This document shows positions 1 to 64,000 of a DNA stretch of 64,000 nt, piece after piece. The notes under the pieces were generated by a model. The model ran no database searches. It was not told where the DNA came from and worked only from the letters and a program-made list of their open reading frames with translations. Position numbers and translations under genes: made by a program. This DNA comes from an uncultured delta proteobacterium (GTDB taxonomy: Bacteria > Desulfobacterota > Desulfobacteria > Desulfobacterales > JAFDCJ01). Within the stretch, counting starts at the first letter, position 1; each line of letters starts with the position of its first letter. The stretch spans positions 384,001 to 448,000 of the forward strand of contig CAVYNY010000020.1 of the NCBI GenBank assembly GCA_963769935.1, given 5' to 3'.

Positions 1-954
1 GGCGCCGCCGACACAGGCATTATTCGCTACTTCGGCTGAAAGAACCCCCGTAATTTCGCCTTTGCCGAATCTTTCCGGGTGCTTGGAGGTATTCTTGGCG
101 GCGCCGTAGGACACCCAGGCGGCGATGTCTTCACCGATACCCGGAACCGCGCCGATGCCGACGCCGATCAGGGCGGAACGGATAATCTTGGGGATGTTGC
201 GGACAATCGTTCCGAATTCCGGTAAAATGCGCTGGAATTTTTGAGTTTCACCGATGATGAAACGGTCTTTGAGAACCTGAATTATCTGAGGGATGCCGAA
301 GGCGCCGATCAGCACCGGCACCACTTCAATACCGCTGTCAAGATCGGAAAGTCCAAAGGTAAAGCGTGGGAAGAACTGCAGCCGGTCGCGCCCGACACAG
401 GCCAGAAAAAGTCCCAGAAATCCTGATATCCAACCCTTGATGACCAGATCCGGACTGGTCAATGTGCCGCTGATGAGAATCCCGAAAAAGGCCAGGAGAA
501 AAAACTCAAAGGATGTAAATTGAAGGGCAAAAAAGGAAATAATTGGTGAAACGCTCACCACAAAGAGCATGCTGATCAGGGTCCCGATGGCCGACGAAGT
601 GGTTGTCAGACCGATGGCGCGGCCGCCTTCGCCTTTGAGCGCCAGCGGATAACCGTCCAGGGCGGTGGCCGCGGAAGCCGCGGTGCCGGGGATATTGATG
701 AGGATGGAGGCATAGGAGCCGCCGTAAGTGCCGCCGACATAGATGGACAACAGGCACAACATGGCTGTTTCCGCGTCCATGCCGTAGGTCAAAGCCGTTA
801 ACAGGGCTACGCCAAGGGTTGAGGTCAGACCCGGCATGGCGCCGAATATAATCCCCAGCAGCACGGAGCCGAGCAGAATCGCGAGGTGAAGCGGATCCGC
901 CGCAAGATGAAAGACGGTTTGAAAATAAAACCCCAGTCGTTCAATGAACACCAT
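1..954 (-). CDS. tctA: Tripartite tricarboxylate transporter large permease TctA (runs off window start)
   Basis: Manual minus-strand translation from ATG at 954: MVFIERLGF...GAMPGLT...YGGSYASILINIPGTAASAATALDGYP...GAVPGIGEDIAAWVSY...AEVANNA, which are TctA motifs; follows tctB/tctC. Confidence 0.92.
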   Translation of the reverse strand, partial: MVFIERLGFYFQTVFHLAADPLHLAILLGSVLLGIIFGAMPGLTSTLGVALLTALTYGMDAETAMLCLLSIYVGGTYGGSYASILINIPGTAASAATALDGYPLALKGEGGRAIGLTTTSSAIGTLISMLFVVSVSPIISFFALQFTSFEFFLLAFFGILISGTLTSPDLVIKGWISGFLGLFLACVGRDRLQFFPRFTFGLSDLDSGIEVVPVLIGAFGIPQIIQVLKDRFIIGETQKFQRILPEFGTIVRNIPKIIRSALIGVGIGAVPGIGEDIAAWVSYGAAKNTSKHPERFGKGEITGVLSAEVANNACVGGA

Positions 955-967
955 AGACTTTTTCCCC

Positions 968-1732
968 TTAGAATTCGAAGTACCGGAAATAATCCAGAAC
1001 GGTCACAATCAGACCTTCCGTCGGCATCGGTACCAACAGAAAATACTTAAAGATCGGGCCGATGATGAAAGGCGCCGCGACGGCTACGATTAAACTGGTC
1101 CGAAACTTTTTGCGCAGCGGCGGGCGGGAACGGATCAAAGTCCAGGCATAGATGCAGTAAGCAAGGATAAAGCAGATGGCTAAGATGTCACCGGCAAAAG
1201 GCACAATCCGGCCCAGCGCCCCATCGAGCCCGGATGCAAAATAGACGATCAGCGCGCCGACCCCGGCCAGGTAGAAAAAAAACAGTTTTTTCAACAGCTG
1301 ATCGTCATCAAAGTAAAACATGGTGATAAAGACCATTAGAAAAAGAATCGCACTGAGGAAGAAGTCAATCCGCGGGATGGTGAGGTAGACCAGTGACAGA
1401 AATAAAACGGCGATGGCATAAAACCGGATAATCGAGTCGCTGATTAAGAACTGCAAGAGATCCCTGCTCCCAAACCAGCGGACGGTTTCAATAAATGCTT
1501 TTTTGCCCGCTATTTTCAATGCGGTCCTAGTGAGCAGCGCCCCCAGCAGCATTATGACGCCGCCGACAAACAGCGGGAAAAGAGCCGGTGAAACGTACCA
1601 GACGTTCTGAACTCCCCCCCAGCTGTCCTTCATGGGCATTTCAGATGACATTAGAACAATAAAAAGACCGAACAGAAATATAACCAGGCCCGAATAAATA
1701 TCCGCCTTGCGCAGTTTATCTTTCTCCAGCAT
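968..1732 (-). CDS. tctB: TctB-like small membrane subunit (long variant)
   Basis: Multi-TM protein with SPALFP and FKYFLLVPMP motifs between tctC and tctA; start taken at MLEKDK (ATG 1732). Confidence 0.75.
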   Translation of the reverse strand: MLEKDKLRKADIYSGLVIFLFGLFIVLMSSEMPMKDSWGGVQNVWYVSPALFPLFVGGVIMLLGALLTRTALKIAGKKAFIETVRWFGSRDLLQFLISDSIIRFYAIAVLFLSLVYLTIPRIDFFLSAILFLMVFITMFYFDDDQLLKKLFFFYLAGVGALIVYFASGLDGALGRIVPFAGDILAICFILAYCIYAWTLIRSRPPLRKKFRTSLIVAVAAPFIIGPIFKYFLLVPMPTEGLIVTVLDYFRYFEF

Positions 1733-1800
1733 GATCGTCGCACCCTGTTGAACGTTTTTGGTTATCAAACGAATAACTAATGTCTGACATAACGATGCCG

Positions 1801-1832
1801 GAAAGCCGGGTACCGGTTCGTACCCGGCTTTC
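1801..1832. terminator. Perfect 13-bp hairpin between tctC and tctB (partial terminator or mRNA stabiliser)
   Basis: GAAAGCCGGGTAC-cggttc-GTACCCGGCTTTC. Confidence 0.5.
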
Positions 1833-1847
1833 TTCCGATGGTTCAAT

Positions 1848-2855
1848 TTACGGTTTGGGAATACCCAGTGAAGCCGGATCTACTTTGGCGGCCTTGAGTT
1901 CCCACAGGGTCCAGGCAAACAGCGATTCCAGGTTGTTAAATATTTTCTTGGCCTCTTCACCGGTGGCACCGGAGATCAGGTAATAATTTTCTTTGGCCCA
2001 ATTTTTCATCTTGTCGGTTGCCATGGCCTTTTTGAAGGCATCGACCAGGACTGCCTTGACGTCGGCCGGTGTGTCGGCGGGCACGGCCATGCCGATGGCC
2101 TGCGAAATCGGCAGATACTTTGCCAGGCCGGGATAAGCGTCGAAGGCGGAAGGTATTGAACCCAATCCTTCAACCGCAAATGAATCCGGAATCAGCATGG
2201 CCAAAGGGCGCAGTTTGCCGCCGCGCAGCAATTGCTGCTGTTCCGCCAGGGAGGTAACCACCAGGGATACTTCGCCGGCCATGGCCGCATTCTGGCTGGG
2301 TGCCGAACCGGTGTAAGGAATATAATTAAACTTTGCGCCCGATCCGTTTTCCAGGGCCAGCAGGTTCAGGTGGTGAATTGAACCGGCTGCACTGGCGCCC
2401 GCTTTGATGCTGTTCGGTGCCTTTTTGGCTGCTTCAATCAAATCCGTCAAGGTTTTGTAGGGTGTGTCGGGGGTGACTGAAATGATATCCGGTGAGCCGC
2501 CTACGATGAAATAATCCCAGACGTCCATTCTTTCATTCCATCCGCCCTGGACGCCGGCGGTAACGCAGGATTCAGATAAACCGCACAGCGTATATCCGTC
2601 GTGGGGTCTCTTATAGGCAAAACTCATCCCGACGGAACCGCCGACGCCGCCGGTCTTGTTAATCACGTTGATGTTTTTGCCCAGGAACTTGGCCATTTCG
2701 GCACTAGCGATCCGGTTGCAGGTGTCTGTTCCACCGCCTGCCGACCAGACGACCACGTTCGTGATGTCCCTTTTGGGGAAACCCTTGCTCGCGGCATATA
2801 CACCGGTTGCCGCAGCCAGAAGCGCAATCAAGCATATGACAAGAATCTTTTTCAT
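1848..2855 (-). CDS. tctC: Tripartite tricarboxylate transporter substrate-binding protein (TctC/Bug)
   Basis: Signal peptide MKKILVICL; WSAGGGTD, NKTGGVGG, DGYTL and IPYTGS motifs; GGAGGA RBS. Confidence 0.9.
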   Translation of the reverse strand: MKKILVICLIALLAAATGVYAASKGFPKRDITNVVVWSAGGGTDTCNRIASAEMAKFLGKNINVINKTGGVGGSVGMSFAYKRPHDGYTLCGLSESCVTAGVQGGWNERMDVWDYFIVGGSPDIISVTPDTPYKTLTDLIEAAKKAPNSIKAGASAAGSIHHLNLLALENGSGAKFNYIPYTGSAPSQNAAMAGEVSLVVTSLAEQQQLLRGGKLRPLAMLIPDSFAVEGLGSIPSAFDAYPGLAKYLPISQAIGMAVPADTPADVKAVLVDAFKKAMATDKMKNWAKENYYLISGATGEEAKKIFNNLESLFAWTLWELKAAKVDPASLGIPKP

Positions 2856-2949
2856 TGTGGAATCCTCCTCCTTTATAGATGTTTTAGTCATTTTTTCAGG
2901 ACCTTACGGTCCTCACCCGAATGGTGTGCCTGCCAAGTTTCTTTGCGAA

Positions 2950-3678
2950 CTAATTGGTTTTTGAATCGCATCCCTCCCCTCGTAAAGGCGTGCACCGCTG
3001 CCCGTTAATTTCACGTCTGATATGGGCGAGTGATTTTTTAAAATGCAGGCGCATCAACTCTTCGGCAGCCTCGGAATTCCGCCTGCTGATGGCCTTGATT
3101 ACCGCGAGATGTTCTGGAATCGTTTCATTGGGCGGTCTTATCAGACCCTCGGAATTCAGGATCTGATAGCTGAAGCTGATAATATTGGTTGTCTGTAAAA
3201 TGCTTTTTAAAAATTCCTTGGCACCGACATCGATTACGAAATTATGAAATTGCCGGTCTTCGCGGGCATAGGCTTTCACATCTGAAATATTTGTCTGCCC
3301 GGCAAACTGCTCGAAAAAAATGCTTAGTTTTTTGATCTGAGAATCCGTGATTTTGGCTGCCGCGCGCCGGGCTGCGAGCCCCTCCAGGACTTCACGCAGT
3401 TCGAAAATGGAGGCCATCTCTTCTTTGGAAAAGAGCCGCACAAAAAAACCGCGGCGGGGAATCGATTCAACCAGTTTCTCCTGTTCGAGAAACTTGAGGG
3501 CGCCGACCAGGGGGGTTCGGCTGATCCCCAATTCCCGGGCCAATTTTTCCTGAGGAATTTTCGCCCCGGGTAAAAGTTTGCGTTCAATAATCAAATTCTT
3601 GAGAATCGTGTAAGCCTTTTGGTCAAGATTCTCATGCTGCGCGCCTAAGTTAATCATCCGATTGACTCTTCTGCTCAC
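2950..3678 (-). CDS. GntR family regulator (FCD domain)
   Basis: wHTH LARELGISRTP, FELREVLEG and C-terminal EHLAVIKAI...MRLH; start may be 3657. Confidence 0.92.
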   Translation of the reverse strand: MSRRVNRMINLGAQHENLDQKAYTILKNLIIERKLLPGAKIPQEKLARELGISRTPLVGALKFLEQEKLVESIPRRGFFVRLFSKEEMASIFELREVLEGLAARRAAAKITDSQIKKLSIFFEQFAGQTNISDVKAYAREDRQFHNFVIDVGAKEFLKSILQTTNIISFSYQILNSEGLIRPPNETIPEHLAVIKAISRRNSEAAEELMRLHFKKSLAHIRREINGQRCTPLRGEGCDSKTN

Positions 3679-3739
3679 TTCGATTCGAGGGGTTATTTAA
3701 ATGAGTTGCAAAAAAAAGGGGTATGAAATTGAATATTGA

Positions 3740-3755
3740 ATTTTGTATGCAAAAT
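3740..3755. promoter_or_regulatory. Putative GntR operator
   Basis: Near-palindrome ATTTTGTATGCAAAAT upstream of the gntR gene, resembling TTGTATACAA-type GntR sites. Confidence 0.5.
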
Positions 3756-3955
3756 CCAGTACTGTTTCAGCAGCGTCTTGTCAAGAAGAAATTTTAAGAA
3801 AAACTCCGGTTGAGATTCGGCCGTATTAGAGATAAGGTAGCAAATGGAGGGTACAAATGATATTTAACAAACAGGCAACAAAAATTAATAATGCCTAAGG
3901 ACTGTTAAAATAGGCATTTGATCTTTATTTTCATTATTATCGGAGGCAACGACAA

Positions 3956-4498
3956 GTGATCACCAGAAAACAGAAAATAGCAGCCCAAAAAAAAGCCGCT
4001 GAATTGATTCGGCAGGCAGGCATTACCCTATCGGCTGCGGAAGCCGACAGTATCGAAGTCGCGGACTTTGGATTGAGCAGTCTTGACAAGGAAGGCATTC
4101 AGGTGCTCACCCTGGTTCAAACGGAGCGAATCAGTGTCAAAGTGCTGGCGCTGTTTCCAAATCAAACCGAACCCGAGCACTGGCATCCTCCGGTGGGTGA
4201 CGATCCGGGCAAAGAAGAAACGATCCGGGTGATTGCAGGTACGGTTTATTTTTATGTGCCGGGAGAAGATACTTTTAAGGAGGGCTTTATCGTGGCCGAC
4301 AAGGCTGATTGCTATACCATGCGCAAAGAGATTGTCATGAAGCCCTGCGATCAATTGACCCTGGCCCCGGGAGAAAAACACTGGTTTCAGGCGCGGGCGG
4401 AGGGCGCCGTGATGTACAGCTTTTCCACAATTGCCCGGGATGCGCTGGATCAGTTTACCGACCCGGGTATTGAGAGGATTACGAAGGTTGTGGATTAG
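3956..4498 (+). CDS. D-lyxose/D-mannose isomerase family cupin (YdaE-like)
   Basis: VADFGL, QTEPEHWHPP..GKEET and PGEKHWFQA motifs; GTG start after GGAGG. Confidence 0.85.
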   Translation: MITRKQKIAAQKKAAELIRQAGITLSAAEADSIEVADFGLSSLDKEGIQVLTLVQTERISVKVLALFPNQTEPEHWHPPVGDDPGKEETIRVIAGTVYFYVPGEDTFKEGFIVADKADCYTMRKEIVMKPCDQLTLAPGEKHWFQARAEGAVMYSFSTIARDALDQFTDPGIERITKVVD

Positions 4499-4499
4499 A

Positions 4500-4773
4500 T
4501 GACAGAGAACGGATGACAGAAGACAGAAGACAGAACAAAGGTTTCAGTTGTCAGCGAGAAAAAACCCATGGCGCCTGAGTGTAAAGAGGACCGAGCTCAG
4601 AGGACATAGGAAAGAAGGTGAGAGTTAGGGAAGGCGAGGAAGAAGTCCGCAATTCGAACGCGTATTACCATTCACCTTTAGCCTTTATCCTTTTGCCTAT
4701 CACCTCTCAACGATCCAAATTTATCCCGTTAAACCTTTTTGTTTTTGTTTAACTGGGACGATCCTAACCAACT
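4500..4773. repeat. Dispersed intergenic element family A, copy 1
   Basis: GACAGA heptad run, CCTTTAGCCTTTATCC run, and core ACGATCCAAATTTATCCCGTTAAACC..GTTTAACTGGGACGATCC shared with 32.3-32.6 kb and 36.3-36.6 kb. Confidence 0.85.
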
Positions 4774-4790
4774 TAAGAAGGCAGAAAAAT

Positions 4791-5639
4791 ATGGAACCAA
4801 TCAACGCCAGCAGAAAAATTATCGTGGCCGTCGCACCGGTGGGCAGAGACATAAACCCGCCGTCGGTCAATCCGCTTACGCCCGAAGAAGTCGCCCATGA
4901 GGTAATTGCCTGCAGCCGGGCCGGTGCAAGCTTTGTACACTTGCATGTGCGGGATGATAAAGGCAACCAGACCGATGACCCGACTCATTTTTCACGGACC
5001 CTTGATCTTATCAGAGCATCATCCGAGATCATCATCCAGGGATCCACCGGCGGCTTGTCGTCACTCTCCCTGGAAGAGCGGTGCGTGTCTCTGAACGATC
5101 CGCGGGTAGAGGTTGCGTCTTTGAATATGGGGTCGGTGAATTTCGGCGAAGATGTCTATGTCAACCGAATGCCTGACATCCGTTACTGGGCGCACAGGAT
5201 GCAGGAAACAAATGTTATTCCCGAACTGGAAATATTTGAAGCCGGTATGCTGACGGCCGTCATCAAACTGGTGGATGAACAAGTTTTGAAACCACCTTTT
5301 GCCTTCGGATTCTGTCTGGGGTTCCACTGGGCCCTGCCGGCTGATCCGGCCAGCCTGCTTTTTTTAAGGTCGCGGTTGCCCCGGGTTGCTCCCTGGGGCG
5401 TTGTCCATGAAAGCATGCAGGATTTCTCTTTGCTGGCTGCGGCCATCGGTATGGGGGCTACCGCTATCAGAGTCGGATTTGAGGACAGTGTTTTTTATGC
5501 GCCGGGCAAAGCGGCCGCCACCAATGCCGAACTGGTTGAAAAAATCGTGTCGCTCGTCCGACAGATCGGTTATGAAGTGGCGACGCCTGCGGAGGCCCGC
5601 GGTTTGCTCGGGCTTAAAGAGAAGGCCATAACTAAGTAG
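4791..5639 (+). CDS. Beta-keto acid cleavage enzyme (BKACE/DUF849)
   Basis: PLTPEEVA, GASFVHLHVRD, STGG, ASLNMGSVNF, PELEIF and RVGFED motifs. Confidence 0.92.
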   Translation: MEPINASRKIIVAVAPVGRDINPPSVNPLTPEEVAHEVIACSRAGASFVHLHVRDDKGNQTDDPTHFSRTLDLIRASSEIIIQGSTGGLSSLSLEERCVSLNDPRVEVASLNMGSVNFGEDVYVNRMPDIRYWAHRMQETNVIPELEIFEAGMLTAVIKLVDEQVLKPPFAFGFCLGFHWALPADPASLLFLRSRLPRVAPWGVVHESMQDFSLLAAAIGMGATAIRVGFEDSVFYAPGKAAATNAELVEKIVSLVRQIGYEVATPAEARGLLGLKEKAITK

Positions 5640-5738
5640 GCATAAGGCTGTCCATGCGAATTATCAGGATTTTACCTATTAGGAAATGGCTTGCGGAACA
5701 AGGCTCAAGGTGAAGGATAATTTTCGATATTCATTATT

Positions 5739-5891
5739 GATGAAGACGTAAAAAGCGGAGATTCCCGATTTTGCTGGATTCCCGCCTGCGCGGGAATGAC
5801 AGTTATGATATTAATATCGATTAGTTAAAACAGCCGCCATACCCGCGAAAGCGGGTATCCAGTCGTCAGAATGACTTTTTACGATATCATC
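5739..5891. repeat. MITE-like element containing an inverted pair of ATTCCC-N8-GGGAAT-type palindromes
   Basis: Imperfect TIRs GATGAAGACGTAAAAAG / CTTTTTACGATATCATC; inner CTGGATTCCCGCCTGCGCGGGAATGAC (5774-5800) and GCCATACCCGCGAAAGCGGGTATCCAG (5836-5862). Confidence 0.75.
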
Positions 5892-5989
5892 TTTCTTTCC
5901 GTGCTAACCGGCTGAAGTTTTTTATATTGCCTCTTTTAGCATCTTGTCTTAAATTCAAGTCAAATTCCAACAAATAAAGGAGGCCCAGC

Positions 5990-6454
5990 ATGGCAAAGAC
6001 GGTTGCAGAAATCCTGGATATGGCGATTGGCAGGGAGGAGGCGGCTTATGAATTTTACATGGACATTTTCAACAAAGTGGCAGATGCAAGTGTTAAGGAT
6101 ACCGTCCAGTTTATTGCCGGTGAAGAAAAGAAGCACAAAGCATTCCTGGTCGGCTACCGTGATGGAAATTACGGCGCCGACGCCTTGAGAATGGCCGATG
6201 TCGTCGACTATAAGGTCGCTGAATACCTCGAAGAACCGGAAATCGCGAATGATTCCTCCCGCGAGGAAATTTATCTGATTGCCGCCCACCGTGAAGCCCG
6301 ATCTCATCGTTTCTACTCGGAACTTGCCAACATGCACGCCGACGGCGAACTGAAAACAATGCTGTTGAAAATGTCCAACGAGGAATTGAAACATAAGGAA
6401 AAGATGGAGTATCTGTATGCCAATACCGCGTTTCCTCAGACCTCGGGAGGATAA
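5990..6454 (+). CDS. Ferritin-like/rubrerythrin-family diiron protein
   Basis: AIGREEAAYEFY, EEKKH, REARSHRFY and EELKH diiron pattern; GGAGG RBS. Confidence 0.88.
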   Translation: MAKTVAEILDMAIGREEAAYEFYMDIFNKVADASVKDTVQFIAGEEKKHKAFLVGYRDGNYGADALRMADVVDYKVAEYLEEPEIANDSSREEIYLIAAHREARSHRFYSELANMHADGELKTMLLKMSNEELKHKEKMEYLYANTAFPQTSGG

Positions 6455-6529
6455 GCACACGTTGTCGAGTTGGGTGGGCTTTGCTATCTTCCCAGGGCCT
6501 TGAGCTCAAGAACAATGAAGCGGAATCTT

Positions 6530-6670
6530 AAAATAACAAATCCCAAATTTCAAATATCAAACAAATCCCAATGACCTAAATTCAAAATACCAAACCAGGC
6601 GTGTTTCTGTCATTGAATATTGGTGCTTGGGTATTGTTTGTAATTTGGTGCTTGAAATTTGGGATTTTTC
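6530..6670. repeat. Heptad-periodic inverted repeat (CAAAT.. / ..ATTTG), family C
   Basis: AAATAACAAATCCCAAATTTCAAAT..CAATGACC arm opposite GTCATTG..GCTTGAAATTTGGGATTT; similar at 23815-23940 and a half copy at 59465-59540. Confidence 0.75.
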
Positions 6671-6743
6671 AAGTCCCGGGTTATGCGTTAAACTTTTCAG
6701 CACATGTTTTTCATGACTCACAACCCGGAACCCACATCCTACA

Positions 6744-7190
6744 TTATTCCGTTTCCACCGGTATCGTGGTGACCGGCACCGGTGAGTTTTTCAAAACCTT
6801 TTCCGTCACACTGCCGAAACGGAAATTGCCCTGGGCCCCATGACTGGCCATTACCACCAGGTCCACTTTCTCTTCGTCAATCAGTTTTAAAATTTCCTGG
6901 GCCGGGTCGCCTACCGCAATGTGTTTGACATACAAGGGGCAGCTGTCCAAATACTTTTCACAGACCTGCTCCAGCCGCTTTTTGGCGGATTTATCAGCCC
7001 ATTCCATCAGTTTGTCAATATGGGTTTTTTCGAATTCCCCATACCATCCCTCATGATGGGCAATGTCTTCGATAACATAGAGGACGTGGATTTCGGCGCC
7101 ATATTTTTGGGTCAGATCGGTTACATAGGGCAGCGCTTTTTCGGCACTGCTGGAAAAATCGGTCGGCCAGAGAACCTTCTTTACTTCCAT
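6744..7190 (-). CDS. Universal stress protein (UspA family)
   Basis: VLWPTDFS, GDPAQEI and DLVVMASHG...FGSVTEKV motifs. Confidence 0.93.
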   Translation of the reverse strand: MEVKKVLWPTDFSSSAEKALPYVTDLTQKYGAEIHVLYVIEDIAHHEGWYGEFEKTHIDKLMEWADKSAKKRLEQVCEKYLDSCPLYVKHIAVGDPAQEILKLIDEEKVDLVVMASHGAQGNFRFGSVTEKVLKNSPVPVTTIPVETE

Positions 7191-7202
7191 AAGAGTTTCT
7201 CC

Positions 7203-9128
7203 TTATTTCTTCTCGTCTTCTTTCACTTCTTCAAAATCCGCGTCGACCACATCTTCGTCGGGGGCCGCGCCGCCTGCATGGCCCGTGGATCCGGCGCCGG
7301 CGGATGCCTGCTGTTGAGCTGCAGATGCCTGCTGGTACATGGCTTCCGCCAGTTTATGGGAGGCATTGGTCAGCTCGTCGCTGAGCCGTTTAATCTCGGC
7401 GGCATCATCGCCTTCCATGGCTTTTTTCAAACCGGAGACCGCTTCTTCAACCTTGGCTTTCGTGCTGCTGTCGACTTTGCTGCCGAGTTCCTTAATGGAC
7501 TTTTCGGTTGAATAGATGAGCGCATCGGCCGAATTGCGTGCTTCAACCAGTTCGCGTTTCTTTTTGTCATCTTCCGCATGCATTTCGGCGTCTTTTACCA
7601 GATTGTTGATTTCTTCCTTGGACAAACCTGAGGATGCGGTGATCTGAATGGACTGTTCCTTGCCGGTGGCCTGGTCTTTGGCCGATACGTTGACGATTCC
7701 GTTGGCATCGATGTCAAAGGTAACTTCAATTTGAGGAATCCCCCTGGGAGCCGGGGGAATACCGACCAGCTCGAATCTTCCCAGGGTTTTATTGTTGGCG
7801 GCCATCTCGCGTTCACCCTGCAGTACATGGATGGATACTGCCGGCTGGCTGTCGGCGGCGGTTGAAAAAGTCTGGCTTTTTCTGGTCGGGATGGTCGTGT
7901 TTTTTTCAATCAGCTTGGTCATGACACCGCCCAGGGTTTCAATCCCCAGTGACAGTGGCGTGACATCAAGCAAAAGGACATCTTTGACATCGCCCTTTAA
8001 TACACCGCCCTGAATGGCCGCACCCAGGGCGACTACTTCATCCGGGTTTACCCCCCTGTGCGGCTCCTTGCCGAAAATCGCTTTGACCCGCTCCTGAACC
8101 GCCGGCATGCGGGTCATGCCGCCGACCAGTATAACCTCATCAATTTCGCCGGCCGATAAACCGGCGTCTTTCATGGCCATCCGGCAGGGATTTTCCAGTT
8201 TATCCAGCAAGGCGCCCACCACGGACTCGAGTTTGGCCCGCGAGATTTTGATGTTTAAATGTTTAGGACCGCTGGCATCGGCGGTGATAAAGGGAAGATT
8301 GACATCGGTTTCCATTGAGGTGGAAAGCTCCATTTTGGCTTTTTCAGCTGCTTCCTTCAAACGCTGCAGCGCCATTTTGTCGTTTCTTAGGTCAATACCC
8401 TGGTCCCTTTTAAATTCATCGGCCAGGTAATCGATGAGCCGCAGATCGAAGTCTTCACCGCCCAGGTGGGTGTCGCCGTTGGTGGCTTTAACTTCGAATA
8501 CTCCCTCGCCGATTTCGAGAATCGATATATCAAAAGTTCCGCCGCCAAGATCGAAGACGGCAATTTTTTCCTCCTTTTTTTTATCCAGGCCATAAGCCAA
8601 GGAGGCTGCCGTCGGCTCGTTGATGATTCTTAAAACATTGAGGCCCGCAATTTTACCGGCATCTTTGGTTGCCTGGCGCTGGCTGTCGTCGAAATAGGCC
8701 GGTACCGTAATTACCGCATCGGTCACCTTCTCACCAAGATATTGTTCGGCGGTATTTTTAATGTTGGCCAGAATAAAGGATGATATTTCTGCGGGACTGT
8801 ATTGTTTTCCTCTAATGCTTATGCGGACGTCGCCGTTGCCGGCCTGTTCAATCTTGTAAGGGAGAATTTTGATATCATTCTGCACCTCTCTGGTACCGAA
8901 CTTGCGACCAATCAGTCTTTTGACGGCGAATACCGTGTTCTCCGGATTCGTGATTGCCTGTCGTTTTGCAATTTGACCTACCAACCTCTCACCGCTTTCG
9001 TTGATGGCCACAATCGAGGGGGTTGTCCGGCCGCCCTCCGGATTTGTGATCACCGTTGCGTCGCCGCCTTCCATAATCGCCACGCATGAATTTGTGGTAC
9101 CGAGATCAATTCCGATTACCTTTGCCAT
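7203..9128 (-). CDS. dnaK: Chaperone DnaK
   Basis: [33 protein letters not shown]-terminal VVDADFEEV. Confidence 0.99.
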
Positions 9129-9211
9129 TTGTCTTCCCTCCTTAACTTTATATCAGCAAACTTCCATCTTCTATCTTTAATCATCATTTCGAATTTTTCT
9201 GCGGATGATTG

Positions 9212-9844
9212 TCATCTTTTTTCTGTTGCGGACTTGGCAACCACCACCATGGACGGTCTCAGCAATCTGTCATGAATTAGATAGCCTTTCTGCAACTCTT
9301 TAACCACCGTATTTGCGGGAAAATCATCGGTTTCCTCCTGCATGACCGCCTCATGAAATGTGGGATCAAACGTCTGGCCCATGGCACTGAGCTGAGTGAC
9401 GTGAAATTTTTCAAAGACTTTCAATATTTCCCGATGGGTCATTTGCAACCCTTCCACCAGGCCTTTTTCAATGGTTTTCTGACCGTCCGTCGAATTCATC
9501 GCCAGTTCCAGATGGTCCACCACCGAAAGCATCTCCCTTATCAGCGACTGGTTCGAGTATTTTCGAATCTCCTCCATTTCCCGGGCGGTACGCTTTTTAT
9601 AATTATCAAACTCAGCTGAAACCCGTAAAAGACGGTCGTAATTTTCCTGAGCCTCCTGCTCTTTGGAGTTGAGCTTTTCCTCCAATTCCTTTATCGGATC
9701 CTGCGGCTGCGCCTCGTCCGCTTTTTGAGGTTCATCTTTATGGGCCTGGGGCTTTTTAACAATCGCTTCTGCCGCCGTATCATCTTTGTCGGCCCCCTCA
9801 GTATCAGAATCGGATTGGATCTTGATTATATTCTTTCCTGTCAT
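9212..9844 (-). CDS. grpE: Nucleotide exchange factor GrpE
   Basis: AEFDNYKKR, FDPTFHEAV, QKGY..HDRLLRPSMVVV; directly upstream of dnaK. Confidence 0.97.
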   Translation of the reverse strand: MTGKNIIKIQSDSDTEGADKDDTAAEAIVKKPQAHKDEPQKADEAQPQDPIKELEEKLNSKEQEAQENYDRLLRVSAEFDNYKKRTAREMEEIRKYSNQSLIREMLSVVDHLELAMNSTDGQKTIEKGLVEGLQMTHREILKVFEKFHVTQLSAMGQTFDPTFHEAVMQEETDDFPANTVVKELQKGYLIHDRLLRPSMVVVAKSATEKR

Positions 9845-9892
9845 TCCTGATTATCTTCTCCCGATGTTATTGGTTGCAATGATTGACTTGAA

Positions 9893-9920
9893 AGATAAGG
9901 CGGGTTGAAAGGTTGTCAAG
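9893..9920 (-). promoter_or_regulatory. Possible RpoH (sigma32)-type promoter for grpE-dnaK
   Basis: Minus strand CTTGAC-N14-CCTTATCT, resembling CTTGAA..CCCCAT. Confidence 0.4.
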
Positions 9921-10137
9921 ATGGTAATAGCAAGGTTTTATAAGGTAAAATGGCCGGCAGGCAATCAGTTGATTATTCAAATTCAGGTTCTGAATTTCAC
10001 TCAACAGAGTGTCGGGGTGCGAGTCTTTCGATTGTGGATTGTGGATTGCAGATTTCGGATTTGGAAATATGCGGTTAAATAGATGATTGGGTTAATTAAG
10101 CGGTGTGCACTTGAATTCCGAAATCCGCCATGGGGAG

Positions 10138-10393
10138 ATGGTTGTGCACCCACCTTCGAATCTTTTTGGAGGCATCAGGCCATCATGCAGACCGGGATCA
10201 ATCCGCGACACAAACCGCATCACTTATCGCTGCTTCCTTCCGGACCTGACGAGGTTCGCGACCGTCTGTTGCGCGGTGTCCGATCAAAATGGTCCGAGTT
10301 ATCCAAGTGTAGGACCCTCGGGCGGGAATTCAGCCCCGCATAAAGCGGATTTCGGGAAAAGGGCACCGCTAGCTCCCCGCCTAGCACAACCAG
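10138..10393 (-). ncRNA. ffs: Large (Alu-domain) bacterial SRP RNA
   Basis: Minus strand GGTTGTGCTAGGCGGGGAGCTAGCGGTGCCC..AATCCGC (Bacillus scRNA-like Alu 5' end), S-domain TCAGGTCCGGAAGGAAGCAGC, terminal helix GGTTGTGC/GCACAACC. Confidence 0.93.
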
Positions 10394-10439
10394 TGACTAA
10401 AATACGCCATATTTGCTTTTTTGCAAGAAAAATATGGAA

Positions 10440-10575
10440 GGTTCAATGTTTTGGGGTTCAGGGTTCAGAGGTTTGAGGATTCGCGCTTTACGCTTCGACC
10501 CCACAGGCAGGGTTCGGGGTTCAGCCAAGCCGCCGGCCAAACCAACGCCGGTCTGATCGAAAGAGGAAACTTCGA
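10440..10575. repeat. GGTTCAG heptad repeat with nested short REP and a family B arm
   Basis: GGTTCAGGGTTCAGAGG; GGATTCGCGCTTTACGCTTCGACCCCACAGGCAG (similar at about 47845-47880); GCCGCCGGCC..GCCGGTCTGATCGAAAGAGGAAAC. Confidence 0.65.
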
Positions 10576-10644
10576 CATTCGGCATTTGACACTCGACGTT
10601 CCGGGACAGTTGACTTGGAGACGCGCAATCAGGTATTGTTGATT

Positions 10645-12090
10645 ATGCCAAACATTGAGCAGCAGATCCTGAGCACAGTCAGAGAAACCGTCGCGGCTTG
10701 CCGGATGTTTAGCGCGGGAGACTCTGTTCTGGTGGCTGTCTCCGGAGGCCCGGATTCGGTTGTCCTGGCACATGTACTGCTCAGCCTGGCAAAGGAATAT
10801 TCACTCCGTCTGGGGATAGCTCACTTAAATCATGGCCTCCGCAAAGAGGCCGCCGACAGTGACGCCGACTTTGTCGCTGATTTTGCCGGCCGCCTGAATT
10901 TGACGTGCTTTGTTGAAAAAAAAGATGTCGGCGCATTCCAGCGTATCAGCCGTCTGTCTCCGGAAGAAGCAGCGCGCAAGGTTCGCTATGATTTTTACGA
11001 CCGAATTGCCGCCCGTCACGGCTTTAACAAAATTGCCCTGGGTCACCACGGCAATGACAATGCCGAACTCGTGCTGATGAATTTACTGCGCGGAAGCGGT
11101 CCGCTGGGATTGTGCGGGATTTCGCCGGTACGGGCCGGTAAAATCGTGCGTCCGCTGATTCACCTTAAACGTTCGGAGATAATCGCTTATACCGTTGAAA
11201 AAAAATTGTCCTTTGTCACCGACGCCTCCAATGCAGACCTGCAATTTCGGCGCAACCGGATTCGTCATCAATTAATTCCCGTGCTGGAAAGCAACTATAA
11301 CCCCCGAATCATTGATACCCTTGACAGGCTGGCCGCCATCCTGCGGGATGAAGAGCAATGGATTGAAGACTGCCTCAAGCCGGCGTTCAACCGATGGGTC
11401 TCGGTTAAAGGACCCGAAACTATCATTCTCGATCTGGCCGGGTTCGGCCGACTGGCTGGTGCGGCCCAAAGAAGGATTCTCAGAAAAGCGATTCTTACCG
11501 TTAAAAAGGATCTGCGGCGCATCAGCTTCCTGCATGTTGACGCGGTTTTGGACCTGATTGAAAACGGACCGGTAAACGGACGTTTGAATCTGCCGGAAAG
11601 AATTCGAGTACAAAGAGACAGCGCCACCTTGAGCATTGCCAGAATTAGCAGAGACCAATTCGCAAGAATCGACAAATCGGCAGGAACAGCCGCGGTTGCC
11701 TATCGGTATATGATCAACGGCCCCGGACTGATATCCATCAAGGAAGCCAACGCCTCCATCAAGCTTAGCGAAATAGGGTGTGGCGATTTGCCCGATTTTA
11801 AAAAGGCCGGGAGACACCTGGCATTTTTTGACCTGGATTGTCTGCAATTTCCGCTGCTGGTTCGCAGCATTCGACCGGGAGACCGGTTTTCTCCACTCGG
11901 GGTAGGCGGCACCCAAACTGTTAAAAAATATTTCCACAACCACAAAATACCCGTTGGCCAGCGTCGACCATGTCCGTTGCTGCTAAGCGATGATAAAATT
12001 ATCTGGCTTGTCGGTCATCGGATAGACGATTCCGTGAAAGTCGGGGCCGGAACCCGGCGGATCCTCAAGGCCGAACTTTTGCTTGCTTAA
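10645..12090 (+). CDS. tilS: tRNA(Ile)-lysidine synthetase
   Basis: AVSGGPDS PP-loop, HLNHGLR, EEAARKVRY, DASN...RNRIR and TilS C-terminal domain. Confidence 0.97.
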   Translation: MPNIEQQILSTVRETVAACRMFSAGDSVLVAVSGGPDSVVLAHVLLSLAKEYSLRLGIAHLNHGLRKEAADSDADFVADFAGRLNLTCFVEKKDVGAFQRISRLSPEEAARKVRYDFYDRIAARHGFNKIALGHHGNDNAELVLMNLLRGSGPLGLCGISPVRAGKIVRPLIHLKRSEIIAYTVEKKLSFVTDASNADLQFRRNRIRHQLIPVLESNYNPRIIDTLDRLAAILRDEEQWIEDCLKPAFNRWVSVKGPETIILDLAGFGRLAGAAQRRILRKAILTVKKDLRRISFLHVDAVLDLIENGPVNGRLNLPERIRVQRDSATLSIARISRDQFARIDKSAGTAAVAYRYMINGPGLISIKEANASIKLSEIGCGDLPDFKKAGRHLAFFDLDCLQFPLLVRSIRPGDRFSPLGVGGTQTVKKYFHNHKIPVGQRRPCPLLLSDDKIIWLVGHRIDDSVKVGAGTRRILKAELLLA

Positions 12091-12227
12091 TGCGCCATAA
12101 TGATTAAATTTGCTTATAAACAACCGGGCTCCACGTGCGGCCGAAGGCGGCATTGAGCGCTGATAAGGATAGGCCGTAATTTGAGACTTGATATTTCGTT
12201 AAAGATACAGGATACTGGCATAAAAGA

Positions 12228-12352
12228 TTGAAAATCTTCGATTGAAAATTGAATATTTAAGGTCCGCCTCCGGCGGGTCAAATTGAAAATTCCATCAAAG
12301 CGATGGAGCATAGCGACCTCGACAAATATTCAATATTCAATGTTCAATCATT
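12228..12352. repeat. ATTGAAA/TTCAATA heptad inverted repeat in the ftsH leader
   Basis: ATTGAAAATTGAATATTT ... AAATATTCAATATTCAATGTTCAAT with internal CCGCCTCCGGCGG hairpin. Confidence 0.6.
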
Positions 12353-12375
12353 CTAAATCCGGGAGGATAAACCAT

Positions 12376-14238
12376 TTGAATCCGTTTTATAAAAATCTGG
12401 CGTTATGGCTGGTCATCACCCTCATGATGGTCATGCTCTACAACTTGTTCAGCCAGCAGCATATGGCAGAAACCAATATCAGCTATTCCGAATTTTTGAA
12501 CATGGTCGAAAATGAGCGCATTGCGGAGGTGGTGATCCAGGGCCAGGAATTGTTAGTCACGGATACCAATCATAACCGTTTCAAGATCTATGCTCCCCAG
12601 GACAGCGATCTTATCAACATTCTGCGCAAAAAGAAAGTTGTCATCAGCGCCCGGCCCCCGGCAGAGAATCCCTGGTATATGTCTGTCCTGGTATCATGGT
12701 TTCCAATGCTGGTGCTGATCGGCGTCTGGATTTTTTTTATGCGCCAAATGCAGGCCGGCGGCGGCAAAGCGCTGTCCTTCGGTAAAAGCCGGGCGCGACT
12801 GATGTCCGACCAATCCGAAAAAGTCACATTTGAAGATGTCGCCGGCATCGATGAAGCAAAAGAAGAGCTGGGCGAAATCGTCGAATTTCTCAGAGATCCG
12901 AAGAAGTTTACCCGGTTGGGCGGTCGGATCCCTAAAGGCGTTTTGCTGATGGGTCCTCCGGGTACCGGTAAAACGCTTCTGGGACGGGCAATTGCCGGGG
13001 AAGCCGGCGTACCCTTTTTCAGCATCAGCGGTTCCGACTTTGTTGAAATGTTTGTCGGTGTAGGCGCTTCGCGCGTTCGGGATCTTTTCGTTCAGGGCAA
13101 GAAAAGTGCGCCTTGCATCATCTTTATAGACGAGATCGATGCAGTCGGCCGACATCGCGGTGCGGGACTCGGCGGCGGACACGACGAAAGAGAACAGACG
13201 CTGAATCAGCTTCTGGTTGAAATGGACGGATTTGAATCCAATGAGGGGGTTATCCTGATATCGGCCACCAACCGACCCGATGTGCTGGATCCGGCTTTGC
13301 TGCGCCCCGGGCGTTTTGATCGGCAGGTGGTTGTCTCCATGCCGGATATTAAAGGGCGAGAAAAAATCCTCAGGGTTCATATGAAAAAGACACCCACCGC
13401 GGCCGATGTCAATGTGCATATTCTGGCTAAAGGAACACCCGGATTTTCGGGGGCCGACCTGGAGAACCTGGTCAATGAGGCGGCCTTGCTGGCTGCCAAG
13501 CGGGACAAAGAAAAAGTTGAGATGGTCGACTTTGAAGAGTCAAAAGATAAAGTCTATATGGGTCTGGAGCGCAAATCAAAGGTGATTAAAGAAGAAGATC
13601 GCAAAGTTACGGCCTATCATGAAGGCGGTCATGCGCTGGTCGCCCGCTTCTTGCCAGGCACCGATACCGTCAACAAGATAACCATCGTTCCCAGAGGGCG
13701 GGCTGCCGGCGTCACCTGGTTTCTGCCGGAAGAACGAGATTTCAGGTTCAAGGACCAGCTCGAAAGCGAGCTGTCGGTGGCGTTCGGCGGACGGGTTGCC
13801 GAAGAGATCGTTTTCAATCGCATCAGCACCGGCGCTGCCAATGACATCAAGCAGGCGACCGACCTGGCTCAGACGATGATACGAGCATGGGGCATGAGCG
13901 AAAAACTGGGACCCTTGTGCTATGCCAAAGGCGAAGAGCAGGTTTTTCTGGGACGGGAAATCGCACAGCACAGGGATTATTCGGAATCCACCGCTCAAAA
14001 GATTGACGACGAGATCAATAAGCTGATCAATGACGCGTATCAGCGGGCCAAAGATGTCCTGAAGGAAAATATGGATATTCTTCACAAGCTGGCCGAGGAA
14101 TTGCTGGAAAAAGAAACCGTGATGGGCAAAGAGTTGGATGAATTGATTGTGGCGTTGAGACCCGGCATCGAACTTTCCTCAATAGAAGTTGAAGACCCTG
14201 ACCGGGAGAGCGACCAGGGCACTTCCGAAACAGCCTGA
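12376..14238 (+). CDS. ftsH: ATP-dependent zinc metalloprotease FtsH
   Basis: [28 protein letters not shown] and HEGGH; TTG start after GGAGGA. Confidence 0.99.
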
Positions 14239-14242
14239 TCTG

Positions 14243-15124
14243 ATGAACCTCCGCAAAGCATATCATCTGGCCTGGTCGAACTACTCGCTGGAGCTTGGAA
14301 GGCAAACCTGCATCATGGGGGTCGTCAATGTGACCCCGGACTCTTTCTCGGACGGCGGCAGATTCTTCGACCGCGCTGCCGCCGTAGCGCAGGGTGAAAA
14401 ACTGGCGGGCGAGGGTGCCGCCATTATCGATATCGGCGGTGAATCGACCCGGCCCTTTTCAGACCCGATATCGGATGAAGAAGAAATCCGCCGGGTTGTG
14501 CCGGTGATCGAAAAGCTTGCCCGGCGCATATCCGTTCCAATTTCAATCGACACCACCAAGGCCGCCGTCGCCCGGCGGGCCTTTGAGGCCGGTGCCTCGC
14601 TTATCAATGATGTGTCGGCCCTGCGCTTTGATCCCGCGCTTGCCGCCGTTGCAGCCGAATTTGATGCCCCGGTCATTTTGATGCACATGCTGGGCGAGCC
14701 CAAATCCATGCAGGTTGAGCCCTGCTATGACAATCTGATCCAGGAAATCCGCAAATTTCTTGAAGATGCCGTAGAAAAAGCCCAAAAACTGGGCATTTCC
14801 CGCTCGAAGATCATTGTGGATCCCGGCATCGGATTTGGTAAAACCATTGCGCATAATCTCCTGCTGATCAAACATATTCAAGCGTTTACTTCCCTGGACA
14901 CGCCGATTCTCATCGGCGCTTCCCGTAAAACCTTCATTCGAAAAATTCTCAAGAGCGGGCATGAAAAGGACCTTCCGCCGGATCTGCCAATTGTTGAGAC
15001 CGGTTCCCAGGCTGTCGCGGCGGCCGCCATATTGAATGGTGCTCACATCGTACGGGTGCATGATGTGGCCAATACGGTAGCCACCGCTAAAATTCTGGAT
15101 GCGATTGTTAATTCAACTCAATAA
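14243..15124 (+). CDS. folP: Dihydropteroate synthase
   Basis: MGVVNVTPDSFSDGG, GGESTRP, DPGIGFGK, ASRK and RVHDV; follows ftsH. Confidence 0.97.
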   Translation: MNLRKAYHLAWSNYSLELGRQTCIMGVVNVTPDSFSDGGRFFDRAAAVAQGEKLAGEGAAIIDIGGESTRPFSDPISDEEEIRRVVPVIEKLARRISVPISIDTTKAAVARRAFEAGASLINDVSALRFDPALAAVAAEFDAPVILMHMLGEPKSMQVEPCYDNLIQEIRKFLEDAVEKAQKLGISRSKIIVDPGIGFGKTIAHNLLLIKHIQAFTSLDTPILIGASRKTFIRKILKSGHEKDLPPDLPIVETGSQAVAAAAILNGAHIVRVHDVANTVATAKILDAIVNSTQ

Positions 15125-15131
15125 ACTGCCT

Positions 15132-15779
15132 TCATATCCGGCCGGATTCTTTGAGGGTTTCCTTGTAGACGCGGTAAAACATCTCGGTATCGGTGATGCT
15201 GCGGCTTAATATTTTCCCGATATCATCGATGTTTTTGATATTGACGATTAAATTGACGCTGGCGTTGAAGGCCATCATGTTGTCCATCGTGCGATACCGG
15301 TTGCTGATCATGGCAACGAAAATATCGCGGCGGACCGACATGGCCAGACGTTCCAGGTAGATGAGAACGCCGTTGGACTCCGGGTTTCTGGTGTCAAAGC
15401 TTTCATTGATGACAATCAGATCATAGACATGGTAGCGCATTCTTTTGAGCGCATCCCGTGCGTTTTCCGCAAGTGTGATCTGATAGTCCATCAAATGCAG
15501 GGCATTTTGGATGGTACTGCGGGCCATGGGATTCGATTCACACAGCAGGGCCGTCTGGCCTTCTTCTTCAATAAAATCGAAGGGCTTGTCGGAGGCATCA
15601 TAGCCGCTGTTTTCATTGGATTCTTCGAAGGCAGCAAAACCACCGGCCGATTTTTTCGCAGGGTTTACGGTAATCCGGACTTTGCATTTGGGGCACGGTA
15701 TGTTGGTCACCCGCCCCACGGGAATTTTTTCCTCGGCAATTCTGAACTTGCTTGAGCAATTACTGCAGATGATATCCAT
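15132..15779 (-). CDS. Zinc-ribbon (MJ0042-type) protein with receiver-like C-terminal domain
   Basis: CSNC...CPKC at N-terminus; CheY-like ALLCES..YDLIVINE segment. Confidence 0.7.
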   Translation of the reverse strand: MDIICSNCSSKFRIAEEKIPVGRVTNIPCPKCKVRITVNPAKKSAGGFAAFEESNENSGYDASDKPFDFIEEEGQTALLCESNPMARSTIQNALHLMDYQITLAENARDALKRMRYHVYDLIVINESFDTRNPESNGVLIYLERLAMSVRRDIFVAMISNRYRTMDNMMAFNASVNLIVNIKNIDDIGKILSRSITDTEMFYRVYKETLKESGRI

Positions 15780-15795
15780 TGTTTCAGGCTCCACC

Positions 15796-16962
15796 TTAGA
15801 GCGCTTTACGGTAAGCGCGGTCGATTTCCAGCTTTTCGATATCGGTGGTGGTTTCGCCTCGCGAACTTTTGATGGCATCAATCCCGCGACCCACGATGCC
15901 TCTCTGGGAAGCATACGTCATGGCAGTTTGCTGGGTGATCAGGCCTTCTTCATACAGTCCGATCAGATGTTGATCAAAGGTGACCATTCCGAACGCGTTG
16001 CTGGTCTCCATGATATCGTAAAAAGTTTTTCCTTCGCCTTCACCATGCAAAATGAGATCCTGAACCCGCATGTTGGTCCCCAGGATTTCAAACGTAGCCA
16101 CCCGCCCGCCGCCGATTCTCGGCAACAATCGCTGGCAGACTACCCAGCGCACCGAGTCTGCCAGGCGAATACGTATCTGGCGTTCATCCTCGTTGGGGAA
16201 CATGCCGATGATACGGTTGACGGTTGATCCGGCATCGACGGTATGCAGGGTGGTCAACACCAGATGGCCGGTTTCCGCTGCACTGAGTCCGATTTCGACC
16301 GTTTCCCGGTCACGCATTTCACCCACCAGGATCACCTTGGGCGCCTGACGCAAAGCCGCCCGCAAGCCGTTGGCATAATTGTTGAAGTCAAGCCCCAACT
16401 CGCGCTGGTTAAATGTCGACTTCTTATGGGGATGCTGATATTCCACCGGGTCTTCGAGGGTGATGATGTGAACGGATTTGGATTCGTTAATCTGGTCCAA
16501 AATAGCAGCCAGCGTGGTGGTTTTACCGGAGCCGGTGGCACCGGTGACACATACGAGGCCGTTTATTTCCTTGGCGACCTGGTACATCGCCTTGGGCAGA
16601 CTGCGCTCTTCGATGGTCGGAATTTTAGACTCAAGCTTACGCAATACAATAGAGATGTTGGCACCCTGGGAAAAGATATTGACCCTGAAGCGGGCTTTGC
16701 CCGGTAAACCATAAGACAAGTCGCACGAGCCCTGGGTTAACAGGGCTTCCGTTAGACGACGGTCCTGGTTGATGAGATTCAAAGCCAGAATTTCGGTCTG
16801 GAAAGGCGTGAGCGCCTTAAAACTTGGTTTGATGTCAACGGGGATCAACTCTCCCGCACTTTCAACCTGCATGGGCTTGCCGACCGTAAAGTTCAAGTCG
16901 GAAACATCCCGGTGGTAATCGAGCATTCTGACAAGTATGTGGTCGATTTCCTGCTTTTTCAT
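15796..16962 (-). CDS. PilT/PilU family type IV pilus retraction ATPase (PilU-like)
   Basis: GATGSGKT, TLEDPVE, LRQAP..ILVGEMRD, AETGHLVLTTLH; lacks the AIRNLIRE motif. Confidence 0.93.
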   Translation of the reverse strand: MKKQEIDHILVRMLDYHRDVSDLNFTVGKPMQVESAGELIPVDIKPSFKALTPFQTEILALNLINQDRRLTEALLTQGSCDLSYGLPGKARFRVNIFSQGANISIVLRKLESKIPTIEERSLPKAMYQVAKEINGLVCVTGATGSGKTTTLAAILDQINESKSVHIITLEDPVEYQHPHKKSTFNQRELGLDFNNYANGLRAALRQAPKVILVGEMRDRETVEIGLSAAETGHLVLTTLHTVDAGSTVNRIIGMFPNEDERQIRIRLADSVRWVVCQRLLPRIGGGRVATFEILGTNMRVQDLILHGEGEGKTFYDIMETSNAFGMVTFDQHLIGLYEEGLITQQTAMTYASQRGIVGRGIDAIKSSRGETTTDIEKLEIDRAYRKAL

Positions 16963-17118
16963 AATATTACTCTATCGTGGGTGAATTCGTCGATTGAAGC
17001 ATTCGGTAAATTGTCATTTGCTGGACGGCCCAACTGCTTCTTCGGCATTTTATAAAAAAATATAAAGGTCTCCTTTCACACCGGATAAGCCTTCACCGCT
17101 TCAACTATTCAACCAACC

Positions 17119-18201
17119 CTAGGCTTCCGTAAAATCCGTCGGCGGTGATGTCAGCAACGGTCTGAAACGGCCCTTTTCATTTGATTTGGCATACGCTTCC
17201 TCGGCGCTGATCATCCCTTTTTTGTAAAGATCCATGATGGAGTCATCCAGCAGAATCATGCCGTACTTTTTGCCGGTCTGAACCATGGACGGCAGCTGAT
17301 GGGTTTTGCCTTCCCGGATCAGGTTTCTAACCGCCGGATTGGCGATCAGGATTTCCAGCGCCACCACACGGCCCTTGCGGTCGATACGTTTAAAAAGCGT
17401 CTGGGCAATCACGGCTCGCAGGCCATCTGCCAAGGTCGAGCGGATGAGGGGTTGTTCATGGGACGGAAAAACTTCTATCACGCGGTCTACGGTTTTCCAG
17501 GCGCTGGAAGTGTGCAGCGTCGAAAATACCAGGTGTCCGGTGGAGGCCGCTTCCACCGCCAGCGAAATCGTCTCGAGGTCCCGCATTTCTCCGACCAGAA
17601 TGATATCCGGATCCTCACGCAGGGCGCCGCGCAAGGCGGTGGAAAAAGAAGCCGTATGCACGCCGACTTCCCGGTGATTGACAATGCACCCCTGGCTTTG
17701 GTGCACGAATTCGATCGGGTCTTCGACCGTGATGATGTGATCTTTGCGCACCCGGTTGGCCACGTCGACAATTGCGGCCAGGGTAGTGGATTTTCCGCTG
17801 CCGGTGGGGCCGGTAACCAGAACCAGCCCCCGGGGCAGGGCGGCCAGTTTCGACACCACCGGCGGCAGGCCGAGCTGCTCGGCGGTCATGATCGCACTGG
17901 GAATTTCCCTGAAAACGGCGCCGACGCCATTTTTTTGCATAAAAAAATTAGCCCGGTACCTGGCGAGCCCGGGAATTTCGTAGCCGAAATCAACATCTCC
18001 GGTTTCTTCGAATACCTTTATTTTCGTCTCGGGAGCGATTTCGTAGAGCATACTCCGGAGATCATCATTGTCTAAAACCTTATACTTAACCCGTTCAATC
18101 TCTCCGCGGATTCTAAGGGCCGGGGGTAGACCCGCCATCAAGTGTAGATCCGACGCCCCCTGTTCATTCATCAATTTAAAAAATGCATCAATTTTTGCCA
18201 T
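17119..18201 (-). CDS. pilT: Type IV pilus retraction ATPase PilT
   Basis: GPTGSGKST, EDPIE, LREDPDIILVGEMRD and AVRNLIRE. Confidence 0.95.
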   Translation of the reverse strand: MAKIDAFFKLMNEQGASDLHLMAGLPPALRIRGEIERVKYKVLDNDDLRSMLYEIAPETKIKVFEETGDVDFGYEIPGLARYRANFFMQKNGVGAVFREIPSAIMTAEQLGLPPVVSKLAALPRGLVLVTGPTGSGKSTTLAAIVDVANRVRKDHIITVEDPIEFVHQSQGCIVNHREVGVHTASFSTALRGALREDPDIILVGEMRDLETISLAVEAASTGHLVFSTLHTSSAWKTVDRVIEVFPSHEQPLIRSTLADGLRAVIAQTLFKRIDRKGRVVALEILIANPAVRNLIREGKTHQLPSMVQTGKKYGMILLDDSIMDLYKKGMISAEEAYAKSNEKGRFRPLLTSPPTDFTEA

Positions 18202-18421
18202 TCAAAACTCCCGAATTCACAGAAAGCCGAATTGCATGAATGGTAATCCGTGTTGTTTCAATCATAGCACCGGTCCGGCGAAAAAATAGTATCTAATGTT
18301 GATAAAACCGCATCAAGCGAAGCCGCATGGAAAGCGAGCAAGGCCTGTCCGATCGTCATTTTCTGCAATTTTTTAAATTTGCTTCAGGCGGTCCTGATAC
18401 CCCCCCATGATCCGACGCCGT

Positions 18422-18925
18422 CTAGGTTGCCTGTTTCAAAACTTTTAACTTGGCATCCACCTCATCCATTTCTTTATTGCCTTCTTTGCTGATTTCAAGC
18501 AGCTTGCTGTGGGCCTCGATAATCGAGCTGATCTGCACTTCGATTTGCATGCGCTGTCGCTTCAATTCCGATATATCCTCATGCAATTGGGCCAGCCGAT
18601 TGTGGGCTTTGTTCAGTATTTTTTCGGCTTTGACTTCGGATTCCGCGATAATCAGCTCCGCCGATTTTCGGGCATTATCTTTCATCTGGTCCAGAACTTT
18701 TTGAGAGTTCAGCAGTGCCCGTTTAAAGGTTTCTTCCCGCTTGCGGTATCCCTGGATTTCCAGTTCAAGGCGCCGGACTTCTTCCTGCAGGTCCTTGTGC
18801 GTTCTTTGCATGCCTTCAAAGATGCCCGCCACCTGTTCGAGAAAGGCATCGACTTCCCGGACGTCAAATCCGCGAAATTTGGTTTTAAATTTCTGCTGCT
18901 GTATATCAAGGGGGGTAAGGTTCAT
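18422..18925 (-). CDS. divIVA: DivIVA domain protein
   Basis: LTPLDIQQQKFKTKFRGFDVREVDAFL followed by coiled coil. Confidence 0.9.
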   Translation of the reverse strand: MNLTPLDIQQQKFKTKFRGFDVREVDAFLEQVAGIFEGMQRTHKDLQEEVRRLELEIQGYRKREETFKRALLNSQKVLDQMKDNARKSAELIIAESEVKAEKILNKAHNRLAQLHEDISELKRQRMQIEVQISSIIEAHSKLLEISKEGNKEMDEVDAKLKVLKQAT

Positions 18926-18946
18926 TGGGGTTACCTGCCTTTCTGT

Positions 18947-19246
18947 TTAGCGCAACGTTTGAGCAAGTTCATATAGACTTGCCACAACAAATCGTTGCAA
19001 AAAGATGACAGCCAATAGAACAACGATCGGAGAAAAATCGATACCGCCAAAATTAAGCGGGATCCTTTTCCGGATCTGGTAAAGCACAGGCTCGGTTATA
19101 TTGTGAATAAAGCGGACAATTGGATTGTAGGGATCAGGATTTACCCATGAGAGAATGGCGCGGGCGATAACGATCCACATGAAAATGTTAAGCACCCATC
19201 TGAGCACTTCGGCGACGGCGATTAATAAGTTGCTGATGACAAACAT
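18947..19246 (-). CDS. yggT: YggT family membrane protein
   Basis: ILSWVNPDPYNP, TEPVL..IR and GIDFSP motifs. Confidence 0.95.
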   Translation of the reverse strand: MFVISNLLIAVAEVLRWVLNIFMWIVIARAILSWVNPDPYNPIVRFIHNITEPVLYQIRKRIPLNFGGIDFSPIVVLLAVIFLQRFVVASLYELAQTLR

Positions 19247-19702
19247 TTAAGGCTCACCCTTCTTTCTTAACTTATCTTAAAACGCAATGCGAGATGTCAA
19301 TCCGACGACCGTGTAATTAAACTAAATTATATTATCATCGATAAGTCAAGGAATTTCATTAGAAATCAAAGGGTAAGCTTCGTTGATGAATTCGATGTAC
19401 ACCCCGGGATCGCCATGAAACCAATTCCGTTGTCAGCATTTATTCATTTTAGCCTGTTATATTTACCTCCCCATACAGCCTATATCGGCTGGGAAGCTTC
19501 GAAACTTAAACTATATCCAAAATTCTTGATCCAGGGCAGGCCTCTAAATCTGCAGGCAGTCAATGGAAAAAATTATCTTAATGATATCACTTCTTTCGGG
19601 AGAACGCAAATTTCAGGCTTCTAGGCTTATTGGAAGACCGTGTTTGGAAAAAGCGGCACTTGCAGAGGCAGCAAATTTACCGCAAAGTCATTTGAATGGG
19701 AT

Positions 19703-19973
19703 TCAGGTGTCAGCCCCGCCGCCGGCCTGAAGGCGGCCGGTCTGGTCGAAAAAGAAACATAATAGTTCACCGCAGAGCCCGCCGAGAACGCCGAGAAAGA
19801 AAATTATAATTAATCTCCGCGCTCTGTGAGCTCTAACGGCTTGTCGGGTCGTAGCTCGAAGAGCGAAGCCTGAAAGTGGGCGTGATATTAAATCCAACTG
19901 TGTCCGATTTCCAAAAGTTTCTTTTATGATCAGACCGGCCGTTGTTTTGGCCGGCGGCGGCGCTGACACCTGA
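19703..19973. repeat. Family B MITE-like element (inverted arms) with nested GTAG-type REP
   Basis: Left arm TCAGGTGTCAGCCCCGCCGCCGGCC..GGCCGGTCTGGTCGAAAAAGAAAC with a reverse-complement right arm; near-identical arm at 59137 and a degenerate one at 52633. Confidence 0.85.
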
Positions 19974-20040
19974 AACCTTTTAAAGATCAAAGCACTATCC
20001 AACATCGACAACAAATTGTCGATACGGTGCTGCTAAGCGC

Positions 20041-20238
20041 CTACCCGCCTGCAATCATCGGAATCAGAAAGACTTCCGAGTTATCCGGGATGGTTGTCCG
20101 ATCAAAGTCGGGTCTGGAAACATACCGGGTGTTTATACGGATGACGGGGTACGCATGGTCATCTTCTATTTCTTTAAGCAAATCGGTGATGGTCATTCCT
20201 TCATGCCAGGCAACGGTTTTATCCGAAACCTTAATCAC
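20041..20238 (-). CDS. MoaD/ThiS family sulfur carrier
   Basis: 65 aa ubiquitin-like protein ending IAGG, overlapping the AOR stop codon. Confidence 0.88.
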   Translation of the reverse strand: MIKVSDKTVAWHEGMTITDLLKEIEDDHAYPVIRINTRYVSRPDFDRTTIPDNSEVFLIPMIAGG

Positions 20239-22379
20239 GACTGCACTCCGTTGGCTCTGAGAAGGTCCATAACCTCCGGAAAATCAATGCCCAGGCTTTT
20301 AACTTTCTCAGCTGTGGGGATGCCGTCGGCTGTCCAGCCACGACGCTGGTAAACCGCATCTTTGAGTTTTTCATACTGGTCCTGCCGCCGCCGACGTAAA
20401 AGTGCTACTTTTTCAGCAGTGGTTTTACCGGATATATCGACTGCGTATTTTTCCTGCAGCTGGGTGTCGTACCGTTCGGCCCGTGACTCGTATTCCAGCT
20501 CGGTGACCGGTCCCATGGCCCGGTAGGGCAAATCGTCATGTTCCCTGCGGCCAAAGCCCATTTTCAAATTGAAGATCCGCTGGAAATTGTAGACGGCCTC
20601 ACTCATTTTTATCAGGTCATCCGGGGTGGCATGACCGGCCGGTCACCGCACTGAAATATTCGGCATACCAATTTACGTGTTTCATCACTTTGGCCGGCTC
20701 ATGCGTGTCTTGGTTGTCTTCGGGTACGATATCATTCCAGGGGAGTTTGCACAGCCCGCAAAGGCCGAACCAGGTGCGGAACATGGGAAACCAGTGAAGC
20801 GCCTCGGCTTTTTGTTCAAAGCTTGGCATAAAGTTGTGTACCATGTCCAGAAAAATCAGCCAGGCTTCATCATGCTGAGGGCCTTTGAGCGCCAGGCCGT
20901 AGCCGCCTTGCTGGGCCAGGGATTCTTTGGTCATGTATTCCGAAAACTCCAGGCCTTTGGCCTCCATGCCGATATCGGCCATGATGCCCGGATCGGCGCC
21001 AAATTCAGCGGCGAATATTTCCTTCATTCTGCGAACACCCTGACCGACGATGCGGCCGAAGCCTTCCCCGGCGGCCATTTGATGGACGATCTTAAGAGCG
21101 CTAAGACGATTACCGAAACTCAAGTCAATGCCGCCCGTGCGGGTTTCATTGATCAGCCCCAGTTCAAAACATTCCATGGCAAAGGCCAGGACCCGTGCCT
21201 ACCGATATGGTATCAAGTCCGTAGGCATCGCAATAGAAATTAATTTCTATGACGGTGTTCGGATCAAAGATACCCAGATTGGATCCACAACCGGCAATGG
21301 TTTCATATTCGGGTCCATCCACAAAAACTTTGCGGCCTTCAAAAGGTCCGGTCAGCGGCACAAAATCTTTGATCCCGTGTGAGCAGGCCACCGTGCATCC
21401 CATCCAGCAGCCGTCGTAGCCCGGGTCAAAGAGGCAGGCGATAGACCTGCTGACCCAGATTCGGGGCCTGCGGATGCGAGCCGTAGCGGAAATTATGGGT
21501 CGGCAGCAAATCATGATCGTTCATTATGGTGACCAGGTGGCTGGTTCCGATGCGTGACATTTCATTTTGTTTGGGATCCAATTCGACAATTTCCCGGGAA
21601 TATCGTTTGGCAACATCTTTCAGGCCCGCTTTGTCCGACGGGTGGTTTGTATCGGCGGTGACCGTGTCCCAGCGGACCACCAGCGCTTTGATCCCTTTGC
21701 CGGCAAAGACGGTTCCGATGCCGCCGCGGCCGGCCTGTTTGTAGCGGGCGCGCTTGCGCTTGACGTCGTACCAGGTGAAGTTAAGACATCCGATCAAGGT
21801 GTTTTTAGCGCCCGGGCCGGCTGAAACCACGGAGATGCTGCGCGGTTTGCCCGCCGCAAAATGTTCGGTCAGCCGGCGGGACAGATCATAGGCATTTTCA
21901 GGCAGGCCGGCGGCCGCCAATATCTGAACCTGTTGTTCGGTGCCGTCGATGAAGATGACGGTGTCTTCAGATGATTGGCCCTGAATTTCCAGCGCGTCAA
22001 ATCCGGAAAATTTCAGGTACGGCCCGAAATAACCGCCGACATTGGAGTCAATTACAGAGCCTGTCAGCGGTGAGAGCGTGGTGACAATGCTTTTGCCCGA
22101 ACCCGGAAACATGGGGGTCCCTCCCAGCGGACCCGATGCGATGCAAACGGCATTTTGCGGATCATTCCACCGGGTGGTCGGGTCAACGGCATTCCACAGC
22201 AGCCAGAGATCGTAACCTTTGCCGCCGATAAAGACGTCTTTGGTTTTCTGATCGACCGGTTTGACGGCGAGCTCTTGATTGGAAAGGTTTACATACAGGG
22301 TTTGATCGACATATCCTTTGTCGATTTCCGGCCGTTTGTACGCCATGGTTTTTACCACCTTGAATTCATAGTCAGGCAT
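20235..22379 (-). pseudogene. Aldehyde:ferredoxin oxidoreductase, split by three +1 frameshifts (pseudogene or sequencing error)
   Basis: Four collinear fragments with AOR motifs (IGGKG, SNVGG..LKFSGFD, AGRGGIG..KGIKA; CWMGCTVAC, GPEYET, CDAYGLDTIS; KGLE; YQRRGW..GIP); shifts near 21437, 21190 and 20630. Confidence 0.85.
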
Positions 22380-22437
22380 TTTACCACTCCTTAGAGTCTT
22401 ATTCGTGATTTTTTTGCAGTTTGTGAAATTATATTTT

Positions 22438-22560
22438 TATCATGAAAAAACGAAATCTTAAAAGCACGAAATTTATCTTCTCTGCTTTTCGTATTTTCGC
22501 CTGCCCCGTTATACCTTTTTTTCTCTGTTTAACCGGGGTCCCTTCGTGCTTTCGTGATTA
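22438..22560. repeat. CACGAAA/TTTCGTG inverted repeat (family D) with nested family-A-like hairpin
   Basis: ACGAAA..GCACGAAA / TTCGTGCTTTCGTGAT arms, also at 42756-42844; inserted CCTGCCCCGTTATACC..GTTTAACCGGGG at 22500-22538. Confidence 0.7.
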
Positions 22561-22606
22561 ATTTTTCCTTTTTGGTTCCGGCTTGTCGGGGTTAGGTAAA
22601 TATCGA

Positions 22607-23755
22607 CTATTTAAGTGCTTCTTCTACCTTAAAGTTTCGATATGGTGAAAATTCCTTCATAATAAGCTCGTCGCTTGCGGTTGTCTCGCGGGTGATGATC
22701 CGCGCCGCCAGTTCGCTGACACCTGGGGCCAGCATCAGTCCCTGGCCGCACATGCCGCTGGCGTGCAGGAGTCCCTTGATCTGCTGATTCCAACCAACCA
22801 GGGGAGCGCCGTCCGGGGTGCTCGGATAAAGACCGCGCCAGGTTCTGCGTACCCGCAGATTTTGCAGACGCGGTAGAAGGTGAACCATGCGGGTGCAGAC
22901 CTGGGGCAGAAATACCGACGTTTCGCGTTTGTCCTGACCGATGATCGGCGGATCCGGGGTAATGCAAAAAATGACCTGACCGTGCCGGTTCTGATAAAAG
23001 TAGTAATTCTTGGAACCCGGGGCCGGACGAATATCCACCACCATGCATTTGAAAAACGGCTGCACCGGTTCGGTGACGGCGCCCTCATGGGAATCGGGAA
23101 CAATCGGCAGGTCAACCTTTGCGGATTTACAAAGTTCCGGCGAAAAAGGCCCCGCGGCGTCGACCACCACCCCGGCGCTGTATCGGCCCTTATCCGTGGC
23201 GACGCCGACCACTTTGCCCTTTTCGCACAGGATTCGGTCGACTTTCTCCTTAAAGCGAAACTCAGCTCCCAATTCAAGGGCCCGCCGGTAGAAAGCATTG
23301 ACTGAAAGCAGGGGCGAGATGGAGCCGTCATCCGGTGACACCATTCCACCGCGCAGCCCGTCCGGGTTGATTCCGGGAATAAGCGCCCGGATGGCCTGGG
23401 CGTCGACAAAATCAATATTCAGCCCATATTTCTTCTGCACCGGCAGCAGTCCCTGCAGCATCTGCTCGTCCTGCTGCCGGTATACCGGATAAACATAGCC
23501 GCCTTTAAACCACTCGATATCGTCACCGTGCAGCTGCTGCCAGCCGGAAAAAATTTCAAGCGAGCGCCGGCAGGTGAGTATTTTGCCGGGCGTCGAATGG
23601 GTGGCTCGGATGCCGCCGATGGCATGTTTGTTTTCTCCCTGCCCGGGCGAAGCTTGCATATCGATGACCAGCGGCTTGATGCCCTTTTCTGCCAGCGCCA
23701 TGGCCGTGGGGACCCCGACGGATCCGGCGCCGACAACTATTACGTCATATACCAA
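22607..23755 (-). CDS. FAD-dependent amine oxidoreductase (sarcosine oxidase beta / proline dehydrogenase beta-like)
   Basis: VVGAGSVG Rossmann motif, RTWRGLY..TPDG.P and GMCGQGLMLAP. Confidence 0.88.
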   Translation of the reverse strand: MVYDVIVVGAGSVGVPTAMALAEKGIKPLVIDMQASPGQGENKHAIGGIRATHSTPGKILTCRRSLEIFSGWQQLHGDDIEWFKGGYVYPVYRQQDEQMLQGLLPVQKKYGLNIDFVDAQAIRALIPGINPDGLRGGMVSPDDGSISPLLSVNAFYRRALELGAEFRFKEKVDRILCEKGKVVGVATDKGRYSAGVVVDAAGPFSPELCKSAKVDLPIVPDSHEGAVTEPVQPFFKCMVVDIRPAPGSKNYYFYQNRHGQVIFCITPDPPIIGQDKRETSVFLPQVCTRMVHLLPRLQNLRVRRTWRGLYPSTPDGAPLVGWNQQIKGLLHASGMCGQGLMLAPGVSELAARIITRETTASDELIMKEFSPYRNFKVEEALK

Positions 23756-23814
23756 ATTAAGCTGTCTCCTTTAATTCTAAATCATCGCAGTTGCTTTAAG
23801 GTGTCCCAAATATA

Positions 23815-23940
23815 ATAAATTCCAAATCACAAATACCAAATAAATAACAATGACCGAAATACCAAATCCCAAGCCGTTTTGGTCATTGATTATTCGAATT
23901 TGAGATTTATTTGGAATTTGGTGCATGGAATTTGAGTTTT
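23815..23940. repeat. Family C heptad inverted repeat
   Basis: AAATTCCAAATCACAAATACCAAAT..CAATGACC / GGTCATTG..TTTGGAATTTGGTGC. Confidence 0.75.
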
Positions 23941-23985
23941 AATTAGATGAGCCATTATCAGTGCCATATAAGATGATTTGGTTTT

Positions 23986-26091
23986 TTATCGATGTTCCTT
24001 GGAGTCCCCTTCGCATCCCGCTAATACGCCAATCGGTACTTCCACAAACAGGGGTCTATCAACCCGGTCGGTCACCACTCCCGGATCGATTCCTTCTTCC
24101 TGAAATATCCGCCAGATCATGGGGCGACAGGTTTTAGAGCCGCAGGCGCCCATACCGGCCCGGGTCAGGGCTTTGAGCTGGTTCATATCCCGGATGCCAT
24201 CCCGGATCGCCGCTCGAATTTCACCGGCGGTGACCCGTTCACAGCGGCAAACAATGGCCTCATCCGCCGGAGGCGCCTTTTCATAGATTTTGGAAGGCTC
24301 GATCTGTTTTTCCTGAACCCAGATGCCGACCGCGGCTTTGGCTACTTTCCGGTCGACTTTCAACTGCACCAGCAGGGTACCCGGATATTTGCGCCGTGTT
24401 CTCACTTTTTCAACCGGGTAATACCCTAGTATGGCACCGTCAATGTCGGTAACCGGGACTTTCTGACCGACTCTTACCCGCCCCCGCCACACCTCATAGG
24501 GCAGGGTCACCAGGGGATGCGCCGGATCTTCCCTGAAATCAACCATTACGACCGATAGTCCCGGACAAACGGCGACGCAGCTGGCACAGCCGGTGCAGGC
24601 GTCCAGATCCATCATGTAAGGCAGACCGGTAATCTCATCGTTTTCGGTTTTGATGGCTCCGGCAGGACACACCGACGTGCAGGGATTGCAGGGCACTTCC
24701 TGATAGCAGTGAAATATCGGAAAAACACCGTCTTCTTTGGCGGGCGGCTTCCGTCTTGCCGGCCTCCCGGGTTTTGATTTCAGGACGGTCGCTTTTTGAT
24801 GCCAGTCTTTGGGAATCTCTCCCGTTTCAACCCCCAGAGCCTTGGCAATTTTAAAGCCCTCTATCCGGCCGGTGAACATGGCGGAGGAGGCTTCGGCAAT
24901 TTCCCGGGCATCACCGGCGCAAAACACATCCAGTTGAAATTGTTGGGCCTTAAGATAAAATTCATTGACCTCGGCCAGACCGACCGCGATCAAGACGGTA
25001 TCCACCTCAAATGTTTTATGGGTTCCGGCAATAATATTCCAGTCATCGTCGAGTTGGGCGATGGTGACGGATTCGACCTTGTCCGATCCATTGGCGCAAA
25101 CCACGGTGTGGCTTGTAAAAATAGGGACGCCCAGGCGCTTGAGCTTGTCGGCATGCACTTTGTAACCCCCGACTTGCGGCAGGGCCTCAATCAGGGCGGC
25201 GACCTCGATTCCGGCCTGAATGGCATGGTAGCCGGCAATCAGGCCCACATTGCCGCCGCCTACCACCAATACCTTTTCGGAGGATTTTACCAGGTCGCGA
25301 TTAACCAGGGTTTGAAATGCTCCGGCGCCGTAAACGCCCGGCAACGTGTTGCCCGGAAAGGAAAGCATCTTTTCCCTGGCGCCGGTGGCAACCAGAAGAA
25401 TGCGGGGCTTTATTTTGCAGTATTGATTTTTTCTGACCGCACCGACGATTTTATCGGCAAACACCGCCACGGCCGTGGTATTGAGCCAGACTTCTACCGT
25501 ATCCAGCGCCGCCAGCTCCTGCTGTAGAATTTTCCCAATTTCATTGCCCCGCGTCCCGGCGTGCGAATCCTCTACGGAACCGAAAAACTTATGGGTTTGC
25601 AGTACCAGCTTGCCGCCCAGTCGGTCCTTATCATCCACGATCAGGGTGTCGACATTGCGTTTTCCCAGCTCGATAGCCGCCGAAAGCCCTGCCGGTCCGC
25701 CCCCGATCACCAGCACGTCCACTTCTTTGGTGGCGATTTCAGTGGCTTGCGGCAGGCGGTCTGTGGCGGGTATTTTCGGGAGACCTTCGACGCTTTCGAT
25801 CAGCATGTCCTTTTTCAGCGGTGTCATGCACGATTTTACGGGCAATTGGTCGGCCATCACCAGACACTGGGAGCACTGGCCGTTGGCGCAGAAAATTCCC
25901 TGGGGGCTGTTGTCTTTGGGGTGGTGCCCGAAAACATGAATGCCGTTGGCAAACAGGGCCGCAGAAATCATTTCCCCCTCATAGCCGGCCATCTGCCGGC
26001 CGTTCCAGGTGAACTTCACCTCAGTTCGCGGCGGTATTTCAATAATTGGATGTTTTGTAATGCGATGACTTGTCATGGCTGTTAATACCAT
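23986..26091 (-). CDS. Fused 2Fe-2S / FAD-NAD(P) / 2x4Fe-4S / BFD-like subunit (sarcosine oxidase or proline dehydrogenase alpha-like)
   Basis: CANGQCSQC, GGGPAG, ATGARE..PGNTLPGV, GGGNVG, CYQEVPCNPC..CP, CTGCASCVAVCP and CRCE..GMGACGSKTC. Confidence 0.88.
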   Translation of the reverse strand: MVLTAMTSHRITKHPIIEIPPRTEVKFTWNGRQMAGYEGEMISAALFANGIHVFGHHPKDNSPQGIFCANGQCSQCLVMADQLPVKSCMTPLKKDMLIESVEGLPKIPATDRLPQATEIATKEVDVLVIGGGPAGLSAAIELGKRNVDTLIVDDKDRLGGKLVLQTHKFFGSVEDSHAGTRGNEIGKILQQELAALDTVEVWLNTTAVAVFADKIVGAVRKNQYCKIKPRILLVATGAREKMLSFPGNTLPGVYGAGAFQTLVNRDLVKSSEKVLVVGGGNVGLIAGYHAIQAGIEVAALIEALPQVGGYKVHADKLKRLGVPIFTSHTVVCANGSDKVESVTIAQLDDDWNIIAGTHKTFEVDTVLIAVGLAEVNEFYLKAQQFQLDVFCAGDAREIAEASSAMFTGRIEGFKIAKALGVETGEIPKDWHQKATVLKSKPGRPARRKPPAKEDGVFPIFHCYQEVPCNPCTSVCPAGAIKTENDEITGLPYMMDLDACTGCASCVAVCPGLSVVMVDFREDPAHPLVTLPYEVWRGRVRVGQKVPVTDIDGAILGYYPVEKVRTRRKYPGTLLVQLKVDRKVAKAAVGIWVQEKQIEPSKIYEKAPPADEAIVCRCERVTAGEIRAAIRDGIRDMNQLKALTRAGMGACGSKTCRPMIWRIFQEEGIDPGVVTDRVDRPLFVEVPIGVLAGCEGDSKEHR

Positions 26092-26197
26092 ATTATGGGT
26101 TATCCGGTTTCCCCGTTAGCCCGTGTGCCCGTTGACCGGTTATGACGACGGGCAGGTTGGATCATGAAAATATACATTAATTTTTCGGGCCGCGAGC

Positions 26198-26953
26198 TCA
26201 ACCCACAAACCGGCTCAACCGGCCTAAACCTGACACGGAAGCGTCCGCCCTCATTTTCATATACCTGCTGAACCGCTGCACGTGGTTTTCAGCCAGTCGG
26301 CGGGCCAGCTCCGCCCGGCCGTCTTCAATGGCCGCCACAATACTGCATAAATCCTGATAGTTTTCTTGGAGTTCGGGTTCTTCCATGGAAAGAAACTGAT
26401 CGTAATACCGATGGATGTTGTCGTGGATTGAATGCAGCACTGAAATATAAATGGGGTTGCCGGTAATATCGGCCATTGTCATATGGATTTGTTTGTCAAC
26501 CGTTAGAAACGCATCGCGCTGTGAACGTCCCTGCGCGACGCAAGTGCTGGCCTTGGCCAGCAGTTGTTTGAGTTTTTGAATATCTTTTTTCGCATGTTTT
26601 TCGGCGGCGTGGGCTGCAATAATGCCTTCCACGTCCTCCCGAAATTGGGATAGGTGAGTTAGCGAAACCCGCTGCGACCGGATTAAAAGTCCCAGACTTT
26701 CACTGACCTGCTCCGTATCGACCGCTCGGACCACGGAACCGCCGCCAACGCCGAGTTTGATTTCAATTAAGCCCTTTTGTTCCAGGACCCGCAGCGCTTC
26801 GCGCAGCGTGCCGCGGCTGATGTTGAACATCACCTTTAAATCACGTTCGGCCGGCAGGGTTTGACCGGCTTTTAACCGGCCTTCGAAAATCGCCTCCTGA
26901 ATTTGCTCGACAACATCCTGAAACACCTTGGTTTGTTTGGCGGCTTGGAACAT
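26198..26953 (-). CDS. GntR/FadR family regulator
   Basis: LPAERDL..FNISRGTLREALRVLE..G plus FCD domain. Confidence 0.92.
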   Translation of the reverse strand: MFQAAKQTKVFQDVVEQIQEAIFEGRLKAGQTLPAERDLKVMFNISRGTLREALRVLEQKGLIEIKLGVGGGSVVRAVDTEQVSESLGLLIRSQRVSLTHLSQFREDVEGIIAAHAAEKHAKKDIQKLKQLLAKASTCVAQGRSQRDAFLTVDKQIHMTMADITGNPIYISVLHSIHDNIHRYYDQFLSMEEPELQENYQDLCSIVAAIEDGRAELARRLAENHVQRFSRYMKMRADASVSGLGRLSRFVG

Positions 26954-27007
26954 GCAGTCCCCTCTCCGAATTTTGGATCCCTCCGGACGGCCATCTTTAA
27001 TTGTTAG

Positions 27008-27022
27008 AATGGTTAGACCATT
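27008..27022. promoter_or_regulatory. FadR-subfamily operator
   Basis: AATGGT-TAG-ACCATT (TGGT-N3-ACCA, PdhR/LldR-like) about 55 bp upstream of the regulator. Confidence 0.7.
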
Positions 27023-27092
27023 ATAATTATCTCATTTGGGCTAACATGTCAATTGGATCCTGGATGTTTGCATGTTTTATTGGAGGCGAATA

Positions 27093-27235
27093 GAAGTGGT
27101 TTCAAAACCCCATCTGAGGCCCAATGGCTGCGTTGCGAGCCTCTTCAAAATGCTCACATACTCCCATGTATGCTGCGCTTTTTCATCGGCTCACGCCTTG
27201 CCCTTGAACCTGATCTGAGGTTTTAAAACCACTTC
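27093..27235. repeat. MITE-like element
   Basis: 17-bp imperfect TIRs GAAGTGGTTTCAAAACC / GGTTTTAAAACCACTTC with internal CATAC-tcccat-GTATG hairpin. Confidence 0.7.
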
Positions 27236-27285
27236 CAGGAGAAAGCGGGCATTGGGGCAATATCGGCTCAACCGCAAAAGCTCAG

Positions 27286-28407
27286 TTAGGCAAAACTGCC
27301 CAAACCATTTTCAAAAATTACCTTGACTTTATTGCGGCCGTCCCGTTTGGCGCTGTACAATGCTTGATCGGCTGCTGCAATTAGAGAATCCGGTTCAATG
27401 GTCTGGTTGGGAGCGGCTGTGGCCAATCCCATGCTAACAGTGATGGTGAAGGTCTGCCCCGGTATAATGAATAAGTCGCGGGCAATCGATGCTCTGATAC
27501 GCTCTGCAACCACGGTGCCGTCTTCTGAATTACATTCAGGCAAAACTACCAAAAATTCTTCGCCGCCTATTCTTCCGGCCGAATCATAGGGTCTGATACA
27601 GTCCTTCAGTCTTCTGGCGGTTTCTACTAGAACTGCATCGCCCATGTTGTGCCCGTAAGTGTCATTGATGCATTTAAAATGATCCAGGTCGGCCAAGATA
27701 ATTGTTATCGGTTTATTCGTCCGTTTGAGGCGGGATATTTCCCGCCTTAAGACGTCAAATATGGCTCTGCGGTTCTGCAGTTCCGTAAGCGAATCATGAG
27801 AGGCCTGATATTCGAGCTGTTTATACGCCTTGCGCAATTCCGCCGTTCGCATTTCTACCATCGATTCTAAATTCTGATTCAGGGCCTGCGTCATTTTTTC
27901 GGCTTTCCATCTGGCGGCCAGCGTAGAGGCAAATTGACGGATTTCATAGGGATGAAAGGGCTTTTGAAGATAAAGCAATCGATCCGGAGGAGGCACTCGC
28001 TTTTCAATTTCAACCGGGTCAATATCGTCGAATCCGGTAACCATCACAATTTGAGTATGGGGGGAAATCGAGCGAATGTTCTCGGCAGTCCAAATTCCGT
28101 CCTGATCGGGCATCCTGATGTCGATGAAGGCCATTGAAAATAAATTCTGGTCGGCATCAGAAGCTCGAACAGCTTCAACCGCATTCAGGCCGTTGCTGCA
28201 AAGTGTCAGTTCATACAGGGGCTTCCGTAATTCCGGCAATATACTGCGGCCGCCTGATTCGCGCCCTGGGTTTTCTTTCGCGTGGTCGATGGTCTCAGGG
28301 GAAAAGGTGAGGGATTTGTGATTCAGAATGCTTTGATATAATTCAAGAAGTACTTCATCGTCATCGACTGCCAGTACCTTGAGTGGCCTACCCGCAATAC
28401 CTTTCAT
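27286..28407 (-). CDS. Response regulator-diguanylate cyclase
   Basis: Receiver (VDDD, DIRMP, KP) plus DSLT, DLDHFK..NDTYGH, RPYD I-site and GGEEF. Confidence 0.93.
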   Translation of the reverse strand: MKGIAGRPLKVLAVDDDEVLLELYQSILNHKSLTFSPETIDHAKENPGRESGGRSILPELRKPLYELTLCSNGLNAVEAVRASDADQNLFSMAFIDIRMPDQDGIWTAENIRSISPHTQIVMVTGFDDIDPVEIEKRVPPPDRLLYLQKPFHPYEIRQFASTLAARWKAEKMTQALNQNLESMVEMRTAELRKAYKQLEYQASHDSLTELQNRRAIFDVLRREISRLKRTNKPITIILADLDHFKCINDTYGHNMGDAVLVETARRLKDCIRPYDSAGRIGGEEFLVVLPECNSEDGTVVAERIRASIARDLFIIPGQTFTITVSMGLATAAPNQTIEPDSLIAAADQALYSAKRDGRNKVKVIFENGLGSFA

Positions 28408-28809
28408 AATTATTCATCCCGGCTGCAATATTAACTTTGATATCCTGGAGCGTATTTGCTTTTTTGACCCGGGGCCTAATATTCAAGCCATCCGCGGTGT
28501 AGTTGACGGTTACTGATCAATCGTTGTCAGAAATGAGCTTCCTCAAGCTATATTTAATCGGGACATTTTTAAATTACTTTAGTAAAATCCATGCACGAGA
28601 TGGGATTTTTATAAGGCCATTGTTTTCAGCCGGAGTTTTACCGTTCTTGGCCGAAAAGGGCTTAATTTTTTTTCTAATAAATTTCCTTGACTTATGTGGA
28701 GCTAAATTTTATCAAAGACGCCTCGAACAAAGAATCGGGCCGGATGGGCCTGCACTAATTTTGCAGCACAAGGGTTCGATGCAGAAGAATCGGAGGAAAC
28801 TAAACGGTC

Positions 28810-29670
28810 ATGTTGAACAACAAAATAGTTGCCATCATCGGCACGGGAAACATGGGAGATGCCCTGGTCAGCGGGTTGATAAGTTCCGGATCTTCCAAAG
28901 CCAATAACATAATCTGCGCCGATGTCAGACAGGACAAACTCGATCGGATCAAGTCGAGATACAAGGTTCGGACGACCACCAGCAATCTTAAGGCCGTGGC
29001 GGAAGCCGATATCGTTATCTACGCGGTTAAACCTCAGATTATGGCAATGGTATTACGCGAAACCGCGGCAAAACTGGATCTGAATAAGCTTATAATTTCC
29101 ATTGCGGCCGGGGTGCCGTTGGAGGCTATCGAAGCCTGCATAAAAAAAGATCTGCGGCTCATCCGGGTGATGCCCAATATTGCGGCTGCTGTAAAAGAGG
29201 CGGCAACCGGCATTGCGGCCGGAGCGCATGCCACCAAGGAAGACGTCAAGCTGACGATGGAAATTTTTAATTCCATTGGAAAGTGTGTTTTTCTGAAAGA
29301 AAATGATTTGATGAATGCCGTCACCGGGCTGAGCGGCAGCGGTCCGGCCTACATTTTTATGATTGTGGATGCGCTGGCCGATGCCGGCGTCAAGGTGGGC
29401 CTTTCACGCCAGGATGCGCTTTTTCTGGCCGCTCAAACTGTGTTGGGGGCTGCCAAATTGTTAATTGAAACTCAGGAGCATCCCGGGCAGCTGAAGGATA
29501 AGGTGACCTCGCCGGGCGGCACGGCCATCGCCGGACTGGCAACCCTTGAAAGCGGCGGCCTGCGCACCACCCTGATCAATGCCGTGGAAACGGCCACCCA
29601 TCGTTCGAAAGAACTCGGTGATATGATGACCAAAAATTTCAGCGCGGCGAACGCCAAAGACCACGAGTAG
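28810..29670 (+). CDS. proC: Pyrroline-5-carboxylate reductase
   Basis: IGTGNMG, AVKP, RVMPN, GLSGSGPAY and VTSPGGT. Confidence 0.97.
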   Translation: MLNNKIVAIIGTGNMGDALVSGLISSGSSKANNIICADVRQDKLDRIKSRYKVRTTTSNLKAVAEADIVIYAVKPQIMAMVLRETAAKLDLNKLIISIAAGVPLEAIEACIKKDLRLIRVMPNIAAAVKEAATGIAAGAHATKEDVKLTMEIFNSIGKCVFLKENDLMNAVTGLSGSGPAYIFMIVDALADAGVKVGLSRQDALFLAAQTVLGAAKLLIETQEHPGQLKDKVTSPGGTAIAGLATLESGGLRTTLINAVETATHRSKELGDMMTKNFSAANAKDHE

Positions 29671-29901
29671 CGGGAATTAATTCTAGCATTGAAGACCTGG
29701 TCCTTTGGGCCAGAATTCTTTACTCAACCCCTTAAAACCTGATTCGGAATTCCTTAGAGTTGCCGCTTGTGGTGCGTTGGCTGCGTCCCATCTAACAGAT
29801 CCCAATCCGGCGGGCGCCAGAATTTGCAAATCATCTGAATTAGTGCTAGAATTTCAGATAACCGCCGCCTACCGTTTATCCAGCGATTGGAGATCTATTA
29901 G

Positions 29902-30333
29902 ATGAAATTAACAAAGTTGGGGCTTGTTTCTCTGGTATTAGCCGGCTTGATGCTTGGATTGCTGCATTCGGCTGCATTTTCAAAAGAAATTGAATGGCAA
30001 TCCTTTGCGAAAGGAATGACTCGCGGTCGAAGCGAAAATAAAAAAATTTTTGTTCACTTTTATGCCGATTGGTGCGGCGCCTGCAGAATAATGGAGAATA
30101 AAACATTCAAAGATCCGGACATTATCGCCTATTTGAACCAAAATTTTATTTCCATCAAAGTGAATACGGACCGGGAACAACAAACCTCGACTCTATTCAG
30201 GATCCAATTTCTGCCGGACAACTGGTTCATTACCGAAGGCGGCGATCCGATCGGACATCAGCCGGGCTATATCACCCCCGAACAGCTGAAAGTGATTTTG
30301 AAGACGGTGATCAAGCAAGATACCGGACAGTAA
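29902..30333 (+). CDS. Exported thioredoxin-like protein
   Basis: Signal peptide and FYADWCGAC. Confidence 0.8.
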   Translation: MKLTKLGLVSLVLAGLMLGLLHSAAFSKEIEWQSFAKGMTRGRSENKKIFVHFYADWCGACRIMENKTFKDPDIIAYLNQNFISIKVNTDREQQTSTLFRIQFLPDNWFITEGGDPIGHQPGYITPEQLKVILKTVIKQDTGQ

Positions 30334-30365
30334 CGCGTTGTGTTTTATATTCAGATGATGGTCCT

Positions 30366-30935
30366 ATGCAATTTGATTTTGCCGGTTTAAAAGATATGAT
30401 CCGCAACAACGAGGCACCCGAGATGCCTGAATCGGGTACCTACATGCCGGCCTGTGTTTTTCTCCTGTTGTTCGATCTTGAGAACCCCCGTATTCTGGCT
30501 ATTCAGAAAGCGGACAGCGAAGGCTATCCCTGGAGAAACCAGGTTGCATTGCCGGGCGGTCACTTAGACGCGGCCGATGCCACCCCGCTTGAAGGCGCCT
30601 TCCGGGAGTTGGAAGAAGAGGTGAGCATCAGTCGCCGTCAGGTGCGACTGCTTGGCTCCATCGGCCATTTTCAAACCATAAACAACAGAGACATCGAAGT
30701 ATTTGCCGGTCTGTGGAATGGGTTGGGGCCCGTCGAGCATGATCCGGCCGAAATTGCCCGCACCCTTGAAATCCCGCTGCGCGTGCTGGTTCAAACCCAC
30801 ATCACTAAAGGCTACCATAATCGTATTCCCGATGTACATGAACTGCGATATCCGTTTGAAGATGTCGTTGTGTGGGGTGCTACCGCCCGCATTTTGCATC
30901 ATTTCATTGAACTTCTGTATCCAATCCTGAAGTAA
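30366..30935 (+). CDS. Nudix hydrolase, CoA pyrophosphatase-like
   Basis: QVALPGG..AFRELEEEV Nudix box and VWGATARIL. Confidence 0.85.
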   Translation: MQFDFAGLKDMIRNNEAPEMPESGTYMPACVFLLLFDLENPRILAIQKADSEGYPWRNQVALPGGHLDAADATPLEGAFRELEEEVSISRRQVRLLGSIGHFQTINNRDIEVFAGLWNGLGPVEHDPAEIARTLEIPLRVLVQTHITKGYHNRIPDVHELRYPFEDVVVWGATARILHHFIELLYPILK

Positions 30936-30959
30936 AACGGCCCAAGATTGTCTGGAGGT

Positions 30960-31196
30960 CTACTGCCGTATCAGGCGGATGATATTTATTACAATGATTC
31001 CGCCGCTTAATATGACCAGGACAAAGGGTACCCAAATGTAGCCGTTGTATTGTTCCTGGCCGCGTGCGACGGATATCCCGGCTAAGCCGAACAGAAACAC
31101 CAACAACATGAAGGCAATGCTCAGGCCGTATATGGCCTTGGAACGGTACCAGGGTATGATTGCTTTTCTGAATACGGGGCTTTTATCGGAAAGCAT
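30960..31196 (-). CDS. Small two-TM membrane protein, unknown function
   Basis: MLSDKSPVFRKAIIPWY followed by two hydrophobic segments. Confidence 0.6.
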   Translation of the reverse strand: MLSDKSPVFRKAIIPWYRSKAIYGLSIAFMLLVFLFGLAGISVARGQEQYNGYIWVPFVLVILSGGIIVINIIRLIRQ

Positions 31197-31411
31197 GGTT
31201 TTTTTTTGCAATCCTGTGCGCAAAGCATTATATTTCTGTACTGTATTAAACTTTCTACAATCCGATGTCATTTTGGAAGGCTGCTCTTCGATCGAGCCGG
31301 CCGCGAGTCCAAGACGGGTAAACCAGCCTGAGGCAGGTAAACTTCGGCGGCCGGCGCCGGCGTCTGGACTGACATTTAAATCTTAAGCTGAACTGAGAAA
31401 AAAATCAAGAT

Positions 31412-32329
31412 ATGATAAAAAGTCTTCCATTGCTAATTGCGGGCAGGTCTGTACTATGGCTGAATTTTCCTCTAACCGCTTTGATGCTGATGATTTTTCT
31501 AGGGGGATGTACCATGGCGCCACCCAAAAAACTCACGGTCGAAGATATGGCCGCGTCATTCGCAGAGGAGACGATTATTTCTGCGAAACTTGGCAAGCCT
31601 GTGACGTTTGATGAAATGATAGCCGACCTGAACAGCTGCCGGATAACCTATGTGGGTGAAAAACATACCGATGCCGCGCAGCATCGCCACCAGCTTGAAA
31701 TCATTCAGGCCCTTTTCAGGAAAAATTCAACCCTGGCCGTCGGCATGGAAATGTTCGACGTTACATACCAGAACGTACTCGACCAATGGTCGGCCGGCCA
31801 GCTGGATCAAAGGACGTTCCTGCGAAAAGTTCAATGGTATGCCAACTGGGGGTTTGATTTTTCATTGTATAGCGATATCCTTGAATTTATCAAAGAAAAC
31901 CATATTCGATTGGTAGGGTTAAATATACCCGGCTACATCCCCGATCGAATTCGTGAAGGCGGGATTGAGAACCTCACGGATGAAGATAAGAAGTATCTGC
32001 CCAAGGAGATCGACACTTCCAACACTGCCCAACGTGAATATCTTCAGGAAGTGTTCAGCCACCACCATCGTATCCAGAACCGAGTCGAATTTGAAGATTT
32101 TTATACGGCCCAGGTCGTGTGGGAGGAGGCCATGGCAGAGGCGATCGCGCGCAATTTAGATGACAATGCGATGGTTGTGCTCGCCGGCAACGGTCATATC
32201 CAATTTAAGTACGGCATCCCCGACAGGGCATTCAAACGAACCGGTGCGTCCTTTCGAACGGTTTATCAGGCACCGGCCGGAATTGAGGTTAAAAGGGATA
32301 TCGCGGATTATATCTGGGTGACGCCTTAG
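31412..32329 (+). CDS. ChaN family lipoprotein
   Basis: Lipobox-like LGGC; VGEKH..H..Q, GMEMF, AQVVWEEAMA and LAGNGH..YGIP. Confidence 0.85.
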   Translation: MIKSLPLLIAGRSVLWLNFPLTALMLMIFLGGCTMAPPKKLTVEDMAASFAEETIISAKLGKPVTFDEMIADLNSCRITYVGEKHTDAAQHRHQLEIIQALFRKNSTLAVGMEMFDVTYQNVLDQWSAGQLDQRTFLRKVQWYANWGFDFSLYSDILEFIKENHIRLVGLNIPGYIPDRIREGGIENLTDEDKKYLPKEIDTSNTAQREYLQEVFSHHHRIQNRVEFEDFYTAQVVWEEAMAEAIARNLDDNAMVVLAGNGHIQFKYGIPDRAFKRTGASFRTVYQAPAGIEVKRDIADYIWVTP

Positions 32330-32592
32330 GCAGAAGGTTTAAGCGCAAAGAGCACGGCGCATAGGGCATGGCGTAGAGAGATGACAGAAGTCAGATGACA
32401 AAGGATAGAGGGTGAGTGGCTGGGAATGTGTGAAGGTAAGGGAAAAAATACGCAACGCTTACTCATATTGCTGTTTACCTTTAGCCTTTATCCTTTTGCT
32501 TATCACCTCTCTACGATCCAAATTTATCCCGTTAAACCTTTTTGTTTTTTGTTTAACCGGGACGATCTAAACCTTCTAATCCATCCTAACCA
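32330..32592. repeat. Family A element, copy 2
   Basis: Same hairpin core at 32513-32567 and the same CCTTTAGCCTTTATCC run. Confidence 0.85.
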
Positions 32593-32616
32593 TTTAATGT
32601 AAAATATGAGGTACTT

Positions 32617-33519
32617 ATGACAAGCGATGCCAAAGTCTGGTTGAACGGAAATCTTATCCCCTGGCAGAAAGCCACCGTGCCGCTTTTATCGCATGGCTTT
32701 TCCCGCGCTTCTGCAATTTTTGATGTTTTCGGGGTGCATGTTGGACCGGCGGGACCGGCGGCCTTCAGAATGGATGAGCACATTAAGCGGTTGATGAAAA
32801 GTGCGGAGCTGTTGGAAATGCAGATGGCATATTCGGCTGAAGAAATTGCCGCAGCAGTTAAAACAACGGTTAAGGTGAATCGCCTCGGTCGTGGAATCGT
32901 AAAAATGCTGGCCTATTGGGGGGAAGAGGCCGTCATCAAACTGGTGCTGGATTCCAAGCTGGACCTGGCCATCTTTACCATTCCCAAAAGCGAGGAACTG
33001 GCTTTGGACAACCCCAGGCCGCTGTCCGCCTGCTTGTCTAAGTGGCGCAAGATTCACCCTGAAACGGTGCCTGTCGGCGCGAAGGCCTGTTCCAACTATC
33101 TCAACGGCTATCTGGCGCGCCGGGACGCCAACGCTCGCGGTTTTGATATCGGCATTTTGTTGAGCACCGACGGCCTGCTGGCGGAGGGCTCCATCGAATC
33201 GATTTTTATCGTGAAAGACGGCGTTTTAAAAACACCGCCCCTGGGACGGATTCTTTCAAGCATAACCCGCATGTCCATTCTTCAGGTGGCCCCGGAAATC
33301 GGAATTCCCGTCAAGGAGTGCGCCATACCGGCTGATGAACTGTTGTCGGCCGACGAAGTCTTCACGGCCCACACCGGAATAAAAGTCGAACCGGTAAACC
33401 GACTGGAAGATCGTGAATTGCAGGCTCCCGGGCCGATAACCTCCCAGCTGATGCAGCTGATGGATAATATCATCCAGTTCAAAAATGAGCGTTTTAAAGA
33501 CTGGTTTCAGCAGTTGTAA
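32617..33519 (+). CDS. ilvE: Class IV PLP aminotransferase (branched-chain amino acid aminotransferase-like)
   Basis: FRMDEHIKRL, AKACSNY, AEGSIESIF, LSSITR and ADEVF. Confidence 0.8.
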   Translation: MTSDAKVWLNGNLIPWQKATVPLLSHGFSRASAIFDVFGVHVGPAGPAAFRMDEHIKRLMKSAELLEMQMAYSAEEIAAAVKTTVKVNRLGRGIVKMLAYWGEEAVIKLVLDSKLDLAIFTIPKSEELALDNPRPLSACLSKWRKIHPETVPVGAKACSNYLNGYLARRDANARGFDIGILLSTDGLLAEGSIESIFIVKDGVLKTPPLGRILSSITRMSILQVAPEIGIPVKECAIPADELLSADEVFTAHTGIKVEPVNRLEDRELQAPGPITSQLMQLMDNIIQFKNERFKDWFQQL

Positions 33520-33765
33520 ACCGGGAGATAGTCGCTTTGACAGCAAACAGTTTGGTTGATTGCACGTCAACCGCTTTTACCGGCTGAATCCCGTAAGTGT
33601 CCCGGCACAGGAACCAGGCTGAATCGGTTGCAATGCTGCCAGAATCTCATCTTTCCGCCGGGCGACCGGGCAAGCCGCACGATCCCCGGCGCTTGCCAAA
33701 CAATAAACTGACCGGTTGCTTTTGCTTGCGAACGACGCAGGGCAAATTTAATCTTGTTCGGGTCT

Positions 33766-33840
33766 AATTCCCCGCAGCTCGCTGCGATAAGATTGCCGCA
33801 AACCTCGGACAAATACCCCGCTGCTTGCGGCGGGGATGCT
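33766..33840. repeat. Tandem CCCCGC-N-GCTTGC-N-GCGGGG hairpins resembling IS200/IS605-type ends
   Basis: TTCCCCGCAGCTCGCTGCG and ATACCCCGCTGCTTGCGGCGGGGAT. Confidence 0.5.
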
Positions 33841-33845
33841 TTATT

Positions 33846-33898
33846 CCACAACATATTGAAAATAAAATTTGACTTTCCACGATATGTTGTGGTATAAA
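33846..33898 (+). promoter_or_regulatory. Tandem NrdR boxes overlapping the nrdD sigma70 promoter
   Basis: CCACAACATATTGAAA (33846) and CCACGATATGTTGTGG (33877), 31 bp apart; TTGACT..TGgTATAAA. Confidence 0.8.
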
Positions 33899-34160
33899 TA
33901 AATCATCATCGAAAATACCGGGTGCCCACAAAACTTGGCTTTGCACTGTTGCGCGACAGCGATTTTGCCTTTCGAATCGGCGCCGGGCCGACGTTTCCAG
34001 CGGTTTTAATTCCGACCTTAAATTACATTTCTAAAAATGTTCACCCCTGAACAGCAGTGTTAAAAACCGTCTGTCCAGCAGGGCGATGTGCGGGGACATC
34101 CGTTTGCAGCGCGGTGTGCATGCTCGGCGGAGAGAATCGTGATAGTTAACCTGAATATCA

Positions 34161-36278
34161 ATGAAAGCGAAAACTATGTCCGACGCGTTTGAAAAAATCA
34201 AGAAAAGAGATGGAAGAGTTGTTGTGTTTGATTCGCCGAAGATTACAGCCGCCATCGCCAAGGCCGGCGAGGCAACGGGCGAGTTTAAGGAAAAAGAAGC
34301 CCGGAAGCTGACCCTGCGCGTTTTAACCCTGGCCCATGAACTGCGACCGGGTCCGGTCCCGGAAGTGGAGCAGGTTCAGGACATCGTCGAAAGAGTGCTG
34401 TTGGATTCTCCCTACTATAAAACAGCCAAGGCCTACATCATATACCGTGAGCAGCATGCTCAGATTCGACAGATGGCCACCCGGGCCAACGTCGATCTGG
34501 TTGATCACTACATTCAGAAGACAGACTGGAAGGTTAATGAAAACAGTAACATGAGCTATTCGCTGCAGGGCCTTAACAATTATATTTCATCCGACGTGAC
34601 CTCGGAATACTGGCTGAACAGCATTTATCCGCCTGAAATCAGGCGCGCCCATAAAAACGGAGATATCCACATCCATGATCTGAGCCTGCTGTCTGTCTAT
34701 TGCGTCGGTTGGGATTTACAGGACCTGCTCAGACAGGGATTTAAAGGCGTCGAAGGCAAGGTAGAAAGCTCACCGCCGAAACATCTTCGATCCGCACTGG
34801 GCCAAATCGTCAATTTTTTCTACACCCTCCAGGGAGAAGCTGCCGGTGCCCAGGCAATTTCCAATTTCGATACCCTGTTGGCCCCCTTTGTTCGCGATGA
34901 CCGGCTTGATTATGCAGAGGTCAAACAGGCGCTGCAGGAGTTTATTTTCAACATCAACATCCCGACGCGGGTTGGTTTTCAGACACCTTTTACCAATATT
35001 ACCATGGATCTTTATGTACCCGCCATTCTAAAGGATCAACCTGTAATTGTGGGCGGCCGCGACCGGGAGGAAACCTATGGCGATTTTCAGCCGGAAATGG
35101 ATCTGATCAACCGTGCCTTTGCCGAAGTTATGATGGAAGGCGATGCCAAAGGCCGGGTTTTTTCTTTCCCGATCCCCACTTATAATATTACCGCTGATTT
35201 CGACTGGAGCAGTCCCAATCTGGAACCTGTCTGGAAGATGACCGGCAGGTACGGGATTCCCTATTTTTCAAACTTTGTCAATTCGGACATGTCGCCTGAA
35301 GATGCCCGCTCCATGTGCTGCCGGCTGCGTTTGGACAACCGGGAACTCTTAAAGCGGGGCGGCGGCCTGTTCGGCGCCAATCCGTTGACCGGTTCGATTG
35401 GTGTGGTGACCATTAATTTGCCCCGCATCGGATATGCCAGTCAAATCAAAAGTGAATTCTATGCCGGCCTTATCCTGCAACTGCAGCTGGCGGTGGAAAG
35501 CTTGTCCATCAAGCGCAAGGTCCTTGAGAAGTTTACCGATCAACATCTGTATCCCTACTCAGAATTCTATCTGAGAGAAGTTAAAAACGGTACCGGTCGT
35601 TACTGGAAGAATCATTTCTCGACCATCGGTATTATCGGGATGAACGAGGCCTGCCTGAATTTTCTGGGTGAGGATATAACCACTGAACACGGCCAGCAGT
35701 TTTCGTTGGAGGTCATGACGTTTATCCGCGATCATCTCTCCAAAGTTCAGGAAGAATCCGGCGAAATTTTCAATCTGGAAGCCACGCCGGCGGAAGGCAC
35801 ATCCTATCGGCTGGCCATGCTGGATAAAGAGAAATACCCGGGTATCTTATGCGCCAATGATGCTGATTTTCAAAAGGGCGCATCACCTTACTATACCAAT
35901 TCCAGCCAGCTGCCGGTGAACTATACCGATGACATCTTCGAGACGTTGCGGCTGCAGGACGATTTGCAGGCCCAATATACCGGTGGGACTGTTTTACACA
36001 TTTTTCTCGGCGAGCAGGTCAGCGATAACGAGGCCATCAAAAGCCTGATCAGAAAAATAGCGACCAATTACAAGCTGCCGTACTTCACCCTCACGCCGAC
36101 CTTCAGCATATGTCCCTCGCACGGATATCTTGCAGGGGAGCAAAGGACCTGTTCGATTTGCCACCAGGAAACGGAAGTGTATTCGCGGGTGGTCGGCTAC
36201 CTGAGGCCGGTCAAACAGTGGAACAACGGTAAACTGGCCGAGTACAGCAACCGCAAGACATTCAAGGTGGCGAGCTAG
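34161..36278 (+). CDS. nrdD: Anaerobic (class III) ribonucleoside-triphosphate reductase with ATP cone
   Basis: IKKRDG ATP cone, HIHDL, YC, SMCCRL, EATPAE, CPSH..CSIC and YSRVVGY glycyl loop. Confidence 0.97.
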   Translation: MKAKTMSDAFEKIKKRDGRVVVFDSPKITAAIAKAGEATGEFKEKEARKLTLRVLTLAHELRPGPVPEVEQVQDIVERVLLDSPYYKTAKAYIIYREQHAQIRQMATRANVDLVDHYIQKTDWKVNENSNMSYSLQGLNNYISSDVTSEYWLNSIYPPEIRRAHKNGDIHIHDLSLLSVYCVGWDLQDLLRQGFKGVEGKVESSPPKHLRSALGQIVNFFYTLQGEAAGAQAISNFDTLLAPFVRDDRLDYAEVKQALQEFIFNINIPTRVGFQTPFTNITMDLYVPAILKDQPVIVGGRDREETYGDFQPEMDLINRAFAEVMMEGDAKGRVFSFPIPTYNITADFDWSSPNLEPVWKMTGRYGIPYFSNFVNSDMSPEDARSMCCRLRLDNRELLKRGGGLFGANPLTGSIGVVTINLPRIGYASQIKSEFYAGLILQLQLAVESLSIKRKVLEKFTDQHLYPYSEFYLREVKNGTGRYWKNHFSTIGIIGMNEACLNFLGEDITTEHGQQFSLEVMTFIRDHLSKVQEESGEIFNLEATPAEGTSYRLAMLDKEKYPGILCANDADFQKGASPYYTNSSQLPVNYTDDIFETLRLQDDLQAQYTGGTVLHIFLGEQVSDNEAIKSLIRKIATNYKLPYFTLTPTFSICPSHGYLAGEQRTCSICHQETEVYSRVVGYLRPVKQWNNGKLAEYSNRKTFKVAS

Positions 36279-36590
36279 ACAGAGGACAAAAGAAAGGTTT
36301 CAGGTGTCAGAGAGGAAAAGGCCTTAGGGCATAGAGCATAGCGTAGAGAGAGGACAGAAAACAGAGATCAAAGGAAAGAGGGTAAGACGGCCGGGAAGGT
36401 GGGGAAGAAATCCGCAATCCGTACTCATATTACCATTTACCTTTACCTTTAGCCTTTAACCTTTTTCCTTTTGCCTATCAACCATGAACTATCAACTCAA
36501 TCAATTCAATCAACTGAACGATCCAAATTTATCCCGTTAAACCTTTTTGTTTTTTGTTTAACCGGGACGATCTGAACGAACTTAACCATC
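36279..36590. repeat. Family A element, copy 3, between nrdD and nrdG
   Basis: Hairpin core at 36518-36572 near-identical to copies 1 and 2. Confidence 0.85.
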
Positions 36591-36606
36591 AAACATAATT
36601 CAAAAT

Positions 36607-37305
36607 ATGCAAATCGGCGGTCTCCAAAAAAATTCTTTGATTGATTACCCGGGCAAGTTAAGTTCCGTCATCTTTTGTGCGGGCTGCAACTTCGACTGCC
36701 CGTATTGCCATAATCCGGATTTGGTCAGGGGGCCGTCGAAGTGTTCAAATCAACTGAATAGCGGAATGGTTTGTGGTTTTCTCGATCAGCGCCGGGGGTT
36801 TCTGGATGGCGTCGTCATCTCCGGCGGCGAACCCACCTTGCAGCCCGATCTGGCGGATCTTTGCCGAAAAATTAAAGATCTTGGATTCCCTCTGAAACTG
36901 GATACCAACGGAAGCCGTCCGCGGGTGCTCAAGGGTCTGATCGATAAAGGGCTGGTGGACTACATCGCCATGGATCTCAAAACCGATCCCGTGTTGTACC
37001 GAACTTTTATCAAGCCGGACTGCCGGTCGGATCCCATTGTTGCCAGTGTCGAGCTGATCATGAAATCCGGGATTGACTATGAATTCAGAACTACCTGCGT
37101 CAAACCGATTGTAACCCGGCGGACGATTGAAAATATTCTGCAATTGATTCAGGGAGCCGGGCTTTACGTCCTGCAGCGCTTCCGCAACAGCGAAGTGCTG
37201 CATCCCGAGTTTTTTCAGTCCGGCGATTGTGAATGCGGCCCTGAGGCTTTATCGAAATTCAAGGCGCTTGCCGACCACTGGGTCGATGAATGCATCATCC
37301 GATAA
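36607..37305 (+). CDS. nrdG: Anaerobic RNR activating radical SAM enzyme
   Basis: GCNFDCPYCHN, SGGEPT and DTNG; adjacent to nrdD. Confidence 0.93.
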   Translation: MQIGGLQKNSLIDYPGKLSSVIFCAGCNFDCPYCHNPDLVRGPSKCSNQLNSGMVCGFLDQRRGFLDGVVISGGEPTLQPDLADLCRKIKDLGFPLKLDTNGSRPRVLKGLIDKGLVDYIAMDLKTDPVLYRTFIKPDCRSDPIVASVELIMKSGIDYEFRTTCVKPIVTRRTIENILQLIQGAGLYVLQRFRNSEVLHPEFFQSGDCECGPEALSKFKALADHWVDECIIR

Positions 37306-37687
37306 TTAATCCCCAAAAGCGATCGAACGCAATTAGACCCCACACAATGGCCGCTGTCAGCATGCTTAAAAAGGCAGCCGCCGACCCCATGTCTTTGGCG
37401 CGACCCGACAATTCATGGTGTTCCGTCCCGATGCGGTCCACTACCGACTCTATCGCTGAATTCAGCAGTTCGGTTATGAGAATCAACAGGCAGGAAGCGA
37501 CCAGCAGGGCGCGTTCGGCAGCCGATCTCCCCAGCCAAAATCCCACGGGCATCATTAGCATGATGGTTATTGTTTCAATCCGAAAAGCCAGTTCATTTTG
37601 CCAGGCCGTTTTAACTCCGGCCGACGACCAGATAAGGGCGTTTACAATGTGGCCTAAAACCGATTCCTTCGCTTCTGCCATGAGCAC
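37295..37687 (-). CDS. dgkA: Diacylglycerol kinase
   Basis: ELAFRIE, ELLNSAIESVVD and AKDMGSAA. Confidence 0.95.
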   Translation of the reverse strand: MLMAEAKESVLGHIVNALIWSSAGVKTAWQNELAFRIETITIMLMMPVGFWLGRSAAERALLVASCLLILITELLNSAIESVVDRIGTEHHELSGRAKDMGSAAAFLSMLTAAIVWGLIAFDRFWGLIIG

Positions 37688-37747
37688 CTGCCTGTTTTAG
37701 TGTCCTAAGGGTGATTTCTGTGAAGATTTTGATCCGCCTGCGGATTT

Positions 37748-37821
37748 GCCACCAGGACTCAAAGACGCAAAGAGGCGTATTAACCAAAGGTTTCGCTTTG
37801 TATCTGGGTGCCTTTGTGGCA
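37748..37821. repeat. Short GCCAC..AAAG / CTTT..GTGGC inverted repeat
   Basis: GCCACCAGGACTCAAAGACGCAAAG ... CTTTGTATCTGGGTGCCTTTGTGGC. Confidence 0.55.
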
Positions 37822-38119
37822 ATTTTTTCCGGCTTGGCCGGATTGAATTATATCATCTTGCAATCCTCAATACTCAATTCCGGCTCCTGCGGGTTGGCCT
37901 TTTATAAACCATTTTGAAACTTCTGGCAAAAGCTGTTCAATAACTATTGTCTTGCAGGACGATCCATGGTACTGGATCAGGTCAAATTGTCAATAGACGT
38001 TTGTTAAGACACCAGCCGCCCTGCCCAGCACTAGACTGTTGATCGATTCCGGGTGGTTGCGGGTGGTATCCGGCGGGCTCCGGCAGGCTGACCCGATGGT
38101 TCGAAAGGAGGTAGAATCA

Positions 38120-38614
38120 ATGAAAAACGGCAACAAAGTCCTGGTGTTGGTTTCTGTTGTTATCGTAGCTTTCATTTTGCAGGTGATACTGATCATCGTG
38201 GATCATCACGACTCTCCCGGCAAGGCCGCGGTGGAATTCTCCCAAGCATATTTTAAGCTGAGCCCGTCTATGGCCGATCAACTTTGCAGTGAAATAACCG
38301 CCGATGAAGACGGTAATGTGGTGGGCGATTATATAAATCGGATGGCCGACGAAGCCAGAGCCAATGGTTTTGAACCCGGCTGGATGAAAATGGCCCTTTC
38401 CCACATCAAACTCACAACCAAGATGGTTAATCCAAATACGGCTGAAGTTCATATCACCTGCACCCGCAGGCGTGCCATGAATCCGGTTTTCGGGATCGTT
38501 TCCAAAATTTTTTCCCTCGGCGAAACCCACAAGGTGGTTGCGACGCTGACCGTCGTCAAAGAAGGCGGCACCTGGAAAGTTTGCGGCCAACCATATTCAC
38601 TGATTGAAGGTTAA
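38120..38614 (+). CDS. Membrane-anchored hypothetical protein
   Basis: AAGGAGG RBS and N-terminal TM helix. Confidence 0.7.
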   Translation: MKNGNKVLVLVSVVIVAFILQVILIIVDHHDSPGKAAVEFSQAYFKLSPSMADQLCSEITADEDGNVVGDYINRMADEARANGFEPGWMKMALSHIKLTTKMVNPNTAEVHITCTRRRAMNPVFGIVSKIFSLGETHKVVATLTVVKEGGTWKVCGQPYSLIEG

Positions 38615-38624
38615 TTCCCGTAAG

Positions 38625-39383
38625 ATGCAAGCAATCTATGTCCGCCTTCGTGAGCGAGCCCGCCAAATCGTCGCCGGCTTTCCCCCGCCGGATTTCTATC
38701 GCGACCATGCTCAAGCCTATACTTATTCCAGGCAGTATTTAAAAAATGATCCGGTTTTGGCTAGATTGCACCAATTCGTGGAACTCAATCTGGAAAATGA
38801 CTTTGGTCACGGTTTGCAGCACGCGATAAAAGTGACCGAAGACGCCGGCGCGCTTATGCACATAGAAGGGCCGGCAGCCGGCTACACCGAGGTCAAATTA
38901 AAACGCCGGATGAGTATCGTTCAATGCGCCGGGCTTTTGCACGATATCAAACGTAAAAAGAAAGACCACGCCCGCCTCGGTGCCGAGCATGCCCGCCAGG
39001 TTCTGAAAAATTACCCGTTGGAACCCGATGAGATCGATGATGTTTGCCGGGCAATCCAGAATCATGAAGCCTTTAAAGAAGTCATAGATATTGGGACGCC
39101 GGAAGGTATGCTGGTATCCGACTGTCTTTATGATGCGGACAAGTTCCGGTGGGGGCCTGATAATTTTACCCATACGCTGTGGGACATGATCTCCTTTTAC
39201 AATCCCCCGCTCTCAAAATTTATGGCCCGCTATCCCGAAGGCATGGCGGGACTTGAAAAAATCAAAGTCACTTTCCGGACCAAAACCGGGGAAAAATACG
39301 GCCCCGGGTTCATTGATCTCGGTCTGGCCATCGGTAAGAAGCTCCATGATGTGATTCTGTCTGAATTTTCTGATTATCTGTAA
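38625..39383 (+). CDS. HD-domain phosphohydrolase
   Basis: HGLQH, LLHDI, DHA..GA, NHE and DADK. Confidence 0.85.
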   Translation: MQAIYVRLRERARQIVAGFPPPDFYRDHAQAYTYSRQYLKNDPVLARLHQFVELNLENDFGHGLQHAIKVTEDAGALMHIEGPAAGYTEVKLKRRMSIVQCAGLLHDIKRKKKDHARLGAEHARQVLKNYPLEPDEIDDVCRAIQNHEAFKEVIDIGTPEGMLVSDCLYDADKFRWGPDNFTHTLWDMISFYNPPLSKFMARYPEGMAGLEKIKVTFRTKTGEKYGPGFIDLGLAIGKKLHDVILSEFSDYL

Positions 39384-39494
39384 TCGCGCCGATTTAATCT
39401 ACTAACCTTGAAAGCAGATTGCATCTATCTGAACAGGCTGGCTGAACGGGCTGGATGTGACCATGACGATGCTTAAAGATCGACGTATTCTTGT

Positions 39495-39523
39495 TTGACA
39501 GCTATAGCGGTTTTCAATATACT
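39495..39523 (+). promoter_or_regulatory. sigma70 promoter
   Basis: TTGACA-N17-TATACT. Confidence 0.65.
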
Positions 39524-39594
39524 GAAACCATACCAATTTTTTACACTAATCGCTGCTACCGCTACCCGTTAACCCACAGCTCAAGGAGGCAGAT

Positions 39595-41334
39595 ATGGCT
39601 GCAACGAATTGGCCCACATCCAACTGGCCGGAAGGCGTTCCCCAGGATGTAACCGATTACGATAAACCGCTGTTTTCTGTTCTGGATGACGCCGCCGGGG
39701 ATTATCCCAACCAGGTTTACACGATATTTAATGACGCCGCCCGAACGTACGCCCAGGTAAAGGATACGGCTGACCGCGTGGCAAGCTTCCTGGCTGCGCG
39801 CGGAATTCAAAAGGGCGACCGGGTCGCTGTTTTTTTGCCGAATCTACCCCATTACCCGGCTATTTTTTTCGGTATTCTCAAAGCCGGTGCGATTTGTGTG
39901 ACCTGCAATCCTTTATATAAATCCAATGAACTCAATTATCAGCTGAAAGATTCCGGCGTCAAAGCCGTCTTTTGCATGGATCATCCCCAATTTTATCCCA
40001 CGACGGTTGCCGCTATCAGGGGAACCACCGTCGAGACCGTGGTTGTTTGCGGCGTTAAATCCTACCTGCCGTTTCTCAAGGGATTCCTGGGCGGACTGCT
40101 GGGCAAAATTCCCAGGGCTGAGAAGTACGAACCCGGCCATCTGTTTTTTGATGATGTTGTGGCCGCTGCTACACTGCCGCCGCCTCCCGTCGACATAAAT
40201 CCAGCCGAAGATCCGGCGCTTATCATTTATACCGGCGGTACCACGGGAGTCCCCAAAGGGGCGGTTCTAACGCACAGCAATTTTGTCTATGATTTGACGG
40301 CCGCCAACGAGTGGATTCGCCTGGTCCATGAACCCGGCGCCAAGGCGGAAAAAGTTCGCCAGGGAGGATATCACACTTATCTCGGTGTTTTGCCCTGGTA
40401 CCATAGTTTCGGCATGACCTGTGCCCTGCTTTCCGCCTGTTCATCCGGCAGCAGGCTGATCTGCGTGCCGGACCCCCGGGCCGGGAATCCGCCGTTCACC
40501 GAAGTTTTAAAAATTGTCCAGAAACATCGTCCGACCGTTATGCCTGCCGTACCCACGATCTTCGTGGCTTTTACAAATCACGCCCATCTCGACCAGTACG
40601 ATCTGAGTTCGCTCATGGGGTGTTTTTCCGGTGGCGCACCTCTGCCGCCTGAAGTCTGCCGCCAGTTTGAAGAAAAAACCGGGGCGGTTATTTTTGAGGG
40701 CTATGGGTTGAGTGAAACCGCACCGATTGCCACAGTCAACCCGACGAATCCGGATCAGCGCAAGATCGGCACCATCGGTTTTCCGATACCCGGCACGGAC
40801 ATCAAGATACTGGACCTTGATACCGGGACCTCGGAACTGCCCCAAGGCGAAGACGGCGAGATTGCCATCTGCGGACCGCAAGTTATGCAAGGCTACTGGA
40901 ACAAGCCGGAAGAAAATGAAAAAGTATTTCGGGAGATTGGCGGGAGACGTTATTTCCTGACCGGTGATATCGGCCATATCGATGAAGACGGATACATCCT
41001 CATCACCGATCGTAAAAAGGACATGGTGCTGGTCGGCGGGTTCAATGTTTATCCGCGGGATGTGGAAGATATTCTTTTCCAACACCCCAAAGTGGGCCTG
41101 GCTGCCGTGGTCGGCGTGCCGAATGCCAAGAGCGGAGAAGTTGTTAAAGCATACATTCAGCTCAAACCGGGCGAAACTGCCAGCGAGCAGGAAATTCTTG
41201 AGTTCTGCAAGGAGAACATGGCCGGATACAAGCGTCCCAAAATCATCGAGTTCAGAAATGAATTGCCGATTTCAAATGTCGGCAAAATCCTGCGCCGGGT
41301 ATTAAGGGACGAGGAGCGTGGTAAAGCCAAATGA
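39595..41334 (+). CDS. Long-chain fatty acid-CoA ligase (FadD-like)
   Basis: YTGGTTGVPKG, EGYGLSET, TGDIG, DRKKD and GKILRR. Confidence 0.93.
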   Translation: MAATNWPTSNWPEGVPQDVTDYDKPLFSVLDDAAGDYPNQVYTIFNDAARTYAQVKDTADRVASFLAARGIQKGDRVAVFLPNLPHYPAIFFGILKAGAICVTCNPLYKSNELNYQLKDSGVKAVFCMDHPQFYPTTVAAIRGTTVETVVVCGVKSYLPFLKGFLGGLLGKIPRAEKYEPGHLFFDDVVAAATLPPPPVDINPAEDPALIIYTGGTTGVPKGAVLTHSNFVYDLTAANEWIRLVHEPGAKAEKVRQGGYHTYLGVLPWYHSFGMTCALLSACSSGSRLICVPDPRAGNPPFTEVLKIVQKHRPTVMPAVPTIFVAFTNHAHLDQYDLSSLMGCFSGGAPLPPEVCRQFEEKTGAVIFEGYGLSETAPIATVNPTNPDQRKIGTIGFPIPGTDIKILDLDTGTSELPQGEDGEIAICGPQVMQGYWNKPEENEKVFREIGGRRYFLTGDIGHIDEDGYILITDRKKDMVLVGGFNVYPRDVEDILFQHPKVGLAAVVGVPNAKSGEVVKAYIQLKPGETASEQEILEFCKENMAGYKRPKIIEFRNELPISNVGKILRRVLRDEERGKAK

Positions 41335-41660
41335 AAAAATGGATCACGGAGCATCCCTATTTTTGTACCAGTATCGTTTTCTTGATTATTATGATTGTCG
41401 GCTGGCAGGTGCTTTTCTGGCGAGCTGAAAATTTCATGTTCTTGCTGCTGCTGTATTTCATCGTCACGCTGGGTATTCGCCTCGATGATATATCCCGGAA
41501 AATGGGCAGCGGCGTGGACCGGCCCGAGGCCGGCCTCAGGGAAAAAGAAAGTATTATCAGTCTGCTGCATGATATCAAAATAACACTGCTGAGGCTGAAT
41601 ACGACGCTCAACAAGCAGTTGCGGGCTGCCGAGAAAGAAAGCGACGATTCCATAAAATAA
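41331..41660 (+). CDS. Small membrane protein, unknown function
   Basis: ATGA overlap with the ligase stop; two TM helices and coiled coil. Confidence 0.7.
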   Translation: MKKWITEHPYFCTSIVFLIIMIVGWQVLFWRAENFMFLLLLYFIVTLGIRLDDISRKMGSGVDRPEAGLREKESIISLLHDIKITLLRLNTTLNKQLRAAEKESDDSIK

Positions 41661-41966
41661 AACCCAGGTCGAGCTGAAAGCTCGATTTGGGTGGCTGTTG
41701 TCTGTTGTCTGTTGTGTGTTGTATGTGGTGTGTGGTTAAGAAGAATTTCATCGAGTATAAATTTTTCGACACCCCACCGCAAATCAGGGATTAATCTGCG
41801 GCGGCGGACCGTTTTTTAACCCCAACATTCCATTCCCCACTATTCAATCCCTCCAAATGCGGATCTTCCATCCAACGGCTTTCTTCAATTTTCAAAGAAC
41901 AGTTCACTATTCTGAATATGTCATGTTTCCGGGCGGATTAATCAGGGCGAAATCCCAATTTCAGGC

Positions 41967-42014
41967 TTGACATCCGTTTTTAGAACAGATAACCTTTATC
42001 CATCAACTGATGGA
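41967..42014 (+). promoter_or_regulatory. sigma70 promoter and TetR operator
   Basis: TTGACA-N17-TAACCT followed by perfect palindrome TCCATCA-AC-TGATGGA (41999-42014). Confidence 0.75.
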
Positions 42015-42073
42015 AACAATTGTTTGAACTAACCTGTTGAAAAATGGTCGAGGGGCAAAAAGGAGGATTGTAA

Positions 42074-42703
42074 ATGCCTTCCCGTCTTGAAAGGGCCCGC
42101 AATGATCCCACTTCAATGAAAGCCCGAATCCTCGCATCTGCCCGCCGGATATTCGGCGAATACGGCTACAACGATACCACGACCCGGATGATCGCCAAGG
42201 ATGTGGGAATCGACATTTCAACCCTCTATTATCACTGGGGCGAAAAACAGGATCTATATGAAGCGGTCATCATGGACATCAGCGAGGAGGTCCAGCAAAA
42301 ATTAAACGAAGTGGAAAAGCACGTCAGCGGCCTGTCGCTGACTAGCCGTCTTGAAATCGCGATCGATATGATGTGTGATTACCTGTTTTCCCATCCGGAG
42401 GTCTCAAATCTGATCCTTTTCGGATATTTCAACAAAACCCGCCACGGCGTCACCCTTGATATCAGAATGTCGAAATATGTGTCCAACATCGCTTTTGCAA
42501 TGGGCCTTTCAACGGATAAGGCGAATGTTTCAATCCAGGCTAAAGCCCGAATTCTGGCGGTTTGGAACACGGTCCTGAATTTCATCTCCGGTGAAAATTT
42601 TTTCAGGCCCATGCTGGATACCAACCGCGACGACTACATTAAGGTCGTTAAGGAGACGTTAAAATTTATCCTGGTACCGGCGTTTACGTCGAAAAACAAA
42701 TAA
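42074..42703 (+). CDS. TetR family regulator
   Basis: ILASARRIF..GY..TTTRMIAKDVGIDISTLYYHW.EK. Confidence 0.93.
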   Translation: MPSRLERARNDPTSMKARILASARRIFGEYGYNDTTTRMIAKDVGIDISTLYYHWGEKQDLYEAVIMDISEEVQQKLNEVEKHVSGLSLTSRLEIAIDMMCDYLFSHPEVSNLILFGYFNKTRHGVTLDIRMSKYVSNIAFAMGLSTDKANVSIQAKARILAVWNTVLNFISGENFFRPMLDTNRDDYIKVVKETLKFILVPAFTSKNK

Positions 42704-42755
42704 GGGAATTGATGGCGCCACAGTTTTGTCGGGAATTCAAAATGGACAAAATTTA

Positions 42756-42844
42756 ATCACGAAAGCACGAAAGGACGAAAGGACGAAAACACGAAAAGGG
42801 GACAGTATAATTTCGTGCTTTCTATATTTCGTGTTTTCGTGATG
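42756..42844. repeat. Family D inverted repeat
   Basis: ATCACGAAAGCACGAAAGGACGAAAGGACGAAAACACGAAA / TTTCGTGCTTTC..TTTCGTGTTTTCGTGAT. Confidence 0.75.
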
Positions 42845-42907
42845 AAAAAAAATTATTAAAATGTAAAAAAAATAAAAATTAAGACTAAAACAAAGGGAGG
42901 AAGCAAT

Positions 42908-45022
42908 ATGGCGCTCAACCTTGATGCGATCGGCAAAAAGATCGGTCCGTTCACCAAGGAATACTCCTGGAAAGACGTCGTCCTGTATGCGCTTGGCGTC
43001 GGGGCGGGGTTTTCCGACCTGGACTATTGCTATGAAAAAAACCTGAAGGTCATCCCCAGCTTCGGCATTACCACGATGTATGATTTTATGCCCCAGCTGG
43101 CAGCCACCAGCAATGTCAACCTGGCCGGCGTCCTGCACGGTGAGCAGGAACTCATTTTTCACAACCCGATTCCTGCGGAAGGGACGCTGACAACAGAAGG
43201 CAGCATCACGCATTGTTATGACAAAGGCCGGGAAAAAGGCGCTCTAGTGGTGGCCGAGTTTGAAACCTGGCACTCCAACGGCAAGAAATTGTTCACCAGC
43301 GTTGTGACAGTTTTCGCGCGTCTGGACGGCGGCTTCGGCGGTGAAAATGCGCCGGCCAAAGAGGTCGCTTTTCCGGACCGGGAGCCGGATTTCGTGGTTG
43401 AAGGCCAACCCGGTGAGGATCAACCGTTGATATACAGACTTTCCGGCGATGTCTTTCAGCTCCATGTCGACCAGGAGTTTGCCGAAATGTCAGGGTTTGA
43501 AAAGCCCATCATGCATGGGTTGTGCACGCATGGATATGCCTGCCGCGCCTTAATTGACAGCTTCATCCCCGGAGAACCTGAGAAAGCCAGGCGGCTCGAC
43601 TGCCGGTTTAAAAGGCCGCTATATCCCGGAATGCCCATCAAGACGGTCATCTGGAAAACCGCGGAGGGAAAAGCGTTGTGGAAGGTGATCAACGCTGCAA
43701 CCAACGAGGTGGTGATCGACAACGGTATCTTTGAATACGGCGACATTCCCAGGGAAAAAATTCGCTTTGACAACCGGGTGGCGATCGTCACCGGCGCCGG
43801 GGCCGGGCTTGGCCGTATCTATGCTCTGGAACTGGCGAAACGCGGCGCCAAGGTCGTGGTCAACGATCTGGGTGGTGCACGGGACGGCTCCGGCGGCGGC
43901 TCACAGGGACCGGCCGATAAGGTCGTCGATGAAATCAAGGCCTTGGGGGGTGCGGCAGTTCCAAACTACGACAGTGTGGCCACGGTCGAGGGCGGTGAAA
44001 ACATAGTAAAAACCGCCTTGGACGCTTTCGGCACGGTGGACATTGTGATCAACAATGCCGGCATCCTGCGTGACAAAAGCTTTTTGAAGATGGAGCCCGA
44101 AAACTGGCAGATCGTGCTGGATGTGCATTTAAACGGCGCCTACCATGTGTCGCGTCCTGCCTTTGACGTCATGAAGGAGAAGGGCTATGGCCGCATTCTA
44201 ATGACGACCTCGGCGGCCGGTCTATACGGCAATTTCGGTCAGACCAACTACACGGCCGCCAAGATGGGCGTGGTCGGTCTGATGAACACCCTCAAGCTGG
44301 AAGGCGAGAAATACAACATCAGGGTCAATACCATCGCACCGGTGGCCGCCTCGCGTCTGACCGGAGATATTTTGCCGCCGGATTTTTTGGACAAATTGAA
44401 ACCGGAGCTGGTGGCGCCCATGGCATTGTACCTGGTTTCGGAGCAATGCCCGGTGAGCGGCAATATTTACAATGTCGGCATGGGATATATCAACCGGGCC
44501 GCGATTGTCACCGGTCCCGGAGCGGTTGTCGGAAACGGCAAGGAAATTCCCGCGCCGGAGCAGCTTCTGGGACAATGGGAAAAGATAACTTCCCTGAAGA
44601 AGGCCAGAGAATATCGGAATGCTACCGAGCAAATCGGAGATTTGCTGACGACATTTTCACAGCCGGCAGCGGCGGCCGCTGAAGCCGGCCGGGGATTTGC
44701 GGCGGCCGCCGAAGTCTTTGATGCCATGCCGGGGGCCTTTGCGGCCGACGCCGGCGCCGGGGTGGATGTTGTGTTCCAGTTCAATCTTTCCGGTGACAAA
44801 GGCGGCGACTGGTTCAGCGTCATCAAGGGCGGACGCTGCCGGGTGGAGGCCGGCACCCATGAAAAACCGGGCTGTACCCTGAAAATGGCGGCTGCGGATT
44901 TTATTGATCTGATGAACGGTAAACTGCCGGCCATGCAGGCCTACACCTCGGGCAAACTAAAAATCGAGGGCGACATCATGAAGTCGCAGCTGATAGAGAA
45001 ACTTTTTAAATTTAGCTTTTGA
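42908..45022 (+). CDS. Fusion: enoyl-CoA hydratase 2 (double MaoC) + (3R)-hydroxyacyl-CoA dehydrogenase SDR + SCP2
   Basis: LYALGVG, LHGEQ, YRLSGDVFQLHVD..PIMHGLCT; TGAGAGLG, NNAGILRD, NYTAAK; C-terminal GKLKIEGD. Confidence 0.9.
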   Translation: MALNLDAIGKKIGPFTKEYSWKDVVLYALGVGAGFSDLDYCYEKNLKVIPSFGITTMYDFMPQLAATSNVNLAGVLHGEQELIFHNPIPAEGTLTTEGSITHCYDKGREKGALVVAEFETWHSNGKKLFTSVVTVFARLDGGFGGENAPAKEVAFPDREPDFVVEGQPGEDQPLIYRLSGDVFQLHVDQEFAEMSGFEKPIMHGLCTHGYACRALIDSFIPGEPEKARRLDCRFKRPLYPGMPIKTVIWKTAEGKALWKVINAATNEVVIDNGIFEYGDIPREKIRFDNRVAIVTGAGAGLGRIYALELAKRGAKVVVNDLGGARDGSGGGSQGPADKVVDEIKALGGAAVPNYDSVATVEGGENIVKTALDAFGTVDIVINNAGILRDKSFLKMEPENWQIVLDVHLNGAYHVSRPAFDVMKEKGYGRILMTTSAAGLYGNFGQTNYTAAKMGVVGLMNTLKLEGEKYNIRVNTIAPVAASRLTGDILPPDFLDKLKPELVAPMALYLVSEQCPVSGNIYNVGMGYINRAAIVTGPGAVVGNGKEIPAPEQLLGQWEKITSLKKAREYRNATEQIGDLLTTFSQPAAAAAEAGRGFAAAAEVFDAMPGAFAADAGAGVDVVFQFNLSGDKGGDWFSVIKGGRCRVEAGTHEKPGCTLKMAAADFIDLMNGKLPAMQAYTSGKLKIEGDIMKSQLIEKLFKFSF

Positions 45023-45095
45023 ATTGGGATTGCCGGATGAATTAATTTCAATCCGCATTCCGAAATCCGACAATCGAGTAAAGGAGAAAATAACG

Positions 45096-47825
45096 ATGAT
45101 CGGCATTACTTCATACGGCGCATATATTCCACGGTTGAGATTGGACCGGATGGCAATCTTTCAGGCCATGGGCTGGTTTGCACCGGCGATTATGATGGTG
45201 GCCCAGGGCGAGCGATCCATGTGCAACTGGGATGAAGATGCAATTACCATGGCGGTGGCGGCCTCGCGTGACTGCCTGAAGGGGATGGACAAAACGAACC
45301 TGGATGCCCTGTATCTGGCCTCCACCACCCTGCCGTTTGCCGACCGGCAAAATGCCGGAATTGTGTCGGCGGCGCTGAATCTCCGCGAAGAATTTGTCAC
45401 GGCGGATTTTACCGCTTCCCAGAAGGCTGCGACCACGGCGCTGATCACGGCCTTTGAATCCGTCTTAAGCGGTGAGAAGCATAATATCCTGGTGACGGCC
45501 AGTGACCGGCGCGAAACGAAAACCGCCTATTTTTATGAAATGTGGTTCGGCGACGGTGCGGCTGCGCTGATGGTGGGCGATACCGACGTAATTGCCGAGT
45601 ACAAGGGTTCCTACTCGCTGTCCGCTGATTTTGTCGACCACTATCGGGGGGCCGGCCAAAAATACGACTATGTCTGGGAAGAGCGCTGGACCAGGGATGC
45701 GGGTTACGGTACCTTCATTCCCCGGGTAGTCAAGGGTCTTTTTGACAAACTGGGGATTACCATGGATGACGTCGACAAACTGGCGTTTCCCTGCTTTTTC
45801 AAAGGCGACCATGTTAAAATTGCCCGCGGGCTCGGGGCCGGGCCCGACAAACTGGTGGACAACATGCATGAAGTCTGCGGTGAAACCGGTGCGGCGCACT
45901 CCTTTATGATGTTTATTGCAGCCCTGGAACAGGCCAGACCCGGGGACCGGATTCTGATGTGCGGATTCGGGCAGGGGGCCAACGCGGTGTATTTTGAGGT
46001 TACCGAAAATATTGCCCGGCTACCCGGGCGCAATGGCGTTGCCGGAGCTTTGGCCAACAAGAAATCCATCGCCAACTACCACAAATGGCTGAAATTCAGG
46101 GATTTGATAAAAACCGAAATGGGAATCCGGGCCGAAGCGCCCACCCAAACGGCCACCACGGTCCTGTGGCGCAAAAATAAGATGATTTTGGGACTGGTGG
46201 GCGGCAAATGCCGCGAATGCGGCACCCCCCAGTTTCCGAAATCCGATATCTGCGTCAATCCCGGCTGCGGCGCTTTCTACAGCCAGGATGACTATGAATT
46301 CGCCGATGTTCCGGCCAAAGTCAAGACCTTTACCGGCGATATGCTGGCCGTCTCGGTGGATCCACCTGCGATTTACGGCATGGTGCAGTTTGAAGGCGGC
46401 GGCCGCCTGATGGCGGATTTTAGCGACTGCGAACTGGACGACATTAAAGTCGGGCTGCCGGTCAATATGGTATTCAAATGCAAGGGCGTCGACAAGGAGC
46501 GCGGGTTTGTCAACTATTTCTGGAAAGCGGTGCCGGTGCCCGGTGCGGCCGCCGAGGCGGATAAAATCCGCTTTGATGACCGGGTGGCGATTGTCACCGG
46601 CGCCGGCGCAGGACTCGGCCGTGTTTATGCCCTTGAACTGGCGCAGCGCGGAGCCAAAGTTGTCGTCAACGACCTGGGCGGCGCCCGTGACGGCAGCGGC
46701 CAAGGCTCTGCTTCTCCGGCCGATCAGGTGGTGGCGGAAATCAAACAGCGCGGGGGTGAGGCGGTGGCCAATTACGATAATGTGGCCACCCCCCGGGGCG
46801 GTGAAAATATCGTTAAAACCGCCCTGGACGCCTTCGGCCGGTTGGACATCCTGATCAACAACGCCGGTATCCTGCGGGACAAGAGTTTTTCAAAGATGGT
46901 GCCTGAAAACTGGCATGCGGTTATTAACGTCCATTTAAACGGCGCCTTCAACGTAACGCGCCCGGCCATGGCGGCTATGAAGGAAAACGGGTACGGACGC
47001 ATTGTCATGACCACTTCGGCGGCCGGCCTTTACGGCAATTTCGGACAGACCAACTATTCGGCGGCGAAAATGGCCGTGGTCGGACTGATGAACACCTTGA
47101 AGCTGGAAGGTAAAAAATACAACATCAAAGTCAATACCGTCGCTCCCATCGCGGCCTCCAGACTTACCGAAGATGTAATGCCGCCGGATTTATTTGAAAA
47201 GTCCAAACCGGAATTCGTCTCCCCCATGGTATTGTATCTTTGCAGTGAGCGCTGCCGCGAAACCGGCGCGATTTTCAACAGCGGCATGGGTTATTTTAAC
47301 CGGACGGCGGTATTCACCGGGCCAGCAACCCAGCTGGGTGATCTTGAAAATCCGCCCACTCCCGAGCGAATTCACGAGAACTGGAAAAAGATCAATTCCC
47401 TGGAAGGCGCCCGGGAAATGGAAGATGCCAATGCGGCCATCCTGGCGCTCATCATGCCCCCGGACGAAAAAGCAGACCAAGCAGCGGAATCAGCCGACGC
47501 CGGCGGCAGTGTCCAGGCAATTTTCAAAGGCATGGCCGCAAGCTTCAAAGTGGAAGCCGCCGCCGGGATTGACGTGGTGTTCCAGTTCAATATCTCGGGC
47601 GAAGGCGGCGGCGACTGGTTTTGTGTGATCAAAGACGGCAGCTGCAGAATTGAGGTGGGGGCCCACGAAAAGCCGGCCTGTACGATCAATATGGCAGCCG
47701 GGGATTTTCTGGCCATGATGGGCGGCAAGCTGCCGGCCATGCAGGCGTTTACCTCCGGCAAGCTTAAGATCGAAGGGGATGTGATGAAGAGCCAGCTGCT
47801 GGAGAAGTTGTTTAAGATAGGTTAG
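45096..47825 (+). CDS. Fusion: HMG-CoA-synthase-like + DUF35 (Zn-ribbon/OB) + SDR + SCP2
   Basis: GITSYGAYIPRLRL, DEDAITMA, GDGAAA, CGETGAA; CREC..C..PGC and OB fold; TGAGAGLG, NYSAAK; GKLKIEGD. Confidence 0.88.
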   Translation: MIGITSYGAYIPRLRLDRMAIFQAMGWFAPAIMMVAQGERSMCNWDEDAITMAVAASRDCLKGMDKTNLDALYLASTTLPFADRQNAGIVSAALNLREEFVTADFTASQKAATTALITAFESVLSGEKHNILVTASDRRETKTAYFYEMWFGDGAAALMVGDTDVIAEYKGSYSLSADFVDHYRGAGQKYDYVWEERWTRDAGYGTFIPRVVKGLFDKLGITMDDVDKLAFPCFFKGDHVKIARGLGAGPDKLVDNMHEVCGETGAAHSFMMFIAALEQARPGDRILMCGFGQGANAVYFEVTENIARLPGRNGVAGALANKKSIANYHKWLKFRDLIKTEMGIRAEAPTQTATTVLWRKNKMILGLVGGKCRECGTPQFPKSDICVNPGCGAFYSQDDYEFADVPAKVKTFTGDMLAVSVDPPAIYGMVQFEGGGRLMADFSDCELDDIKVGLPVNMVFKCKGVDKERGFVNYFWKAVPVPGAAAEADKIRFDDRVAIVTGAGAGLGRVYALELAQRGAKVVVNDLGGARDGSGQGSASPADQVVAEIKQRGGEAVANYDNVATPRGGENIVKTALDAFGRLDILINNAGILRDKSFSKMVPENWHAVINVHLNGAFNVTRPAMAAMKENGYGRIVMTTSAAGLYGNFGQTNYSAAKMAVVGLMNTLKLEGKKYNIKVNTVAPIAASRLTEDVMPPDLFEKSKPEFVSPMVLYLCSERCRETGAIFNSGMGYFNRTAVFTGPATQLGDLENPPTPERIHENWKKINSLEGAREMEDANAAILALIMPPDEKADQAAESADAGGSVQAIFKGMAASFKVEAAAGIDVVFQFNISGEGGGDWFCVIKDGSCRIEVGAHEKPACTINMAAGDFLAMMGGKLPAMQAFTSGKLKIEGDVMKSQLLEKLFKIG

Positions 47826-47829
47826 AAAA

Positions 47830-47955
47830 AGGTTTAGAGGTTTGGGGCTTCGTCCTTCGGACTACGACCCCACACGCAGGGTTCAACGGTTCTGGGTTCA
47901 GAGGTTAATGGAAAAATCCCAACCCAGAACGGTGAACCTTGAACCTGTGAACGCA
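47830..47955. repeat. GGTTCAG/TGAACC heptad inverted repeat with nested short REP
   Basis: GGCTTCGTCCTTCGGACTACGACCCCACACGCAG inside a GGTTC.. run; TGAACCTTGAACC opposite arm. Confidence 0.65.
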
Positions 47956-48012
47956 TACAGTTAACCTTTTAACAAAAAAATTATTTTATATAATTTTTCC
48001 GGAGGAAAAATT

Positions 48013-49215
48013 ATGGCCACAGGAATAAAAGACAAGGTTGCAATTATTGGTATGGGCTGCACCCGCTTCGGCGAGCGCTGGGATGTGGGCGCCGAAGAAC
48101 TAATGGTGGAAGCCTTCAAGGAGTGCATCGAGGATGCCGGCATCGAAAAGAAGGAAATCGGGGCCGCCTGGCTGGGGACCTGTTTTGACAGCATCAATGT
48201 CGGGCGCAGTGCGCTGCCCCTGTCATTGACGCTGCGGCTGCCGAATATACCGGTAACCCGGGTTGAAAATTTTTGTGCCACCGGCACCGAAGCTTTTCGG
48301 GGCGCCTGCTATGCAGTTGCCTCCGGCGCCTATGACATCGCTCTGGCTATGGGAGTTGAAAAACTAAAAGACACCGGTTACGGCGGTCTGCCCAGCTTCG
48401 TGGGCTCCGACTCGGGCAGCCTGAACTGGCAATGGTTTCCGAACATGACGGCGCCCGGTGCCTTTGCCCAGCTGGCCAGTGCTTACGCCGCCAAATATAA
48501 GATTTCCGATCAGGATTTAAAGCGGGCCATGGCGCATGTGTCGGCCAAGAGCCATGCCAACGGTGTCCTGAATCCCAAAGCCCATTTACGCAAAGCCGTG
48601 ACCGAGGATCAGATTATGGCGGCTCCCATTATCGCTCACCCCCTGGGATTGTTCGATTGCTGCGGTGTCAGCGACGGTGCGGCCTGCGCCATCGTGACTA
48701 CGCCGGAAAAAGCCAAAGCGCTTGGCAAAAAGGATTTTATCAGCGTCAAGGCGCTCCAGCTGGCCTTGAGCTCCGGCGAGGAGATGGGATACAACGATTG
48801 GGATGGCGATCATTTCGTCACCACCAGCAAATGCAGCGTTCAAGCCTACAAGGAAGCCGGGATTGCCGATCCCAAAGAAGAGATCAGCATGATGGAGGTG
48901 CACGATTGTTTTTCCATCACGGAGCTGGTCACCATGGAGGATCTTCATATCTCCGAAAGGGGACAGGCGTATAAGGATGTCATGGACGGCATGTTCGACC
49001 GCAACGGCAAGACCCCATGCCAGGTGGACGGCGGCTTAAAGTGTTTCGGCCATCCCATCGGGGCATCGGGCTTGCGAATGCTGTACGAAATGTATTTGCA
49101 ATTTTACGGCCTGGCCGGGGCGCGCCAGATCGAAGATCCCAGATTCGGACTCACCCATAACCTGGGCGGCTTTCCGGCCATGAATGTTTGCAGCATCTCG
49201 ATCGTCGGCAAATAA
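48013..49215 (+). CDS. SCPx-type thiolase
   Basis: ENFCATG nucleophile, SDGAAC, EVHDCF, GHPIGASG and HNLGG. Confidence 0.92.
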   Translation: MATGIKDKVAIIGMGCTRFGERWDVGAEELMVEAFKECIEDAGIEKKEIGAAWLGTCFDSINVGRSALPLSLTLRLPNIPVTRVENFCATGTEAFRGACYAVASGAYDIALAMGVEKLKDTGYGGLPSFVGSDSGSLNWQWFPNMTAPGAFAQLASAYAAKYKISDQDLKRAMAHVSAKSHANGVLNPKAHLRKAVTEDQIMAAPIIAHPLGLFDCCGVSDGAACAIVTTPEKAKALGKKDFISVKALQLALSSGEEMGYNDWDGDHFVTTSKCSVQAYKEAGIADPKEEISMMEVHDCFSITELVTMEDLHISERGQAYKDVMDGMFDRNGKTPCQVDGGLKCFGHPIGASGLRMLYEMYLQFYGLAGARQIEDPRFGLTHNLGGFPAMNVCSISIVGK

Positions 49216-49450
49216 GGCGAATCGATAGGCATTCGGCGAAGGTGCTCGCGGAGCGTCCCTGCGGGCTTGAGAGCTCAGGCTGAAAAAGCTCACAGCTAGC
49301 TCAAGAAAAGCAATCCACAGACTATCAGCCATCAGCGATGAGCTATCACTGGTTCCTTCTACCTAAGCGCAGCGTTCGCGTGAAACGCTCATCGAGCGAG
49401 CGCTCCTTCAGCGCAGTTCTTACGGTAAAGTATGTAATAAAACGAATTCA

Positions 49451-50593
49451 ATGGAAATACTCAGCTATACCGAGGAGCATAACTTTTTTCGTGAACGGCT
49501 GCGGTCCTTTTTAGCCGAAGAGGTGGCGCCTTTTGCCGACCGGTGGGAAGAAGAAAAGATCATACCCAAAAGTGTCTGGCAAAAAATGGGCCGGGGCGGA
49601 TTCTTGTGCACCGATGTTGCACCGGAATACGGCGGCCTGGGAGGTGATTTCTTATATTCCCTGATTGTGGCCGAGGAGATGACCAGAACCCGGCAAACCG
49701 GATTGGCAACTCCGCTGCACAGCGACATCGTCGTTCCCTATATCAGCGCTTTCGGTTCGGAAGAATTGAAGCATAAATATCTGCCCGGATGTGTCTCCGG
49801 TGACATCGTTACGGCGGTGGCCATGACGGAGCCCGGTGCCGGCAGCGATCTGGCAGGAATAACCACGGCCGCAGTGGAGGAGGGGGCTGAAGTCGTGTTG
49901 AACGGTTCCAAAACGTTTATTTCAAACGGACTCAACGCGGATCTGGTTGTGGTGGCCGCCAGGGATCCGGACGTGGAAAACCCATATGAAGCCTTGTCTT
50001 TGTACCTGGTTGAATCCGGGACCCCCGGTTTTACGCGTGGGCGTCACCTCGAAAAAATGGGTATGTGGAGCCAGGATACGGCCGAGCTTTTTTTCTCTAA
50101 ATGCCGCATCCCCAGAGAAAATCGTCTCGGTGAAAAGGGGATGGGGTTTTTGATGCTGATGGATAAGCTTCAGCAGGAACGGCTGATGTGCGCCATCATG
50201 GCGGTTGCCGGTGCTGAGTTTATTCTGGAGTGGATTACGGATTACTGCAAGCAGACTTCTATTTCGGGCAAGCCCCTTTCCAAATCCCAGGCAGTGCAGT
50301 TTGCGCTGGTGGAAATGACCACGGATGTGAAGCTTGGCCGAACATTTGTTGAAAAACTGATCGCCGATCACATGGAGAAAATGGCAATCATCGTTGAAAC
50401 TTCCATGGCCAAATATTGGACGACGGAGATGCTGAACCGGCTTGCCAACCGTGCCCTCGATCTGTGCGGCGATTTTGCCATGTCGGAAAAATGCCCCATC
50501 GTCAGAGCCTGGCGGGATGCCAGGATCATGACCATCTTTGCCGGGACGAATGAGATTATGAAGAACATTGCGGCCAAGTTTATGGGACTGTGA
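49451..50593 (+). CDS. Acyl-CoA dehydrogenase (LCAD-type)
   Basis: AMTEPGAGSD, NGSKTFISNG, LQQERL and IFAGTNEIMK. Confidence 0.95.
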   Translation: MEILSYTEEHNFFRERLRSFLAEEVAPFADRWEEEKIIPKSVWQKMGRGGFLCTDVAPEYGGLGGDFLYSLIVAEEMTRTRQTGLATPLHSDIVVPYISAFGSEELKHKYLPGCVSGDIVTAVAMTEPGAGSDLAGITTAAVEEGAEVVLNGSKTFISNGLNADLVVVAARDPDVENPYEALSLYLVESGTPGFTRGRHLEKMGMWSQDTAELFFSKCRIPRENRLGEKGMGFLMLMDKLQQERLMCAIMAVAGAEFILEWITDYCKQTSISGKPLSKSQAVQFALVEMTTDVKLGRTFVEKLIADHMEKMAIIVETSMAKYWTTEMLNRLANRALDLCGDFAMSEKCPIVRAWRDARIMTIFAGTNEIMKNIAAKFMGL

Positions 50594-51022
50594 AGACAGA
50601 GGTCGGATGACAGAGGACAGAGAAAAGATGGCAGAGGTCAGAGTCAAGAGTATAGTTGTCGGGTTTCAGCCCGCCCTGGTGCGACATATGGGATTTTTTA
50701 TTTGAGCTGCTGGTGATTCCAATAATGTCTTCCCCTTCAAATTCATACAAGGACAGGTCTGGGCCAGGGGTGTCAGCGAGGAAAAGGCGTTGGAGCAGAG
50801 AGCATAAAGCATAGCGTCGATAGAGAGGACCCGCCGCCGCCCTCCGGGCTATGGCGCGGCAAGCAGAGAACATATTAGAAACTATAGTTATTGGTTATTG
50901 GTTTGCAAATCAACTCAATCAATCAACAACGATCTCAACGATCATAACGATCTCAACCTATCAACTATGAGCTATAAACTATGAGCTATCAACTATGAAC
51001 CATGAACCATGAACTATCAACA
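50594..51022. repeat. Composite periodic repeats related to family A
   Basis: GACAGAG run, GCATAGCG, tandem AACGATCTC 9-mers and AACTATG/AGCTATC heptads. Confidence 0.7.
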
Positions 51023-51098
51023 TTCGGATTTATAGCTGTGGATTCGATCTACTAAAATTTTAAGCAAATGATATTTTGGTGACCCACGAGGGGGCGGA

Positions 51099-52601
51099 AT
51101 GGACAAATACGACGTCGTCGTCATCGGGGCCGGCAATGGCGGGCTTACCGCGGCAGCCAAACTGGCGCAGGCAGGCCTGAATGTTTTGCTGCTGGAGCGG
51201 CACAATATTCCCGGCGGTGCTGCCACAAGTTTTTGCCGCGGGCGGTTTGAGTTCGAGGTGGCCCTGCACCAGCTGAGCGGTCTGGGTACACCGGAAAAGC
51301 CCGGTCTCCTGCGGCTGCAGCTGGATAAGCTCGGGGTGATGGATGATCTCGAATTTGTCGAGATTTCCGATCTCTACCATGTGGCCACGGCCGATGGGTT
51401 TCGCATCACGCTCAAAACGAATCGTGATGAAACCATTGCGGTGCTCAAGGACAAGTTCCCCCATCAAAAAGACGCCATCGGGCGTTATTTTGACTTGATG
51501 GCCCGTTATGCCAACGACATGATCGGCGCCTTCATCTTCAGAGATCCGGAGCCGTCGCGCCAGAAATATCCCAATCTCTACCAATTCGCTCTGCGAAATT
51601 CCAAAGAAATCCTGGATGAATATTTTTCCGATCCGCTGCTAAAAGCCGTGCTTTCAGTGTACTGGGGCTATATCGGTGTGCCGCCGACCCGTCTGGCGTT
51701 TGCTTATCTATGTATGGTTTTATTTCAGTATATGGAGTTTAAACCGTATCATGTAAAAGGCGGTTCCCAGGCATTGTCGAATGCCATTTTGAACAAATTC
51801 GTTTTAAACGGAGGAACCGTGCGCTTCAATTGCGGCGCCCAAAAGATCATCGTCCGGGACGGCCGGATAACAGGGGTGATTACCGATGATGATGACGAGA
51901 TTGCAGCCCAATATGTGGTTTCCAATGTATCGCCGGTCGCCGTCTATACCCATCTTATGGATCGCGAGCAGGTGCCGCAGGATGCGCTGGCCGAAATGAA
52001 AAGCCGCAATCTGAGCACTTCCGCTTTTACCATGTTTATCGGATTTGATTGTGAACCCGATCGGCTGGGCATTCAGGAATCCACCAATTTCCTGATGAGC
52101 TCCACGGATATTTCGGACGGTCTGCTGGACCGGATGAACCGGCTGGACATCACAGATGAGCTTTTAGTGCTCAGCTGCTACGATGTCACCGACCCTGAAT
52201 TTTCCCCTCCCGGAACCTGCCAGGCCAATGTCGTGACGTTAAAATACGGAGAGCCCTGGCTGCGGGTGCCGCCGCGGCAGTATCATGATGTGAAATTCCG
52301 CTGTGCGGACGCCATGCTGAAGCGGATTTACGAAATCTATCCGGAAGCCAAAAACCACATCGAGGAGATCGAAGTCGCAACCCCGCTGACCCACATGCGC
52401 TATCTCGGCCATCCCCTGGGCGCCATATACGGTTATGAAATGCTGACCAAGGATTCCCTTTTTTTCCAGCCGGGCTGCTACTCGCCGATTCAGGGTTTGT
52501 TTTTTGCGGGGGGATGGGCCGGCGACAATGGGTTTGAGCCGACCCTGCGATCGGGGATATCGGCAGCGAAGTCCATTATCAGGCGACGTGGGGCGGGATA
52601 A
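51099..52601 (+). CDS. Phytoene desaturase/retinol saturase-like FAD oxidoreductase
   Basis: IGAGNGGL, ERHNIPGG, KGGSQALS, ATPLT..Y..GAIYG and GLFFAG. Confidence 0.85.
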   Translation: MDKYDVVVIGAGNGGLTAAAKLAQAGLNVLLLERHNIPGGAATSFCRGRFEFEVALHQLSGLGTPEKPGLLRLQLDKLGVMDDLEFVEISDLYHVATADGFRITLKTNRDETIAVLKDKFPHQKDAIGRYFDLMARYANDMIGAFIFRDPEPSRQKYPNLYQFALRNSKEILDEYFSDPLLKAVLSVYWGYIGVPPTRLAFAYLCMVLFQYMEFKPYHVKGGSQALSNAILNKFVLNGGTVRFNCGAQKIIVRDGRITGVITDDDDEIAAQYVVSNVSPVAVYTHLMDREQVPQDALAEMKSRNLSTSAFTMFIGFDCEPDRLGIQESTNFLMSSTDISDGLLDRMNRLDITDELLVLSCYDVTDPEFSPPGTCQANVVTLKYGEPWLRVPPRQYHDVKFRCADAMLKRIYEIYPEAKNHIEEIEVATPLTHMRYLGHPLGAIYGYEMLTKDSLFFQPGCYSPIQGLFFAGGWAGDNGFEPTLRSGISAAKSIIRRRGAG

Positions 52602-52726
52602 GAAGGCTGCTAATATGTTTCCCATCGTAGAAGGTGTCAGGTGTCAGCGCCGCCTGTGGCCCCGTAGCGGCCGGTTTGATCGAAGAAGAAACTGTTTTTA
52701 GTGCCTGTGCCCAGTTTAAAGATGTT

Positions 52727-52798
52727 GTGGGAGCGGTTTTCAACCGTGATCAACTCGGTCGAGCCAGCATCAAAATCGTGGTTGAAAACCACTCCCAC
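52727..52798. repeat. REPIN-like pair of GTGG-type REPs nested in a family B element (about 52633-52900)
   Basis: GTGGGAGCGGTTTTCAACCGTGAT ... ATCGTGGTTGAAAACCACTCCCAC. Confidence 0.75.
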
Positions 52799-52973
52799 CA
52801 GCCATTAACTTTAGCCTAAAAATACCGTCGAATTTAATGATGTCTCATAGGAGGCATCTAAATTTAAAGCAGTTAAACCTGACACCTGAACACTGAAACC
52901 TGATGTAATAGCGGTTTATTGCGATAGCTAGCTCTGAACCCAGCTTTCCGGATAATCCGGCAAAGGAGGTAAC

Positions 52974-54132
52974 ATGCGAAAAGGCATCTGGCAGGAGTTC
53001 GACGGGTACCAGGATATTGTCGAGGAAATCAGGGCAAGCCGGAAGCTGGGCGGAACGGCCGCCGCGGCCGTGGTTGCCGCCGAGGAGTACATCCGGCTGC
53101 TGCATCCCGCGCGCCTGCAGCTGCGGGTCGGCGATATTATTGAGGAAACACCGACCGCCAAAACGCTGCGTCTGATTTCCAAGGACAACTACCTGCCGCC
53201 TTTTCTGGCCGGCCAGTACATTGCCCTTTTTCTTGAAGTCGGCGGCATTCGCACCAGCCGTCCTTACAGCATATCGTCGCCGCCCAATCAGGTCGGATTT
53301 TATGATATTACGATTCGCCGGGTTGAGAACGGACTGGTTTCCAGCTATCTGCTCGACGGAATAAAGCGCGGTGATTCGCTGGTCGGTTCTGGGCCGGCCG
53401 GCAGCTTCTATTTCAATTCCCTCATTCACAAAACGACAATGGTATGCCTTGCCGGCGGCAGCGGAATTACGCCTTTCATGAGTATGATCCGGGAGATCGT
53501 CGAGTGCGGATTGGACCGTAGCGTGTATCTTTTCTACGGCAACAAGACGGCCGATGATATTATTTTCGCCGGCGAACTCAGCCGCATTGCAGAAAGATTC
53601 CAAAATATTCATTACATACCGGTCATCGAGGAGGCGGCCGAAGGCTATGCCGGCGCCTGCGGATTCATCACCCGCGATCTGCTGCGCGAAGCACTGGTTA
53701 ACATTGAAGACAAATCCTTCTTTATCTGCGGACCTCAAGGCCTCTACGATTTTTGTCTGCCCCAGGTGGAAGATCTCGGGGTGCCGAGACGCAAAATAAA
53801 ACAGGAGATGTACGGTGCACCGTCCAGCATCTGGGAGTATCCCGGCTGGCCGGCGGAGATCGGAAAAGAGGATGCCTTTTCGGTAAACGTCAGAAATGGA
53901 AAGCAGCTGAAGGCCAAAGCCGGCGAAACCCTGCTGACGGCCTTGGAGAAAAATGAGGTCCGGGTCCCCTCATTGTGCCGGTCCGGCGAATGCAGCATGT
54001 GCCGGGTGAAGATCCTGTCCGGTAAAGTGTATCAGCCCCCGGGGGTTCCCGTTCGAAAGTCCGACCGGCAGTTCGGCTATGTGCATGCGTGCATGTCTTA
54101 TCCGATCAGCCGATCTTGAAATTTTGATTTAG
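52974..54132 (+). CDS. FNR-type FAD/NAD(P) reductase with C-terminal 2Fe-2S (probable +1 frameshift in the last codons)
   Basis: RPYSISS, AGGSGITP, CGP, CRSGECSMC..HAC; removing one C near 54111 gives the typical ending PISDLEILI* at 54132. Confidence 0.88.
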
Positions 54133-54370
54133 GAAAAAGGTGAAATTAAAAAGGACAAAGGATAAAGGAAAAAGGTGAAAGGTGTAAGGTGCAAGGTGGA
54201 GTTTAGACGGCTGAAAACTATAGATAGAGGCGAAAGGCGAACGGCGCAAGATTCAACCTTGGAGTGAAAGGTGTTTAATCCAATGTCCCGGTCTGTGAAT
54301 TCTTCATGCTCGGTTTGAAATTCAATTACCGTCATACACCTTTAACCTTTTGCCTTTATCCTTATTCCTA
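54133..54370. repeat. AAAGG/CCTTT heptad inverted repeat related to family A
   Basis: AAAGGACAAAGGATAAAGGAAAAAGG ... CCTTTAACCTTTTGCCTTTATCC. Confidence 0.65.
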
Positions 54371-54378
54371 TATACGAG

Positions 54379-55194
54379 GTGTTTATGACTGATGAATTTC
54401 TGGTAGGCGAAAAAAAAGACAATGTTTACACCATCACCCTCAATCGTCCTGAAAAACGCAATGCCGTTAATGTCGCAATGCTGACCGGTATCTGTGAGCT
54501 GGCGGAAAAGCAGGCTGCAGATTCCGACATCCGGACCATCATTGTCAAAGGGGAGGGAAAAATCTTTTCGGCCGGGGTCGATTTTAACTCCCTTGGAGCG
54601 GAAGTGGGCGTATTTTTAGGCGATAAAGGGTCGGGCGGAGCCGGGCTGCGGGCGCTGATCTACAGGTTCCAACAGTATTTCAACCGCCTGGAAGCGGTGG
54701 AAATTCCCATTATCTGCGCCATGCACGGCCGGGCCATGGGGCTTGGCGTCGAACTGGCCTTGGCCTGTGATATTCGTTTGATGAGTGCTGACTGCCTCTG
54801 GGGCATGCCGGAATTGAAACTGGGTGTTATCGCCGACCTGGGCGGAACCTCACGACTCTCCAGACTTCTGGGGCCATCCCGTGCCATGGAAGTATTTATG
54901 ACCGCCGGGGAATACACATCTCAACAGGCTTTGGATTGGGGCCTGGTCAATTACCTGCACCCCCCAAATGATTTAATCGCCCAATCGGAAAAGATGGCGC
55001 AAAATATTGCTGCAACGGCGCCGCTGGCGGCCGGCGCGGTCAAAAGAATCATCAAACACGGGCAGGGCGTCGATCTGATGACCCAGCTCGATATGGAAGC
55101 CAGCCACAACAGTGTCCTGTTGCAGACCGCAGACTTCCAGGAAGGCCTTGCAGCCATGCTGGAAAAACGGGCCGCAAAGTGGAAAAAACGATAG
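54379..55194 (+). CDS. Enoyl-CoA hydratase/isomerase
   Basis: LNRPEKRNA, FSAGVD, GLGVELALACD and MPE. Confidence 0.92.
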   Translation: MFMTDEFLVGEKKDNVYTITLNRPEKRNAVNVAMLTGICELAEKQAADSDIRTIIVKGEGKIFSAGVDFNSLGAEVGVFLGDKGSGGAGLRALIYRFQQYFNRLEAVEIPIICAMHGRAMGLGVELALACDIRLMSADCLWGMPELKLGVIADLGGTSRLSRLLGPSRAMEVFMTAGEYTSQQALDWGLVNYLHPPNDLIAQSEKMAQNIAATAPLAAGAVKRIIKHGQGVDLMTQLDMEASHNSVLLQTADFQEGLAAMLEKRAAKWKKR

Positions 55195-55336
55195 GGCTGT
55201 CTCGCGTAAGTGCTGCGCGCATATGGCCCGATCCCTGGTAAGCGCCATGCCTCGCCCCAATCTTCCGATGTCTGAAAGTCAACCCTCGCGCTGCAGCCTG
55301 AAATCAAAGCATTCCCTGCGGGGTCGGAGCCATTGC

Positions 55337-56536
55337 TTACCTGGCGGCCGGAGGTTTGACGGCAGGTTCTCGGACCAGGCAAAAAATTTCGTGCAAATAT
55401 ATTCCCCACACACAATATGCGACGAATAATGGATAGTAGGCCCGGATGATGTCATAGATCGAAGCGGCAATGGGCAGCATCAGCCGATCGGACAGGATGA
55501 AAAGAGCAAAAAGAAAGGGAGCGATTTTTGTGCAGCGTATGTTTTTTATTATGTAGTAGCTCGGCACCAGGAGCAGGATATACCCGTAATCTTTAAATCT
55601 GGGATGGATCAGGGCATACACCAGGCCTACCATAAAGACTTCCATCATCGCTCTGTTTTCAATGGCCGGGCGCTTTAACCGAAGGCAGGCTTGGTAGGAA
55701 AAAAAGACCACGGCGGCTGCCAAAATAATGTACATCCCGGCTTCAAAGAAATGCGGAATCCTCATTCCCGAAATTTTGGCCAATGATTCCGCCAGGGCCG
55801 CGATCAGCTTGTTGGTTGAAGGCACCACCCCGCCTTTTTCGCCCAGCACCACCAGGGCGTTTTTTATAAATCCGGTAAACAGCTCCGGCACCAACAAATA
55901 TTGAATAAGCAGGTAGGCGAGAAAGACAGCCCCGGCGCTGAAGAAATATTTAAACCTTCTTTTATCGTCAGAAAGCAGCAGCAAAACCAAGAAGAAAATG
56001 GGTGTCAGCTTAAAACCGGCGGCAATCAGGGTGAAGAGGCAAAAAAGCTTTAATTTGCCCTTAATGTAAAAACTGAAACCAAGCCACAGCAGCGCCTGCT
56101 GCACCAGGTTGATATTGCCGGCGATCATATCCAGGAAAATGGCACTGTTAAAGGCCAGCAGGCAAAAAACATAAAACAGTGGGCCGCCGTCTTTTTTGAG
56201 AAACTCTCTTTGCCAGAAATAAATGAGGCCGATCAGTAAAAGAAATTTTGAAATAAGAAAAATCTGGAAAGCGGTTTTGTATGCGGGAATCGCAAACAGG
56301 CGATAAAAAAACAGGGTGACCGGAGGATAGGTATATAAAAATCTTGTCCGGGCTTTGGGAAACAGATTGTCGGCGTCATAGGGGTTTGAGCCGGATGCCA
56401 GAATTTTGCCCGCTTCACGGTGGGTACGAAAATCCCACAGGTATTGGTCCTGGTGGGCCGAGATATGCAATAGCAGGGTCAGACCATATGCGAGCAGCAG
56501 GGCAATAACCACTATCCCGGCGATCTTTTTGGCCAT
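55337..56536 (-). CDS. GT87/DUF2029-like membrane glycosyltransferase
   Basis: DF..H..G.NPY, YTYPP, GNIN, FKLTP; many TM segments. Confidence 0.7.
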   Translation of the reverse strand: MAKKIAGIVVIALLLAYGLTLLLHISAHQDQYLWDFRTHREAGKILASGSNPYDADNLFPKARTRFLYTYPPVTLFFYRLFAIPAYKTAFQIFLISKFLLLIGLIYFWQREFLKKDGGPLFYVFCLLAFNSAIFLDMIAGNINLVQQALLWLGFSFYIKGKLKLFCLFTLIAAGFKLTPIFFLVLLLLSDDKRRFKYFFSAGAVFLAYLLIQYLLVPELFTGFIKNALVVLGEKGGVVPSTNKLIAALAESLAKISGMRIPHFFEAGMYIILAAAVVFFSYQACLRLKRPAIENRAMMEVFMVGLVYALIHPRFKDYGYILLLVPSYYIIKNIRCTKIAPFLFALFILSDRLMLPIAASIYDIIRAYYPLFVAYCVWGIYLHEIFCLVREPAVKPPAAR

Positions 56537-57012
56537 TTGCTTTTTCCCCTTAAAACTTGCTTGAACCAATGGATTTGAAAATTTTGAAGGTGCTGCCTAT
56601 TGTCAGGGATGTCTTATCTTTAATATTCGAATTTCGTTATCAGCGTCAAGCGCTAAGTCCGCCGATTCAATGGTTTCATTTTGTACATGAAAGCACGATT
56701 TTTTTGACACTCCAACTAAATTGCCGGGTGGCTTGTCGAGAGGCGGGCAAAGGGACTGCGCATGCTTTTCTAAAGGATTGGAACGATGGTATAATAGTGG
56801 TTGAGCGATTTTGAACGGGATGGTATTGTATCACAAAACCGGTGTTCGAACTGCCGGCTGCCGGGACAAAGTTCTGGCCTGATAATTACCAAAACCGCAA
56901 CCGTTCGCGGGTTCAGAGGTTCCGGCGTTGAATTTGCGGGAATTAGTTTTAAGATTGCCTTTAATGGTGAATCCCGAACCGATGAAACCATACTAAAAGG
57001 AGTGATTTGAGA

Positions 57013-57792
57013 ATGAACTATGAAAAAGTGGTTGTCGAAATTGATGAAAAATATGTGGCCGAGGTCACGCTGAACCGTCCGGAGAATTTAAACACATTCG
57101 ACAGCATAATGGCCGCGGAACTTTATGATGCGCTGTTCGCGCTGGATGCCGAAAAAAGCGTCCGGGTCATCCTTTTGAAAGGCGCCGGCAAGGCCTTTTG
57201 TGCCGGTATCGACGTCAATGAGCTGGCCGGTAAATCGACCATGGAATATCGCGACTGGATCGAACGGATGGAACGCCCCCTGGTGGCGATATCCCAAATG
57301 AAAAAGCCGGTGATTGCTCAGCTGCAGGGTGTTGCGGCCGCCAACGGCATGGGGCTGGTAGCTGCTGCGGACCTGGCGATTGCCGCGCAGAATGCCCGGA
57401 TGGGACTGACGGCCATTAACGTGGGGCTCAATTGCGTCGGACCCGTCATTCCGGTCGCCCGCTGCGTCGGACGCAAGAAGGCCCTGGAATTGTTGTTGTA
57501 CGGGAATTTGATTCCGGCTTCGGAGGCCCTGGCACTGGGCCTGATCAACAAAATTGTACCCAAGGAAGAACTCGAAAGCGAGGCGCGCCGCTGGGCGCAG
57601 GAGCTGGCCCAAAAAAGCCCCCTGGCGCTTCAAATTGCCAAGCGTTCGTTCTACCATGCCGAAGACATGGACTATGAGAAGCAGTTTGCCTACATGAACG
57701 AGGCGTTTGCGCGCTTGTGCTCCACCGCCGATGCCAAGGAGGGCGTTCAGGCGTTTTTCGAAAAACGCAGACCGCAATGGCAGGAAAAGTAG
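57013..57792 (+). CDS. Crotonase-family protein (ECHDC3-like, lacking the usual catalytic glutamates)
   Basis: LNRPENLN, FCAGID, AAANGMGL, TAINVG and EGVQAFFEKR. Confidence 0.88.
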   Translation: MNYEKVVVEIDEKYVAEVTLNRPENLNTFDSIMAAELYDALFALDAEKSVRVILLKGAGKAFCAGIDVNELAGKSTMEYRDWIERMERPLVAISQMKKPVIAQLQGVAAANGMGLVAAADLAIAAQNARMGLTAINVGLNCVGPVIPVARCVGRKKALELLLYGNLIPASEALALGLINKIVPKEELESEARRWAQELAQKSPLALQIAKRSFYHAEDMDYEKQFAYMNEAFARLCSTADAKEGVQAFFEKRRPQWQEK

Positions 57793-57803
57793 GAGGTGTC
57801 AAC

Positions 57804-59111
57804 ATGTCCCAAAATTATGATGCCATTGTTATCGGTGCCGGAATCATTGGATGTTGTGTGGCTTTTGAGCTTGCGAAGAAGGGATATAAAACCCTCAACG
57901 TCGACAAATTGCCGGAAGCGGGTTCCGGTTCGACCTCCAATTCCTGTGCGGTTATTCGGCTGCACTATTCAACTCCGGACGGCGTGGCCATGGCCCGGGA
58001 GAGCTATTTTTATTGGCTTAACTGGGAAGCGCATCTCGGCGTCAAGGACCCCAGGGGTATGATCCGTTATATCAACCACGGCTGTCTGGTCACCAAAACC
58101 GAAAAAAACAAACATCTGAAGAATGTCATGGCCAGTCTGGATGAATTGGCGGTTGGGTATGAGGAGCTGGACGCGGCCGGCATCAGGCAGCGGTTTGCGT
58201 TTCTCGATACCCGCCAGTACGGCCCGCCCAAATTGCCTGACGACCCCGGTTTCGGCCAACCAACCGGCGATGCCATCGGGGGGGCCGTCTACATTCCTGA
58301 ATCGGGATATATCAGCGACCCGATGCTTTCCACCCATAACGTGCAGGTCGCGGTTGAAGCCAGGGGCGGTGAATTCATTTTTAATGCCGAGGTGACGGAT
58401 ATTCTCAAAGAAAATCATCGGGCAGCCGGAATCAGATTAAAGGACGGCTCCCGGATCAAGGCCCCGATTGTAATTAACGTGGCCGGACCGCATTCATTCA
58501 TCATTAATCGGCTGGCAGGCGTTGAGGAAGGCATGAATATCAGGACCCGGGCCCTGCGCCAGGAGGTTGCCCATGTTCCGCCGCCCTCGGGATTGGATTA
58601 TGAGGCCGCGGCACCGCTGATATCCGATGGCGACACCGGATGCTATTCGCGGCCGGAGGCGGGCAACCACGTTCTTATCGGTTCGGAAGACCCGGATTGC
58701 GATACGCTGGATTGGGTTGACGACCCGGATAACTTTAATCGCAACTTTACCGATCAGTGGCGGACCCAGGTCATGCGGGAGGCTCAGCGAATTACGAATC
58801 TGCCGATACCCAACCGGATGCAGGGCGTTGTCGATCTTTATGACTGCACGGATGACTGGCTCCCGATTTACGACCGGTCGGACCTGCCGGGTTTTTACAT
58901 GGCTGTCGGGACATCCGGCAATCAGTACAAAAACGCGCCGGTGGCGGGCGCCCTGATGGCCTACCTCATCGAGCAGGTCGAGGCCGGGCACGATCATGAC
59001 AAGGATCCGCTTCAGTACGCCCTGAAGTATGTCAAAAGAAATCTTAACCTCGGCTCGTTTTCTCGCCTGCGTGAAATCAATGCCGACTCCAGTTTTTCCG
59101 TGATCGGATGA
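57804..59111 (+). CDS. FAD-dependent amine oxidoreductase (sarcosine oxidase beta-like)
   Basis: IGAGIIG, GSTSNS, YDCTDDWLPIYD and GTSGNQYKNAP. Confidence 0.88.
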   Translation: MSQNYDAIVIGAGIIGCCVAFELAKKGYKTLNVDKLPEAGSGSTSNSCAVIRLHYSTPDGVAMARESYFYWLNWEAHLGVKDPRGMIRYINHGCLVTKTEKNKHLKNVMASLDELAVGYEELDAAGIRQRFAFLDTRQYGPPKLPDDPGFGQPTGDAIGGAVYIPESGYISDPMLSTHNVQVAVEARGGEFIFNAEVTDILKENHRAAGIRLKDGSRIKAPIVINVAGPHSFIINRLAGVEEGMNIRTRALRQEVAHVPPPSGLDYEAAAPLISDGDTGCYSRPEAGNHVLIGSEDPDCDTLDWVDDPDNFNRNFTDQWRTQVMREAQRITNLPIPNRMQGVVDLYDCTDDWLPIYDRSDLPGFYMAVGTSGNQYKNAPVAGALMAYLIEQVEAGHDHDKDPLQYALKYVKRNLNLGSFSRLREINADSSFSVIG

Positions 59112-59119
59112 ACATAAGG

Positions 59120-59405
59120 GTTTCGGGTGTCAGGTTTCAGGTGTCAGCGCCGCCGCCGGCCAAAACAACGGCCGGTCTGATCGAAAAAGAAACATAATAG
59201 TTCACCGCAGAGCCCGCCGCCTCTGGCCCATAGGGCCTACGCCCCGGTGGGAGAACGCCGAGAAAGAAAAGTTAAATTAATCTCTGCGCTCTCAGCGGTG
59301 AGACACTTCGAAAAAATGGCATCGAATTTAAGGAAGTTTCATACGAGGCTTCAAGTGTCAGCCCGGCCGCCATGCGCTAAGCGGATAGTTTAATCGAAGA
59401 CAAAA
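59120..59405. repeat. Family B element with a nested CTAC-type insertion
   Basis: Arm from 59137 matches the 19.7-20.0 kb element; extra CCTCTGGCCCATAGGGCCTACGCCCCGGTGGG at about 59220-59251. Confidence 0.85.
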
Positions 59406-59661
59406 CTATATTAAGTACCTGACCACAGGTGACGCCTTCTGAATTTCCATGTCCATTGGCGAAAACAAGTTTGGAGTTTGGAATTTCGGGCATTGTAATT
59501 GTAATTTGTTTGAATTTTGGAATTTGTTATTTGAGATTTTTCAAGTTCCGGCACCTCAAGCTGATTTTATTACCTTGAAACATGTTGCCGGGTAAAGTTT
59601 TTTTAGAACTTACAAAGTCCTGTGCGGCCGGATTTTCCAGCTACCGGCCGGCAACCCATAT

Positions 59662-60996
59662 TCAAGCCAGAAAAGTTACGCCGCCGGAATCCTCCCGGGC
59701 GGCCCATGCCGAGCCGGTCGGATAGATATGCTTTGCCTCGAAATCCGGCTGCATCTCAAGACCCCAACCGGGAGTTGTCGGCGTTACGTACGCGCCTTGT
59801 TCGAGCCTTACCGGTTCGATAAAAACTTCATCCTGCAGAAAGTGGACATGTTCCACGACCTGATCATCCGAATGGGCGGCAACGCAGATCTGATCCCACA
59901 GGGCATAGTGCCGGATCATGGTGCAGAGGCCGATGCCGCCGCCATGAGGACAAACCGGGATTTTGTACTTGGCCGCCATGAGGATCACCGCCAGAACATC
60001 ATTGACGCCGGCCAGCCGGGTTGCATCGATCTGGCAATAACGGATGGCACCGCTGGCCAGCAGTTGCTTGAATATCACCGGAGATGGCACCTGCTCCCCG
60101 GCGGCGACCCCGATGCCGTATTTTTCCATTGCCTTGGCGATTTTCAGATAGCCCAGAATGTCGTCCCGGGCCGTAGGTTCTTCGATCCAGGTGGGATGAA
60201 ATCCGGCCAGTTGCTGCATATACCCGATGGCCTCGTCCACTCCCCAGACCTGATTGGCATCCAGCATCAGACCGGCGTCCTCTCCGATGGCCCGGCGAAT
60301 GAATGCCAGCCGGCTCAGGTCGTGCTGCAGATCATCACCGACTTTCATCTTAAAGCAGTTCAAGCCGACGGCTCTCATTTGTTCGATCGTGTCGAGGATC
60401 TGGGCGTCGGTTAAGCCCAGCCAGCCGGCGGTTGAATATGCTTTTGGCCCGCGCTGCAGCAAGCGGGATTCGCGTTCCCGGCGGCCGTCCCAATTGGCTT
60501 TCAACATATCGATCGCTTCGGCGGGAGTGAGCGCATCGCGCAAGTAGCGCCAGTCGATGCACTGGACGATTTTTTCCGGCGGAAGATCGACCAGGAGTTT
60601 CCACAACGGTTTGTCTGCCTGTTTGGCCCAGAGATCCCACATGGCATTGATGATGCTGCCTGCAGCCATGCGGAATACGCCGTCAGCCAACCACCGCAGC
60701 TGATGATGATCCACCAGCAATCGGTGAAAAGCACCCGGATCAGCGCTGAATTCCTCCAGGCCGGCTCCAACAACGAGCCGGGCCAGATCCTTCACCCCGT
60801 GGGCGATCCAGTCATTGCCGGCGCCCAGGGTGAAGGCCAACGAATATCCCGTGAATTCGGAGTTGGTTTTCAATTTAACAACTGCGGCTGAATAATTCGG
60901 CTTTTTGTGAAATGGGTCCGAGCCCAGCAAGGTGTCCGAAGTCGGGACTCTGAGATCGATGACACTGACATTTTCAATGATTGTTTTTTGCTGCAT
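59662..60996 (-). CDS. L-fuconate dehydratase-like enolase superfamily protein
   Basis: DLRVPTS..GSD, QLRWL, NAMWDLWAK, KMKVG, DANQ, WIEEP, AGE and CPHGGG. Confidence 0.85.
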   Translation of the reverse strand: MQQKTIIENVSVIDLRVPTSDTLLGSDPFHKKPNYSAAVVKLKTNSEFTGYSLAFTLGAGNDWIAHGVKDLARLVVGAGLEEFSADPGAFHRLLVDHHQLRWLADGVFRMAAGSIINAMWDLWAKQADKPLWKLLVDLPPEKIVQCIDWRYLRDALTPAEAIDMLKANWDGRRERESRLLQRGPKAYSTAGWLGLTDAQILDTIEQMRAVGLNCFKMKVGDDLQHDLSRLAFIRRAIGEDAGLMLDANQVWGVDEAIGYMQQLAGFHPTWIEEPTARDDILGYLKIAKAMEKYGIGVAAGEQVPSPVIFKQLLASGAIRYCQIDATRLAGVNDVLAVILMAAKYKIPVCPHGGGIGLCTMIRHYALWDQICVAAHSDDQVVEHVHFLQDEVFIEPVRLEQGAYVTPTTPGWGLEMQPDFEAKHIYPTGSAWAAREDSGGVTFLA

Positions 60997-61012
60997 GATC
61001 CAACTTAAGGGT

Positions 61013-61435
61013 TCAGCCCTGCCAAATTTCCGGCTTGGGCATATTCATCATGTAATATTCGATGCGGTACGGGCTTATCCTGCATACCACATAATTCGGA
61101 TCGTCGGGACCGCTGAAAATGGACCGCAAGAGGTCGTACCACTGCGCATTTTTTGTTGCGGCATCTCCCAATATTTCAGCCCGTCCCTGCACCTGAAGCC
61201 AGGATACCGCTTTTTGCGGATCGGTGACGCCAAGGGTGAGATGCACCTCCGGATTCTTAACAATCTGAAGCGTTTTGCGCGAATTCAGAAAGGTGGCAAA
61301 CCAGATATTCAACTGATCATCGGCCCTAACCACAACGTAGCGCGTCCACGGCTTGCCGTCTTCGGTTATCGTAGCGAAGGACGCCAGTGTATGTTCCTTC
61401 ATCTTTTCAAATATCTTTTCTTTCAAATCACTCAT
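61013..61435 (-). CDS. Pyridoxamine 5'-phosphate oxidase-like FMN-binding (general stress) protein
   Basis: ATITEDGKPWTR, SRK..NPEV and GPDDPNY. Confidence 0.85.
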   Translation of the reverse strand: MSDLKEKIFEKMKEHTLASFATITEDGKPWTRYVVVRADDQLNIWFATFLNSRKTLQIVKNPEVHLTLGVTDPQKAVSWLQVQGRAEILGDAATKNAQWYDLLRSIFSGPDDPNYVVCRISPYRIEYYMMNMPKPEIWQG

Positions 61436-61572
61436 GGCAGCTCCTCAGTGATAGTAGTCCATTGAAATTGGGATCAGAAAATTAAACTAACCTGGATTTG
61501 CAGAAAGTCAATGTCAATTAATAATCGGAGAAGCTGATTTACCGGCATCGGTAACAGATGATGGTCTGAGAT

Positions 61573-61596
61573 AATGGGGGTATTCCCCTATTGACA
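61573..61596 (+). promoter_or_regulatory. Palindromic operator abutting a TTGACA -35 upstream of PilZ gene 1
   Basis: AATGGGGGTATTCCCCTATTGACA; similar motif upstream of PilZ gene 2. Confidence 0.55.
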
Positions 61597-61714
61597 TGGC
61601 CCCTGTCAATGATGAATGTAAAGACATTGCACGACTGTGGTTTGGGACCAGCGTGGCGGTGTAAGTCGCCAAATGGTTTCTGATGCTGGACTAATTAATT
61701 GCAGGAGATTGACC

Positions 61715-62011
61715 ATGAAATATAGTGCTGATCGCAGAGACAATAAACGGCTAAATCACAAAGATACAGCCCTGCTTACAGACGAAAATTCAGATTTTTA
61801 TTGTTATGGGCAATTAATTAATTTGAGTGGCGGCGGCATGTATTTTGAGACGGAATGCAATATTAAACCGGGAAGAGAGATCAACATTCGATTTGAGAAT
61901 CCTCCGTTTAAATCGGCGCCTAAAAAATATATGGTTACGGTTCAATGGTGCAAGCGCCTGTCAGATTTTGAATCCATCGGCACCTATGGCGTCGGGGTCA
62001 AGTACAGTTGA
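61715..62011 (+). CDS. Single-domain PilZ protein
   Basis: RRDNKR and NLSGGG c-di-GMP motifs, VQWC and GVGVKY. Confidence 0.88.
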   Translation: MKYSADRRDNKRLNHKDTALLTDENSDFYCYGQLINLSGGGMYFETECNIKPGREINIRFENPPFKSAPKKYMVTVQWCKRLSDFESIGTYGVGVKYS

Positions 62012-62375
62012 ATTTATTGGCGCTGTCATAATTCCATCTTGATCCGGCATTGTCGTAGATGTAACGATTTCCAAAGCCGTACGGCCGTCTGTTGACGGCC
62101 TGGGTTTTACCCCCACTTAGCAGACTACCTCCGAAAACCGGGGTCAATCCCGACAGCATTATTGATGTTCCGACAATTAAAGATACAAATAATTTCACCG
62201 CAGGCCATCCCCGGAAACAAACCCCGTCAACATATTCCAACCTCGAAAACCTGGCCCTGTAGGCCAGAATTCTTTATTAAACGCCGTTGGCAAACGACCT
62301 ATGCGGTCATTATTATAGGTCGTCTGGTTTCTGAGTTGAATCACCTATATAAAGAGACAGGATGCCGCATACGGT

Positions 62376-62675
62376 AACAAAAATTTCGGTTTGACCGGGC
62401 CCCAGCTTGTCATACTCCAGGAATTGTCAAATGGAGAAATGACGGTTTCCGAGCTGGCCCGCAGGATCAGTTTAAGCCAGGGAACTGTAACCGATATCAT
62501 TCACAGGCTGGAAAATAAGCATCTGATCATTAAAAGGCGCGGCAATCGCGATAAACGTCGTGTGCTGGTAGCTTTGTCTGAAATGTGCAAGGACCTTCTG
62601 GTTTCGGCGCCGCCTCCGCTTCAGGAAAAATTTATGAATTATTTTTCACAGATCGAAGAGTGGGAACAATTTCTT
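62376..62675 (+). pseudogene. MarR-family (EctR-like) regulator remnant
   Basis: NFGLTGPQL..LSQGTVTDIIHRLE..DKR..APPPLQEKF..EWEQ; in-frame stop just upstream, no N-terminal helix or RBS, 3' end runs into PilZ gene 2. Confidence 0.7.
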
Positions 62676-62722
62676 TTCTTCCATAGTGTAGTGATAGCCA
62701 ACCAAAGGGTGCGACACTTAAG

Positions 62723-63019
62723 CTATAAATACTTGGTTCCAATCCCAAATGAAAGCATAGACTCCTTTTCTGACAGCCGTTTGCACCACTGCACAGTCGC
62801 ATAGTAATCTTTAGGCGAAGATTTGTAGGGTGGATTGTCATATCGAATCTTGATTCTTCTCCCCGGTGTCAGAGCGTTTTCTGATTCAAAGTACATGCCA
62901 TTGCCGCTGACATTTCCAATTTGGGCATACACATAATATTTAGCGTTTTCGTCTGAAACCATGATAGTTCCCTTTTGATTGATGCGCTTATCTTTTCTTC
63001 TTTCAGAACCGCTTTTCAT
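62723..63019 (-). CDS. Single-domain PilZ protein, paralog of 61715-62011
   Basis: ERRKDKR, NVSGNGMYFE and VQWCKRLS; GGAGG RBS. Confidence 0.88.
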   Translation of the reverse strand: MKSGSERRKDKRINQKGTIMVSDENAKYYVYAQIGNVSGNGMYFESENALTPGRRIKIRYDNPPYKSSPKDYYATVQWCKRLSEKESMLSFGIGTKYL

Positions 63020-63133
63020 ATATTGCCTCCCCCATTGTTAGAGGTCTCTCAAACGACCAGGCATCGATTCCAACCGCAGCAGACTGGCTGGAGTTTATTG
63101 AGGTGAATTTAGTCTCATCACCATGTGATCATC

Positions 63134-63158
63134 TGTCAATAGGGGGAGCCACCTAATT
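63134..63158 (-). promoter_or_regulatory. Operator plus -35 upstream of PilZ gene 2
   Basis: Minus strand AATTAGGTGGCTCCCCCTATTGACA. Confidence 0.55.
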
Positions 63159-63519
63159 TCACGGAGATTTACCCTGAAAGTGCGAGATTGATGAGGCGTA
63201 TGATGCAAAGACTCGCAGCAAGCCATTACCGACGGGGGAAGCTCTCCGCCTGGTGTGAACTCGGGAAACCGGTATGCCTAACGAAAAAGGAAGCAACGAT
63301 GCCCCCTAAATCACAAAATAGTTATCCAATGGAGTCGAGGCTGCTGTGCTTCCTTAGGTATATGGTAAAGCAACATGAGTTTGTGTCAAGATTCTCTAAA
63401 GCTATTTAAACGGAGTAGGCGCAAGACCATCGTTTACGGTGATTTTTTTGAAGAAGGCGGTGTTTTTCTCGGACCCGCCCTTTAGTGGGCGAAGCCTGAT
63501 TTTTTAAGCCACTATTATA

Positions 63520-63577
63520 TTGACAGGTGGATTTGGGCATGCTACAAATTAGCTAACTAACTATTTGATAGCTAATT
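63520..63577 (+). promoter_or_regulatory. sigma70 promoter and putative MarR operator
   Basis: TTGACA-N17-TACAAA followed by AATTAGCTA...TAGCTAATT inverted repeat. Confidence 0.55.
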
Positions 63578-63592
63578 AACGGAGACCAGGAT

Positions 63593-64000
63593 ATGGTCGA
63601 TACGAAAGAGGACTCGCGCAAGCTTACGCTCGCGCACCTGCTGGCGCAGGTCTGCCGCCTGGTGGGCAGTCGCAGAAGAATGAAGCTGGAAAGCATCGGC
63701 CTTCACCACGCCCAGGGGTTGATCCTCTTTCAGCTCTGGCAGGAAGATGGAATTTCCCAGAGTGTGCTTGCACGGGCCTTGCATATTACGCCGCCGACGG
63801 CAACCAATACCTTGAAGCGCATGGAACGGGACGGCTGGGTCAAACGCCGCCGAGAGGAATCAGACCAGCGGATTGTCCGGGTCTATCTGACCGAGAAATC
63901 AAGAAGGCTCCGCGAAGAAGCCCGTGCATCTTTCAGAGAATTGGACGGTGAGATGACATCGCTGATGACCGAACAGGAATGCGAAGCACTCAGAGAAGCG
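63593..64000 (+). CDS. MarR family regulator (runs off window end)
   Basis: Manual translation MVDTKEDSRK..GLHHAQGLILFQLWQEDGISQSVLA..LKRMERDGWV.R..DQRIVRVYLT. Confidence 0.9.
   Translation, partial: MVDTKEDSRKLTLAHLLAQVCRLVGSRRRMKLESIGLHHAQGLILFQLWQEDGISQSVLARALHITPPTATNTLKRMERDGWVKRRREESDQRIVRVYLTEKSRRLREEARASFRELDGEMTSLMTEQECEALREA

Follow-up and report, generated by a model that had tools for sequence, protein, structure and literature searches.

A TetR-headed five-gene operon in Desulfobacterales that joins peroxisome-type and HMGS-like-DUF35 parts, probably for beta-oxidation of 2-methyl-branched acyl-CoAs

INTRODUCTION

In peroxisomes, 2-methyl-branched acyl-CoAs are handled by AMACR, MFE-2 and SCPx (PMC4729952). 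A second relevant system, PfACAT of P. fluorescens, is a complex of a thiolase with a dead HMGS-DUF35 protein that catalyses thiolysis only, and about 1,000 bacterial HMGS-ACAT-DUF35 loci are orphans (PMC12960953). The Desulfobacterales carry out a large share of seabed carbon oxidation (PMC11887813), and a 2-methylalkanoyl-CoA round has been proposed in anaerobic alkane degradation (PMC7028053). Here we describe a Desulfobacterales operon that carries features of both systems, located in a 64,000-nucleotide stretch of an uncultured delta proteobacterial genome (the window). Our literature searches found no paper characterising this five-gene operon or its operator; it is an uncharacterised variant of known machinery, whose substrate can be tested.

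RESULTS

Gene content and conservation of the operon

An earlier note on the window described eight co-oriented genes, with a CoA ligase just upstream, as a TetR-controlled beta-oxidation cluster. All nine reading frames were recovered where it had placed them, using an ORF check with Pfam and NCBIfam:

39595..41334, plus strand: long-chain acyl-CoA ligase-like protein, a lineage-restricted neighbour upstream of the operator (4/53 loci)
41967..41972, plus strand: -35-like hexamer TTGACA, likely operon promoter (from sequence; TTGA or TTGC at the same offset in 42/54 relatives' head sites)
41999..42014, no strand: palindrome TCCATCA-AC-TGATGGA, candidate TetR operator over the expected transcription start (motif search)
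42074..42703, plus strand: TetR-family regulator, 209 aa, core (PF00440; 44/53 full-flank loci)
42908..45022, plus strand: hydratase 2-SDR-SCP2 protein, 704 aa, core (Pfam; 53/53 loci)
45096..47825, plus strand: dead HMGS-like-DUF35 Zn-ribbon/OB-SDR-SCP2 fusion, 909 aa, core (Pfam, motifs, fold)
48013..49215, plus strand: PRK06157-type thiolase, 400 aa, core (NCBIfam, motifs; 52/53 loci)
49451..50593, plus strand: LCAD-type acyl-CoA dehydrogenase, core (homology, motifs; 43/53 loci)
51099..52601, plus strand: CrtI/RetSat-like FAD oxidoreductase, accessory (NCBIfam; 10/53 loci)
52974..54119, plus strand: FNR-2Fe2S electron-transfer protein, accessory (Pfam; 8/53 loci)
54379..55194, plus strand: crotonase-family protein, accessory (motifs; 5/53 loci)

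The fusion most likely starts at ATG 45096 rather than TTG 45024, because an AAGGAG site lies ahead of the ATG and the resulting 909 aa match the length of most homologues. Gaps of 505, 372 and 259 bp set apart the LCAD, CrtI, FNR and crotonase genes, and the ligase gene has a promoter-like site of its own. A sigma-70 and terminator scan missed the tetR promoter, returned about as many terminators as shuffled sequence and was not relied on.

Synteny was compared at 53 full-flank Desulfobacterales loci. The five-gene core, from tetR to the LCAD-type dehydrogenase, is kept in 43-53 of these, and the fusion is present in 96 of 301 sampled Desulfobacterales genomes. Within this order, the proposed TetR-headed operon is therefore conserved for its core, whereas its extension to eight genes and a ligase as one unit does not hold, since the CrtI-like, FNR, crotonase and ligase genes vary (10, 8, 5 and 4 loci, respectively). 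The genes that vary around the core are of generic lipid types: ligases, FabK-like (7/53 loci) and OYE/FadH-like genes, alcohol and aldehyde dehydrogenases, and a dienoyl-isomerase-like crotonase. In four metatranscriptome runs from a single sediment study, contigs, which are not proof of transcription, cover tetR, both fusion genes and the thiolase, and two such contigs span the hydratase/fusion junction; we discarded them as expression evidence, since 29/30 bins of a control stretch had coverage as well.

MFE-2-type and PfACAT-type components

The 704-aa protein combines an MFE-2 hydratase-2 N domain (PF22622), a MaoC domain (PF01575), an SDR and SCP2, in the order hydratase-SDR-SCP2 and not the single-chain SDR-hydratase-SCP2 order of MFE-2. 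Its hydratase-2 fold has the catalytic Asp181/His186, with the usual NP replaced by FQ; the Asp and His are retained in all eight commonest motif variants (32/57 loci), and NP is changed in most, a departure that we counted against the 2-methyl reading developed below. The top four PDB matches of the SDR are MFE-2 dehydrogenases, and the best solved match of the hydratase is an MFE-2 domain. The SDR is closest to (3R)-hydroxyacyl-CoA dehydrogenases, and its Ser/Tyr/Lys motifs are retained across loci. The SDR-SCP2 half of the 909-aa fusion shares 67% identity with the corresponding half of the 704-aa protein, and both SDRs bear the NAD-type Asp (VNDLGG). Pfam domains, best PDB matches and catalytic motifs thus agree with the MFE-2-type hydratase and dehydrogenase named in the earlier note, and the 3-hydroxy intermediate may be R-type.

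Pfam resolves the 909-aa fusion into HMGS-like/ACP_syn_III, zf-ChsH2, OB_ChsH2_C, SDR and SCP2 domains. In the HMGS-like domain, Thr77 (60/60), Gln109 (54/60, never Cys) and Pro232 (60/60) stand in place of the catalytic Glu, Cys and His, and the predicted model of this domain superposes on PhlA and archaeal HMGS with an rmsd of 2.1-2.7 Å. The four zinc cysteines of DUF35 are present in 80/80 sequences. The adjacent thiolase belongs to PRK06157 (696.7 bits, cut-off 403) and retains Cys88, HDCF and GHP, the SCP2-clade motifs, in 56/56 loci. It matches the SCP2-thiolase 6HRV with an E-value of 8e-35, but among solved structures it is closest to archaeal DUF35-partnered thiolases and BbsB, with SCP2-thiolase next, and Pfam finds no SCP2 domain in its 400 aa. 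The gene had been read as SCPx; it is better described as a DUF35-partnered thiolase. A thiolase adjoins all 20 of the short HMGS-like-DUF35 genes examined. The locus thus has the sequence features of a PfACAT-type module: a dead HMGS-like domain fused to a four-Cys DUF35, an intact thiolase alongside and a matching fold.

The dehydrogenase matches human LCAD (E 2e-91) and carries Glu243 in LQQERL (G-helix QERL), with Ala at the position of MCAD Glu376, the two positions being what we take to be the alternative sites of the catalytic base. The LCAD-type Glu is found in 49/49 loci, and none has Glu at the MCAD position. Among the accessories, the CrtI-like protein falls below every carotenoid family cut-off (121.6 versus 238 bits for TIGR02734; 133 versus 587 for TIGR02730) and its constant partner is the FNR-2Fe2S gene, which follows it in 20/20 loci; we therefore rejected a carotenoid desaturase or isomerase (CrtI, CrtISO). 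Conjugated-linoleate reductase, considered as another identity, found no support in a literature search and one review, and Atlas matches were generic. The fusion co-occurs in 37 of 44 genomes carrying the CrtI-like gene. In the crotonase, the two glutamates of hydratases are accompanied by the Asp found in dienoyl-CoA isomerases.

A candidate TetR operator and its other targets

Ahead of tetR, the palindrome TCCATCA-N2-TGATGGA is matched at 12 or more of 14 positions in 44/47 loci, against 0/47 shuffles. It is conserved at the promoter and tracks with the operon head, which makes it a candidate TetR operator. In the genome of the window, the head site is the best-scoring one in a matrix scan (24.9; shuffles reach 21-22).

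With the strict pattern, 45 sites were found in 33 of 41 genomes, compared with one for the reversed control. We fetched 38 further sites, chosen by eye among the matches listed. Eight precede methylmalonyl-CoA-pathway operons in three families, with an epimerase gene seen in seven and a contig end cutting off the other. Others precede sdhCAB (three), malate dehydrogenase (three), a close AMACR relative (two; E 1e-119 to the mycobacterial racemase), an acyl-CoA dehydrogenase pair (three), tetR (three) and a fragmented FadI/FadJ-like pair (one); the remaining 15 lie within genes or ahead of unrelated genes. The sdh, mdh and AMACR sites all come from a single genus. A looser pattern gave many CCAGCA-arm sites, several inside genes, among 150 of 412 matches listed, and was set aside. 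No regulon emerged from the matrix scan of the window's own genome, in which only the head site is strong and nothing else stands clearly above shuffles; the second-best site, ahead of a TRAP permease, is no better than expected by chance. In that genome, the 500 bp ahead of mce, mcm, pccB, sdh, mdh and the racemase-like gene contain no operator-like sequence, the best matches reaching 8-11/14.

Substrate class and alternative readings

A racemase-like gene adjoins the operon in 24/53 loci, with the His/Asp pair in all 24 copies, and is found in 73/96 genomes with the fusion versus 62/205 others, these being related genomes and not independent; the query had no match in 23 of the 96 carriers. 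The family's similarity to MCR is only moderate (E 5e-60), and a CoA-transferase could be the alternative identity. FadB coexists with the fusion in 90/96 carriers, which led us to reject mutual exclusion with FadB, under which the operon would have been the principal route for fatty acids. The earlier note held that the substrate could not be read from the sequence, and offered methyl-branched, isoprenoid or steroid-like acids. We find the class to be partly readable, because in other genomes the candidate operator precedes epimerase, sdh, mdh and AMACR genes, a racemase-like gene adjoins the operon at 24 loci and FadB coexists. The operator's other targets point to a branched substrate, most likely 2-methyl-branched acyl-CoAs yielding propionyl-CoA; steroid-like substrates gained no positive support. 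Propionyl-CoA also derives from odd-chain fatty acids and steroid side chains. Activation of alkanes was looked for in the window's genome, where the two glycyl-radical matches are HypD-like and a hydroxyphenylacetate decarboxylase.

One alternative is a second general route via R-intermediates for long, odd-chain or unsaturated fatty acids, with no preference for methyl branches. The generic lipid genes around the core would fit it, odd chains also give propionyl-CoA, and very-long straight chains are MFE-2 substrates too (PMC4729952). An 800-aa FadB was not found in the window's own assembly, and therefore the operon could serve more widely here. We nevertheless regard a general route as unlikely: it leaves the racemase beside the operon or under the operator unexplained, nearly all carriers have FadB, and myristinate catabolism in D. 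multivorans has been assigned to FadAB (PMC5109826). The supplement table for that organism has no MaoC or SCP entries.

Degradation of steroid or bile-acid side chains, as in the ChsH3/ChsB1 route of M. tuberculosis, is more doubtful still. SCP2, a MaoC-type hydratase with an SDR, a racemase and propionyl-CoA output would suit sterol side chains (PMC8204306; PMC4729952), but the ligase and crotonase score below steroid-family cut-offs (257 versus 750 bits for CasG; 184 versus 400 for EchA19). Among the recurring annotated neighbours in the operon neighbourhoods there is no ring-degradation gene, and the thiolase retains Cys88 and matches Ltp2/Sal-type aldolases weakly.

The methylmalonyl-CoA route is reversible, which would also suit a biosynthetic role, in which CoA-bound chains are made or lengthened by reverse beta-oxidation, perhaps methyl-branched ones built from propionyl-CoA. 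Despite a Sulfolobus thiolase/DUF35/R-reductase/MaoC complex that is built of the same parts and biosynthetic (bioRxiv 2024.07.05.601840), and the FabK-like gene at some loci, we consider synthesis very improbable, since the Sulfolobus reductase is NADPH-strict and both SDRs here are NAD-type, the core partner is an acyl-CoA dehydrogenase and not an enoyl reductase, and the PfACAT complex formed no acetoacetyl-CoA (PMC12960953).

DISCUSSION

We favour, as the probable role of the operon headed by tetR and the palindrome, one round of beta-oxidation for 2-methyl-branched acyl-CoAs, substrates that would be poorly handled by the ordinary FadB route. The activities, binding, assembly and substrate in this 2-methyl reading are ones that we infer from the observed genes, motifs, synteny and palindrome with its targets. 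A racemase, whose gene lies next to the operon or elsewhere, would first set the methyl configuration, after which the LCAD-type enzyme would oxidise the (2S)-methylacyl-CoA, hydratase 2 would add water, and the R-type 3-hydroxy product would be oxidised by the NAD-type SDRs. Finally, the thiolase, seated on the inactive HMGS-DUF35 platform, would release propionyl-CoA into the methylmalonyl-CoA pathway. The SCP2 domains may hold the hydrophobic chain, and pairing of the two similar SDRs could tie the hydratase to the thiolase. Repression by TetR at the palindrome would be lifted when it binds an acyl-CoA-type ligand, and the CrtI-like/FNR pair and crotonase may be optional helpers, plausibly for double bonds.

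More tentatively, about one-third of Desulfobacterales might possess in this operon a dedicated, TetR-run bacterial analogue of the trifunctional enzyme, built from peroxisome-type parts, a dead HMG-CoA-synthase/DUF35 scaffold and paired SDRs, which would perform the propionyl-CoA-releasing step in the anaerobic breakdown of isoprenoid and methyl-branched lipids and of 2-methylalkanoyl-CoAs from fumarate-addition alkane degradation. What is new here is the candidate TetR operator with its other targets, and this narrows the candidate substrates to 2-methyl-branched acids, such as 2-methylhexanoate, pristanate and 10-methyl or anteiso fatty acids. If the 2-methyl reading is true, it provides a pathway for part of the orphan HMGS-ACAT-DUF35 loci and makes the operon a candidate for the 2-methylalkanoyl-CoA round of anaerobic alkane degradation.

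Compared with known systems, the operon shares with M. tuberculosis ChsH3/ChsB1 a bacterial MaoC-like hydratase and NAD SDR, which act there on a bulky acyl-CoA; they are separate proteins of a cholesterol region, whereas no steroid ring genes were seen alongside the operon (PMC8204306). The Sulfolobus acidocaldarius KT/DUF35/ACR/MaoC synthase likewise brings together a thiolase, DUF35, an R-specific SDR and a MaoC hydratase in one module, but is a biosynthetic assembly of separate subunits that depends on NADPH and has an enoyl reductase, in contrast to the NAD-type SDRs, fused parts and acyl-CoA dehydrogenase of the operon (bioRxiv 2024.07.05.601840). With PfACAT and its fused HMGS-DUF35 (PMC12960953), PhlABC, MucABC and archaeal 6ESQ, it has in common an HMGS-like-DUF35 arrangement, dead in the operon, beside a thiolase (Cys, HDxF, GHx). 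PhlC and MucB have lost HDxF and are acyltransferases, and the archaeal HMGS is active; the operon's fusion adds an SDR and SCP2 and lies within a full beta-oxidation operon. The peroxisomal branched-chain route (AMACR, ACOX2, MFE-2/HSD17B4, SCPx) shares hydratase 2, a 3R-type SDR, SCP2, an SCP2-clade thiolase, the racemase linkage and a propionyl-CoA-yielding logic. The operon differs from it in being anaerobic, bacterial and TetR-headed, with the order hydratase-SDR-SCP2, a duplicated SDR-SCP2 half, an LCAD-type dehydrogenase in place of the oxidase, and a thiolase that has an HMGS-like/DUF35 partner instead of SCP2.

Conservation and extent of the operon

The operon is genuine and conserved across relatives. 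The open reading frame positions in the window agree with the eight genes and upstream acyl-CoA ligase gene, all in the same orientation, described in an earlier note, and its list of domains was confirmed by domain searches of the window proteins; the eight-gene boundaries it proposed are too wide. Amongst 301 Desulfobacterales genomes, 130 encode the HMGS-like-DUF35 protein and 96 (90 full and six partial matches) carry the long fusion, in which these domains are joined to SDR and SCP2 domains. We fetched 20 kb around 60 of these 96 loci, selected by the length of their contigs; 53 of the 60 had full flanks. Within these 53, the hydratase gene was present in 53, the thiolase gene in 52, tetR in 44 and the LCAD-type dehydrogenase gene in 43, followed by genes encoding a racemase-like protein (24), a second ACAD (20), the CrtI-like flavoprotein (10), FNR (8), a FabK-like protein (7), crotonase (5) and the window's ligase (4). 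On these counts, the conserved unit comprises five genes. Each core gene has one high-identity copy in the 8.0-Mb assembly. The homologues come from sources named as Desulfobacterales, and named records bearing the fusion include Desulfatibacillum, Desulfatitalea, Desulfosalsimonas and an Olavius symbiont; in a phylum-wide sample, the hydratase gene occurs in 23 of 301 genomes.

An 800-aa FadB is encoded in 229/301 genomes and coexists with the fusion in 90 of the 96 carriers, which argues that the operon is an addition to ordinary beta-oxidation; that it merely supplies a second, general fatty-acid route seems unlikely. A search of the window's assembly did not find this FadB, present in 7/7 congeners, reflecting either an assembly gap or loss.

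Unrelated neighbours in the window are the anaerobic ribonucleotide reductase genes nrdD/nrdG upstream (34161-37305) and a GT87 glycosyltransferase gene downstream (55337-56569). A bacterial large SRP RNA (Rfam RF01854; 10142-10389, minus strand) is by far the deepest bin in metatranscriptome contigs. Four intergenic gaps (42752-42847, 50964-51019, 52727-52798 and 54147-54374) contain long imperfect inverted repeats and short tandem 'stutter' repeats, which contigs from sediment runs match only partly, in a repeat-like manner.

Enzymes encoded by the operon

Gene 2 has a hydratase 2-SDR-SCP2 architecture, and its best solved-structure matches are MFE-2 (3R)-hydroxyacyl-CoA dehydrogenases and hydratases. 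Its hydratase keeps Asp181 and His186, with NP replaced by an unusual FQ, and the SDRs of genes 2 and 3 keep the Ser/Tyr/Lys residues and the Asp of NAD-type SDRs. The SDR-SCP2 halves of the two proteins are 67% identical. As the two SDRs are alike and MFE-2 dehydrogenases are dimers, our guess is that they could pair with each other. Elsewhere in the window's genome (8474-10339 of locus L175, contig C8), a stand-alone MFE-2-type hydratase 2 gene adjoins genes encoding an S-type 3-hydroxyacyl-CoA dehydrogenase, a ligase and an ACAD; together they may form a module for epimerisation.

The four-domain gene 3 most likely starts at 45096, giving a 909-aa product. A predicted model of residues 1-485 (pLDDT 88) first matches PhlA, archaeal HMGS and MucA. 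In its HMG-CoA-synthase-like N-terminal domain the catalytic Glu, Cys and His are replaced by Thr77, Gln109 and Pro232, and a four-Cys DUF35 follows this domain in 80/80 copies. Cys233 of this 'dead' domain (window 45096-46550), directly after the lost His, is present in 60/60 long and 19/20 short forms and could have either a structural role or a newly acquired active one; Cys261 is present in 56/60 long forms.

The thiolase belongs to family PRK06157. It had been described as an SCPx thiolase, and the SCP2-clade motifs (Cys88, HDCF and GHP) are indeed kept in 56/56 loci; the label is loose, since no SCP2 domain was found on the thiolase and solved-structure comparison places it nearer archaeal thiolases and BbsB than SCP2-thiolase. 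The thiolase gene adjoins the HMGS-like-DUF35 gene in 20/20 short-form loci. This adjacency, together with homology to PfACAT/HMGS-DUF35 (PMC12960953), suggests that the dead HMGS-DUF35 region would serve as a scaffold for the thiolase. The dehydrogenase is LCAD-type in 49/49 loci.

The CrtI-like gene occurs in 44/301 genomes, 37 of these 44 being fusion carriers, and is followed by the FNR-2Fe2S gene in 20/20 loci (window copy 51099-54119), mostly not beside the operon. The two genes thus form a mobile accessory pair, plausibly one that reduces carbon-carbon double bonds or moves their position.

A candidate TetR operator

The following palindrome lies at the operon head:

41999-42014: TCCATCA-AC-TGATGGA, candidate TetR operator, 26 bp past a TTGACA hexamer

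A site with no more than two mismatches across its 14 arm positions lies upstream of tetR at 44/47 loci versus 0/47 shuffles. Sites precede the hydratase gene in nine loci, mostly with tetR absent or divergent, and none was found upstream of the thiolase, LCAD or CrtI-like genes across the operon loci. Overall, 55/60 loci contain the site; of the five others, three are truncated by the edge of a contig and the remaining two have no tetR. With a strict pattern, 45 sites were recovered across 33/41 genomes, against one with the reversed control. These data support TetR control from the operon head via this putative operator. In some relatives (L277:3112-4008 and L282:5279-6181), a gene for a metallo-beta-lactamase-fold hydrolase is divergent from tetR and shares the operator region.

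We fetched 38 further sites: 22 chosen by eye amongst the 150 listed of 412 loose-pattern matches, 15 strict-pattern matches and the window genome's second-best. Downstream were mce-pccB-carboxylase operons (three sites, genus g6), mce-mcm-meaB-pccB (one, family f73) and an aminotransferase-mce-mcm operon (four, family f67; three complete, one cut by a contig end), tying propionyl-CoA disposal to the palindrome in three families. Genus g6 also has it before sdhCAB (three), malate dehydrogenase (three) and a gene closely related to that of the mycobacterial alpha-methylacyl-CoA racemase (two; E 1e-119). Other sites precede an ACAD pair including LCAD (three), tetR (three) and a fragmented FadI/FadJ-like pair (one); 15 are intragenic or ahead of unrelated genes. 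The window genome's methylmalonyl-pathway genes are present with no palindrome found within 500 bp; the wider regulon thus differs between lineages. In the operon-flanking racemase-like gene, the His/Asp pair is kept in 24/24 copies and the best solved-structure match is MCR; the window's genome encodes a 62% orthologue at another place.

Substrate and comparison with known systems

The earlier proposal of a branched substrate thus gains independent support from the operator. Peroxisomes process 2-methyl-branched acyl-CoAs with a racemase, enzymes of the MFE-2 type and a thiolase of the SCP2 clade, together with propionyl-CoA handling (PMC4729952). Since the same set recurs here, the operon probably handles 2-methyl-branched acyl-CoAs in peroxisome fashion. 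In sediment, likely substrates include isoprenoid acids of the pristanate type as well as fatty acids with a 10-methyl or anteiso branch. 2-Methylalkanoyl-CoAs from fumarate-addition alkane degradation are likely also included; in alkane degraders, propionyl-CoA from these is proposed to regain fumarate via methylmalonyl-CoA (PMC7028053). Amongst glycyl-radical enzymes of the window's genome, no alkane-activating enzyme was found; the two present are HypD-like and 4-hydroxyphenylacetate decarboxylase (L287 and L296, on contigs C10 and C13). Genomes of g6 have 10-11 glycyl-radical enzymes each.

Steroid side-chain degradation is an improbable alternative; for sterol side chains, M. tuberculosis employs a MaoC hydratase and an SDR (PMC8204306). 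Reverse beta-oxidation like that in Sulfolobus (bioRxiv 2024.07.05.601840) is also improbable.

Our literature search, in a collection with few subscription journals, found no paper on the operon or operator. In 2010, DUF35 was noted to occur fused to thiolase-superfamily, SDR, SCP2 and hot-dog domains (PMC2954200), and in D. multivorans myristinate catabolism is credited to FadAB (PMC5109826).

Follow-up and report, generated by a model that had tools for sequence, protein, structure and literature searches.

An HMG-CoA synthase-like/DUF35 protein without HMG-CoA synthase catalytic residues carries an MFE-2-type dehydrogenase and SCP2 next to an SCP2-type thiolase

Organization of the locus

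We analysed a window of 64,000 nt from contig CAVYNY010000020.1 (GCA_963769935.1); all coordinates refer to this window on its forward strand, and all features described lie on the + strand. The host is a sulfate-reducer-type bacterium. A single stop-free ORF (45096..47825) encodes a 909-aa fusion of a pseudo-HMG-CoA synthase, a DUF35 domain, an SDR of the MFE-2 type and an SCP2 domain. Pfam placed ACP_syn_III at residues 104-164 and ACP_syn_III_C at 217-296, followed by zf-ChsH2 (367-393), OB_ChsH2_C (419-461), adh_short (496-685) and SCP2 (821-907). The relatives listed for this protein form 120 clusters, all of 881-911 aa and 77-96% identical to it across 97-100% of the length; public sequencing runs also yielded contigs that span every domain junction. 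Together, the full-length relatives and the independent contigs exclude an assembly chimera, against which the earlier note on this DNA had cautioned.

The following gene (48013..49215) encodes an SCP2-type thiolase that passes the cut-off of NCBIfam PRK06157 (697 vs 403 bits). Its motifs Cys88, HDCF and GHPIG are kept in 59 of 59 thiolases from related loci. Directly upstream lies a gene for a 704-aa protein (42908..45022; Pfam, sequence matches and motifs) that joins a hydratase-2 (double hot-dog, Asp181/His186) to a second MFE-2-type SDR and SCP2; overlooked in the earlier note, it belongs to the same unit as the 909-aa fusion. A TetR-family regulator identified by Pfam stands at the head of the cluster (42074..42703), and a long-chain acyl-CoA ligase (39595..41334) is found upstream here and in a subset of related loci.

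Synteny was scored in the best 80 of 451 GTDB loci, which come mostly from one clade, so that the counts do not represent independent events. Within this set, the scaffold gene is followed by the thiolase in 58 of 61 SDR-bearing and in 8/8 SDR-less cases, the hydratase-2/SDR/SCP2 gene lies upstream in 63 of 64 scoreable SDR-bearing scaffold loci, and the TetR gene heads the cluster in 41/54. We also opened 20 further loci with unfused or distant scaffolds, hand-picked rather than random; there, the next gene was a thiolase in all 20, twice as a fragment.

Downstream of the thiolase, and likewise overlooked before, is a gene for an LCAD-like acyl-CoA dehydrogenase (49451..50593), found at this place in 47 of 49 loci (best 80 of 451 GTDB loci). 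Its partner-side FAD motifs are degenerate, and it is likely the alpha subunit of a heteromer. Here, we assume which motifs form the catalytic-Glu/flavin-ring side and which the ADP side; assigned in this manner, a split of motifs is present in the window's enzyme and in the tandem partners of ten loci. Such a division of the catalytic Glu and flavin-ring motifs from the ADP-side motifs between two subunits is known from alpha2beta2 acyl-CoA dehydrogenases of the ChsE4-ChsE5 type (PMC11153573). The best partner candidate in the window's genome is not linked to this locus and seems complete on its own.

The HMG-CoA synthase-like domain has lost its catalytic residues

The N-terminal domain (45096..46115) adopts the HMGS/PhlA fold, as judged by alignment to 6esq_I and 5m3k_A and by structure comparison, in which the modelled domain reached a TM-score of ~0.9 with 6esq_I and 5mg5_A. 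Gln109 (codon 45420-45422) aligns with the nucleophilic Cys of the archaeal HMGS (6esq_I), while Thr78, Pro232 and Glu263 stand at the positions of the catalytic Glu, His and Asn, respectively. At PhlA (5m3k_A), the Cys position is Gly. The exchange is nearly uniform among the 120 listed relatives, with Gln in 119 and Leu in one at the Cys site and Thr, Pro and Glu in 120/120 at the other three. In a broad set of 150 representatives, residue counts were taken on the 123 of at least 455 aa, and these lack Cys, Glu or His at the catalytic sites; the loss is therefore family-wide. The replaced E-C-H-N tetrad (T78, Q109, P232, E263) rejects an active HMG-CoA synthase. Moreover, the HMGS profiles score below their cut-offs (TIGR00748, 139 bits vs 353; PRK04262, 200 vs 244). 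The adjoining DUF35 domain (46122..46541; Pfam, conservation) combines a zinc ribbon (C372, C375, C386, C391) with an OB fold, and its four cysteines are kept in 120/120 listed relatives.

The appended dehydrogenase is of the MFE-2 type

The SDR (46572..47465) was classified by sequence matches and conservation as a (3R)-hydroxyacyl-CoA dehydrogenase of the peroxisomal MFE-2 type. It matches the human MFE-2 domain with an E-value of 3e-99, compared to 2e-40 for the best FabG, and MFE-2-type structures with 1e-98 to 1e-132. Structure comparison returned this type as the top four matches, the C-terminal subdomain included. The protein shows the Ser-Tyr-Lys triad with a His and an Asp after beta-2 (Asp526, His613, Ser641, Tyr654, Lys658; 120/120 in listed relatives), and human MFE-2 has the same Asp. 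We take the invariant Asp526 to confer a preference for NAD+, assuming a one-residue rule. Kinship suggests that the enzyme uses NAD+ and is (R)-specific; the MFE-2-like bacterial pair ChsH3/ChsB1 is catabolic and uses NAD+ (PMC8204306).

The linker between DUF35 and the SDR could be located in 102 of 123 sequences examined and measures exactly 12 residues in 98 of them. It is partly helical in the predicted model (pLDDT 76). Its counterpart in P0131, a distant fusion whose scaffold is 48% identical and carries a similar SDR, has 26 residues. The SCP2 lipid-binding domain (47508..47822; Pfam, model) follows a disordered linker (residues 792-803) and is absent from four complete relatives of ~800 aa (L009, L015, L046, L054).

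In the upstream gene, the hydratase is nearest to peroxisomal MFE-2 and the second SDR keeps all catalytic residues (60/60). The SDR-SCP2 modules of the two genes are paralogues that share 78% DNA identity over 300 nt, and the two SDRs represent two old parallel lineages with a third-codon identity of 53%. Working from the letters of the DNA, the earlier note had read an HMGS-like/DUF35/SDR/SCP2 order with an apparent Cys-to-Gln exchange, an intact-looking SDR and a thiolase retaining its motifs; the Pfam domains along one ORF, the alignment to HMGS and PhlA and the conservation counts agree with each of these, and the alignment adds the replacement of the other three catalytic positions.

Relation to known complexes

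The archaeal thiolase/HMG-CoA synthase/DUF35 complex (6ESQ), PhlABC (5M3K) and MucABC (9VBO) share their three folds with the window's proteins, yet consist of separate chains without a dehydrogenase. In the archaeal complex, HMGS is active and has a CoA site in common with the thiolase, unlike here. PhlC and MucB differ from the window's thiolase in lacking HDxF and are Friedel-Crafts acylases; such an activity was rejected, as HDCF is intact in all 59 locus thiolases.

Closer in composition is the PfACAT complex of P. fluorescens (PMC12960953; Liao et al., Nat Commun 2026), where a fused HMGS-DUF35 protein without E-C-H-N stands beside a thiolase with Cys, HDxF and GHx. This complex cleaved acetoacetyl-CoA and made neither HMG-CoA nor acetoacetyl-CoA, and the authors of the paper consider the thiolysis possibly residual. 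Its locus counts among ~1,000 in bacteria that lack a secondary-metabolite context; the sections consulted name no pathway, and the main text does not contain the term SDR. Judging from architecture and motifs, the window's fusion appears to belong to this family. In contrast to PfACAT, it bears an MFE-2-type SDR and SCP2 on the scaffold, and its operon supplies a hydratase-2, a second SDR, an acyl-CoA dehydrogenase and a ligase. The appended dehydrogenase and SCP2 are thus the new part, whereas the core of dead HMGS-DUF35 and HDxF-thiolase is already characterised. The novelty that the earlier note had seen in the fusion holds for this addition but not for the core, which had its assay published in 2026; a list from 2010 (PMC2954200) already includes DUF35 fused to each of four partners, namely thiolase-fold, SDR, SCP2 and hot-dog domains.

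Peroxisomal MFE-2 (HSD17B4, yeast Fox2) with SCPx thiolase, and mycobacterial ChsH3/ChsB1, have the (3R)-SDR, hydratase-2, SCP2 and HDCF thiolase in common with the window; Candida MFE-2 (domain 2et6) also contains two SDR copies. Here, however, these domains are re-partitioned on two polypeptides, hydratase-SDR-SCP2 and scaffold-SDR-SCP2, the hydratase motif reads Phe-Gln instead of Asn-Pro, and the thiolase, unlike SCPx, lacks its own SCP2 and is paired with a pseudo-HMGS-DUF35. A whole-protein MFE-2 was rejected, because the fusion has no hydratase and the upstream gene runs hydratase-SDR-SCP2, not SDR-hydratase-SCP2.

A proposed thiolase scaffold in beta-oxidation

With reasonable confidence, we favour the reading that the 909-aa protein serves the neighbouring thiolase as a structural partner in an (R)-specific, NAD-linked beta-oxidation of long, bulky or branched acyl-CoAs. 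The fusion very likely binds the neighbouring thiolase and the module likely runs in the oxidative direction; a bulky or branched substrate is about an even bet, and any kinetic coupling of dehydrogenase to thiolase is somewhat doubtful. The ligase would activate the acid, the LCAD-like dehydrogenase would form the enoyl-CoA and the hydratase-2 the (3R)-hydroxyacyl-CoA, which the SDRs would oxidise with NAD+ for cleavage by the HDCF thiolase. The role of the dead HMGS and DUF35 would be to assemble a thiolase-HMGS-DUF35 particle and to contribute to its CoA chamber. As the HMGS side lacks catalytic residues and the SDR leaves from the DUF35 C-terminus, the 12-residue tether would hold the SDR beside this particle and offer proximity rather than a tunnel. 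Three elements proposed in the earlier note, namely the non-catalytic scaffold, the thiolase partner and the 3-hydroxyacyl-CoA dehydrogenase, gain support from residue loss, from synteny in the best 80 of 451 loci, from the closest structures and from the characterised homologue type with two domains (PMC12960953).

More tentatively, and on balance rather doubtfully, the two SDR cores, which are nearly identical, may pair across polypeptides and thereby fasten the hydratase to the pseudo-HMGS/DUF35/thiolase particle, yielding one hydratase-dehydrogenase-thiolase machine studded with SCP2 carriers. If true, bacteria would possess an (R)-specific equivalent of the trifunctional beta-oxidation enzyme that uses a dead scaffold from the mevalonate pathway and serves branched or isoprenoid lipids in anoxic sediments. 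Degradative thiolase scaffolds would then also be encoded at many of the ~1,000 orphan loci of the ACAT/HMGS-DUF35 kind, among them that of the puzzling 'HMG-CoA synthase' in oestrogen degradation.

Direct channelling, the strong form of the idea in the earlier note, in which the SDR docks at a fixed thiolase-DUF35 site and passes 3-oxoacyl-CoA without release, appears unlikely. The near-constant, partly helical linker would fit it, as would the KT/DUF35/ACR/MaoC complex of Sulfolobus acidocaldarius, whose SDR binds the thiolase/DUF35 pair non-covalently with intermediates hardly detectable (bioRxiv 2024.07.05.601840). However, the channelling described for archaea relies on one CoA site serving two active sites, those of HMGS and thiolase (PMC12960953; PMC12329534), and the HMGS side is dead here. 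The longer linker of P0131 also argues against it, and flexible linkers of another DUF35-tethered pair were judged inconsistent with direct channelling (PMC12329534).

The Sulfolobus complex, in which an (R)-specific SDR and a MaoC hydratase are brought together with a thiolase/DUF35 pair in one assembly, also suggests the synthetic direction, i.e., CoA-linked chain elongation with the SDR pulling an endergonic condensation. The four enzyme types are the same, and such pulling is the established rationale of DUF35 complexes. Nevertheless, we consider this quite improbable: as described in the preprint, the Sulfolobus complex is non-covalent, has no HMGS-fold subunit, and its reductase is NADPH-specific and FabG-like, whereas the window's SDR resembles MFE-2 and has an invariant Asp. 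The operon contains an LCAD-like dehydrogenase and a ligase, and no enoyl-CoA reductase was identified among the annotated neighbours of the fusion. Furthermore, the two-domain P. fluorescens complex failed to condense acetyl-CoA (PMC12960953), and a relative is located in an oestrogen-induced catabolic operon.

A re-wired HMGS-like domain, with Cys233 and Glu263 as a new catalytic or acyl-holding site, is very improbable. Cys233 adjoins the old His and Glu263 occupies the old Asn position, and both occur in 120/120 listed close relatives and in 81/82 locus ORFs; yet among the 123 broad representatives, Cys233 is found in only 12 and Glu263 in 5, and 98 of 321 domain columns show the same invariance across these locus ORFs, which makes this invariance unremarkable. 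That the SDR-SCP2 tail is a passenger from the neighbouring gene on an ordinary scaffold, uncoupled from the thiolase, is barely credible: the paralogy of the modules and the four relatives without SCP2 would fit, but both SDRs are catalytically complete, their lineages are old and a similar fusion occurs in P0131.

Unfused relatives and the oestrogen-degradation operon

A separate nearby gene for the same SDR (63-67% identical) accompanies unfused scaffolds in 5 of the 20 hand-picked loci, and five of six plasmid loci opened (of 34) have, within 6 kb of the scaffold, an SDR that shares the VxND motif (37-46% identical). In 13 of the 20 hand-picked loci, with unfused or distant scaffolds, no comparable SDR (at least 40% identity) was found in the fetched stretch, nor was one found in the sixth plasmid locus; thus, the SDR is not an obligatory neighbour of the scaffold.

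One plasmid locus with an unfused scaffold and a nearby SDR is the edc cluster of oestrogen degradation; its TetR has been named an EdcR homologue (PMC8700777). Operon OpA of Caenibius (Novosphingobium) tardaugens (PMC7793797, PMC8700777) has the order acyl-CoA dehydrogenase, 3-hydroxyacyl-CoA dehydrogenase, 'HMG-CoA synthase', thiolase, similar to that of the window. The syntenic protein of ES2-1 is a two-domain scaffold (32-34% identical) with Leu at the Cys site and the four Zn cysteines. The C. tardaugens gene in syntenic position, EGO55_13555, tied to the scaffold family by synteny with the ES2-1 plasmid, is oestrone-induced. In contrast to the window's fusion, the edc scaffold is unfused and stands in an aerobic steroid context.

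A 2020 paper found no place for this 'HMG-CoA synthase', and PMC12960953 (2026) left open the physiological role of ~1,000 dead-HMGS-DUF35/thiolase loci. In the window, one polypeptide unites the scaffold with the dehydrogenase that acts one beta-oxidation step earlier, within a complete MFE-2/SCPx-like operon; this fusion and the same SDR beside unfused relatives suggest one testable answer to both puzzles, a degradative thiolase scaffold. This answer also comes with a tractable test organism. The operon points to a peroxisome-type lipid-degradation route common in sediment Desulfobacterales.

Genomic context and accessory genes

The window's genome (96.7% complete) gave 13 matches to the classical 3HCDH family and none to HMG-CoA reductase, and it encodes DXP reductoisomerase, indicating that the module is neither a mevalonate route nor the sole beta-oxidation route. 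Further downstream, profile and Pfam matches identified a CrtI/CrtISO-like flavoprotein (51099..52601) and, paired with it, an FAD/NAD 2Fe-2S reductase (52974..54119). Both are optional accessories; the CrtI-like gene occurs in 15/39 loci from the best 80 of 451, as well as in the unfused loci L090, L096 and L097.

A four-domain fusion protein conserved among close relatives

The gene at 45096-47825 (plus strand) is a single uninterrupted open reading frame of 909 residues encoding, in this order, a thiolase-fold domain (ACP_syn_III), a DUF35 zinc-ribbon/OB domain, an SDR and SCP2. This domain content bears out the HMGS-like/DUF35/SDR/SCP2 architecture that an earlier note had read from the sequence. 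The first 340 residues find their best structure matches in PhlA-type proteins and archaeal HMG-CoA synthase (E 2e-36 to 9e-29). An AlphaFold monomer model of the fusion (pLDDT 87.5, pTM 0.63) matched the solved structures 6esq_I and 5mg5_A at a TM-score of ~0.9, with MFE-2 dehydrogenases as the top matches; it does not say whether the SDR packs on the scaffold.

An assembly chimera, which the earlier note had considered, was ruled out by full-length relatives and by contigs of public runs. We obtained 1304 matches among 7996 candidates, and all 120 relatives listed were full-length and 77-96% identical. The independent public-run contigs cross every domain junction, with none alone covering the whole stretch. 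Among named relatives, the nearest are MAGs of Desulfobacterales, one of which is labelled Desulfosarcina, and cluster look-ups for a cultured representative named MAGs only. The two-domain form is the norm, as 116 of 150 broad representatives measure 450-499 aa, and frames of more than 900 aa sit at at least 64% identity among the matches listed. A scaffold match at E 0.001 occurred in 117 of 301 genomes of the phylum, a count that includes weak matches, possibly to other thiolase-fold proteins.

The C-terminus of DUF35 serves as an attachment site for exchangeable domains. Alternative tails on the same scaffold are SCP2 only, SCP2-SCP2 and an SDR without SCP2 (related loci L053:7962-9806, L009, L015, L046 and L054; broad representatives P0125 and P0131), including a distant case at 48% identity. 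Two scaffolds carry unannotated extensions (L084:7059-9110 and L085:7607-9388).

A 2010 paper already listed separate DUF35 fusions with thiolase-fold, SDR, SCP2 and hot-dog domains (PMC2954200), and complexes of the core type have been characterised. A literature search, with most subscription journals outside its coverage, turned up no account of either the four-domain protein or the operon around it. The value of this conserved, real fusion lies in providing a pathway for an orphan complex class.

The HMGS-like domain lacks the catalytic residues of HMG-CoA synthase

In the alignment with archaeal HMGS, the nucleophilic Cys corresponds to Gln109, the catalytic Glu to Thr78, the His to Pro232 and the Asn to Glu263. 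The 120 listed close relatives read Gln (119; Leu in one), Thr (120), Pro (120) and Glu (120) at these sites, so the Cys-to-Gln replacement proposed earlier holds. The same relatives all keep the Zn cysteines and each of the SDR residues Asp, His, Ser, Tyr and Lys (120/120), in agreement with the first reading of an intact SDR. For a broader survey, 123 of the 150 representatives were scored, 27 shorter than 455 aa being dropped. None of the 123 has Cys, Glu or His at the HMGS catalytic sites; Asn is kept at its site in 37. A conserved replacement active site appears unlikely from these alignments, because Cys233 and Glu263, both invariant within the close clade, are present in just 12 and 5 of these representatives, respectively, and 98 of 321 columns of the domain are equally invariant. 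A family-wide alternative active site was rejected on this distribution.

The scaffold likely binds the adjoining thiolase

The downstream neighbour (48013-49215) is a thiolase that scores above the PRK06157 cut-off and carries Cys88, HDCF and GHPIG, as first described; these motifs are intact in 59/59 homologues at related loci. Our synteny sample comprised the best 80 of 451 GTDB loci with 82 scaffold ORFs: 61 four-domain, 12 with an SDR and no SCP2 seen (six truncated at a contig end), 8 two-domain and one with SCP2 only. As these loci are largely one clade, the counts report conservation, not independent origins. In this sample, the thiolase is the gene right after 58 of 61 SDR-bearing and all 8 SDR-less scoreable scaffolds. 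Three open frames of 878-956 aa, candidates for natural scaffold-thiolase fusions (Rosetta evidence), turned out to be ordinary scaffolds of 469-480 aa, each with a separate thiolase after it.

In P. fluorescens, a thiolase with a fused HMGS-DUF35 protein of the same residue pattern cleaves acetoacetyl-CoA and makes no HMG-CoA; the complex stands for ~1,000 loci and is assigned no role (PMC12960953). Because of this precedent and the synteny, the window scaffold likely binds its adjoining thiolase. The earlier note had further proposed that 3-oxoacyl-CoA passes directly from SDR to thiolase. Channelling in the archaeal complex relies on a CoA site common to two active sites (PMC12960953, PMC12329534); in the window scaffold, the HMGS residues are lost. 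The SDR is linked to DUF35 by a tether of 12 residues in 98 of the 102 sequences where it was located. Proximity, with the SDR held near the thiolase, is thus the defensible part of the proposal.

The operon encodes a putative peroxisome-style cycle

The unit as first delimited proved too short, since an upstream 704-aa gene (42908-45022) belongs to it. Lying directly upstream of the fusion with a gap of 73 bp, it encodes a double hot-dog hydratase, a second SDR and SCP2. The hydratase has a mycobacterial MaoC protein and the hydratase-2 of MFE-2 as its nearest matches, and its Asp/His are kept in 60/60 upstream genes of related loci. In its hydratase-2 signature (43448-43465), Phe (59/60) and mostly Gln stand where MFE-2 has Asn-Pro. 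Among the best 80 of 451 GTDB loci, the hydratase-SDR gene precedes 63 of 64 SDR-bearing scaffolds; of nine scored SDR-less scaffolds, seven lack it, one is truncated by the end of its contig and in one a stand-alone SDR takes its place. The same sample has an acyl-CoA dehydrogenase downstream in 47/49 loci, a TetR gene upstream in 41/54 and a CrtI-like flavoprotein in 15/39.

The SDR of the fusion belongs to the peroxisomal MFE-2 type (E 3e-99 against the human domain versus 2e-40 against the best FabG) and the operon acyl-CoA dehydrogenase is LCAD-like. A complete peroxisome-style cycle would result from the ligase, this acyl-CoA dehydrogenase, the hydratase-2, the (3R)-type dehydrogenase and the SCP2-type thiolase together. 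An Asp after β2 of an SDR indicates NAD use, and the window SDR has this Asp, as does human MFE-2. ChsB1 uses NAD+ (PMC8204306). A Sulfolobus thiolase/DUF35/SDR/MaoC complex runs in the synthetic direction and is NADPH-specific (bioRxiv 2024.07.05.601840). For the window, we favour the oxidative direction, backed by the Asp after β2, the ChsB1 precedent, the LCAD-like gene and the context of the oestrogen-degradation edc cluster. A mevalonate role was rejected, as the genome itself has no HMG-CoA reductase match. From this absence, a DXP reductoisomerase and 13 hits for the classical dehydrogenase family in the same genome, we conclude that the operon, read as an (R)-specific β-oxidation module, forms a specialised route in parallel. 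Hydrophobic, possibly isoprenoid chains are the predicted substrate, in view of three SCP2-related features and of the CrtI-like accessory. SCPx prefers 2-methyl-branched chains. LCAD-type pockets accept branched and sterol chains (PMC11153573).

A CrtI/CrtISO-like flavoprotein and an FAD/2Fe-2S reductase (51099-54119) accompany fused and unfused operons (the latter at L090, L096 and L097), and the pair may serve as an accessory reductase or isomerase of double bonds. A hydrophobic 109-aa ORF without Pfam match (41331-41660) overlaps the ligase stop and also follows the ligase in ~12 related loci. Promoter and terminator counts fell within ~2 standard deviations of shuffles; a single 11/12 sigma-70 match (39495-39523) precedes the acyl-CoA ligase by 72 bp. 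Contigs from RNA libraries of close strains give good coverage of 39.7-49.2 kb and thin coverage beyond 49.2 kb, and as contigs they are uninformative on transcription or operon limits. The gaps between operon genes hold inverted repeats, imperfect in sequence, and short tandem units of 7/14 nt (42752-42847, 49321-49348, 50964-51019, 52727-52798 and 54147-54374); read depth peaks at some of these, suggesting repeats dispersed in the genome.

Two old SDR lineages

Both SDRs, on the scaffold and hydratase chains, are catalytically intact. A recent tandem duplication of SDR-SCP2 was rejected on a third-codon identity of 53% and two parallel clades of 46 rows each. The tree, a quick one of 53 loci plus the window, supports these clades with SH-aLRT of only 85 and 81. 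In this tree the SDRs form two old lineages. SDR identity is 71% within a locus versus 69% across loci, and the paralogues group together in four loci (L032, L034, L040 and L056, with L040 a long-branch join), suggesting occasional homogenisation.

The two SDR copies of yeast MFE-2 differ in chain preference. Identity within the window pair is 78% in the Rossmann core but falls to 40% over the C-terminal subdomain; the majority residues of the two groups coincide at 24/26 positions of the Tyr/Lys-bearing helix and 33/70 of the subdomain. In human MFE-2, this subdomain shapes the substrate groove and forms part of the dimer contact (PMC3538638). Its divergence may thus reflect different chain preferences, and it cuts both ways with respect to a mixed dimer. 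A cross-chain SDR pair, which would unite hydratase, dehydrogenase and thiolase in one particle (metabolon), seems to us rather doubtful.

Unfused relatives include a gene of the edc cluster

We inspected 20 further, hand-picked loci (five long frames, fifteen two-domain relatives). The thiolase is next in all 20; the same SDR (63-67% identical) is a separate gene in five, a more distant SDR (40-42%) occurs in two, and no comparable SDR lay within the stretch fetched for the other 13. At L090 and L096, a CoA-transferase is followed in order by the scaffold, the thiolase, a split MaoC pair, an SDR and a CrtI-like gene; L097 resembles them. At the unfused locus L100, an 870-aa protein (11533-14145) after the thiolase has ~600 Pfam-blank residues and then an SDR.

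On plasmids, an SDR with the same VxND motif lies at most 6 kb away in five of six records opened from 34; it was not found at the Sphingobium locus. Sphingomonas and Variovorax loci carry SDR, MaoC, scaffold and thiolase consecutively. In Novosphingobium ES2-1, the locus is the edc cluster for oestrogen degradation (PMC8700777). Its scaffold (L101:8992-10395), which has Leu in place of the nucleophilic Cys and carries four Zn cysteines, occupies the 'HMG-CoA synthase' position of the edc operon as a pseudo-HMGS-DUF35 between SDR and HDCF thiolase. For C. tardaugens EGO55_13555, which we link to the ES2-1 scaffold by synteny alone, an anabolic HMG-CoA synthase was called senseless there, and the gene was given no role (PMC7793797).

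A candidate heteromeric acyl-CoA dehydrogenase

The LCAD-like dehydrogenase (49451-50593) has lost its partner-side FAD motifs in Desulfobacterales-type loci, and ten loci, including L013:12300-13448 and L024:12056-13204, hold a tandem paralogue showing the reciprocal pattern. At more distant loci, the acyl-CoA dehydrogenase retains complete motifs, suggesting that a heteromeric enzyme arose independently. An unlinked candidate partner, 51-63% identical, lies elsewhere in the window's own genome (G000 C11:369411-370562).
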